Notes under the pieces: generated by a model
Seen by the model: the letters and a program-made list of their open reading frames with translations, nothing else
Told to the model about the DNA's origin: nothing
The model's database searches: none
Shown here: piece by piece, positions 1-41,496 of the stretch
How positions within the stretch are numbered: the stretch's first letter is position 1
Layout of the letters: the number at the start of each line of letters is the position of its first letter
Position numbers and translations under genes: made by a program
NCBI GenBank assembly: GCA_963934255.1
Contig: CAWVXU010000014.1
Span: forward strand, 1-41,496
DNA from: an uncultured Fibrobacterales bacterium
Lineage (GTDB): Bacteria; Fibrobacterota; Fibrobacteria; Fibrobacterales; CAWVXU01
Direction of reading: 5' to 3'
Length of the DNA stretch: 41,496 nucleotides

Positions 1-742
1 ACTCAACTATGTGGAAACCGACAAAAAACCGAACACGAATTTATTTGAAACTTTAGGCCGGCAATTTTCACGGGGTAAAACACTTTATAACTTTCTGAGA
101 CATTCGCACCTTGAGGATGAAAGTCTACTCGAAAATATTGCCCGGGATTTTATCTATCCTTGTAATATTGAGGATCTAACTCACAAAATGTACATCTGCA
201 GCATTGATTTTAAAACAGGTCAAGCGGTTTTTTTTAATGAAGGTGATTGTCGAAAAGCTGTGATGGCCTCAATGTCTATCCCTGGATATTTCCCACCTCA
301 GAAGTTTAATGACCGGCTTTTATATGATGCGCAAGCCGTTTATCCTGTCCCTATTCAGGTTTTTGAACATGAACCAGTTGACCTTATAATAAGTGTCGAT
401 GTAGGGCTTCCTATTGAAGACGACTTTCAAGTTAAAACAGGGGTAGACCTTTTATTCAGACAAAATGACATGCTTTACACCCATGTCCTATCAGAAGTCG
501 AAAATTGTTCAGATTTGGTAATTCGACCTGATATTAAGGATGTTCATTGGACAGAATTCCATAAAATGGATAAGGTTATACTCAAAGGTATGGAAGCCGC
601 CAATGATATGATTCCTCAAGTTAAAAAAATGATGGACCCTAACTATAACCCCACACCCATGGATGAACGCCCTTGGCACAATTCAGGTTTTGGCGACATG
701 CAACGAGTTCACTTTATGAAAGTACCATCTTCGGAAGATTAA
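1..742 (+). CDS. Patatin-like phospholipase family protein, 5'-truncated
   Basis: Frame is open to the window edge upstream of GTG 11. C-terminal patatin hallmarks: AVMASMSIPGYFPP, catalytic-Asp region LLYDAQ, IISVDV, DLVIRPD. The GxSxG motif would lie upstream of the window. Confidence 0.8.
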   Translation, partial: LNYVETDKKPNTNLFETLGRQFSRGKTLYNFLRHSHLEDESLLENIARDFIYPCNIEDLTHKMYICSIDFKTGQAVFFNEGDCRKAVMASMSIPGYFPPQKFNDRLLYDAQAVYPVPIQVFEHEPVDLIISVDVGLPIEDDFQVKTGVDLLFRQNDMLYTHVLSEVENCSDLVIRPDIKDVHWTEFHKMDKVILKGMEAANDMIPQVKKMMDPNYNPTPMDERPWHNSGFGDMQRVHFMKVPSSED

Positions 743-744
743 TT

Positions 745-2514
745 ATGAAAAACATGCATGACTATGAGACTCTTCCACAAATGATGCAATTTGTGGTGAA
801 CGAGTATAGAAACTCAAAATCTCTCAATTATCTTTATCTAAAACACTGGGAGAAGATTTCAACAGAACGCTTTGTTGAACAAGTAAGGCAGCTTGCTTTG
901 GGGCTCAAAAAAATGGGTATTAAGCCAGGCGATGGTGTTGGTATTATTGCTCAGCCATCACCTTATTGGGTGATGATGGATATGGCCATAATGTTGAACA
1001 AAGCCATCTCGGTCCCCATGTTCCCTAATATTTCTTCAGAGAATTTTGATTATCAAATAGATGATTCCAATGTCAAAACACTTTACATTGAAAGTGATGA
1101 AATACTTGAAGAACATCTCAAGTCTCGACTATCTACAATCAAAAATGTCATTTCATTTAGTGTACATACCCAAGGCGATAATGTTTCTTATTTCCAGGAC
1201 TTAATTGAAAAAGGTGATGCACTTTCCAACGAGCAACCTCTTTTGTTTGGAGAAATGCGTGATGCAGTTCAACCTGATGATATAGCCACCATCATTTATA
1301 CATCAGGTTCAACTGGTGTCCCCAAAGGTGTGGAAATTTCACACAAAAACCTTGTCCATCAAATTAAAGCTGCAGGAGAAATATTCCCACTTGACCCCTC
1401 TAAGGATGTGGCTTTGACTTGCCTTCCTTTGGCGCATGTATTTGAACGTATGATTATATACTTTTATATCAGTCAAGGTGTTTCAGTTTACTTTGCTGAT
1501 GATATTAAACGCGTAGGTGATTTATTAAGAGAAATACGTCCAACAATCATCACCGTTGTCCCTAGAATTTTGGAAAAAGTTTTCGCCAAAATGACCGCAA
1601 AAATTGATGATGCCAAAGGTCTCAAAAAGTTCCTACTATCTCAAGCCATCCAAGCAGCGACGAAAAATGAACCAGGTGTAAAAACTCTCATGTCACCAAT
1701 TTATCAGAAACTGGTTTACTCCAAAATGCTTGAAGCTTTGGGCAATAGATTGGAATATTGTGTCAGTGGTGGAGCTCCTCTAAACAAAGAAATTGGTACT
1801 TTTTTCCTTAATATTGGATTAAATATTTATGAAGGTTATGGCTTAACAGAAGCCTCCCCTGTCTTGGCGACCAACTACCCTGGCCACAACAAAATTGGCA
1901 CCGTAGGCATCACTTATCCGGGTGTTGAATTAAAAATTACTGAAAGAGGTGAGCTACTCGCTCGAGGGGATAATATTATGATTGGATATCATAATAAGAA
2001 AGATGACACTGATGATGTCCTAGACAAAGATGGATGGTTAAGCACTGGTGACAAAGCTTCTTTTGATGATGAGGGTTACCTAACAATTACAGGTAGGATC
2101 AAAGAGCTCTTCAAAACATCTGGAGGAAAGTACGTTTCACCTATCCCTATTGAGCAAGCATTATCTAAACATCGACTTGTTGATCAAGCTCTGGTTGTTG
2201 CTGAAGGTAGACGATTTGTATCTGCTTTACTCTTCCCTGACTATGAAAATGCTGTTGCATTAAAAGAATATTACGGACAGCCTGAGCTGAGTGATGACGC
2301 ATTCTTTGGTCAACAAAAGATTCAGGACAAAATGGAACATATGGTTAAAACAATGAATCAAAATCTTTCCCATTCAGAACATGTTCAAAAGGTCAAATTT
2401 ATACCTTATCAACTCTCTATTCAAGAGGGGGATCTAACACCTAAAATGAATTTAAGGCGCAATGCTTTATATACGCGCTTTGACGACATCATTCACGATT
2501 TTTACGAAGAATAA
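745..2514 (+). CDS. fadD: Long-chain fatty acid-CoA ligase (AMP-binding family)
   Basis: YTSGSTGVPKG P-loop, YEGYGLTE, WLSTGD, ITGRIKELFKTSGGKYVSP. ATG 745 (2 nt after the patatin stop) is preferred over the ORF-track TTG 673. Confidence 0.9.
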   Translation: MKNMHDYETLPQMMQFVVNEYRNSKSLNYLYLKHWEKISTERFVEQVRQLALGLKKMGIKPGDGVGIIAQPSPYWVMMDMAIMLNKAISVPMFPNISSENFDYQIDDSNVKTLYIESDEILEEHLKSRLSTIKNVISFSVHTQGDNVSYFQDLIEKGDALSNEQPLLFGEMRDAVQPDDIATIIYTSGSTGVPKGVEISHKNLVHQIKAAGEIFPLDPSKDVALTCLPLAHVFERMIIYFYISQGVSVYFADDIKRVGDLLREIRPTIITVVPRILEKVFAKMTAKIDDAKGLKKFLLSQAIQAATKNEPGVKTLMSPIYQKLVYSKMLEALGNRLEYCVSGGAPLNKEIGTFFLNIGLNIYEGYGLTEASPVLATNYPGHNKIGTVGITYPGVELKITERGELLARGDNIMIGYHNKKDDTDDVLDKDGWLSTGDKASFDDEGYLTITGRIKELFKTSGGKYVSPIPIEQALSKHRLVDQALVVAEGRRFVSALLFPDYENAVALKEYYGQPELSDDAFFGQQKIQDKMEHMVKTMNQNLSHSEHVQKVKFIPYQLSIQEGDLTPKMNLRRNALYTRFDDIIHDFYEE

Positions 2515-2525
2515 GGAGCGGTATC

Positions 2526-3815
2526 ATGAAAGAACGTATTGCAATTATTGACGGAATTAGAACACCATTTGCCAAAGCTGGCACTTCACTTAAAAATGTA
2601 CCAGCCCAAGAATTAGGTGCTTTCATTTTTAAGGAGCTTCTTGAAAGAACTGGATTCCCTCAAGACCAAATTGACGAACTCATTTTAGGAAATGTAGGAC
2701 AACCTTCTGGTGCAGCAAATATCGCACGAGTTGTCGCATTAAAGGCGGGGCTTGATAAAAAAACACCAGCCTATACTGTCCATAGAAACTGTGCATCAGG
2801 CATGGAATCAATTACGACCGCTGCAAACAAAATCTTAGCCGGTGAAGCTGATGTGATTTTGGCAGGTGGTACCGAATCCATGTCCCAATATCCGCTAATC
2901 TTTGGTAAAAAAATGACGTCCTTTTTTGGGTCACTTTCTATGGCCAAAACACCGGCTCAAAAGCTTGGTGTCTTGGCAACATTTAGACCCTCTTTTTTAA
3001 AGCCGCGTATCGCTGTAATGGAAGGTTTAACAGATCCTATTTGTGGAATGCTCATGGGAAATACTGCAGAGGTATTAGCCAAAGAGTTTCATATTGACCG
3101 AGATGCGCAGGATCAATATGCACTTCAATCTCACATCAAAGCTGAAGCTGCTATTCAATCAGGAAAGTTTGCCGAGGAAATTGTTCCTTTACCTGTTTTC
3201 CCTAAATTTAAAACTGTCATGTCTGAAGATAATGGCGTGAGACTCGGCCAATCTATTGAGGCACTAGGAAAACTTCGTCCCTATTTTGACCGTGTCAATG
3301 GATCGGTTACGGTTGGTAATGCCTGTCCACTTACAGATGGTGCAGCCGCTGTGCTTCTTATGTCAGAGACAAAAGCCAAAGAACTTGGACTCAAACCCAT
3401 GGGATTCTTGCGAGACTACGCTTATGCTGGACTTGATCCACATAGGATGGGACTAGGACCTGTTTTTTCTAGCGCTAAGGTCTTTGAAAAATCAGGACTG
3501 ACGACCGAAGATATGGATTTAGTTGAAATTAATGAAGCATTCGCTGTCCAAGTTATCGCCAACCTCAAAGCATGGGAATCAGATGATTTTTGTAAAAAAG
3601 AGTTGGGCCTTGATAAAGCATTGGGAACTATTGATCCAGCGATACTCAACCCTAATGGTGGAGCCATCGCACTAGGTCACCCAGTTGGAACAACTGGAAC
3701 TAGAATGATTATCACTCTTCTCAAAGAATTAAAACGCCAAGGTAAGAATCGCGGGCTCGCTACACTTTGTATTGGTGGCGGTCAAGGTGGAGCTGTAATT
3801 TTGGAGGTTGAATAA
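2526..3815 (+). CDS. fadI: 3-ketoacyl-CoA thiolase (FadI-like)
   Basis: HRNCASG (catalytic Cys), NEAFA, GHPVG, LCIGGGQG; AAGGAG RBS overlapping the fadD stop. Confidence 0.9.
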   Translation: MKERIAIIDGIRTPFAKAGTSLKNVPAQELGAFIFKELLERTGFPQDQIDELILGNVGQPSGAANIARVVALKAGLDKKTPAYTVHRNCASGMESITTAANKILAGEADVILAGGTESMSQYPLIFGKKMTSFFGSLSMAKTPAQKLGVLATFRPSFLKPRIAVMEGLTDPICGMLMGNTAEVLAKEFHIDRDAQDQYALQSHIKAEAAIQSGKFAEEIVPLPVFPKFKTVMSEDNGVRLGQSIEALGKLRPYFDRVNGSVTVGNACPLTDGAAAVLLMSETKAKELGLKPMGFLRDYAYAGLDPHRMGLGPVFSSAKVFEKSGLTTEDMDLVEINEAFAVQVIANLKAWESDDFCKKELGLDKALGTIDPAILNPNGGAIALGHPVGTTGTRMIITLLKELKRQGKNRGLATLCIGGGQGGAVILEVE

Positions 3816-6016
3816 TGTCAGATTTTAATTTGAAAAATATTGATTTCTTGGGAGCTTTTAAATTAGAAAACCAAGGCCATGGTGTATTTCATCTCATATT
3901 TGATTTACCAGGTGAAAAAGTGAATAAATTTTCTGGCGCTGTTCTTGCGGAACTAGATTCATTTTTGGATAAAATTGAATTGATGCCTGAAATTGACCTA
4001 TTGTGTCTTGTTTCTGCCAAAAAAGGAATCTTTGTAGCTGGTGCTGACATTAATGGTATTCTTGGGATCACTAATCCAGGGGAAGCAGAGCTTGCAGCCA
4101 AAGCCGGACAAAATGTTTTTAACAAACTAGCTCAGCTAAAATGTACAACACTAGCTGTCATCAATGGTGCATGTCTTGGTGGTGGGTGTGAATATGCTTT
4201 GGCTTGTGACTTTCGAGTAGCAAGTGATTCATCCAAAGTCACCATAGGACTTCCTGAAGTTAACCTAGGCATCTTGCCTGGTTGGGGCGGAACACAACGA
4301 TTACCCAAGCTCATTGGGATGCAAAATGCACTCGGGATGATCCTGGCTGGTAAAGCAATCAATGCCAAAAAAGCTTGGAAACAGCACCTTGTTGATCAAT
4401 ATTTTTCTGAAGAGTTCCTAGAAGAACAATTAGAAAATTTCTGTAAACAGCTCTCACAAAATCCAAATTTCAAAACCACAATGATTGCCAAAAGAGAAAA
4501 AGGCTTAAGCGCTAAATTACTTGAAGATAATGTGATTGGACAAAGCGTTTTGTTTCATAAAGCCAAAGAGGGGCTCATTAAAAAAACCAAAGGCTTTTAT
4601 AAAGCGCCACTTGTTGCTTTAGATGTGCTTGAAGAAACTTTAGACATGGATTTAGAAGCAGGGCTTGCTGTCGAGAGTAAAGCATTTGCTGAGCTTGCAG
4701 TGACTGACACTTGTAAAAATTTAATCCAGGTATTCTTTACTAGTGAAGCTCTCAAAAAAGAAACAGGGATTCTTACCAAAGCCGAGGCGATTCAATTCAA
4801 GAAATCTGCGGTGATTGGCGCGGGTGTCATGGGCGGAGGAATTGCCTGGGCATTTTCAAATAAAGATATTCCTATTCGCATGAAAGACTTGAATTGGGAT
4901 GCGGTCCAAAAAGGATATGAATCGGCCAGTCAAGTCTATAGCCAACTCATCAAAATTCGAAAATATGATGAACGCCAGGTAGCTTTGAAGATGAATCACA
5001 TTTCCTCAACTCTAGACTATTCGGGTTTTAAAAATGTTGATATCGTGGTTGAAGCAGTTGTAGAAAACATCAATGTAAAAAAATCTGTCTTAGCTGAAGT
5101 CGAAGAAAACTTAAGTGAAAACACCATTCTCACTTCCAACACATCTTCGCTCTCCATTACAGAAATGGCGACATCATTAAAACGACCAGAAAAATTCGCT
5201 GGCCTTCACTTTTTTAACCCAGTCAATAGAATGCCATTAGTGGAAATCATTCCTGGTGAAAAAACATCTGACGAAACGATAACAAGTCTTGTTTCACTTG
5301 TAAAAAAAATGGGGAAAACTCCTGTTGTCGTTCAAAATTGCCCTGGTTTTTTAGTGAACAGAATTCTCATCCCTTATATGAATGAAGCTGCACTCATCTT
5401 ACAAGAAGGTGCAAACATGGAGCGTGTAGATGAGCTCATACTTAGTTTTGGCATGCCTATGGGCCCCTTTACGCTCGCTGATGAAGTGGGGATTGACGTG
5501 GGATATCATGTGGCCAAAATTTTAGAAGACGGTTATGGCGAAAGAATGAAGACGGCAGAAATTTTAGAATATGTTGCTGTGGACCAAAAATTATTAGGTA
5601 AAAAAGCAGGACTTGGCTTTTACCAACATCAAGGTAAAGAAAAGATTCCTAACCCTGACTTAAAAGAGATGATTTCAAAAGTCCAAAGTGATAATAATAT
5701 TTCAACAACACTATTTTCCGACCCTACCATTATTGATCGTTGTATATTATCAATGGTCAATGAAGCTGCTAAGTGTATAGAAGAGAAGGTTGTTTCTTGT
5801 CCAGAATACCTAGATATGGCGATGATTATGGGTTCAGGGTTCCCTCCATTTAGAGGTGGTCTTTTAAAATACGCCGATCAAAGAGGCATATCAGATATCG
5901 TCGAAAGCTTACAAAAATTAGAAGACAAGTTTGGGGAAAGGTTTCACCCAGCTAAAATATTAATTGACCACCAAAAAGCAAGTACCACATTCTATCCAGG
6001 AGTTCAAAATGGGTGA
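3815..6016 (+). CDS. fadJ: Multifunctional enoyl-CoA hydratase/3-hydroxyacyl-CoA dehydrogenase (FadJ/FadB family)
   Basis: ECH motifs FVAGADI, CLGGGCE, LPEVNLGILPGWGGT; HAD motifs VIGAGVMGGG, SNTSSL, LHFFNPV; TAATG coupling to the thiolase. Confidence 0.9.
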   Translation: MSDFNLKNIDFLGAFKLENQGHGVFHLIFDLPGEKVNKFSGAVLAELDSFLDKIELMPEIDLLCLVSAKKGIFVAGADINGILGITNPGEAELAAKAGQNVFNKLAQLKCTTLAVINGACLGGGCEYALACDFRVASDSSKVTIGLPEVNLGILPGWGGTQRLPKLIGMQNALGMILAGKAINAKKAWKQHLVDQYFSEEFLEEQLENFCKQLSQNPNFKTTMIAKREKGLSAKLLEDNVIGQSVLFHKAKEGLIKKTKGFYKAPLVALDVLEETLDMDLEAGLAVESKAFAELAVTDTCKNLIQVFFTSEALKKETGILTKAEAIQFKKSAVIGAGVMGGGIAWAFSNKDIPIRMKDLNWDAVQKGYESASQVYSQLIKIRKYDERQVALKMNHISSTLDYSGFKNVDIVVEAVVENINVKKSVLAEVEENLSENTILTSNTSSLSITEMATSLKRPEKFAGLHFFNPVNRMPLVEIIPGEKTSDETITSLVSLVKKMGKTPVVVQNCPGFLVNRILIPYMNEAALILQEGANMERVDELILSFGMPMGPFTLADEVGIDVGYHVAKILEDGYGERMKTAEILEYVAVDQKLLGKKAGLGFYQHQGKEKIPNPDLKEMISKVQSDNNISTTLFSDPTIIDRCILSMVNEAAKCIEEKVVSCPEYLDMAMIMGSGFPPFRGGLLKYADQRGISDIVESLQKLEDKFGERFHPAKILIDHQKASTTFYPGVQNG

Positions 6017-7925
6017 AGAAAACAATGCAGCACAAGATGAAATGATTATTGACACTTCCAAAATGAATGCTGGTAAAGCAAGTGCTATGGAGGTAGCTGA
6101 AGGCGCCCGCCAAACAAAATGGGAACATCCTTCTTTTGGCGGTGAAATATTTATGGGTGTTTTCAAACCTGATATGATTTTCCCTTTTCCTGAGCAAAGT
6201 GAAGAAGACAAAAAAATCGGTGATGACTATGTCAAAAAAATCATGGATTTTTTAGAGGCCAATTTGGATCCTGAAGAAGTTGATGAGACCCGAACTATTC
6301 CAAGCCTTGTTGTTGATGGGATGGCAGACATGGGTGTCTTTGCTATGAAAGTTCCAAAAGAATACGCTGGACTCGGTTTCACTCAGGTGAATTATAACCG
6401 AGTGATGATGGCAATTTCTTCTTATTGCGGATCAACTGCAGTACTTATTAGTGCTCACCAATCAATTGGGGTACCTCAACCCTTAAAAATGTTCGGTACA
6501 AAAGAACAAAAAGAAGCTTGGCTTCCAAGATTTAGGGAAGGTAAAATTTCTGCATTTGCTTTAACAGAACCCAACGTTGGATCTGACCCAGCACAGATGG
6601 CTACAGAAGCCGTACTTACTGAAGACGGCCAACACTATATTATCAACGGTGATAAATTATGGTGTACCAATGGCCCCATAGCTGACATACTAGTTGTGAT
6701 GGCCAAAACAGCGCCTATCATGCGTGGTGATAAAGAAATAAAACAAATTACAGCTCTTATTGTTGAAAAAGGAATGCCTGGTTTTGAAGTCATACATCGT
6801 TGTGATTTCATGGGGATTCGTGGAATTAACAACGGCTTGATTCGCTTTACCAATGTTAAAGTCCCTGTGGGCAATGTCATCCTAGGACCAGGCAAAGGGC
6901 TTAAGTTAGCACTTGCTACACTCAACACTGGGCGCTTGACCTTGCCAGCTGCATGTACAGGTATGGCCAAGGCTTGTCTTAATTCTGCAAGACGTTGGGG
7001 TAGCGAACGTGTTCAATGGGGCGCACCCATTGGCAAACACGAAGCAGGAGCTAAAAAAATTGCTTTTATTGCTTCAAGTACATTTGCGATGGAAGCCGTT
7101 ACATTTCTTACATCTCATTGGGCTGATCATAAAGATAAAGATATTCGTATTGAAGCTGCTATGGCCAAAATGTTCTGTAGTGAACTTGCTTGGGATGTAG
7201 TAGATGAAACGATGCAATTTCGGGGCGGACGAGGCTACGAAAGAGCAACCTCTCTTAAAGAAAGAGGCGAAACGCCATTCCCTATCGAACGCATGATGAG
7301 AGAGTGTCGAATCAATAGAATTATTGAAGGTACAACTGACATCATGAAACTCTTCTTAGCTCGCGAAGCGATGGATCCACATTTAACTGTAGCAGCTGAC
7401 CTTCTTAAGAAACATGTTCCAGTTGGACAAAAAATTCGTTCTGGTGTTAAACTAGCAGGCTTCTATAGTATGTGGTATCCTACCCAATGGGTAAATTCAA
7501 GCCTTTGGAATACATATGATGATCTTGGTGGATTATCCAAACATTTTTCTTATGTTGAAACTACTTCCCATCGCCTAGCCAGAACTATTTTCCATTATAT
7601 GGGTATCTATCAAGATCGACTTGAACACAAACAAATGTTACTCGGACGTCTCATGGAAATTGGCACTGAGCTCTTTGCCATTTCAACAACATGCTCCTAT
7701 GCGGCACATAAAATGTCATTAACTGAAGGGGATGAAACCCCCAAATATTTAGCTGATGTTTTCTCATTGGAGTCTAAACGCAAGATTGAAAGGCTCTTCG
7801 ATGAAATTTCAGATAATGATGACACTAAAGCTGTGAAACTTGCACAATCTGTGCTAGATGGAGATATTACTTGGCTTGAAGATGGAATTAGTACAACACC
7901 ATCAATAGGTAACACACCTGAATAA
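6009..7925 (+). CDS. Acyl-CoA dehydrogenase, long form with C-terminal extension (VLCAD-like)
   Basis: AFALTEPNVGSD, NGDKLWCTNG, QFRGGRGY, RIIEGTTDI. ATG 6009 has an AGGAG RBS and overlaps the fadJ end by 8 nt. Confidence 0.9.
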   Translation: MGEENNAAQDEMIIDTSKMNAGKASAMEVAEGARQTKWEHPSFGGEIFMGVFKPDMIFPFPEQSEEDKKIGDDYVKKIMDFLEANLDPEEVDETRTIPSLVVDGMADMGVFAMKVPKEYAGLGFTQVNYNRVMMAISSYCGSTAVLISAHQSIGVPQPLKMFGTKEQKEAWLPRFREGKISAFALTEPNVGSDPAQMATEAVLTEDGQHYIINGDKLWCTNGPIADILVVMAKTAPIMRGDKEIKQITALIVEKGMPGFEVIHRCDFMGIRGINNGLIRFTNVKVPVGNVILGPGKGLKLALATLNTGRLTLPAACTGMAKACLNSARRWGSERVQWGAPIGKHEAGAKKIAFIASSTFAMEAVTFLTSHWADHKDKDIRIEAAMAKMFCSELAWDVVDETMQFRGGRGYERATSLKERGETPFPIERMMRECRINRIIEGTTDIMKLFLAREAMDPHLTVAADLLKKHVPVGQKIRSGVKLAGFYSMWYPTQWVNSSLWNTYDDLGGLSKHFSYVETTSHRLARTIFHYMGIYQDRLEHKQMLLGRLMEIGTELFAISTTCSYAAHKMSLTEGDETPKYLADVFSLESKRKIERLFDEISDNDDTKAVKLAQSVLDGDITWLEDGISTTPSIGNTPE

Positions 7926-7954
7926 TTAAGAATCAGCGAGCTTAAAGTCAATAA

Positions 7955-7995
7955 AAATATAGCGCCCTGAAGTATTTACTTCGGGCGCTATATTT
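7955..7995. terminator. Probable bidirectional intrinsic terminator
   Basis: AAATATAGCGCCC-T-GAAGTA-TT-TACTTC-GGGCGCTATATTT inverted repeat between convergent genes. Confidence 0.8.
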
Positions 7996-8070
7996 ATTCA
8001 TACATCGTTTCTTTATCAGAATTTAGAATTAAACTAATTTATGGAAATATCATTGGGTCTTAGGTTTAAA

Positions 8071-9624
8071 TTATTTAAGCTTTGGAGAGGACACAACTTT
8101 GTTTCTTCCACCTTGTTTGGCCTTATAAAGGGCATCGTCAGCAGCTTTCACTAGGTCAAAACTAACTACACCTTGACGAGGTATTGTACAGGCTAGACCT
8201 AAACTAATAGTGAGGTGTATTAACGCTGGGTGACTCTTATCCTGAAAAGAAAGTTTTTCCACCTCTTTACGAATTGTTTCTGCAACAGCCTTAGCGCCTT
8301 TATGATTAGTATTGGGGAGAACGACACAAAATTCTTCTCCACCGTAACGAGTTGCCACATCAGCAGATCGAAGGATGGTTTTATTAATCGTATTAGCAAC
8401 GGCAATTAAAGCTTCATCACCTTTTTGATGTCCGTATTTGTCATTCAATTTCTTAAAAAAATCAATATCACATAAAATAACTGATAGAGGCTTCTTCTCT
8501 CGAAATAAACGTTTCCATTCTTTATCTAGAATTTCATCAAGGGCTCTTCTATTAAATAGTCCTGTTAATGGGTCAATTCGAGCTAATTCATTTAATTTTT
8601 CGTTTGATTTGATGAGGCCATGGTTTTGCACTTGTATATGCTCAATCATAAAATTTAATTCAGATACCATTTCAGATACCTCATCATTTTTTGAATCTTC
8701 ATCTAACTCTATATTTAGGTTACTTCTCATTTTCTTTGCTGTCTGTATCATCGCACTCACTGGCTTGATAATCATTCGTGAAATCAAAAATTGAACCATT
8801 AAAAATAAGACCAAAAAACTCGTTATATTCACCCAAACAATTGTTTCTAGACTAGCCATTCCTTCTTGAGCAATTCTTCTTAAATGCATCATATTAATTT
8901 GAATACTATTAACACCAAAAAGACCTTCAAGTTCTTGACGTAAATGATACTTCTCTAATGTTTTTTCAACAAAAATTATTCCATCACTTTTATTTGTCTT
9001 GTTAATACTGATTTCAAAAAGAACACCTGTTTCAGCACTAATTTTTAGTAGAAGATTGTCATTAATTGGTCTAGCCATTACAATAACTCCGCTAGAGTGA
9101 CCTCTATCATCAGTTTTAAAGACAGGAGTCACAACGACAAAAATAGGGGTTCGTTCGGTAAGAAAATACCCCTTAATAGTTTTTTTCATGGGCATATTAC
9201 TGATTTTATTTACCAACTGATTAATTTTTTCATTCAAAGAATTTAATTGATATTCTTTGGAACTTTCTAAATCAACACTTTTTGAAAAAAGAACCCCTCC
9301 TTCATAATTCAAAAGGGCTATATGGGTAAGATCATTATTTTTATAAGTAGTAATTCCTATATTTGATTCTACAAAAGTAGCATTGGTGTCTTTGATGAAA
9401 AAATAAGCCCCACCCTTACTCCCCCAATCCTTAGAAAATTTTTCAAGATCGTTTAACTCTCGTTCAAAAGCGCGCTTTACTCTTAGGATATTTGCATTAG
9501 CTTGTTCTTGTTCAATTTTTACTAACTGAGGGTGGATTAAACCAATTTGTACCCCAAAATTGATGAGCGAGAACAAGGATAATAAGACGAGTAGAATGAC
9601 TCCGATTTTAACTTTTACAGACAA
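8071..9624 (-). CDS. Membrane diguanylate cyclase (CHASE4-HAMP-GGDEF)
   Basis: N-terminal TM, CHASE4-like segment (DWGSKGGAYFF), second TM, HAMP (KNDEVSEM), DPLTGLFNRR, DIDFFK, intact RSAD I-site and RYGGEEF. TTG start with GGAG RBS. Confidence 0.88.
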   Translation of the reverse strand: MSVKVKIGVILLVLLSLFSLINFGVQIGLIHPQLVKIEQEQANANILRVKRAFERELNDLEKFSKDWGSKGGAYFFIKDTNATFVESNIGITTYKNNDLTHIALLNYEGGVLFSKSVDLESSKEYQLNSLNEKINQLVNKISNMPMKKTIKGYFLTERTPIFVVVTPVFKTDDRGHSSGVIVMARPINDNLLLKISAETGVLFEISINKTNKSDGIIFVEKTLEKYHLRQELEGLFGVNSIQINMMHLRRIAQEGMASLETIVWVNITSFLVLFLMVQFLISRMIIKPVSAMIQTAKKMRSNLNIELDEDSKNDEVSEMVSELNFMIEHIQVQNHGLIKSNEKLNELARIDPLTGLFNRRALDEILDKEWKRLFREKKPLSVILCDIDFFKKLNDKYGHQKGDEALIAVANTINKTILRSADVATRYGGEEFCVVLPNTNHKGAKAVAETIRKEVEKLSFQDKSHPALIHLTISLGLACTIPRQGVVSFDLVKAADDALYKAKQGGRNKVVSSPKLK

Positions 9625-9735
9625 TGTATTTACTCCGGCTCAACAAATACTATTATAGCATAAAAGATCAATATTATTCAAGAGACAATCGGAACTTATC
9701 TACCTCAAATTTTGAATGTTAGTATATTTCTATCC

Positions 9736-10206
9736 ATGAAAAAACAGCATCTGACACCCGATGGATTTGAAAAATATAAGGCCGAATGGCATCAATTAAA
9801 ATTTGTTGATCGTCCCGAAATGCAAGAACAAGTTCGAGTTGCCGCAGCAGAAGGTGATCGTTCTGAAAATGCAGCCTATACTTACGGAAAAATGCGTCTT
9901 CGCCATATTGACCAGAGACTCAGGAAATTAGATCGTATCTTAGACCATAGTATTGTCGTTAAAAATGTTATTCAAGATGGAACTATTCGATTTGGAGCTC
10001 GAGTTGAACTCATCGACCTCAAAACTTCTAAAATGCTGTCATATCAACTTGTAGGAAGCCATGAAGTTGCTCCACTTGACGGAAGAATTTCCATGGAATC
10101 TCCCATGGGCGCGCAACTCAAAGGCAAATCTAAAGATAATATTATTGAAATACAATCACCTCGTGGCCCCAAACAATTTTTGATTAAAAAGGTACGTTAT
10201 ACATGA
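9736..10206 (+). CDS. greB: Transcription elongation factor GreB
   Basis: LTPDG, AAAEGDRSENAAYTYGKMRLRHID (GreB-type), ISMESPMG. ATG 9736 preferred. Confidence 0.85.
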   Translation: MKKQHLTPDGFEKYKAEWHQLKFVDRPEMQEQVRVAAAEGDRSENAAYTYGKMRLRHIDQRLRKLDRILDHSIVVKNVIQDGTIRFGARVELIDLKTSKMLSYQLVGSHEVAPLDGRISMESPMGAQLKGKSKDNIIEIQSPRGPKQFLIKKVRYT

Positions 10207-11030
10207 CTCAAAATATTAATTCTCCAACTGATAATCATGCTCAAACCGCTACTCATACTTATGTCGACACACATTGCCACCTAGACAGTATTTTGACTAA
10301 GGCCAATATTCTCGATTATACAACTCTAAAGCAAGAATTCCCTCCCGAGTTTGAGAAAGCAATACACATTGCCTGTTCGAAAGAATCCATTAATTTTGCT
10401 TGTGAAATCATTCAACAGCCTGAAGTTTACGCAGGCGTTGGCATACACCCACATGATGCTAAAGATTATGACGACACCCTCCATCAAGAAATTATTTCAC
10501 TGATGGCGAACCCTAAGGTCCTTGCATGGGGGGAAATCGGATTGGATTACCATTATGATTTTTCTCCTAGAGAAATTCAAAAAATTGTATTTGAAAGACA
10601 ATTAATACAAGCTGTTGAAATGGAAAAGCCTATCATCATCCACACTCGAGAGGCCAATGAAGATACAATTGAAATCCTTACCAAACATTTAAATGAAGAA
10701 ACTCGAGTTCACATTCATTGCTTTACTGGCACCAATGATTTTGCACAGCAATTACTCAAGCTCCCAGGTACCATCTATTTCGGTTTTACAGGTGTCATCA
10801 CATTTAGAAATGCCGATGCCATTCGAGAGGCACTTCAAAACATCCCTATAGAGCTAATCCTTTTAGAGACCGATGCTCCCTATATGGCACCAATTCCATT
10901 TCGAGGTAAACCAGCCCATCCCGGCCACATTCCCTTCATAGCCGCCAAAATTGCTGAGGTCAAATCACTTCCAGTCAAAGAAGTGTTTGATATTTGTCGT
11001 GAGAATACTCGCAATATGTATGGGATTTGA
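10203..11030 (+). CDS. tatD: TatD family metal-dependent DNase
   Basis: DTHCHL, GIHPH, GEIGLDY, IIIHTRE, HCFTG, LETDAPY; ATGA overlap with greB. Confidence 0.9.
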   Translation: MTQNINSPTDNHAQTATHTYVDTHCHLDSILTKANILDYTTLKQEFPPEFEKAIHIACSKESINFACEIIQQPEVYAGVGIHPHDAKDYDDTLHQEIISLMANPKVLAWGEIGLDYHYDFSPREIQKIVFERQLIQAVEMEKPIIIHTREANEDTIEILTKHLNEETRVHIHCFTGTNDFAQQLLKLPGTIYFGFTGVITFRNADAIREALQNIPIELILLETDAPYMAPIPFRGKPAHPGHIPFIAAKIAEVKSLPVKEVFDICRENTRNMYGI

Positions 11031-11043
11031 TATAAAAATTAAT

Positions 11044-11688
11044 ATGAAATTATTGAGTTCTAAAATTCGTGTTTTGGCTCTAGCGATTCTTATTTTCGTT
11101 GGTATTCTCTGTATTTTAGTGCCCTATCGATATACTTCAATCATGGCTCAAAACCATATATACAGTGATGTCAAGTCAATCCCTTTTCAAAAAGTCGGTC
11201 TTTTATTAGGAACAAGTAAGTTTAGACCCAACAATACTCTAAACCTTTTTTACAAGAATCGAATTGCTGCTACTATTCTACTCTACCGTGAAAAAAAAAT
11301 AAGCCATATTTTAATCAGTGGCGACAATGCACACCGAAGCTACAATGAACCCAACACCATCCTTAAAGATCTACTTAAAGCCGGAATCCCTCGTGGAAAG
11401 ATCACCTTAGATTACGCAGGGTTTAGGACACTAGATTCAGTGATTCGAGCCCACCTTATATTTGGTCAAAAAAGTTTTACTATCATCAGTCAACAGTTTC
11501 ATAATGAACGAGCGGTATACATAGCCCATCAATATGGGATCCAAGCTAACGCATATAACGCCAAAACCCCACCCGGCTTATCCAAAATGAAAATGGAAAT
11601 TCGTGAGCATTTAGCCCGAATATTGATGTTTTGGGACATAATATTTCAGACAGAACCAAAATTTTTAGGCTCTCAAGAAATCATCTAA
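11044..11688 (+). CDS. sanA: SanA/YdcF (DUF218) membrane-anchored protein
   Basis: N-terminal TM, GLLLGTSK, ISGDN, YNEP, LDYAGFRTLDSVIRA, SQQFHNERA, REHLAR. ATG 11044 preferred. Confidence 0.85.
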   Translation: MKLLSSKIRVLALAILIFVGILCILVPYRYTSIMAQNHIYSDVKSIPFQKVGLLLGTSKFRPNNTLNLFYKNRIAATILLYREKKISHILISGDNAHRSYNEPNTILKDLLKAGIPRGKITLDYAGFRTLDSVIRAHLIFGQKSFTIISQQFHNERAVYIAHQYGIQANAYNAKTPPGLSKMKMEIREHLARILMFWDIIFQTEPKFLGSQEII

Positions 11689-11742
11689 TACTTCATAAAT
11701 CAACCTTTTTTTGTATATTTAGGCCCAATTGTACGACTTTAA

Positions 11743-13980
<2,238 letters not shown>

Positions 13981-14004
13981 ACAACCAAATTTTAAAACAT
14001 CATA

Positions 14005-14035
14005 AGCTACCCTCTCAGATGAGTGGGTAGTTTTT
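14005..14035 (+). terminator. Intrinsic terminator after icd
   Basis: AGCTACCC-TCTC-AGAT-GAGT-GGGTAG followed by TTTTT. Confidence 0.75.
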
Positions 14036-14157
14036 AATATCAAACAATACTATTTATATCCTAACTATAGCAGTTCACTGATACTTTGCTTTTAAATACA
14101 AAACAAATAAGTTGTATTTGAATTCAAAAGAATGATATAATTCACTAAAACTCTGAT

Positions 14158-16704
14158 TTGGTAATAACAATTTTGTACGAACCAGCACCTATTCTTGCAA
14201 CTATATTCTTAACATCCACAGGCATTATGATTTTTGCGGGGTTTGTCTTTCTTGGATATGGGTTAGTTTCAGTTACTCAAAAACGCTATTTTCTTATTAT
14301 TGGCTCTTCTTCGCTTATTGCTAGTGCATATAATTTTTTTACTTTCTTTTACCTCACATCGATTGATATTACTGAATCAATATTATGGATGAAATTACAA
14401 TCCATTTGTATTACATTATTTTTCCCATTGTACTTATGGTTTATCTTGATAAGCTCTAATCATAAAAAAGCTGACTTGATCTTTCGAGTATTTCTAATAC
14501 CAAGCCTCATAATACTTGTCATCAAGATAACTTCACCAACAGCGGCCAAACTCATAGAAGTGACTGGCAATAAAACTGTTGAACTCCCATGGGGCGAAAT
14601 AATTCATGTTGTACAAGGTTCAGCTCATCCTGCCTATATTTTCACGCTTATTGGACCAATATTAATTATTACTTGGTCAATCATACGAGGATATAAGATG
14701 ATTGCCATGGGTAATCCATTTTGGGGATATACTTTTACTTTAACTTCCATTGGCTTTCTTATTTGCTCCCTCATGACCATAATGATTACTAGTGGGTATT
14801 TAAATTTTTTCTATACTGGCGGACTTATTTTTGGAGCTTACGTCATCGCAGCATGTTTGAAAATTTTCGTTGATACTCATAAGTTTCGTATAAATTTAGA
14901 GAAGACAAATAAAATCCGAGTGCGTCATGAAGAAACCCTATTCCATATCACTAAGACCATCAACCATCAATATCATGGAAACTATTATGATGAGTTGGTA
15001 AAGAATATTCAAAAAACTTTTCAAATTGAAATGGTATTTATTTCGTTATATAACCGCGAGAATTCCGCTACAATTATTGCTTTTCAAAGATATGGTGACA
15101 AATTAAATCCCTTCACATATAAAATCAAAGATACGCCCTTTGAAGACATCAGGAATAACATCCCTTGCTCCTTTGGTAAGAACATTCAGGAAAAGTACCC
15201 CCAATCTGAGTTCTTAAAAAAATACAATGCCCAAAGTTTTATTGGTCGCCCCATTTACAATGAGAAGCTTGAGATTATTGGCAACCTGGTGATCATGGAT
15301 CAAGAAATAATGGGCGACTTGTCATTCAATTGCAAAACCTTAGATATTTTCGTTAACCATTTGAGTAATCAAATTCAACAAATAAACAATCAAAAACAGC
15401 TTGAGTTATTAGCGTACACTGATTACTTAACTGGGCTTTATAACCGACCAAAATTTTATCTAAGCCTATCTGAGACCTTAGAGTCCGCGATTAAATTTCA
15501 ACATAATTGCACCTTATTTTATTTGGACTTAGATAAATTTAAGGATATAAATAGTTTCCTTGGCAATGAGATGGCCGACCATATCCTAATGATATTAGGA
15601 CATCGTTTTCTTAATCAAGAGATTGAAGGCATGACACCTTATCGCCTAACTGGTGATGAATTCTTATTTATTCATGAGAAATATGACAAAGAAATTGATT
15701 CTCGCAATACTGCTCAAAGGCTCCATGACTTAGTTGTTACACCAATTATTATGGGTGACCATCATATTCAAATTAATTGCTCCATAGGATATATAGAGTA
15801 TCCTTCTCAAGTTCAAGCAGAAGAAGATATTCTGCAATTTGCAGAGACTGCTCTGAAACAAGCCAAAGAAATAGACTCTCAGCATCAATCAAAAATTTTC
15901 AAATTTGACCCAACATTTCAAAAGTCGCTCAATCAAAAAAAAGACCTCGAGGAAGAATTAAGGCAAGCGATTCATCAAGACCACTTTGAGCTATACATCC
16001 AACCTCAAATTGATGAAAATGAACTTCCATTTGGAGGTGAATTCCTCATCAGGTGGAATCATAAAGAAAGAGGTTTCATATCACCTACGGAGTTTATTCC
16101 TCTAGCTGAAGAGTCAGAATTAATGGAAGAATTAGGCGAATGGGTACTAGAAGAGGCAATTAAACACATAGCCCGATGGCGTAACAACAATATACCCTAC
16201 CCACCACATATGTCTATCAATATTTCTGCAAAACAATTTGATAAGGATAACTTCATCGCCAAAATAACCAAACTCATAGATGATTATAAAGTTCCACCTT
16301 CACACATTGTATTAGAAGTTACAGAAACTGCTGTAGTTGACGACCAGGCTAGTACTATTAAGAAATTAAAACACTTACAAAAACTAGGTTTTGAAATTGC
16401 GTTGGATGATTTCGGCACGGGCTATTCATCGTTGGCTTACCTCAAAGACTTACCCATCAACTATATCAAAATTGATAAGACATTTGTAGACCCGTTAGAA
16501 CATGAAGAAACCGATGGACTTGTAGAAACAATCATCTCAATGGGCCGTCACATGAGGCTAAATGTTATTGCTGAAGGTACTGTAACAGAAGCTCAAGTGA
16601 TGAGACTCAAACAATATGGATGTAAATTATTCCAAGGATATTACTATGCTCGTCCCATGCCTGTGACAGACTTTGAAAATTGGATTTTAAGAAAGCTTGG
16701 TTAA
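14158..16704 (+). CDS. Multi-TM GAF-GGDEF-EAL protein, probable c-di-GMP phosphodiesterase
   Basis: Several hydrophobic N-terminal segments, GAF-like region, DYLTGLYNR, degenerate TGDEF, EFLIRW, DDFGTGYSSL, IKIDKTFV, FQGYYY. Start codon uncertain. Confidence 0.85.
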   Translation: MVITILYEPAPILATIFLTSTGIMIFAGFVFLGYGLVSVTQKRYFLIIGSSSLIASAYNFFTFFYLTSIDITESILWMKLQSICITLFFPLYLWFILISSNHKKADLIFRVFLIPSLIILVIKITSPTAAKLIEVTGNKTVELPWGEIIHVVQGSAHPAYIFTLIGPILIITWSIIRGYKMIAMGNPFWGYTFTLTSIGFLICSLMTIMITSGYLNFFYTGGLIFGAYVIAACLKIFVDTHKFRINLEKTNKIRVRHEETLFHITKTINHQYHGNYYDELVKNIQKTFQIEMVFISLYNRENSATIIAFQRYGDKLNPFTYKIKDTPFEDIRNNIPCSFGKNIQEKYPQSEFLKKYNAQSFIGRPIYNEKLEIIGNLVIMDQEIMGDLSFNCKTLDIFVNHLSNQIQQINNQKQLELLAYTDYLTGLYNRPKFYLSLSETLESAIKFQHNCTLFYLDLDKFKDINSFLGNEMADHILMILGHRFLNQEIEGMTPYRLTGDEFLFIHEKYDKEIDSRNTAQRLHDLVVTPIIMGDHHIQINCSIGYIEYPSQVQAEEDILQFAETALKQAKEIDSQHQSKIFKFDPTFQKSLNQKKDLEEELRQAIHQDHFELYIQPQIDENELPFGGEFLIRWNHKERGFISPTEFIPLAEESELMEELGEWVLEEAIKHIARWRNNNIPYPPHMSINISAKQFDKDNFIAKITKLIDDYKVPPSHIVLEVTETAVVDDQASTIKKLKHLQKLGFEIALDDFGTGYSSLAYLKDLPINYIKIDKTFVDPLEHEETDGLVETIISMGRHMRLNVIAEGTVTEAQVMRLKQYGCKLFQGYYYARPMPVTDFENWILRKLG

Positions 16705-17123
16705 TTAAATGTCACTGCTTTTTTTAAACGCTGTTTAATAATTCGTTTATTTGCTTCATCAGTCGCTTTTTCAATGACCTTTAGCTCTTGTCTATTTTCA
16801 AAGACTTGCTTCTCCCATTGCTGAATTTCCTCATCAATTAGAATTTGCATATTATGTAATTCTAGGCGTCGAATCTCTAATTCTTTTTTCAAATCACGAC
16901 GTGATTCGCCAAGAAAAACATCATCTGAAGCAATTTCCAAAGACTCAAGTAAATCAAAGTATTCGTCTTGATAAGTATGGTACGCATCTAGAGAATCAAT
17001 ATAAATACTCACTGAATGTTCAACTAGTGAACGATTATAATTCGGCGAACAAGCATTACCCATGGCAGTTATTACTCCAAGGGTCGCAAAGGCCAAAATT
17101 TTAGATTGACTTATTCTTGCCAT
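16701..17123 (-). CDS. Hypothetical coiled-coil protein, probable lipoprotein
   Basis: Signal-like N-terminus ending GNAC; E/K/L/R-rich helical body; ATG directly follows the upstream gene's TAA. Confidence 0.6.
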   Translation of the reverse strand: MARISQSKILAFATLGVITAMGNACSPNYNRSLVEHSVSIYIDSLDAYHTYQDEYFDLLESLEIASDDVFLGESRRDLKKELEIRRLELHNMQILIDEEIQQWEKQVFENRQELKVIEKATDEANKRIIKQRLKKAVTFN

Positions 17124-18029
17124 TTACTTCTTGACCTCAGGATATGCATATATAGATTCATTAAATCGATGCGACAAAACCTCTTGAGTTTCACCCGTTT
17201 CAATATGAACAATGACATTAGTCTGTCGCTCATTGAGAGACATTTTACAAATTCTAGAGCTACTGATGTCAATCCAAACAGTTAAACGACCAATACCAAT
17301 GCCCTCTTTAAATTTAAATACATCGTATTCTTCACCTTTAGGCTTCATGAGCGCCCGCATTTGTTCGTAGATCAGGGCGTTTCTTTTTAGAGTCTTCGTA
17401 TAGTGAACATTATAACGCAAGCAATCGATATCGCCCATCGGCTCGACTCGAAGTGAAATCACCGAATCAATATTCACAAGCCCAAATTTTTTCTGTTGAA
17501 CAAGGTGTGTCACATTTGCTAATAAGGGTATTTTACCTTTGAGAACATGAGTTAAATCCCACTCAAGCTTTAAATCTTGAGCAAATTGAGCCGGAAAAAC
17601 TGGATTGGAAAGTTCTTTTTCATATTTGCTCGGAAGATGTAAATTAGGAACGACCGTTTTGGTAAAATCATTAAAACCTTCTACGGCATAGATCTTATGA
17701 TCTTTAATTTCGTATTCAATGGGAGTCATATAAGCAAGCTCCCAAGAAAGAGTCTTACTCAAGTAGCCAGAATTGTTTTTGTTAATAAAGCGTCTTTTTA
17801 GCTTCATACCTGAACCTTGACCGACAATGTCTTCTTCTGTGTATATCTTAAACTGACTTCCAATGAACTCTTTACCATTGATGACATTTGAATAAATACT
17901 CGTGCGAGTTACCTCTCGAAGCCCATTATAGGTGAAATTAGGGTTCAAATCAACTTCGCTTTTACACGCATTTAAACTAAATAAAGTCAAAAATGACACA
18001 AGAATAAGGGATTTTTTTTTCAACAACAT
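17124..18029 (-). CDS. Hypothetical lipoprotein
   Basis: KKK, hydrophobic stretch and LNAC lipobox; GGAG RBS upstream; 301 aa with no domain I recognise. Confidence 0.7.
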   Translation of the reverse strand: MLLKKKSLILVSFLTLFSLNACKSEVDLNPNFTYNGLREVTRTSIYSNVINGKEFIGSQFKIYTEEDIVGQGSGMKLKRRFINKNNSGYLSKTLSWELAYMTPIEYEIKDHKIYAVEGFNDFTKTVVPNLHLPSKYEKELSNPVFPAQFAQDLKLEWDLTHVLKGKIPLLANVTHLVQQKKFGLVNIDSVISLRVEPMGDIDCLRYNVHYTKTLKRNALIYEQMRALMKPKGEEYDVFKFKEGIGIGRLTVWIDISSSRICKMSLNERQTNVIVHIETGETQEVLSHRFNESIYAYPEVKK

Positions 18030-18161
18030 GCAAGCTCCACTTGGCTAAGATATTTAAAAGATAATAAGTTGGACAAGCTATTTCCATTATTCTCTGTAAA
18101 GAAGATTTTGCTTTCAGGCTTTACTATATTTATATGTATCTAAACTACACTCGAGGATCAT

Positions 18162-19652
18162 ATGGCATTAGGATTAACAACAACCGCATCTATCACTAAA
18201 AAAACAAGTGTAGCATTCTTCATTAAAGAAGGAAAACCTCAATTTGGAGTCAAAAGTAAAGAATTATCCAGCCTGACTCAAAAGGGGTTAGATCAACTTG
18301 TCAAATTAGAAGCTAAAGGCTCAAGCACTGCTACCTTTTTGGGAGAAGACTCTCCTAGCGCAGTCGCTCAGATTAAAGCCATTCCGGGACTTGATGAATC
18401 CGAAGAAATCCGCATGGCAGCATATAACCTCGGTCTTGAACTCAAGAAACAAGGTTTAATCAAAACTGTGATCCTTGTGTCTGACATCAGCTCATCAAAT
18501 TTCACTGCAGTAGTTGAGGGCTTACTTTTTGCTCAGTACAGCTTCGATACTCACAAATCTGCAAAAAGCAAAGCCTTACCCATTCAATGGAAGGTCGCAA
18601 TCTCTGAGACTGCCAAAAAAGAACTCACTGCTGTTTTTAAATCCACAAGTAAAATCATCGCTGGCGTTGAAACCACACGTGATCTTGTGAACGAGCCAGG
18701 CGGAAGCTTGACTCCTCAAATTTTTGTCAAGAGAATTCAACAAACTTTTAAAGATGATTCAAGAATCACACTGAAAGTCCGCAACAAAGCTCAACTTGAA
18801 AAAGAAGGTTTTAACGGACTTCTGACTGTAGGCCGGGGTGGGATTAACCCACCAGTGATGGTCACAATTAATTATAAGCCTAAAAAAGTATCACCAGCAG
18901 CTAAGGGCACTAAATTAGGCCTTGTTGGTAAAGGTGTCACTTTTGATACAGGCGGTATCTCGCTCAAACCACCAGGAACCATGTGGGAAATGCGCATGGA
19001 CATGGGTGGAGCAGGAACTGTCATCGGTGCCATGCAAGCCATCGCTGATCTTGATCTTCCTATTCCAGTTGTAGCAGTTGTGTGTTTAACTGAAAATCGC
19101 CCAGGTGTAGATGCAGTTCTTCCTGGTGATATTTTCACAGCCAAAAACGGCAAAACAATTCAAGTTGAAAATACGGATGCTGAAGGTCGATTGATTTTGA
19201 CTGATGGACTAGCTGAAGCTGGTCTTCAAAAAGCAACTCATATTATTGACTTAGCTACTTTGACTGGCGCAATTATTCGTGCTATTGGTATGAGCATCAC
19301 AGGACTCTTTTCAAATAACGAAGAGCTTGCTGATAAGATTACCCAAGCCGGTGCCAAATCAGGTGAGAAATTTTGGCGACTACCGCTTGATATGGAATAT
19401 CGTGCAAGTTTAGATGACAAAGTGGCTGACATGAAAAACATCGGTGGCGACGCTGGCTCCATTACAGCTGGACTCTTTTTACAAGAGTTTGTTCCAGAGA
19501 ATACTCCATGGGCTCATTTGGATATTGCAGGTACTGCATTTACAACCAAACCTTGGAAATATTACAACTGGGGTGCAACAGGGTGGGGCGTCAGATCTCT
19601 CGTTAACTTGACTGAAGAACTAGCCCGCGACAAAAATTCTAAAAATAAATAG
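18162..19652 (+). CDS. pepA: Leucyl aminopeptidase (M17)
   Basis: LVGKGVTFDTGGISLK, DMGGA, NTDAEGRL, DLATLTGA, WAHLDIAG; GAGGA RBS. Confidence 0.92.
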   Translation: MALGLTTTASITKKTSVAFFIKEGKPQFGVKSKELSSLTQKGLDQLVKLEAKGSSTATFLGEDSPSAVAQIKAIPGLDESEEIRMAAYNLGLELKKQGLIKTVILVSDISSSNFTAVVEGLLFAQYSFDTHKSAKSKALPIQWKVAISETAKKELTAVFKSTSKIIAGVETTRDLVNEPGGSLTPQIFVKRIQQTFKDDSRITLKVRNKAQLEKEGFNGLLTVGRGGINPPVMVTINYKPKKVSPAAKGTKLGLVGKGVTFDTGGISLKPPGTMWEMRMDMGGAGTVIGAMQAIADLDLPIPVVAVVCLTENRPGVDAVLPGDIFTAKNGKTIQVENTDAEGRLILTDGLAEAGLQKATHIIDLATLTGAIIRAIGMSITGLFSNNEELADKITQAGAKSGEKFWRLPLDMEYRASLDDKVADMKNIGGDAGSITAGLFLQEFVPENTPWAHLDIAGTAFTTKPWKYYNWGATGWGVRSLVNLTEELARDKNSKNK

Positions 19653-19674
19653 CATATATGCCTAAGGAATTAAG

Positions 19675-21465
19675 ATGGATAAAGTAGCAGTATTAGATTT
19701 CGGTGGACAATATGCACACCTCATTGCCAACAGAGTGAGACGCCTTGGTGTCTATACCGAAATCCAACACTCCAATGTAGAAGCTTCTGCACTCAAAGGT
19801 TACACCGGAATTATACTTTCTGGTGGTCCTTCAAGTGTATATAAAGACGGTGCACCTACGATTGATGCTGGTATTTTTGAGCTGGGTATCCCTATTCTTG
19901 GTATTTGTTATGGACATCAAATTATGAATCAATCTTTGGGCGGAAAAGTTCAAGGTTCTGATGTTCATGAATTTGGTGTGGCGGATTTGGAAGTAACTGC
20001 TTCGACGAACCCACTACTCAAAGACCTCCCTACTCTCAGCCCGATGTGGATGAGTCATGGAGACAAAGTTGCCATTGTTGCACCTGGATTTCAATCTATT
20101 GCTATTACTGAGGATTGTGATACAGCAGCTGTAGCCAACATGGACAAGAACTTCTATGGGATTCAATTCCACCCCGAAGTCACTCATTCCAAATTCGGTT
20201 CCAAGTTGATGGAAAACTTTCTAGACATTTGTGGCTGTGCCAAAGATTGGTCTATGAAGTCTTATTTCAAAGATATTGAAGCACGCATCATCGCTCAAAC
20301 TCCAACGCATAAAAAAATATTCCTCCTAGTCTCTGGTGGTGTTGATTCTACAGTCGCTTTTGTCATGCTCAATAAAATTTTCGGTAAAGATCGAGTCTTT
20401 GGACTTCACATTGATACTGGAATGATGCGCATGAATGAGTCAGCTGAAGTGGTTAAGTTTCTCCACAAAGCTGATATGGAAAACTTAAAAGTCGTTGATG
20501 ACTCTGATTTGTTTTTAGATGCCCTCAAAGGTAAAATAGAACCAGAAGACAAACGACATACCATAGGTGAGACCTTCCTTAGATCCAAAGAAATCGAAAG
20601 TGAAAACTTAGGTTTTGATCCTAAAGAATGGATCCTTGCTCAAGGTACAATATACCCAGATACAATTGAATCTGGCGGCACTGATAATGCAGATACAATC
20701 AAAACTCATCACAATCGGGTGCAGGGTATCTTGGACTTAATGGCCGAAGGCCTCATCCTAGAGCCACTAGCTGAACTATATAAAGACGAAGTCCGCGAAC
20801 TCGGTGAAGAGCTGGGGATCCCTCGTGAGCTTGTTTGGCGTCACCCATTTCCAGGACCAGGACTTGGAGTCAGATTGCTCTGCTCAAATGGGGAGCCGGT
20901 TGGTAAATCAAATTCTGAAATCCCCGGACTTGAAGCATATCTTGGTGAGCAAAATTGGCAAGGGCTAGCACTACCTATTCAATCTGTCGGTGTTCAAGGC
21001 GATGCCAGATCATACGCACAGCCTTTTGTCCTCCAAGGCAAACACTCTTGGAAAGAATGCGAAAAAGCTTCAACCACGATTACTAATAGGTTCCGTGACC
21101 TCAATCGAGTAGTCCTTGAAATAGGCACTCTGACGGGTGAATATCAAGTCATCCCTCATTACTGCGAAAGAGAACGATTTGATTTGCTACGCAAAATGGA
21201 CTCGCTTTGTACCGACTTTCTCTATGAGCACGACCTCTACGATGCTGTTTGGCAAATGCCCGTAGTACTCTTGCCTCTCACGGTACAAGACAAACCTGTA
21301 CTTGTACTTCGCCCAGTTAATTCTAGTGAAGCAATGACGGCTAATTTCTGTGAAATTGACCCCAATTTACTCGAGCAACTTTGGCAGACATTAAAAGAAG
21401 CTGGCGCTGGTGGAGTATTGTATGACATCACTCATAAACCGCCTGGCACCATCGAATGGGAATAA
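19675..21465 (+). CDS. guaA: GMP synthase (glutamine-hydrolysing)
   Basis: LDFGGQY, GICYGHQ, QFHPEV, SGGVDS, IKTHHN, RHPFPGPGLGVR, KPPGTIEWE. Confidence 0.95.
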   Translation: MDKVAVLDFGGQYAHLIANRVRRLGVYTEIQHSNVEASALKGYTGIILSGGPSSVYKDGAPTIDAGIFELGIPILGICYGHQIMNQSLGGKVQGSDVHEFGVADLEVTASTNPLLKDLPTLSPMWMSHGDKVAIVAPGFQSIAITEDCDTAAVANMDKNFYGIQFHPEVTHSKFGSKLMENFLDICGCAKDWSMKSYFKDIEARIIAQTPTHKKIFLLVSGGVDSTVAFVMLNKIFGKDRVFGLHIDTGMMRMNESAEVVKFLHKADMENLKVVDDSDLFLDALKGKIEPEDKRHTIGETFLRSKEIESENLGFDPKEWILAQGTIYPDTIESGGTDNADTIKTHHNRVQGILDLMAEGLILEPLAELYKDEVRELGEELGIPRELVWRHPFPGPGLGVRLLCSNGEPVGKSNSEIPGLEAYLGEQNWQGLALPIQSVGVQGDARSYAQPFVLQGKHSWKECEKASTTITNRFRDLNRVVLEIGTLTGEYQVIPHYCERERFDLLRKMDSLCTDFLYEHDLYDAVWQMPVVLLPLTVQDKPVLVLRPVNSSEAMTANFCEIDPNLLEQLWQTLKEAGAGGVLYDITHKPPGTIEWE

Positions 21466-21474
21466 GTAAAATCT

Positions 21475-22668
21475 ATGTTTGATTTAGACGATAGCAGAAC
21501 TGCTAAAGAAAAATGTATCCTCATTGGTGTGGCAGCTGGTAAAATACGCATACACCAAGCCGAAGATTACATTGCTGAACTTCGCCGCCTCGCTGACACA
21601 GCAGAGGCCGAAGTCATTGAAACTATAATTCAACGTATGCCTAAGTACAATGCTTCGACTTTAGTGGGCTCTGGTAAACTAGAGGAAATACGCCAACGCT
21701 GTGAAATAACTGAAGCCAAACTCGTCATATTTGATGATGACTTAAGCGGGTCTCAAGCTAAAAATATTGAAGCCGTTTTGAAAAATGTAAAAGTACTCGA
21801 TCGCTCCGCGCTCATACTAGACATCTTCTCCAAACATGCGCGTACCCGTGAATCCAAAATTATGGTAGAGATTGCGCAAATGGAATACACGATGCCGCGT
21901 CTGACCAACATGTGGACTCACCTCTCCCGTCAAGTAGGTGGTATTGGTATGCGTGGACCAGGTGAATCACAGCTAGAAACAGATAAACGCCTTGTTCGCG
22001 CTCGTATCTCTGACCTCAAAAAACAACTCAAGAAAATTGAACGTGACCGTCAAGCTCAAGCTGACAAAAGAAACGTGACATTCCATATCGCCACAGTCGG
22101 CTACACCAATGCAGGCAAGTCTACTCTCACCAATCGTCTGACCAATGCCGGTGTATTAGTTGCGGATAAATTATTTGCCACACTTGATTCGACAACTCGT
22201 AAACTCTTTTTGAGTCATGAATGTGAAGTTGTAGTATCTGACACCGTTGGATTTATTCGCAAATTACCTCACCATCTAGTAGCAACATTTAGATCAACAT
22301 TAAGCGTGGTAGCCGAAGCTGACTTGGTGATGCATGTTTTGGATGCCTCGGCTCATGATTATACCGAGCATTTAGATGTGACCAATGAAGTCCTTTCAGG
22401 CATGATTAACGAGACAATTCCTAAACTTCTAGTACTCAACAAATGCGACACTCTCACTGAGGAGGAGCTAGTTGAATTCAAAGAAAAGTTTCCTGATGCA
22501 GTCTGTATTTCTGCTACTGAAAACACAGGTATTGATGAACTCAAACACCGTCTAGTCAAGGAGTCTGATACTTGGAAAGCCAAGCAGTTGGTGGGCGAGC
22601 GCAATATTGAGAAGGAACGTAAAAAACCATGGGCCGCTAGAGAAGACGATTGGTCTAAGATTAAATAA
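21475..22668 (+). CDS. hflX: Ribosome-splitting GTPase HflX
   Basis: RGPGESQLETD, GYTNAGKST, LFATLD, DTVGFI, NKCD. Confidence 0.95.
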   Translation: MFDLDDSRTAKEKCILIGVAAGKIRIHQAEDYIAELRRLADTAEAEVIETIIQRMPKYNASTLVGSGKLEEIRQRCEITEAKLVIFDDDLSGSQAKNIEAVLKNVKVLDRSALILDIFSKHARTRESKIMVEIAQMEYTMPRLTNMWTHLSRQVGGIGMRGPGESQLETDKRLVRARISDLKKQLKKIERDRQAQADKRNVTFHIATVGYTNAGKSTLTNRLTNAGVLVADKLFATLDSTTRKLFLSHECEVVVSDTVGFIRKLPHHLVATFRSTLSVVAEADLVMHVLDASAHDYTEHLDVTNEVLSGMINETIPKLLVLNKCDTLTEEELVEFKEKFPDAVCISATENTGIDELKHRLVKESDTWKAKQLVGERNIEKERKKPWAAREDDWSKIK

Positions 22669-22697
22669 CCAATGGTATTAGAATATAAGGAATCAAG

Positions 22698-23543
22698 ATG
22701 AGCGCAAACATTACAGGTAAAACAGGGGTTATCGGAATTTTGGGCTATCCTGTCGAGCATTCCTTTTCCCCTCCTATGCATAATGCAGCGTTTAAAGATT
22801 TGGGGCTCGACTTTGTCTATGTCCCACTTCCTACTGCACCTGAGGATTTAGGTGATGCCGTCAAAGGTTTCCGCGCTATGGGAATGACCGGCGCCAATGT
22901 CACTATCCCCCATAAGACTGAAATTGGTCAATATCTCGATGCACTTGACCCCATTGCTAAACTCACCGGCAGCGTCAACACCCTCTATTACAAAGACGGC
23001 AAACTTCGGGGCACAAGTACTGATCCATTTGGAGCCCTTGAACACATCCGACGACGAAATATTTCACTTCGAAATAAAACCATTGCCATTCTCGGATATG
23101 GTGGAGCAGCACGCGCAATTGCATTTGAAATCTGCTTACAATATCCGGATCAAAAGCTGATAATTCAAGGCCGTAACCTTGAAAAAGGCAGTACTCTTGT
23201 CAAAGAACTCAAGAAAAGCACTACAGCTACAGTTGAATTTATTCAAGATTACCTAGTAATGAGTCAAGAAGCTGAAATCATAATAAATTGTACTTCACTA
23301 GGAATGCACCCGAACGAAGATACCTCTCCATGTGGATCAGAAGATTTCAAATCATCACAGGTGATTTATGATATTGTCTACGCACCTAGAGAAACACTTT
23401 GGATGAAAAATGCCAAAGCCCAAGGTTGTCAAGTCATCGGTGGATTAGGTATGCTTGTTTTTCAAGGCCTCAAGTCATTTGAACTTTGGACCGGCCAGGA
23501 ACCTAAGAGTGATTTGATGTTCAAAGCTGTGGATCATTTATAG
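22698..23543 (+). CDS. aroE: Shikimate dehydrogenase
   Basis: HSFSPPMHN, NVTIPHK, SVNT, GYGGAARA, DIVYAP, MLVFQG. Confidence 0.92.
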   Translation: MSANITGKTGVIGILGYPVEHSFSPPMHNAAFKDLGLDFVYVPLPTAPEDLGDAVKGFRAMGMTGANVTIPHKTEIGQYLDALDPIAKLTGSVNTLYYKDGKLRGTSTDPFGALEHIRRRNISLRNKTIAILGYGGAARAIAFEICLQYPDQKLIIQGRNLEKGSTLVKELKKSTTATVEFIQDYLVMSQEAEIIINCTSLGMHPNEDTSPCGSEDFKSSQVIYDIVYAPRETLWMKNAKAQGCQVIGGLGMLVFQGLKSFELWTGQEPKSDLMFKAVDHL

Positions 23544-23904
23544 GTTTATCGCCTATTAAAAAGAAATAATTTTGACTCAAAATATACTTGTTCGCTAGCA
23601 AGCAGAACCTGATGTATTACTCTGGCAAATTGCCTTTTTTATTTCTCTGTCTATCAAATTGGTATAATACATGTTTTTTCCTCATTATTTCGCATTTCTA
23701 AGTAAAATCTCGCTACCCCTCACGTCAAAATGATTTATATTCTTAGTTAACTATAATATCGTATACCATCCTTGTATGCATTTCGATGCTATTTCTAACT
23801 CCCATACTTTAAATAAGTTAGAGGAAATTGAAACAAGGACATTTTTGAGAATTCAAACGAATTTAAAATGAAAATGAGTGATATACCGAAGAAAGTTGTG
23901 GGTC

Positions 23905-25527
23905 ATGATGAACCATCCATCTCCTAAGAAGAATGTCTTCTTTACTGGCTTTATGGCCACGGGTAAAACACGTATTGGTGAAGCCACAGCTCGGTCTCTT
24001 GGCTGGCAATTTGTGGACACTGATCGTTATATTGAATCAGAGCAAGGCAGAAGCATTTCAGAGATTTTTGAAAAAGAAGGCGAAGCCTACTTTAGAGATC
24101 TAGAATTCAAAGCAATCCAAACACTTACTCGTAAAGAATTTCACATCATATCACTTGGAGGTGGAGCGCTTACCCAATCTCGTGTAATGAAGCTCATCAA
24201 AGCTGAAGGTATTCTAGTCAGACTTTGGGCACCTGTTGAAGTGATTTCGGAGCGTATCGGTCGTAAAAATACTCGTCCTTTAATGCAAGGACTTAATGAC
24301 GAGGAGCGTCGAAATAAAGTTGCCGCAATGCTCGCAGCTCGTGAACCATACTATTCTCATGCTGACATTTCCATCGAGTCAAGAGAAGACACCTCAGTTG
24401 AACTTTTAGTCCGTCAACTCAGATCTAAAATCGCTGCCTGGAATTACAAAGCTGTTGAAGTTAAAACGAGTCAAGGTAATTACCCTATATTTATTGGAGA
24501 AAACTTCCTTGATTTGACGCAGGCAATATTACGTGGGCTGAATCTTCACACTGATTACCTGATTGTCACTGACACAAATGTCGCTCGTGCTCAACGACAC
24601 AATTTAAAGAAACTCACCAAGCAAGCAAATGGCGCTAGAAATTTTCGGTTCCCTGCCGGTGAAGAATACAAGAATGTACAAACACTCAATCGTCTATATA
24701 CATATATGTTGAGAAAAGGATACTCTCGCAAGACTACATTGATTCAGTTTTCGGGTGGTGTTACAGGTGATATGGCAGGCTATGGTGCTGCATCTTACCA
24801 AAGAGGGATTCCTTTTATCCAAGTACCCACGACATTACTATCTATGGTAGATAGTTCAGTGGGCGGTAAAGTTGCCGTCAATCACGCACTCGGCAAAAAC
24901 ATGATCGGTGCTTTTTATCAGCCCAAGGCTGTTTTGATTAATTTAGAAGTACTCGAGACCCTTGAGCCATCTGAATATTTAGCTGGACTCGCCGAAGTGG
25001 TCAAATACGGAATCATTTGGGATGAAGAATTTTTCAAACTCCTTGAGGACAACGTCGAACCTCTCAAAAATCGCGACTTAGGCATCTTAAAAACAGTGGT
25101 GACAAAGTGCTGTAAAATTAAAGCTGAAGTGGTATCTCAAGATGAAACTGAACAAGGTATTCGAGCCATCTTGAATTACGGCCACACATTTGGCCATGCT
25201 ATTGAAAAACTCACAGAATACAAGGTCTACTCACATGGAACTGCCGTTTCACTTGGGATGCGCGTTGCTGGTCAGCTCGCACAAAATCTCGGACTTTGGA
25301 CTGCTGCAGAAAACACTCGTCAGACTAGACTACTCGACGCGCTTGGATTCCCCAAAACTCACAAAGTTGATATTAATGCTGCTTGGGAGGCAATGGGTAT
25401 TGACAAAAAGGTGGACCAGGGAAAACGAGTTTATATACTCCCCACCAAAATAGGCCATGTCAAGAAAGTTCAAGACACACCAACCACTCAAATTGAGATT
25501 GCATGGAAAGCCATTGACTCTGAGTGA
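23905..25527 (+). CDS. aroKB: Bifunctional shikimate kinase / 3-dehydroquinate synthase (AroK-AroB fusion)
   Basis: N-terminal GFMATGKT, DTD, GEAYFRDLE, SLGGG, RPL; C-terminal GEEYK, GGVTGD, PTTLLSMVDSSVGGK, LNYGHTFGHA. Start is ATG 23905 or 23908 (GTG 23878 possible). Confidence 0.92.
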   Translation: MMNHPSPKKNVFFTGFMATGKTRIGEATARSLGWQFVDTDRYIESEQGRSISEIFEKEGEAYFRDLEFKAIQTLTRKEFHIISLGGGALTQSRVMKLIKAEGILVRLWAPVEVISERIGRKNTRPLMQGLNDEERRNKVAAMLAAREPYYSHADISIESREDTSVELLVRQLRSKIAAWNYKAVEVKTSQGNYPIFIGENFLDLTQAILRGLNLHTDYLIVTDTNVARAQRHNLKKLTKQANGARNFRFPAGEEYKNVQTLNRLYTYMLRKGYSRKTTLIQFSGGVTGDMAGYGAASYQRGIPFIQVPTTLLSMVDSSVGGKVAVNHALGKNMIGAFYQPKAVLINLEVLETLEPSEYLAGLAEVVKYGIIWDEEFFKLLEDNVEPLKNRDLGILKTVVTKCCKIKAEVVSQDETEQGIRAILNYGHTFGHAIEKLTEYKVYSHGTAVSLGMRVAGQLAQNLGLWTAAENTRQTRLLDALGFPKTHKVDINAAWEAMGIDKKVDQGKRVYILPTKIGHVKKVQDTPTTQIEIAWKAIDSE

Positions 25528-25586
25528 GAATTAAAATATGATGAAGATACAGAACATTTGGACTCAATATGTAGGAATAACTTAAA

Positions 25587-26558
25587 ATGAGTGTTTTAAT
25601 CACGGGTGGCACTGGAACTCTAGGGTTTCATTTGCTCAATATCATGAGTCACTCTAAGGGCGATTTAATCTCTTTTAGTCCGGAACCTGGTAAATATTAT
25701 AGGAAACTTGAGCATGTTTCATATGAATACGGTGATCTTTTGGATTTCAATAGTATTGCTGATGTTCTTAAGAAATATCAGCCTAAAGAGGTTTACCATA
25801 TTGCGTCTCAATCAAATGTTGGGGTCTCTCATCAAAAACCCTTTGAAACACTTGAAACGAATTTCATGGGAACCCAAAATCTTTTAGAAGCCATTCGAAG
25901 ACACACTCCAAAGTCAAAAGTTTTACTTCTGAGTTCTTCGGATATTTATGGTGCTGGTGAAGGCCTCCTAGATGTGATGCATGTCGAGGACGACCCATAC
26001 AAACCTTTGACACCTTACGCTACAAGTAAAGCATGTTTGGAGATTCTAGGGCTTCAATTCCAACGTGCATGGGGTATGCATTTAAGTATAGTTCGACCTT
26101 TTAACTTCACCGGGCCTTATCACTCGAGACGTTTTGTTCTACCTAATATTGCTGAACAATTAGTAAAAATTGCAAACTATGGAAGCGAACCTGTGATCTA
26201 CGCCGGTAATCTTGATGTGACTCGTGACATTTTAGATGTTCGTGATTTATCGAGAGCCTTGGTTCTTGTAATGAACATATCTACATCAGGGTCTATTTAT
26301 AATGTTTGCTCTGGTCAAGTTCGAACTATTCGTGAACTCGTCGAAGGCCTTGTAGATATTTGTCCTGTTGATGTAGATATTCGCCGCGACCCGAGTCGAG
26401 AACGCGCCAATGATATTCCGCTCTTAATGGGTTCACCTGAGAAACTGATGCGAGATACTGGGTGGAAGCCCTTAATTGAAATTGATGACTCACTCAAAGA
26501 TATTTATCGCGAGATGGAGCTAAGAGTTCAAAAAGAATTTGATCTCACTAAAATCTAA
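25587..26558 (+). CDS. Extended SDR NAD(P)-dependent epimerase/dehydratase (Rmd/Gmd-like)
   Basis: VLITGGTGTLG, SSSDIYG, YATSK (YxxxK), RPFNFTGP, GNLDVTRDILDVRD. Confidence 0.85.
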   Translation: MSVLITGGTGTLGFHLLNIMSHSKGDLISFSPEPGKYYRKLEHVSYEYGDLLDFNSIADVLKKYQPKEVYHIASQSNVGVSHQKPFETLETNFMGTQNLLEAIRRHTPKSKVLLLSSSDIYGAGEGLLDVMHVEDDPYKPLTPYATSKACLEILGLQFQRAWGMHLSIVRPFNFTGPYHSRRFVLPNIAEQLVKIANYGSEPVIYAGNLDVTRDILDVRDLSRALVLVMNISTSGSIYNVCSGQVRTIRELVEGLVDICPVDVDIRRDPSRERANDIPLLMGSPEKLMRDTGWKPLIEIDDSLKDIYREMELRVQKEFDLTKI

Positions 26559-26574
26559 CTAAGGCATAAAAGAG

Positions 26575-26609
26575 CAAAAAAATGCCTACTTCAATCAAAG
26601 CAGGCATTT
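26575..26609 (-). terminator. Intrinsic terminator of the deacetylase-epimerase unit, possibly bidirectional
   Basis: Minus strand AAATGCCTGCTT-TGATTG-AAGTAGGCATTT followed by a T run. Confidence 0.8.
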
Positions 26610-26632
26610 GTCATTTTCAAACCATTCTCAAT

Positions 26633-27574
26633 CTATTTAACTGAAACAGCACACCAAGTTTCAACCCATTCTCCAGGTGCCAAATCTTTGCGACCTAGTC
26701 CATCACGATTAAAACTATCCGTCGCACCAGATATTGGTTCGATCGCAATAGACTCACGATTATCAGGTATATAAACTTGAACAAACTTAAAGAACTCACG
26801 GTCTTGATGTAAGATTAATTTCCTGTCTTCAAACTCAAGAACAGTCTTTGAATCACTCGGCACTGAAATTGCGTGATCGAGTTCTACAGTTTCAACAGAA
26901 GCACCATTTCTAAAATCTAGCTCCGTACCTTCTACCGAAGGGATTTCACCCGTAGGGATAAGATCACTATCAACAGCGACATAGACATCTGACTTCATTG
27001 TCATTGAATGACCCGCAAGCCCTTCGCCAATTTTGAAATACGGATGCCACCCAAGAGCAATTGGAGCGACCCCTTGGCCTAAATTTTTCATCTTAAAAGA
27101 AATCATAAAGCCATTTGCATCAAGTAGATACTTGGCTTCGTAGGCCACTTTAAACGGATAACCAGCAAAAGCTTCATCATCAATCTCAAAACTTAAAACG
27201 AGGTGTGCAGACTCAACTCCACACGCTTCAGATTCAATTTTCATTTCTTGATTATAAATCAACCCATGAATCGAAGAACCATCCGAGGGACAATTTACTG
27301 GAAGATGGTGAACGTCCCCTTGATAAAAATATTTAGCGTCAGGGATGCGGTCATTAAAAGGGAAAAGTAACCGGCCTCTAAAGCTGTGATTATCTGTATA
27401 ATGTTTCTCATCAACTTTAAGAAGCTCTCGAAGACCTGATTCATCAAGCAAAGTAATTTGATTGACGGTGCCACCAAGTGAAGGAACGATGACAACAGAT
27501 TCGTTCGTCTGGCTATTCACCAGACTCACGACATCATAATTACCATCATGGAATTTTTTAATTTCAAAACTCAT
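26633..27574 (-). CDS. Aldose 1-epimerase (galactose mutarotase-like)
   Basis: LFPFNDRI, IHGL, GYPF, GWHPYF, IPTGE, LDH, IAIEP. Confidence 0.88.
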   Translation of the reverse strand: MSFEIKKFHDGNYDVVSLVNSQTNESVVIVPSLGGTVNQITLLDESGLRELLKVDEKHYTDNHSFRGRLLFPFNDRIPDAKYFYQGDVHHLPVNCPSDGSSIHGLIYNQEMKIESEACGVESAHLVLSFEIDDEAFAGYPFKVAYEAKYLLDANGFMISFKMKNLGQGVAPIALGWHPYFKIGEGLAGHSMTMKSDVYVAVDSDLIPTGEIPSVEGTELDFRNGASVETVELDHAISVPSDSKTVLEFEDRKLILHQDREFFKFVQVYIPDNRESIAIEPISGATDSFNRDGLGRKDLAPGEWVETWCAVSVK

Positions 27575-27584
27575 GAGTACCTAC

Positions 27585-28394
27585 TTATTCAAAAAGATGT
27601 TTGTACTTCGAAGGGCGGTAAAATTCAAAAGTCAGATCACGTAAAAACTCAACTGAACCTGATCGACGAACTGACTCAATGAGAGAGGCGATTTGTGGTT
27701 GTGAACGATAAACTTCAATCGATTTAATTTTCTTTTCAAGAGCTTCATCAGAAGACTCAATTCTAATATCAGGCTCACCTCCAAAATCACAATAGATAGC
27801 CATCTCATAGACAGATGGAATAGCCGGTAATTTATCACCCAGCTCAGGCCAAATATCACCTGAAGCATGGAAAACCGAAATCAGTAATTCTTGATATGTC
27901 AGTTTATGATCTGGATGATAGTCAGAACCACCAGGTACAAAAACACGAGTCGGGCGCACACGACGAAGTGACTTGGTATAAGAGGGCTGTAGACCACTTA
28001 GGCCTTCGACAGCAACTGGGCTTGATTCGTCTGCAAAGCGGGCACCAGAATATATATTTAAAGAACCATCAGGATATCCCAAAAACTCAATATTTTTAAT
28101 TCCAAAAAGATCAAAACTCTCGCGAGTTTCAGCTTCACGTACATCTTTTATAGTTGTCTTTTGTTCAGGAGTACAATATCCCATTTGACCATTAGTCGTA
28201 ATAACCATGCTCATTTTAACACCCTCTTCAAGTGCTTTTTGCATGATAAGACCGCCACCTAGGACTATGTCGTCATCATGAGGAGCAACAAACAACCAGT
28301 GTTCATCTTCGCCTTTCCAATCTTTAAAAATATCGCTCAAATTACTTGAGTGACGAACTTGACCCTTTTCACGTATTGATAGACGAGTGCTCAT
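27585..28394 (-). CDS. PIG-L/LmbE family Zn-dependent de-N-acetylase
   Basis: VAPHDDD, TNGQMG, REAE, YPDG, HPDH, YRSQ; AAGGA RBS. Confidence 0.88.
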   Translation of the reverse strand: MSTRLSIREKGQVRHSSNLSDIFKDWKGEDEHWLFVAPHDDDIVLGGGLIMQKALEEGVKMSMVITTNGQMGYCTPEQKTTIKDVREAETRESFDLFGIKNIEFLGYPDGSLNIYSGARFADESSPVAVEGLSGLQPSYTKSLRRVRPTRVFVPGGSDYHPDHKLTYQELLISVFHASGDIWPELGDKLPAIPSVYEMAIYCDFGGEPDIRIESSDEALEKKIKSIEVYRSQPQIASLIESVRRSGSVEFLRDLTFEFYRPSKYKHLFE

Positions 28395-28716
28395 AAAATA
28401 ATCCTTTTACATTTTTATTAAAATATAGCCATTTTTGAGCTATTTTACTCCAAACACAATTAACTCAAAAACTATTTTCGGATTGTGTTAGCATCCTATT
28501 TGGCTTCATAGTCTCGGTACCATATATTGTCCATTTTTATGTTTTGACATTATCCAGAAATTATTTTGTGCATTGGCTTTGGATATATAGTACAATTTAT
28601 GATAATATACGTATTAGTATTGAGAAGAAGAATAAGATTGAAGGGCTTTACACAAACTGAGTAAAAATAATTTTAAATCAGATGATTTTAATTTCAGCCT
28701 TAAAGTAGAAATAACA

Positions 28717-31137
28717 ATGGATCAATTACCCAAACTATCGCCTTATGAATTTGGCTTCGACCGCGAAGAGCTAGGTTTTAGAGCCAATGACGGTAGCTAT
28801 TTTGATTCTCTTTTTATTGCCGCACCTAATGTCACTTGGGGCTACGCAGAAGGTAAAATCACTAACGATAACGTTGAAGAAGTTTTTGAAAATTGGGATA
28901 GAAACAATAGAACACTGTATCTTTTTAATGGTGGTAAACCCATAATCCATTTGGTAGATTATGGTAATCTACCGATCCCTTCGATCAAGGTTAAAAATGT
29001 AGCAAACCGTTATTTTAATATGTGGTTTAACGAAGGAATAATGGGTCATCAAGCCATTATAAATGCTCCCGCAGTTTACCAGCTAATTGGAAAGTTTTTG
29101 GGTGACAAAAACCCCAACATTAAACGGACTTTTTATAAAAAATGGGATGTAGCCATCTCATCTCTTAATATCATATTTCTAATAGAAAATGCTGATTTTG
29201 AAGCACAGTTTAATTCTAACGTACTTGCCCCACCTGATATATTTCTCAAAGAATCTCAATTCATGGGTAATTTAATTCCATTTCCACCCGGATGTTTTGT
29301 TTCTACCAATGGTATTGGAAAAGTTTTTATTTATCAAATTCGTAAAAATCTATTCTATACATTTAGCTACGGAGACTTAACTCACGAAGATTTTAAACAT
29401 TACATAAAAGCTCAAATAGCAATTGGCAAGCAAAACCCTGATCAAGAACTATTTCTCATTAACAATAGTCTTCACTTATCTAGCTCTTCCTTCAAATCCC
29501 GCAAAATGGAGGCTGAATTTGTTATGAGTGCTGAATATCCATTTAAAAATTGCGCCCTAATAACAAATGGACTCACCTTAATTTCTGCTAAAATCATACA
29601 ATCTTTTAATTCAATTTTCAAAGAGCGACTTCATCTTTTTAATACCATAGAGGATGCGTTTAAAAGTTTCAGTGAAGAGCCATCACCTTCTTACGAGTCT
29701 GAGCCCATTAATGTAGATACAACTATTGAGGAAAAACTTGAACTTGCACAAAATCAAATTAAGCAAATGCAAGAAGAGCGCAATCAAAATATAGAATGGG
29801 TAACTCATGCTCTTGGTGGAATTACTTGGAATAATCAGAACCACAACTTTAATCTCCCTACTAATATCAACGAAAACCCTTACAAAGATATTTATTACTC
29901 AATATTATTAGTAAATACTGACCTCCGAGAAATCATTTCTGACCGAGATGATTATTTGAAAAAAATTGAGACAGAAAAAGAAAAAGCTGAAGGTGCAGTT
30001 AAAACCAAAGCAAGCTTCCTGTCCACCATGTCGCATGAAATCCGAACTCCACTTAATGCTGTTATAGGGCTTAGTGAGATTCTCATTGATGAAAATAATG
30101 ATCCCAAACAACTTGATAACCTTGAAACATTAGCAAATTCCGGTAAAAACCTTTTATCACTCATAAATGATATCCTTGATTTTTCTAAAATTGAATCCGA
30201 TTTAGAATTAGAAAATCACACATTTAGTATCACTTATCTAATCAACTCAATTAGCAAGGCTTTTACTCCAATGCTAAGACAAAAAGACTTGGTATTTAAT
30301 ACACATATATCAGAAGAACTTCAAGATATCCAGTTAAAAAGTGACTCAACCCGATTAACTCAGATCTTAAACAATCTGATTGGAAATTCTGTTAAATTCA
30401 CTCACGAAGGTGAAATTAGCCTTTACGTCACTGAACTTTCTCGGTCAGACAAATTAGTGAAAATTCAATTTCAAGTATTGGATTCAGGCATAGGAATTAA
30501 AGAATCTAGACTCTCTTCAATTTGGGATGAATTCACTCAAATCAGTCAAAGTGGCAACCGTCAATTTGGAGGCAGTGGACTCGGCCTTACTATTACAAAA
30601 AAGCTCATTGAAATGTTTCACGGAAATGTGACCGTAGAAAGCCAAGAGGGCGTGGGGACCCAATTCTCATTTGAAATAACTTTCCCTTACGAAAAAATCA
30701 ACTTAAATGTTATCCAAGATGTTGGATTTGATGAAACTACACTCATTGGACTTAAGGTACTCGTTATAGATGACAACCATATCAACCTTAAGGTCGCTAA
30801 CAAACACCTTGAAAAATTTGGCTGTGCCACCACACTCGCACTGAGTGGTAGTCAAGCAATCCTTCTCTATCAAAAATCAACTTTTGATATTATACTGATG
30901 GATTTACAAATGCCAATTATGGATGGCTTTGAGACTGCTCAGGAATTGATTTCAATTAACCCCAATGCCAAGATAATCGCACTCACTGCAGACGTATTTC
31001 CTGAGACCAAAGAGCGCGTGACAAATAGCTCGATGATATCATACCTTACCAAGCCCATTATCCGTAAAAAGCTTTTTAGTGAGTTATCCAAGATTCACAA
31101 TCTTAAATCTCCACCTTTCCAACTACCCCAATCATAA
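28717..31137 (+). CDS. Soluble hybrid sensor histidine kinase (HisKA-HATPase-REC)
   Basis: FLSTMSHEIRTPLN, QILNNLIGNSVKFT, DSGIGI, GGSGLGL, receiver VIDDN...LMDLQMPIMDG...KP; no clear TM helix. Confidence 0.9.
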   Translation: MDQLPKLSPYEFGFDREELGFRANDGSYFDSLFIAAPNVTWGYAEGKITNDNVEEVFENWDRNNRTLYLFNGGKPIIHLVDYGNLPIPSIKVKNVANRYFNMWFNEGIMGHQAIINAPAVYQLIGKFLGDKNPNIKRTFYKKWDVAISSLNIIFLIENADFEAQFNSNVLAPPDIFLKESQFMGNLIPFPPGCFVSTNGIGKVFIYQIRKNLFYTFSYGDLTHEDFKHYIKAQIAIGKQNPDQELFLINNSLHLSSSSFKSRKMEAEFVMSAEYPFKNCALITNGLTLISAKIIQSFNSIFKERLHLFNTIEDAFKSFSEEPSPSYESEPINVDTTIEEKLELAQNQIKQMQEERNQNIEWVTHALGGITWNNQNHNFNLPTNINENPYKDIYYSILLVNTDLREIISDRDDYLKKIETEKEKAEGAVKTKASFLSTMSHEIRTPLNAVIGLSEILIDENNDPKQLDNLETLANSGKNLLSLINDILDFSKIESDLELENHTFSITYLINSISKAFTPMLRQKDLVFNTHISEELQDIQLKSDSTRLTQILNNLIGNSVKFTHEGEISLYVTELSRSDKLVKIQFQVLDSGIGIKESRLSSIWDEFTQISQSGNRQFGGSGLGLTITKKLIEMFHGNVTVESQEGVGTQFSFEITFPYEKINLNVIQDVGFDETTLIGLKVLVIDDNHINLKVANKHLEKFGCATTLALSGSQAILLYQKSTFDIILMDLQMPIMDGFETAQELISINPNAKIIALTADVFPETKERVTNSSMISYLTKPIIRKKLFSELSKIHNLKSPPFQLPQS

Positions 31138-31143
31138 ATAACT

Positions 31144-31177
31144 AAAAAAAGGGCTGTCAATAAAATGACAGCCCCTT
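31144..31177 (-). terminator. Intrinsic terminator of the pfk-like/SIS unit, possibly bidirectional
   Basis: GGGCTGTCA-ATAAAA-TGACAGCCC perfect 9-bp stem, followed by T7 on the minus strand. Confidence 0.88.
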
Positions 31178-31198
31178 AAAATATTATAGGAGATGGAC

Positions 31199-32212
31199 CT
31201 ATCCAATAAACTCATTGCCCACTTTACGTGCACGAACAGGTTTGTCAAGATCAATACCAGTTTGGACTCCAACTTCAACAAGAAGATTCCATCCAGCAGC
31301 AAGTTCAAGGTAAGCACCCATATCACCGGCGTCAGGAATTTTGTAAGTTGGAAATGAAGTTTCGCGTGTAGAAATAGCAACAAGACCAATTCCAACGCCA
31401 TCAACTAATACTTCTCGGTATTTAGCTTCTTCAGCTTCCCACGGGTTGACAACAATAATGGCCTCATCAGCATTCATTACTTCTTCAATTCCGTGAGCAG
31501 CATATGTGCCTTCAAGGAAGTCTGATTTTTTACGAGTGATTTCGTTTGTTTTAAGACGAAGCTCTTCAGCCACACCATTATTTTTACCAGCCCAGTATAG
31601 GATAGGAGATTCAATAAGCGGAGCAATAACGTCTTCAGGGATAGAAGTTGTCAGAACAGCTTCCATTTGATCACCCAGTTTTTGAAGATCAGGAAGTGCA
31701 ACACCATTAAGAGTGCGCAATGCTAGCTCATAAACAAGGGCCTGCTCAGTCACTGATTTAGTTGCAGCTACAGCTTCTTCATTACCACAAGTAAGAACAT
31801 ATCCACCGTTAGTTGATTCAGCGATGATTGGAGTTCCAGCATGTGCTACAACGCCCATCAATGATTTGACAGATGCATTGGCTTTGAGATGACGAATAAG
31901 GCGAACTCCCTCTTTCGTTTTACCTGAGTTTGAAGCCACAAAAATTGAATGGTCATTCAACTTGTAGTCCATTGCTTGAGTTGCACCTTCAGTGAAGATA
32001 CGCTGAGGGTAACCAGCAGAAAGTGCATTAGCGATAGCATTTTTTGCAGGGAAGATGCGAGATGAACCTTCACCTGTGAGTAAAATTTTATCACCAAGCT
32101 GGGCAGCTAGGTCAGTAATTGCACCAGGTTGGAGTTTGCGAACGACGTCAGCAGTTTCAAGCATTTCTTTAACAAGCGCAAATTTACTGTGTTGTGGGTT
32201 ATTAATATCCAT
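31199..32212 (-). CDS. Double-SIS sugar-phosphate isomerase/deaminase (GlmS C-terminal-like, no glutaminase domain)
   Basis: TGEGSS, ASNSGKTKE, EEAVAATKS, EELRLKTNEI, AHG and DLDKP parallel the GlmS isomerase motifs; 337 aa. Confidence 0.82.
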   Translation of the reverse strand: MDINNPQHSKFALVKEMLETADVVRKLQPGAITDLAAQLGDKILLTGEGSSRIFPAKNAIANALSAGYPQRIFTEGATQAMDYKLNDHSIFVASNSGKTKEGVRLIRHLKANASVKSLMGVVAHAGTPIIAESTNGGYVLTCGNEEAVAATKSVTEQALVYELALRTLNGVALPDLQKLGDQMEAVLTTSIPEDVIAPLIESPILYWAGKNNGVAEELRLKTNEITRKKSDFLEGTYAAHGIEEVMNADEAIIVVNPWEAEEAKYREVLVDGVGIGLVAISTRETSFPTYKIPDAGDMGAYLELAAGWNLLVEVGVQTGIDLDKPVRARKVGNEFIG

Positions 32213-32222
32213 TTTATACCTC

Positions 32223-33431
32223 TTAAACTTCTGCTTTTACTTTAGCAAGAATTGAAAAATCGTGTGGTTCGTCTAATAGTGGTCTGATATATTCGTAGAA
32301 AGCTTCAGAAACAAAGTTTCCTTCTTCATTGAAATATTCAGCAGGCATTTCTTTTGCAGCAACTGCTACGTCTGAAAGTGGTGCATCACCATATTCAATC
32401 GTATAAGGGTTATTAGATACGCGGTTGATTGTTACCATAACTGCAGTTTTGCCTTCGTCATGACCTTTTTTAACAGCGTTTACACCGCAAAGATATGCCT
32501 CTTCAAGGTCTGTTTTTGATGCGCGGTCAATAGCACACATTGCAAGTGATTCCACGATTTGGAATTCACCACGCCAGCCAAATTTACCAGCGATAATTTT
32601 GTGCATATTAAGAGCAGCAGATGTACCACCCATTGCACCAAGCTCAGGATTACCGTGTTTGTCAGCTTGCTCTGGAGCAGATACATAAGTACCATCATCC
32701 CACTTAGCACCTTCACCAACAACGATTGATACCCAACCGTATTTTGCTTTAGTCGCTTCAACGTCAGCAAGAAATTTTTCTTTTGATACAGGACATTCAG
32801 GAACATAAATTAAGTGAGGAGCATCAGATTCTGATTTTTTACCAACAACAGAAGCACACGCCAACCAACCAGCATCGCGACCAACAGTTTGATAGATAAC
32901 GTATTGATCAACACGTTGCATATCAGATGCTAGACGACCAGCTTGTTGTACTGAGCGGGCGACATAATTTGCTGCAGATGCATAACCAGGAGTGTGATCA
33001 GTGCAGTACAAGTCATTGTCAACCGTTTTGGGAACACCTATTCCTTTTAATTCCCAATCACCATGAACACGACAGTATTCTTCAATGCGATGGATAGTAT
33101 CCATCGTGTCGTTTCCACCAATAAGGAAGAAGTAGCGGATGTTATACTTTTTAAGTTGTTCCATAATAAGTGGGAAGTCAGAATCTTTTACTTTATGACG
33201 GCTTGAGCCTAAGGCAGATCCAGGAGTCGAACGCAGTCCTTCAATAACTTCAGGAGATTCTTTACCAAGGTCGACAACCTCGTCGTTCATGAATCCTTCA
33301 ATACCAAAAGACATACCAAATACATTATCGATATTTTCAGAAGCTAGAGCTTGCTGAATTACTCCACATAGAGAAGAGTTTATTACTGAAGTAGGTCCAC
33401 CAGATTGGCCAACAAGTGCATTTCCACGCAT
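32223..33431 (-). CDS. PfkA-family kinase with PPi-type signature and divergent acceptor site
   Basis: GQSGGPTSVIN, LGSSR, IGGNDT, PKTVDNDL, DHTPGY, VGEG; MGR replaced by VGR; AGGAG RBS. Confidence 0.88.
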   Translation of the reverse strand: MRGNALVGQSGGPTSVINSSLCGVIQQALASENIDNVFGMSFGIEGFMNDEVVDLGKESPEVIEGLRSTPGSALGSSRHKVKDSDFPLIMEQLKKYNIRYFFLIGGNDTMDTIHRIEEYCRVHGDWELKGIGVPKTVDNDLYCTDHTPGYASAANYVARSVQQAGRLASDMQRVDQYVIYQTVGRDAGWLACASVVGKKSESDAPHLIYVPECPVSKEKFLADVEATKAKYGWVSIVVGEGAKWDDGTYVSAPEQADKHGNPELGAMGGTSAALNMHKIIAGKFGWRGEFQIVESLAMCAIDRASKTDLEEAYLCGVNAVKKGHDEGKTAVMVTINRVSNNPYTIEYGDAPLSDVAVAAKEMPAEYFNEEGNFVSEAFYEYIRPLLDEPHDFSILAKVKAEV

Positions 33432-33483
33432 GTATTTGCTCCTATAAGAAAAATTGAGGCTAATGCCATAAGTTATTTGTAAA

Positions 33484-33514
33484 TGTCAATTTAATAAAAA
33501 TCATTTTAAAATGA
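33484..33514 (-). promoter_or_regulatory. Candidate -35 element and upstream palindrome for the pfk-like gene
   Basis: TTGACA on the minus strand (33484-33489) and perfect palindrome TCATTTTAAAATGA (33501-33514); no clean -10 at 17 nt spacing. Confidence 0.35.
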
Positions 33515-33578
33515 GGTGTAAATCCTTATATAGTGGATGACTTAATATATCGAGCTAAGAAAAGGAATAAAAGGCAGA

Positions 33579-33599
33579 TACTTAGCTCAGAGCTAAGTA
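33579..33599. repeat. 21-bp inverted repeat (operator or terminator hairpin)
   Basis: TACTTAGCTC-A-GAGCTAAGTA, with an extra half-site GAGCTAAG at 33552-33559. Confidence 0.7.
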
Positions 33600-33641
33600 A
33601 TTGAATTTAAAGTAATTAGATGGAAATTGGCAATATTTTGG

Positions 33642-34499
33642 TCAATTTTCAATGCTTTTGACACTGTCCTTATCTAAGCCTTTGGCACCGTCCTTATCTA
33701 AGTCTTTGGCGCTATACATCAAGACATCAACCTTTTCCAAGATTTGGTGGAAATTGTCACCTTCTTTGAAATCACAACAACCAAAACTAAAGCCAACCTT
33801 AAAACTGCACTCCTTAATACTCACAACTTTAGACTCTATTTTTGATTTGATAGCATTGAGCTCAGATTGGACAACTTTAATATTAACTTCTGGAGCTAAT
33901 ATTAGAAATTCATCTCCTCCAAATCGGCAAATAAAGACGTCTCTACTCATGTTGTTGAGTTGAGAAATTAAATGAGCCACAAGAACCAATACCTTGTCAC
34001 CAACCGGATGGCCATGAGTATCGTTTATTTCCTTGAAATTATTCAAATCTAGAAACCCAATAGTTCCCTTCGTCTTAAATGCATCCAAAGCTAAGAACTG
34101 ATCAAATAACCAACGCCTATTATAGACAGAAGTCAATTCGTCTTTAAATACAGAAGCCTCAAGGTGAGCAATTTTCTTAGAAAGGTTTTCAATATCATTT
34201 TGAGCCTTCTCGAGTAACTTGTTGTCCTTTTTCTCAATTGCTTCAGATGCCTGTTGAGTGGATGATTTTAATGCCTTAACGCTTTCATTGGATTCATATT
34301 GAAGTTTTTCAAGATTAACTGCGCTTTCTCCAAGCACTTTTTGACCCTCTTTAAAACCATCAATGACTGTTAAATCAATTTCTGCAGCCTTTGCAAGATC
34401 GATAAAGGTATCGCGATATAGCTCAGGAGGGACGGAATCATATTTTCGCAGTATTTTAAACGTATCATTGGTGATTTTTTTTAAATCTCGATTAGACAT
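33642..34499 (-). CDS. Soluble diguanylate cyclase (coiled coil + GGDEF)
   Basis: DELTSVYNRR, DLNNFKEINDTHGH, RFGGDEF; no RxxD at the canonical spacing; GGAGAG RBS. Confidence 0.88.
   Translation of the reverse strand: MSNRDLKKITNDTFKILRKYDSVPPELYRDTFIDLAKAAEIDLTVIDGFKEGQKVLGESAVNLEKLQYESNESVKALKSSTQQASEAIEKKDNKLLEKAQNDIENLSKKIAHLEASVFKDELTSVYNRRWLFDQFLALDAFKTKGTIGFLDLNNFKEINDTHGHPVGDKVLVLVAHLISQLNNMSRDVFICRFGGDEFLILAPEVNIKVVQSELNAIKSKIESKVVSIKECSFKVGFSFGCCDFKEGDNFHQILEKVDVLMYSAKDLDKDGAKGLDKDSVKSIEN
33662..33709. repeat. 2 x 24-bp in-frame tandem duplication
   Basis: CACTGTCCTTATCTAAGCCTTTGG / CACCGTCCTTATCTAAGTCTTTGG (2 mismatches); encodes AKDLDKDG-AKGLDKDS. Confidence 0.9.
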
Positions 34500-34555
34500 T
34501 TTTCTCTCCCAAGAAAAAAATTCTTTAACGTCGGAAAAATTAATAAATTAAGCCG

Positions 34556-35908
34556 ATGCTTAACAAAAAGAACTTCATATTCTACACGATAATTATAGTC
34601 TTATTTATAGGCCTATTTCAACCAGTATTATCTTTTTCTACCAAATGGGCCATTACCTTAACGAATAGTTCAACTAAAGAGCTCCTAATAGACTCCATAT
34701 CACCTCAAGGGTTCCATTTTCAGCTTCCATTTAAAGACAAAATCAAAAAAGGAATACTCCCCCATCAAGCGATAAAAGAAGCAATTCCAACTCAAAGTTT
34801 CAAAGTAAAAGTCACACTCAAAAGTTTAGATTCCAATAATGTTCTCTTTTTAGGTATAGAGGACTCAAATCTTCAACTAGCTGGTCAAAATTCCAACAAC
34901 CAATGGCTCAGCTTAACCATTCCAAACAACATGGTAAAGAAGCTAGAACTTGACTCAAATGAAGCTAAATCACTTAATATTAAACTTAAGTCATGGGATT
35001 TTAAGGATAGTTTTGACCTACTCATTTATTCTGAGTCACCACTAGACACTATCACCCCAAACGGCCTCGCTATAAATCCAACAACAGTCGTTTCTGTTGA
35101 AAAAAAACCGACGATAGTTAAGCCAAAAAAGTCTGTCCCGAAGATTCAAAACAGTCTTGAAATAAGCACTGTCAATCCTGGTGCGCATATATTTTTAAAT
35201 GGTCTACCCACACTACAAAACACGCCTTTTACCTTCAAGAACATCCCCGTCGGGGATTATAATTACGAGACAAGATGGACTGTAAATAATAATCTCTGGG
35301 CTTTTTCGGACTCAATAAACATCAAGCAATCCACTCAAGCATTCAAGAAATTCAAGACTCAAAGAGTACGCCCAGAACTTAATATCCAAAGCACCCCCCC
35401 AGGTGCATTTATATTTTTTCACAAACCAAACGAACATGTTTTTAAATCTAAGTGGACCACCCCCTTAGCTATAGCTGATATTAATCCAGGCATACGTCAA
35501 ATCACTATCAAGGCAAATGGATTTAAGGACTCCACCTTCTATTTAAATGTACTCGCTGGTCAAAAAAGTATCGCCGATATCAATTTGATTCAACATTCTA
35601 AGCTTCAAACAGAATCAAGATCAACACAAAACAAATGGTCTAAGAACTTAATCTGGACTAGTGTTCCCGCTTTTGCTTTGGCGAGCACTTTCCATGCCTT
35701 AGCCGAAATGGAGCTAAAAAATGCTTGGAAATCTAAAATATTGCTCAGCCAACCTAGTTTTCAAAAGAATGAAAACAGTAATTTCAAAGATTTAAAGAAA
35801 GAAAACCGCACATCTGTAGAAGATGCAAAGGACCTGTATATGGCGAGTCAGATTTTCGTAGGAATTGCTATTATTTTAGGAGGAGTCGGTTTGACTCTCC
35901 ACTTTTAG
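34556..35908 (+). CDS. PEGA-domain exported/membrane protein
   Basis: N-terminal signal/TM; two PEGA-like units (LEISTVNPGAHIFLNG...TPF; LNIQSTPPGAFIF...TTPL...PG); hydrophobic C-terminus ending GVGLTLHF. Confidence 0.7.
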   Translation: MLNKKNFIFYTIIIVLFIGLFQPVLSFSTKWAITLTNSSTKELLIDSISPQGFHFQLPFKDKIKKGILPHQAIKEAIPTQSFKVKVTLKSLDSNNVLFLGIEDSNLQLAGQNSNNQWLSLTIPNNMVKKLELDSNEAKSLNIKLKSWDFKDSFDLLIYSESPLDTITPNGLAINPTTVVSVEKKPTIVKPKKSVPKIQNSLEISTVNPGAHIFLNGLPTLQNTPFTFKNIPVGDYNYETRWTVNNNLWAFSDSINIKQSTQAFKKFKTQRVRPELNIQSTPPGAFIFFHKPNEHVFKSKWTTPLAIADINPGIRQITIKANGFKDSTFYLNVLAGQKSIADINLIQHSKLQTESRSTQNKWSKNLIWTSVPAFALASTFHALAEMELKNAWKSKILLSQPSFQKNENSNFKDLKKENRTSVEDAKDLYMASQIFVGIAIILGGVGLTLHF

Positions 35909-36621
35909 TGAAAGGCATTGATTTGGCTGATCAAAATCAAGATAATGGCTCTTTATCTTCAGATGACAATGGCGTTGGAATCGACTCCAAAGAAGACTTA
36001 GCAAATATCATTCAAGCAGTTATTTTCGCTTCGTCCGACCTCATTAACATGAGAAAGCTAAGAGAGCTGATCGGTGATTTCCTCGAAATACAAACTGTTA
36101 GAGATTCAGTATTAATTGCAAATGACAAATTGAGTAGTATCAATTCTCCTTTTGAAATTGTGGAACAAGCTGGTGCTTTTCGTTTTAGAACTCGAACAAG
36201 GTACTACCCTTGGATTAAAAAGCTTTTTGGAAATGAAAACATTAATAGACGACTATCTCAAGCTGCTCTTGAAACTCTTTCGATTATAGCCTACAAACAA
36301 CCCATTACCAAAGCTGAAATGGAAGCCGTGCGCGGCGTGTCATGTGATGGTCCTGTTAAAAGTCTACTCGACAAAAAACTTGTCGGACTTGGCGGGCGAT
36401 CTGATGGTGCCGGTAACGCCTTCCAATATGTCACTACCAAAGATTTCATGAAGTATTTTGGGATCAACAAAATTCCCGATGACCTTCCAAGGTTAAATGA
36501 ACTTGAAGACCTGATTCATGCAAATGAACTTCTTCCACAGATCTCTGGAGGAACTATGTTTACCCCCAATCGTGATGACCTTGATCCAGATCAAATTGAA
36601 ATGACTATGGGAGAGCAATAA
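35908..36621 (+). CDS. scpB: SMC-Scp complex subunit ScpB
   Basis: IQAVIFAS, RLSQAALETLSIIAYKQPITKAEMEAVRGV, YVTTKDFMKYFGI, DLP. Confidence 0.92.
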   Translation: MKGIDLADQNQDNGSLSSDDNGVGIDSKEDLANIIQAVIFASSDLINMRKLRELIGDFLEIQTVRDSVLIANDKLSSINSPFEIVEQAGAFRFRTRTRYYPWIKKLFGNENINRRLSQAALETLSIIAYKQPITKAEMEAVRGVSCDGPVKSLLDKKLVGLGGRSDGAGNAFQYVTTKDFMKYFGINKIPDDLPRLNELEDLIHANELLPQISGGTMFTPNRDDLDPDQIEMTMGEQ

Positions 36622-39230
36622 TGTCTACACCTATGATGATTCAATACAACGAAATTAAATCACGCTACAGCGATTGTATTTTATTTTATCGCATGGGTGA
36701 TTTCTATGAGCTATTTGGAGATGATGCGATTGTGAGTTCCAAGGTTCTAGGTATCACTCTAACTCGCAGAAATAATGGCAAATCGGGTCAAACCCCTTTG
36801 TGTGGTTTCCCCCATCATTCTGCAGAACGCTATGTCCCTAAAATGGTCAATGCAGGTTACAAAGTAGCCATCTGCGAACAAATTGAAGACCCCAAAGAGG
36901 CCAAGGGGATTGTCAAGCGTGACGTTATTGAAGTCATCACGGCTGGCACAACACTGAATGAATCGACTCTCGATGCATCTACCAACACTTATCTTTGTGC
37001 CATATTACCTAACTCAACGCTTAGTGAAGAGCATTGTGCTTTAGCTATACTTGATATTTCTACAGGTGAATTCCAAGTAACTGAAGGCGACTTTGCTCAA
37101 ATTGAATCTGAGCTTTATAGACTTTCTCCTCGAGAAGTTCTAGTCCCAGCCATGGAAAATGACCTACTAGAATTTGTAGAAACAATTAGTCAACAAGAAA
37201 AGCTTTGTATCACACCACTCATTGACATTTGGTATGAATCAGAAGGAGCTCATTCAAGTTTGCTGAAACAATTCAAGACTGACAGTCTAGATGCTTATGG
37301 CTTAGAAGGAAGAGAGCTTTGCATTAGGGCTTCAGGTGCTGTATTACAATACGCACTTGACCAAAAGAAAACCAACTTAGATCATCTTGATAGAATCCAA
37401 TGGCGTAGTCTGGGTGACTCTATGAATCTTGACCCGCAAACTTTAAGAAATCTAGAACTTATCAAGCCCCTCAATGCAGATGACCCCAAGTCAACATTAG
37501 TGCATGTATTAGATCACACAGTCACCGCAATGGGTGCTCGCAAATTAAAACGTTGGATATCTCACCCTTTACTTTCAGTCAATCAAATTCACCAACGTCA
37601 TGATGCCATTGATGAGCTTTTGAGTAACCCCATATTTGTTGATGACATCAAAGTTGAGCTTCGTGAAATTATGGACATCGAGAGACTGATTGGTAGACTT
37701 GGCTCCGGTCGTGCCAATGCTAGAGATCTTATCGCTTTGGGTAAATCTTTAGCTCAAAGTTCTCGAGTCGCGATTTTAATTAAAAACAGTAAAAATGACT
37801 TTTTCAAATCTCTTCAATTAAATGAACAAAGACTTTCAGAACTAGGGCAAAATCTTTTAAGTTATTTCACGGATGAACCACCTATTACTTTGCGTGAAGG
37901 TAAGTTGATTAGAGAAAATGCATCCAAAGAATTAGATGAACTTAATCTCGGTATAAAAGATGCAAGGATTTGGTTATCAGGGCTAGAAGCAAGAGAGAAA
38001 GAACGCACTGGTATCCCTACTCTCAAAATTGGTTTTAACAAAGTTTTTGGTTACTATCTCGAAGTAACTAGTCAGCACCATGAAAAAGTACCGGCAGAAT
38101 ATATTAGAAAACAAACTTTAGCCAATGCTGAACGTTTTATCTCCCCCGAGATGAAGGAGTACGAAACTCAAATTCTCAATGCTGAAGGTGAAATCAACAC
38201 GCTCGAATATAAACTTTTTAGCGCAAAAAGAGATGAAGCAGCTCAATGGTGTTCTGAACTTCGAAATGTTGCAGATCAAATTGCCAAGCTTGACTCTATT
38301 CTTTCATTAAGTATTGCGGCGGCTCGAGAAAACTACACTAGACCATCGATGGAAGATTCGGCTACCCTTGAAATATTCGGCGGATTCCATCCAGTGATTA
38401 AAGCTAGTAATCCAGAGATGCAGTTCATTACCAATGATGTCCAAATGAATCCAATATCACAGCAAATCATGCTTATTACAGGGCCCAACATGGCAGGTAA
38501 ATCAACTTACCTTCGTCAGACAGGTCTGATTGTTTTAATGGCTCAAATTGGTTCATTTGTCCCGGCTAGTTCAGCTCGCATTGGCATTGTCGATAGAATT
38601 TTCACACGCGTGGGTGCTTCTGATCGTCTTGCTCGTGGACAGTCAACATTTATGGTTGAAATGGTTGAGACCGCCAACATATTACATAATGCATCTGACA
38701 AAAGCTTAATCCTTTTGGATGAAATTGGTCGAGGTACCTCGACATTTGATGGCTTAGCTCTAGCTTGGGCTATTATTGAAGATTTGCATAATGATCCAAA
38801 GCGAGCCGGCAAAACACTATTTGCCACTCACTATCATGAACTCACCGTCCTAGATAATCAGCTCGAGAGACTCGCAAATTTCCATATTACAGTCAAAGAG
38901 TATCAAGGTAAGCTTGTTTTCCTTAGAAAAATTATTGAAGGTGCATGTGATTCATCCTATGGTATACAAGTAGCTGAGATGGCAGGACTTCCTAAAGAAG
39001 TCATCTTCCGCGCCAAGCGTATTTTACACCGCTTAGAAAGTGGTCAAAAAGAAGTCTCAGTCATAGAAGAAATCAAACCCGAGACTCAACAAGATCTATT
39101 TAGTGGTCCTAGTTTAACTGAGGACGAAATAATGGCTATTGATGAAATTAAAAGAAAAGATTTCAATACACTCTCGCCTATGGACGCACTCAGCTTTTTA
39201 GCTGACCTCAAGTCACAATATTTTAAATAG
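36621..39230 (+). CDS. mutS: DNA mismatch repair protein MutS
   Basis: TPMMIQY, FYRMGDFYELF, QTLANAERF, GPNMAGKST, DEIGRGTST, FATHYH; C-terminal QQDLF clamp-binding-like motif. Confidence 0.96.
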   Translation: MSTPMMIQYNEIKSRYSDCILFYRMGDFYELFGDDAIVSSKVLGITLTRRNNGKSGQTPLCGFPHHSAERYVPKMVNAGYKVAICEQIEDPKEAKGIVKRDVIEVITAGTTLNESTLDASTNTYLCAILPNSTLSEEHCALAILDISTGEFQVTEGDFAQIESELYRLSPREVLVPAMENDLLEFVETISQQEKLCITPLIDIWYESEGAHSSLLKQFKTDSLDAYGLEGRELCIRASGAVLQYALDQKKTNLDHLDRIQWRSLGDSMNLDPQTLRNLELIKPLNADDPKSTLVHVLDHTVTAMGARKLKRWISHPLLSVNQIHQRHDAIDELLSNPIFVDDIKVELREIMDIERLIGRLGSGRANARDLIALGKSLAQSSRVAILIKNSKNDFFKSLQLNEQRLSELGQNLLSYFTDEPPITLREGKLIRENASKELDELNLGIKDARIWLSGLEAREKERTGIPTLKIGFNKVFGYYLEVTSQHHEKVPAEYIRKQTLANAERFISPEMKEYETQILNAEGEINTLEYKLFSAKRDEAAQWCSELRNVADQIAKLDSILSLSIAAARENYTRPSMEDSATLEIFGGFHPVIKASNPEMQFITNDVQMNPISQQIMLITGPNMAGKSTYLRQTGLIVLMAQIGSFVPASSARIGIVDRIFTRVGASDRLARGQSTFMVEMVETANILHNASDKSLILLDEIGRGTSTFDGLALAWAIIEDLHNDPKRAGKTLFATHYHELTVLDNQLERLANFHITVKEYQGKLVFLRKIIEGACDSSYGIQVAEMAGLPKEVIFRAKRILHRLESGQKEVSVIEEIKPETQQDLFSGPSLTEDEIMAIDEIKRKDFNTLSPMDALSFLADLKSQYFK

Positions 39231-39237
39231 GAAATAC

Positions 39238-39756
39238 ATGAAACAAATCGTAAATGCGCTTTGGAGCGAAATCTATACGCAGAAAAAGAAAAATCAAGAT
39301 TTAGTCCCTATATTAAGAGACGTAGCCATCTTTGAAGGCCTCACAACCAAAGAATTGATGTTTATAGGTCGTATCCTACATCAAAGAACTTACTCCCCCA
39401 AAGAGCTAATATTCAAGGAGGGTGAAGCTGGTAATGGAATGTATATCATTAAAACCGGAAATGTCGTCATTTTCTCAGAAGAGACTCAAACTGAATACGC
39501 CAAGTTAACTGCTGGGACTTTTTTTGGTGAACTTTCTCTGGTTGATGGCGCTCCTCGATCTGCTTCTGCTAAGTCTAAAGATGATTGTAAATTATTCGGA
39601 TTTTTCAAACCCGACCTCTTGTCCTTAATGGAAAAAAATCACCATATTGGCAGCAAAGTTTTGATGAATTTGAGTCGAGTTCTGAGTACTCGTCTGAGAA
39701 ATACTAATCAGCAATGGTTAGAGCTTCAAAAGGAAGTTTCAATTGCCAGCAAATAA
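39238..39756 (+). CDS. Stand-alone cyclic-nucleotide-binding domain protein
   Basis: IFKEGEAGNGMYIIKTG and phosphate-binding cassette FFGELSL...PRSASA; ends after the C-helix with no HTH. Confidence 0.85.
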   Translation: MKQIVNALWSEIYTQKKKNQDLVPILRDVAIFEGLTTKELMFIGRILHQRTYSPKELIFKEGEAGNGMYIIKTGNVVIFSEETQTEYAKLTAGTFFGELSLVDGAPRSASAKSKDDCKLFGFFKPDLLSLMEKNHHIGSKVLMNLSRVLSTRLRNTNQQWLELQKEVSIASK

Positions 39757-40795
39757 CGAACACAAATGGGTGCAAATAGCCTATTACACGATCCTTCTTG
39801 GGATTTTTGCAATAGTAGGTTGGGCTGTCTATCAACTATTTATTTTATTATTTGGTGGCTTTCTACTCGCTTTCTTAGCTCGGCCTTTGGTCGATAAGAT
39901 TGAACGGCGTGGTTATTCTCGAGAGATTAGCACCGCGTTATTCTTCTTAGGTTTCTTTCTTATACTAGGTATATTCCTTTATATTACGGTCCCGATTTTG
40001 AAATTTCAAGGACAAGAGGCCTATCAAAATCGAGACATATACTGGCATCAAATTGAATCAAAGTTTGAAGACGGTAAGATGCTTGCACAACAATATATCA
40101 GCAAAGACCAAGTTGAACAGTACGATCAAAAGATGCGTTCTTTAAGTGCTGAGTTTTTAGAGAATAGTAAAAATACTCTATTAGATATTCTTGGAGCTTT
40201 TCTCGCTAATATTAGCTCATTGATTTTCATCCCAGTTGTAGCGTTTTTCTTTCTTATTCAAGGTGCCCAAATTCAACAGAATCTCATGAAGCATATTCCC
40301 AATAGATACTTTGAAATGTCATTAATGATGATTCATTATGTCAATCGCTCTATTTCAGGGTATCTTCGTGGTCAGTTCTTAAATTGTTTAGCAGTAGGGA
40401 TTATAGCAGCAATTGGCTTAAATATTATCGGAGTAAAAGGCGGGATTGCCATAGGTTTATTCGCAGGACTCGCCAATGCAATCCCTTATTTAGGTCCAGT
40501 CGTTGGAGCCCTGCCTGCAATTGTCATGATTATCATTGACCCTGCAGCTAGCTCACCTTGGTGGTCCGTTCTTGTTGTATTTTTAGTTATCAACATTATG
40601 GATAACATTTATATTTACCCGATGACTGTCGGCAAGTCATTACAACTCCACCCGTTGATTGCTATTTTAGGCATTTTATTTGGCGGAGCTGCTGGTGGAG
40701 TCCTCGGGATGATTATTGCTGTACCCCTAATAAGTATCGCAACTAAAATTTTCACCGTATTTCATATCAATTTACGCTTTTATCGAATTATTTAA
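39743..40795 (+). CDS. AI-2E (PerM/UPF0118) family transporter
   Basis: Multiple TMs, LARPLVD, YLRGQ, AIPYLGP, LHPL, GVLGMIIAVP; TTG start overlapping the previous gene, AAGGA RBS. Confidence 0.9.
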   Translation: MPANNEHKWVQIAYYTILLGIFAIVGWAVYQLFILLFGGFLLAFLARPLVDKIERRGYSREISTALFFLGFFLILGIFLYITVPILKFQGQEAYQNRDIYWHQIESKFEDGKMLAQQYISKDQVEQYDQKMRSLSAEFLENSKNTLLDILGAFLANISSLIFIPVVAFFFLIQGAQIQQNLMKHIPNRYFEMSLMMIHYVNRSISGYLRGQFLNCLAVGIIAAIGLNIIGVKGGIAIGLFAGLANAIPYLGPVVGALPAIVMIIIDPAASSPWWSVLVVFLVINIMDNIYIYPMTVGKSLQLHPLIAILGILFGGAAGGVLGMIIAVPLISIATKIFTVFHINLRFYRII

Positions 40796-40846
40796 AAATT
40801 ACTCGGCTTCAAAAGTACTACTTTAGAATGTAAAAGGAATCCAATT

Positions 40847-41496
40847 ATGAAGAAACCAATCCATCTTATTCCAGCATTTATGTTGGCTACCACGCTTTGG
40901 GCCCAAACCCCCAAGCCAACACAAACAATTACTCCTGAAGCAACTGCTGTACCAGCCGCTGAAATGACTCAAGCTCAGGCTGCAGAAACAAGTAGCTCTC
41001 CTGCTGTAGAGGGACCCGTGACAAACGAGGCAACAGTTGAAAACCAAGCAACAGATGCTCCGGCAACGGCGATGACTCCAGAGTCTCAAACCTTAGCTCC
41101 AGAAGCAGCGACCCCAATTAGCGCAACTGCTTCAAGAGACTCATCACCAGAGGCTGCCTTACCTCAGGCAGAAACTACTGAAGCTCAGGACAACACCTCT
41201 GCAACACAAGCCAGCTCAACTGCCGACAAAGCCGGTGACCAAACAAAAGCTAAGACACCAAAATCAGATAAAGACAATGCTGATTCAAAAGGAGCAGGAG
41301 CAGGTGAAGGCTCGGGTGCAGGTATGAGTGGTGGTTCAATCTCAGTTGGATTAACCGAGCTCGATGGCGAATCAGTCACGCGTATATCTTATCGCCCAGA
41401 AGTAACCTTAGGTAAATTTGGGGTGGCATTAGACCTTGAGTTATTCATTGACTCAGACGGTAACTTTCTCCCATTTGGTTGGGAATTTGATACTAA
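40847..41496 (+). CDS. Exported protein with A/T/P/E/S-rich linker and probable beta-strand domain, 3'-truncated (absent from the ORF track)
   Basis: Hand translation from ATG 40847 (AAGGA RBS) stays open to the window end: MKKPIHLIPAFMLATTLWAQTPKPTQ...GSISVGLTELDGESVTRISYRPEVTLGKFGVALDLELFIDSDGNF... Confidence 0.85.
   Translation, partial: MKKPIHLIPAFMLATTLWAQTPKPTQTITPEATAVPAAEMTQAQAAETSSSPAVEGPVTNEATVENQATDAPATAMTPESQTLAPEAATPISATASRDSSPEAALPQAETTEAQDNTSATQASSTADKAGDQTKAKTPKSDKDNADSKGAGAGEGSGAGMSGGSISVGLTELDGESVTRISYRPEVTLGKFGVALDLELFIDSDGNFLPFGWEFDT

Follow-up and report, generated by a model that had tools for sequence, protein, structure and literature searches.

Which sugar is phosphorylated by the PfkA-fold protein encoded at this locus? 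The window, a term that designates here the whole stretch of 41,496 nucleotides analysed, comes from an uncultured Fibrobacterales bacterium and encodes a kinase carrying the donor and catalytic residues of a pyrophosphate (PPi)-dependent phosphofructokinase (PFK). The original prediction was that several acceptor contacts had changed together around this conserved core, and that the acceptor may not be fructose-6-phosphate (F6P). The gene and the motifs that bear on this question are the following.

32223..33431, minus strand: PfkA-fold kinase of 402 aa, a variant of the PRK14072 PPi-PFKs (NF010675, 399 bits; fold match), proposed to be a PPi-dependent glucosamine kinase
33108..33119, minus strand: GGND motif, residues 105-108, in which D108 is the PPi-type residue (E. 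coli G104); Asp in 70/71 variant rows, with one gap
33012..33032, minus strand: PKTVDND motif, residues 134-140, with the PPi-type K135 (E. coli G124) and the catalytic base D138 (E. coli D127), from alignment to PfkA
32877..32891, minus strand: QTVGR, residues 181-185, replacing ExMGR (E167Q, M169V); Gln in 71/71 and Val or Ile in 71/71 of the clade
32625..32651, minus strand: clade-specific loop NPELGAMGG, with the invariant E263 (71/71) inside a three-residue insertion that is a gap in 134/137 outgroup rows
32523..32573, minus strand: rebuilt 6-phosphate pocket RGEFQIVESLAMCAIDR, from alignments, with R243 changed to E289, a new E294, R252 changed to M298 and a new R303

The kinase scores 399 bits against the NF010675/PRK14072 model of this PPi-PFK subfamily (curated cut-off 273), a lineage that we take to be the 'clade B2' PPi-PFKs. 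Its sole Pfam match is PF00365, and only PFK sequences were found among 29 PDB matches. The closest solved relatives are the PPi-PFKs 3k2q (Marinobacter) and 3hno (Nitrosospira), at 36-37% identity. The AlphaFold model (mean pLDDT 91.4) superposes on 3hno with a Z of 49.3 and an rmsd of 1.7 over 363 residues (TM 0.86), the overall values for the two structures being TM 0.85-0.86, Z 48-49 and rmsd 1.7-1.8. When the residues are mapped onto E. coli PfkA (reference sequence taken from NC_000913), the GGND, PKTVDND and VGEG motifs are intact and of the PPi type, as had been claimed, at residues 105-108, 134-140 and 238-241. K135, T136, D138 and D140 are each present in 71/71 variant rows of the multiple alignment, and E. 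coli R171 and E222 are kept as R185 and E240. The PPi-type signature has been described as an Asp at E. coli position 104 combined with a Lys at 124, the Lys alone not being decisive, and D127 as the catalytic base of PFK (PMC12203962). The fold, GGxD, PKT(V/I)DND, the catalytic Asp, R171 and E222 are shared with the PRK14072 PPi-PFKs 3hno and 3k2q, whereas V/I-GR, E167Q, R243E, R252M and the new E263, E294 and R303 distinguish the kinase, which falls in a separate clade. The family HMM, the fold, the PPi donor signature and the catalytic Asp are therefore all those of a PRK14072-type PPi-PFK; the MGR motif and the Arg243/Arg252 pocket are both missing. Because these two defining acceptor features fail, the kinase, although of the PRK14072 lineage by sequence and fold, should not be filed as a PPi-PFK.

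The acceptor site was then compared residue by residue. M169, R171 and E222 are assumed here to have their roles in the acceptor and catalytic site of PfkA, and R243 and R252 to be two of the F6P phosphate ligands. The other two, R162 and H249, have been described as binding the F6P phosphate, and R243 as a fructose-binding residue (10.64898/2026.02.05.704047; PMC12203962). From PfkA to the kinase, the changes are E167 to Q181, M169 to V183, R243 to E289, H249 to S295 and R252 to M298. The replacement of ExMGR by QTVGR and of the usual L-Q-R segment by FQIVESLAMC (residues 290-299), which had been noticed by eye, was confirmed and found to be clade-wide. The altered M169, R243 and R252 contacts are clade-wide as well, V/I183, E289 and M298 each being present in 71/71 relatives. 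Across the LQR segment the kinase aligns without gaps to 3k2q and 3hno, and its model shows a strand at 288-292 and a helix at 295-299; this ungapped match and strand-helix pattern favour M298 as the equivalent of R252. A pairwise profile alignment pairs R303 with E. coli R252 instead, and R303 is both invariant and clade-specific (71/71 versus 1/136 outgroup rows). R/K173 and R287 are conserved basic residues too, and R303, R173 or R287 could reach the pocket and rebuild a phosphate site.

Two of the earlier arguments had to be given up. The loss of R162 is unsupported and was dropped, because the multiple alignment pairs this residue with R/K173 of the clade (69/71) and because position 176, where the Gln announced seven residues before V183 is indeed found in this protein, is a Lys in 21/71 relatives. 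The loss of H249 is not diagnostic, because canonical relatives do not conserve this residue either (L 31, Y 23 and T 22 of 137). The first reading had also overlooked the charge reversal from R243 to E289, as well as the new E294 and E263. Confidence in the model is low around the NPELGAMGG loop, with a pLDDT of 57-68 for residues 251-270.

The distribution of these changes was established with an alignment of 208 sequences, comprising the kinase, 30 of 119 other database matches (every fourth), those of 150 representatives that measure 370-470 aa, and the PFK ORFs of at least 300 aa from the loci. Identity to the kinase is bimodal: 71 rows are at 52% or more, 137 at 42% or less, and none lies between. 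Q181, V/I183, E263, E289, E294, S295 and M298 are each found in 71/71 rows of the first group, while the outgroup (n=137) retains E167 in 115, M169 in 121, R243 in 114 and R252 in 127. Just 8 of 402 positions are at least 75% conserved in the outgroup yet lost in the clade, namely E167, M169, R243 and R252, three mild changes, and a D to L change at 167. Since the acceptor-site changes are present in 71/71 members while the outgroup mostly keeps E167, M169, R243 and R252, they are, on this alignment, the product of neither chance nor drift and constitute a trait of the whole clade. In midpoint-rooted FastTree trees, the 70 full-length variants occupy one side of a single branch with a support of 100, as had been expected of sequences with VGR and ESLxMC, and the support is still 99 after removal of the four diagnostic segments. 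The chimera P0194 and the fragment L022 were omitted from the final trees, and L026 (64 residues) from all alignments and trees. The members of the clade come from eight phyla (Fibrobacterota, Planctomycetota, Spirochaetota, Acidobacteriota, Myxococcota, Pseudomonadota, Ca. Firestonebacteria and Bacteroidales) and share the signature Q-x-V/I-G-R plus RGEFQxxESxxM. Where they are named in the databases, they are labelled as ordinary PFKs, so that automatic annotation does hide the variant as was feared. A plasmid search with the kinase returned 7 matches, all below 40% identity.

The neighbouring genes give a first indication of the pathway to which the kinase may belong.

31199..32212, minus strand: double-SIS protein of 337 aa, 10 bp downstream of the kinase, a probable glucosamine-6-phosphate deaminase (PF01380, profile matches)
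31148..31177, minus strand: hairpin resembling an intrinsic terminator, ending the kinase-SIS pair (12-pair stem and T run; consensus match only)
28717..31137, plus strand: hybrid sensor kinase between the two gene pairs (family and domain matches)
27585..28394, minus strand: PIG-L/LmbE deacetylase of 269 aa, a probable N-acetylglucosamine (GlcNAc) or chitobiose deacetylase (PF02585)
26633..27574, minus strand: aldose 1-epimerase (mutarotase) family protein of 313 aa, 10 bp downstream of the deacetylase (PF01263)
26580..26609, minus strand: hairpin resembling an intrinsic terminator, ending the deacetylase-mutarotase pair (consensus match only)

The double-SIS protein is probably a glucosamine-6-phosphate deaminase of the GlmS/NagB-II type. 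Its profile matches are the isomerase domain of GlmS and the NagB-II structures 8eol and 3hba, and S94-N95-S96-G97-T99, K221, E224, H240 and K330 are invariant in 18/18 orthologues; these residues presumably have the roles of their GlmS counterparts (phosphate loop, Lys, Glu, His and C-terminal Lys). The protein scores under every curated cut-off, and the GlmD model is unmatched at E<=0.001. As the SIS protein keeps the phosphate loop, a kinase would have to act before it. The PIG-L protein is probably a GlcNAc (or chitobiose) deacetylase: the solved structures closest to it are those of TT1542 and of diacetylchitobiose deacetylases from archaea (E 4e-10 to 3e-8), and H39-D40-D41-D42, R86, D109, H160 and H163 are invariant in 6/6 sequences. 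The HxDD+H metal motif of the LmbE/PIG-L proteins is present as H39-x-D41-D42 and H163; this motif, with an Arg, an Asp and a His, has been described in LmbE enzymes acting on unphosphorylated GlcNAc cores (PMC4101496). The sensor kinase is probably a later insertion outside the core unit, the GC content amounting to 32-34% over 28600-30399 when the genes on either side have 40-43%, and the kinase, SIS, deacetylase and mutarotase genes being contiguous in another genome (G189). A promoter scan remained at chance level (23 found versus 22 expected). In three marine metatranscriptome runs, contigs match portions of the kinase and SIS genes at 90-100% identity, and the sensor kinase gene as well; they cannot show transcription or co-transcription.

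This association was followed across genomes. An SIS gene is present in 48/97 variant loci versus 0/33 canonical loci, or 27/36 versus 0/8 where 2.5 kb is available on both sides; these counts, like all those given below for carriers (genomes with the variant kinase), come from related genomes and are not independent, hence no p-value is attached to them. Unlike the variant loci, the canonical PFK loci are devoid of amino-sugar neighbours in 33/33 cases (8 with 2.5 kb on both sides). Genome-wide, SIS is present in 31/40 carriers versus 2/30 hand-picked non-carriers. NagB is over the cut-off in 7/9 carriers lacking SIS, and one or the other is found in 38/40 carriers; in the remaining two, the contig ends about 800 nt downstream (G150) or the genome is a 1.8-Mb bin (G205). 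Among 201 Fibrobacterota genomes, evenly drawn and forming one sample (identical family tallies), 17 carriers from 10 families were found, and SIS is present in 9/17 carriers versus 3/184 others. Two PIG-L types, sharing 23% identity, occur in this sample: type 1, that of the window, in 10 genomes and type 2 in 3, all 13 being among the 17 carriers. Either type is thus present in 13/17 carriers versus 0/184 non-carriers, both being absent from the other 4/17, and the type 1 gene is often unlinked to the kinase gene. Within a family represented by 22 genomes, four are carriers, and these include all three that have both SIS and a type 2 deacetylase. GH20 is found in 10/17 carriers versus 3/30 non-carriers, and the second PFK copies of other carriers are canonical in 7/7 cases checked.

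Other neighbours recur less often. A mutarotase family gene adjoins the kinase in 13/94 loci, and a gene for a GlmA-like GH35 exo-glucosaminidase (116 bits versus a cut-off of 1500) lies in 3/94, two of these three with a NagB-like gene. ROK-family genes, kinases and regulators together, occur in 20-21/94 loci, with two ROK kinases in Bacteroidales-like loci, and in G047 the deacetylase gene has a hexokinase gene beside it. AgaS-like, GatZ/KbaZ-like and weak GH123-like genes surround the kinase in G043, and an AgaS fusion lies directly downstream of it in G042. A PF07090 protein of unassigned function is encoded in 22/97 loci, and DUF4954 in 4. NagA does not anti-correlate with the kinase in the 40 and 30 genomes compared: carriers have it at least as often, in 8/40 versus 2/30 over the cut-off and in 23/40 versus 3/30 at E<=1e-30. 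No replacement kinase was seen among the ORFs scanned beside SIS in the variant-less G083 and G086, and the recurrent neighbour families that were scanned included no sulfoglycolysis aldolase or isomerase.

The host genome (G000; 2.67 Mb, 92% complete) was searched for a canonical PFK, as had been suggested, and contains two, of the PRK06830 and PRK07085 types, both over the cut-off and with MGR intact. With 10 GH18 and 5 GH19 genes over the cut-off (15 of chitinase families) and GH20 genes, the host bacterium looks like a chitin specialist. It also possesses a phosphomutase-CBM9-GH3-GH94 gene row, arranged as an operon. Searches of the genome, at its 92% completeness, revealed neither NagA nor NagB, and no Glk or BadF-type kinase; a GlmA-like query likewise found no GlmA-like gene. 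A PF01182 match was rejected as NagB, being 6-phosphogluconolactonase, and a second PIG-L gene (contig C27) was rejected as part of the route, being BshB1 in a bacillithiol operon. A single ROK protein is encoded beside a GH20 gene and could perform the kinase step. The genome encodes a soluble pyrophosphatase, and no membrane pyrophosphatase was found in it. In Chitinispirillum, phosphorylation of GlcNAc and glucosamine (GlcN) has been assigned by annotation to an ATP-dependent kinase (PMC4814513).

Since the grip on the phosphate of F6P appears to be lost and the neighbours are predicted amino-sugar genes, free glucosamine, with PPi as donor, would be the most likely substrate. Slightly better than even confidence is given to the reading of this protein as a PPi-dependent glucosamine (hexosamine) 6-kinase, derived from a B2-type PPi-PFK and working in a deacetylate-first route. 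In the scheme that we infer for the activities of all four proteins, the donor, the acceptor, its binding mode and the order of the steps, chitinases would convert chitin into GlcNAc, the PIG-L enzyme would deacetylate free GlcNAc, the mutarotase would provide the correct anomer, and the kinase would turn GlcN and PPi into GlcN-6-P and Pi. The SIS protein (NagB in other genomes) would then deaminate GlcN-6-P to F6P, which would pass to the two ordinary PFKs. The sugar would be bound end-for-end compared with F6P: the C6 hydroxyl would lie at D138, and the protonated amine on C2 would enter the pocket that once took the phosphate, facing E289, E294, Q291 and possibly E263. The kinase is placed between the deacetylase and the deaminase because it tracks an unlinked deacetylase and precedes a predicted deaminase that would require a phosphate, and because the phosphoryl-transfer machinery was kept while two Arg became Glu and Met and two acids were gained. 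The neighbouring genes and the co-occurrence counts both argue for amino sugars, glucosamine being favoured over GlcNAc, and a hexosamine kinase would explain the two AgaS loci as well.

Several observations support the glucosamine kinase: the change is specific to the acceptor site, with the residues for catalysis and for PPi preserved, the clade holds up without the diagnostic segments, canonical PFKs are retained redundantly beside the variant, and the gene is coupled to the deacetylase and the deaminase, with free-sugar neighbours (mutarotase, GlmA-like). The chitinase-family genes of the host, together with the NagA, NagB, Glk and BadF-type kinase that were not found there, and the precedents of archaeal Dac and of an unrelated GlcN kinase described below also support it. 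It is weakened by the ROK genes of the variant loci, the host ROK protein beside GH20 and the G047 hexokinase. The undiminished NagA of the carriers, the four Fibrobacterota carriers devoid of both deacetylases and the soluble pyrophosphatase of the host also speak against it, as do the GH94-GH3-phosphomutase operon, which hints at a phosphorylated substrate for the PIG-L enzyme, and the Chitinispirillum annotation; the invariant R303 and R/K173 could rebuild the phosphate site. The proposal that the acceptor is not F6P is partly supported, by the E167, M169, R243 and R252 changes, the clade, the two canonical PFKs of the host and the amino-sugar context, and has lost its R162 and H249 arguments.

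The alternative that survives best, although unlikely, is a PPi kinase for GlcNAc or for free hexoses in general, the PIG-L protein being in this case a GlcNAc-6-phosphate deacetylase that replaces NagA; in a variant of this scheme, the reversible enzyme could shift phosphate from GlcNAc-6-P onto GlcN. The lost phosphate grip and the mutarotase link would suit any free aldose. Moreover, the GH94-GH3-phosphomutase operon would give a 6-phosphorylated sugar that needs deacetylation and no NagA was found, so that the PIG-L enzyme may accept a phosphorylated substrate. The new acids E263, E289 and E294, however, would be a better match for a charged amine than for an acetamide, and the GlmA-like neighbours would release GlcN. 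The deacetylase, for its part, has retained the Arg, Asp and His with which LmbE enzymes handle GlcNAc cores that are not phosphorylated, and its closest relatives of solved structure have free chitobiose or GlcNAc conjugates as substrates.

It is quite improbable that the enzyme is still an F6P kinase, with a remodelled pocket, serving the F6P released by the adjacent deaminase in a pathway started by a ROK kinase. Such a role would agree with the PRK14072 cut-off being passed, the adjacency of a gene predicted to produce F6P, the conserved basic R/K173, R287 and R303, and the common ROK kinase neighbours. It would leave unexplained the tracking of an unlinked deacetylase, and carriers still keep canonical PFKs. 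Arg residues found in 114/137 and 127/137 outgroup rows have become Glu and Met in 71/71, and a Glu entering this site of a PFK has been described as lowering F6P affinity (PMC12203962).

The AgaS-type contexts of G043 and G042 suggest a galactosamine unit in which tagatose-6-phosphate (or another ketose phosphate) would be phosphorylated after an AgaS-like deaminase, and the E167 and M169 changes may reflect the C4 epimer. This is very improbable: such a substrate still requires the phosphate pocket, the context is limited to 2/94 loci, and the usual SIS partner is GlmS/NagB-II-like and replaced by NagB. As KbaZ-like proteins can be tagatose-6-phosphate 4-epimerases, the two loci also fit a galactosamine (GalN) kinase. 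Finally, a kinase for free fructose or a neutral ketose, acting after deamination of unphosphorylated GlcN, or one with an acceptor outside hexosamine metabolism, would retain the C1 chemistry of PFK and leave room for the unexplained PF07090 and DUF4954 neighbours, but has very little probability, since the invariant phosphate-binding Ser/Thr of SIS and its substitution by NagB indicate deamination of a phosphorylated sugar.

The proposed glucosamine route has its closest counterpart in Thermococcus kodakarensis, in which the glucosamine kinase is ADP-dependent and GlmD, also named by the model NF041128, performs the deaminase step. Archaeal Dac yields free GlcN, and Dac and GlmA form a deacetylate-first chitin route in this organism (PMC6566704), the glucosamine kinase of which is cited in PMC6520443. 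The proposed deacetylate-first logic, the PIG-L deacetylase and, probably, an SIS deaminase are common to both systems, and GlmA-like genes lie in three related loci. The present one, in contrast, is bacterial, its kinase slot is occupied by a protein of PfkA fold bearing the PPi signature, its SIS protein is unmatched by the GlmD model at E<=0.001, and no GlmA-like gene was found in its host. Glucosamine kinases (EC 2.7.1.8) are described from Vibrio cholerae, T. kodakarensis and actinobacteria, the unrelated actinobacterial SjGlcNK recognising the amine with a Gln and a Glu and having an adjacent SIS gene (PMC6520443). The reaction proposed here is alike, and the Gln, Glu and adjacent SIS of SjGlcNK are further points of likeness, but these enzymes differ from the kinase in their folds and in using nucleotide donors. 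No homology to the Vibrio, archaeal or actinobacterial enzymes was found, PF00365 and PFK structures being the only matches, which lowers the case for membership in these families and not that for the proposed activity. Within the PfkA family, the sulfofructose kinase SqiK belongs to PF00365 (PMC9594981), and PPi-PFKs act on sedoheptulose-7-phosphate as well (PMC12203962). These enzymes likewise have an acceptor other than F6P, as is proposed for the kinase, but theirs are anionic analogues of F6P phosphorylated at C1, whereas the anion pocket of the kinase is charge-reversed.

A 2025 review of the PFK superfamily describes F6P and sedoheptulose-7-phosphate as acceptors (PMC12203962), and the published PfkA-family acceptors that were found (F6P, sedoheptulose-7-phosphate and sulfofructose) are all anionic ketoses phosphorylated at C1. 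The PPi-dependent kinases reported earlier are PFK, PPDK and acetate kinase, to which a myo-inositol kinase was added (PMC5931981). No description of a PfkA-fold amino-sugar kinase, or of this clade, was found in the main texts of the open-access literature. It is tentatively proposed, with a confidence just short of even, that the clade as a whole consists of PPi-dependent glucosamine/galactosamine 6-kinases in which the F6P site would take up an amino sugar of the aldose type turned end-for-end. They would define an ATP-sparing, NagA-independent route for chitin and other amino sugars in at least eight phyla and, being reversible, may also shuttle phosphate between GlcNAc-6-P and GlcN. If this is true, the PFK scaffold would gain a new class of acceptor and the glucosamine kinases a new fold, and a recurring mis-annotation would be corrected by means of a simple sequence signature. 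For the uncultured bacteria of marine, sediment and gut environments, such a kinase would represent an energy-saving entry for the carbon and nitrogen of chitin.

Several genes recur beside the kinase variant, a clade of the PfkA fold and candidate PPi-dependent glucosamine kinase, in the loci compared (L). Some of these genes, together with further features of the loci and of G000, the genome to which the window belongs, are placed as follows, with the contigs of G000 denoted C.

L007:6146-6901, PF07090 protein, example copy
G000:C8 26195-28042, DUF4954
G000:C12 ~7400-13100 (= L164:5912-11568), minus strand, gene row coding for a phosphoglucosamine-mutase-like, a CBM9-like and a GH3 hexosaminidase-like protein and for a GH94 phosphorylase
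G000:C27 ~19500-22900 (= L165:3525-6895), bshC-bshB1-glycosyltransferase row
window 28717-31137, hybrid sensor kinase
window 23878-25527, aroK-aroB, shikimate kinase/3-dehydroquinate synthase fusion
L146:5877-8252 (genome G042) and L168:2-2378 (genome G043), AgaS-like SIS with unannotated domain

The GATase1-like PF07090 protein, whose function is unknown, repeatedly adjoins the kinase, in 22 of the 97 loci carrying the variant (the example copy and 21 further loci). It is closely matched by PDB 3rht (E 2e-64), and the PIG-L deacetylase is frequently adjacent to it in these loci; none was found by BLAST of G000. The kinase gene or that of the double-SIS putative deaminase is repeatedly flanked by DUF4954, which includes a left-handed beta-helix part (L004, L018, L074, L077, L143 and L160), and this recurrence was also seen in G086, a genome devoid of the kinase variant; the copy of G000 is on contig C8. 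A stand-alone CBM9-like protein of ~220 aa adjoins the kinase unit in 8 loci (L064, L068, L076, L078, L079, L102, L116 and L155), and the same type of protein occurs within the GH94 row of G000. The GH94 protein of this row (684 aa) matched no NCBIfam family at 1e-10, and chitobiose, deacetylated or acetylated, may be its substrate for phosphorolysis.

In the window, the otherwise contiguous four-gene unit is split by the hybrid sensor kinase, which is of lower GC and whose ~400 N-terminal residues matched no Pfam family. The aroK-aroB fusion is ordinary, and the bshC-bshB1-glycosyltransferase row of this Fibrobacterales genome is probably a bacillithiol biosynthesis operon. In G042 and G043, a domain of ~400 aa without Pfam match is fused to an AgaS-like SIS domain or adjoins it, the two copies sharing 46% identity.

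Within the PFK subfamily of the kinase, the sequence alignment revealed that the MGR or the catalytic DND motif is also altered in other lineages (P0136, P0145, P0148, P0212, P0220, P0226, P0231, P0240, P0242, P0252 and P0256), for example to VGR, LGR or KGR, or by loss of PKTIDND. These changes suggest that further non-canonical or inactive offshoots exist within this subfamily.
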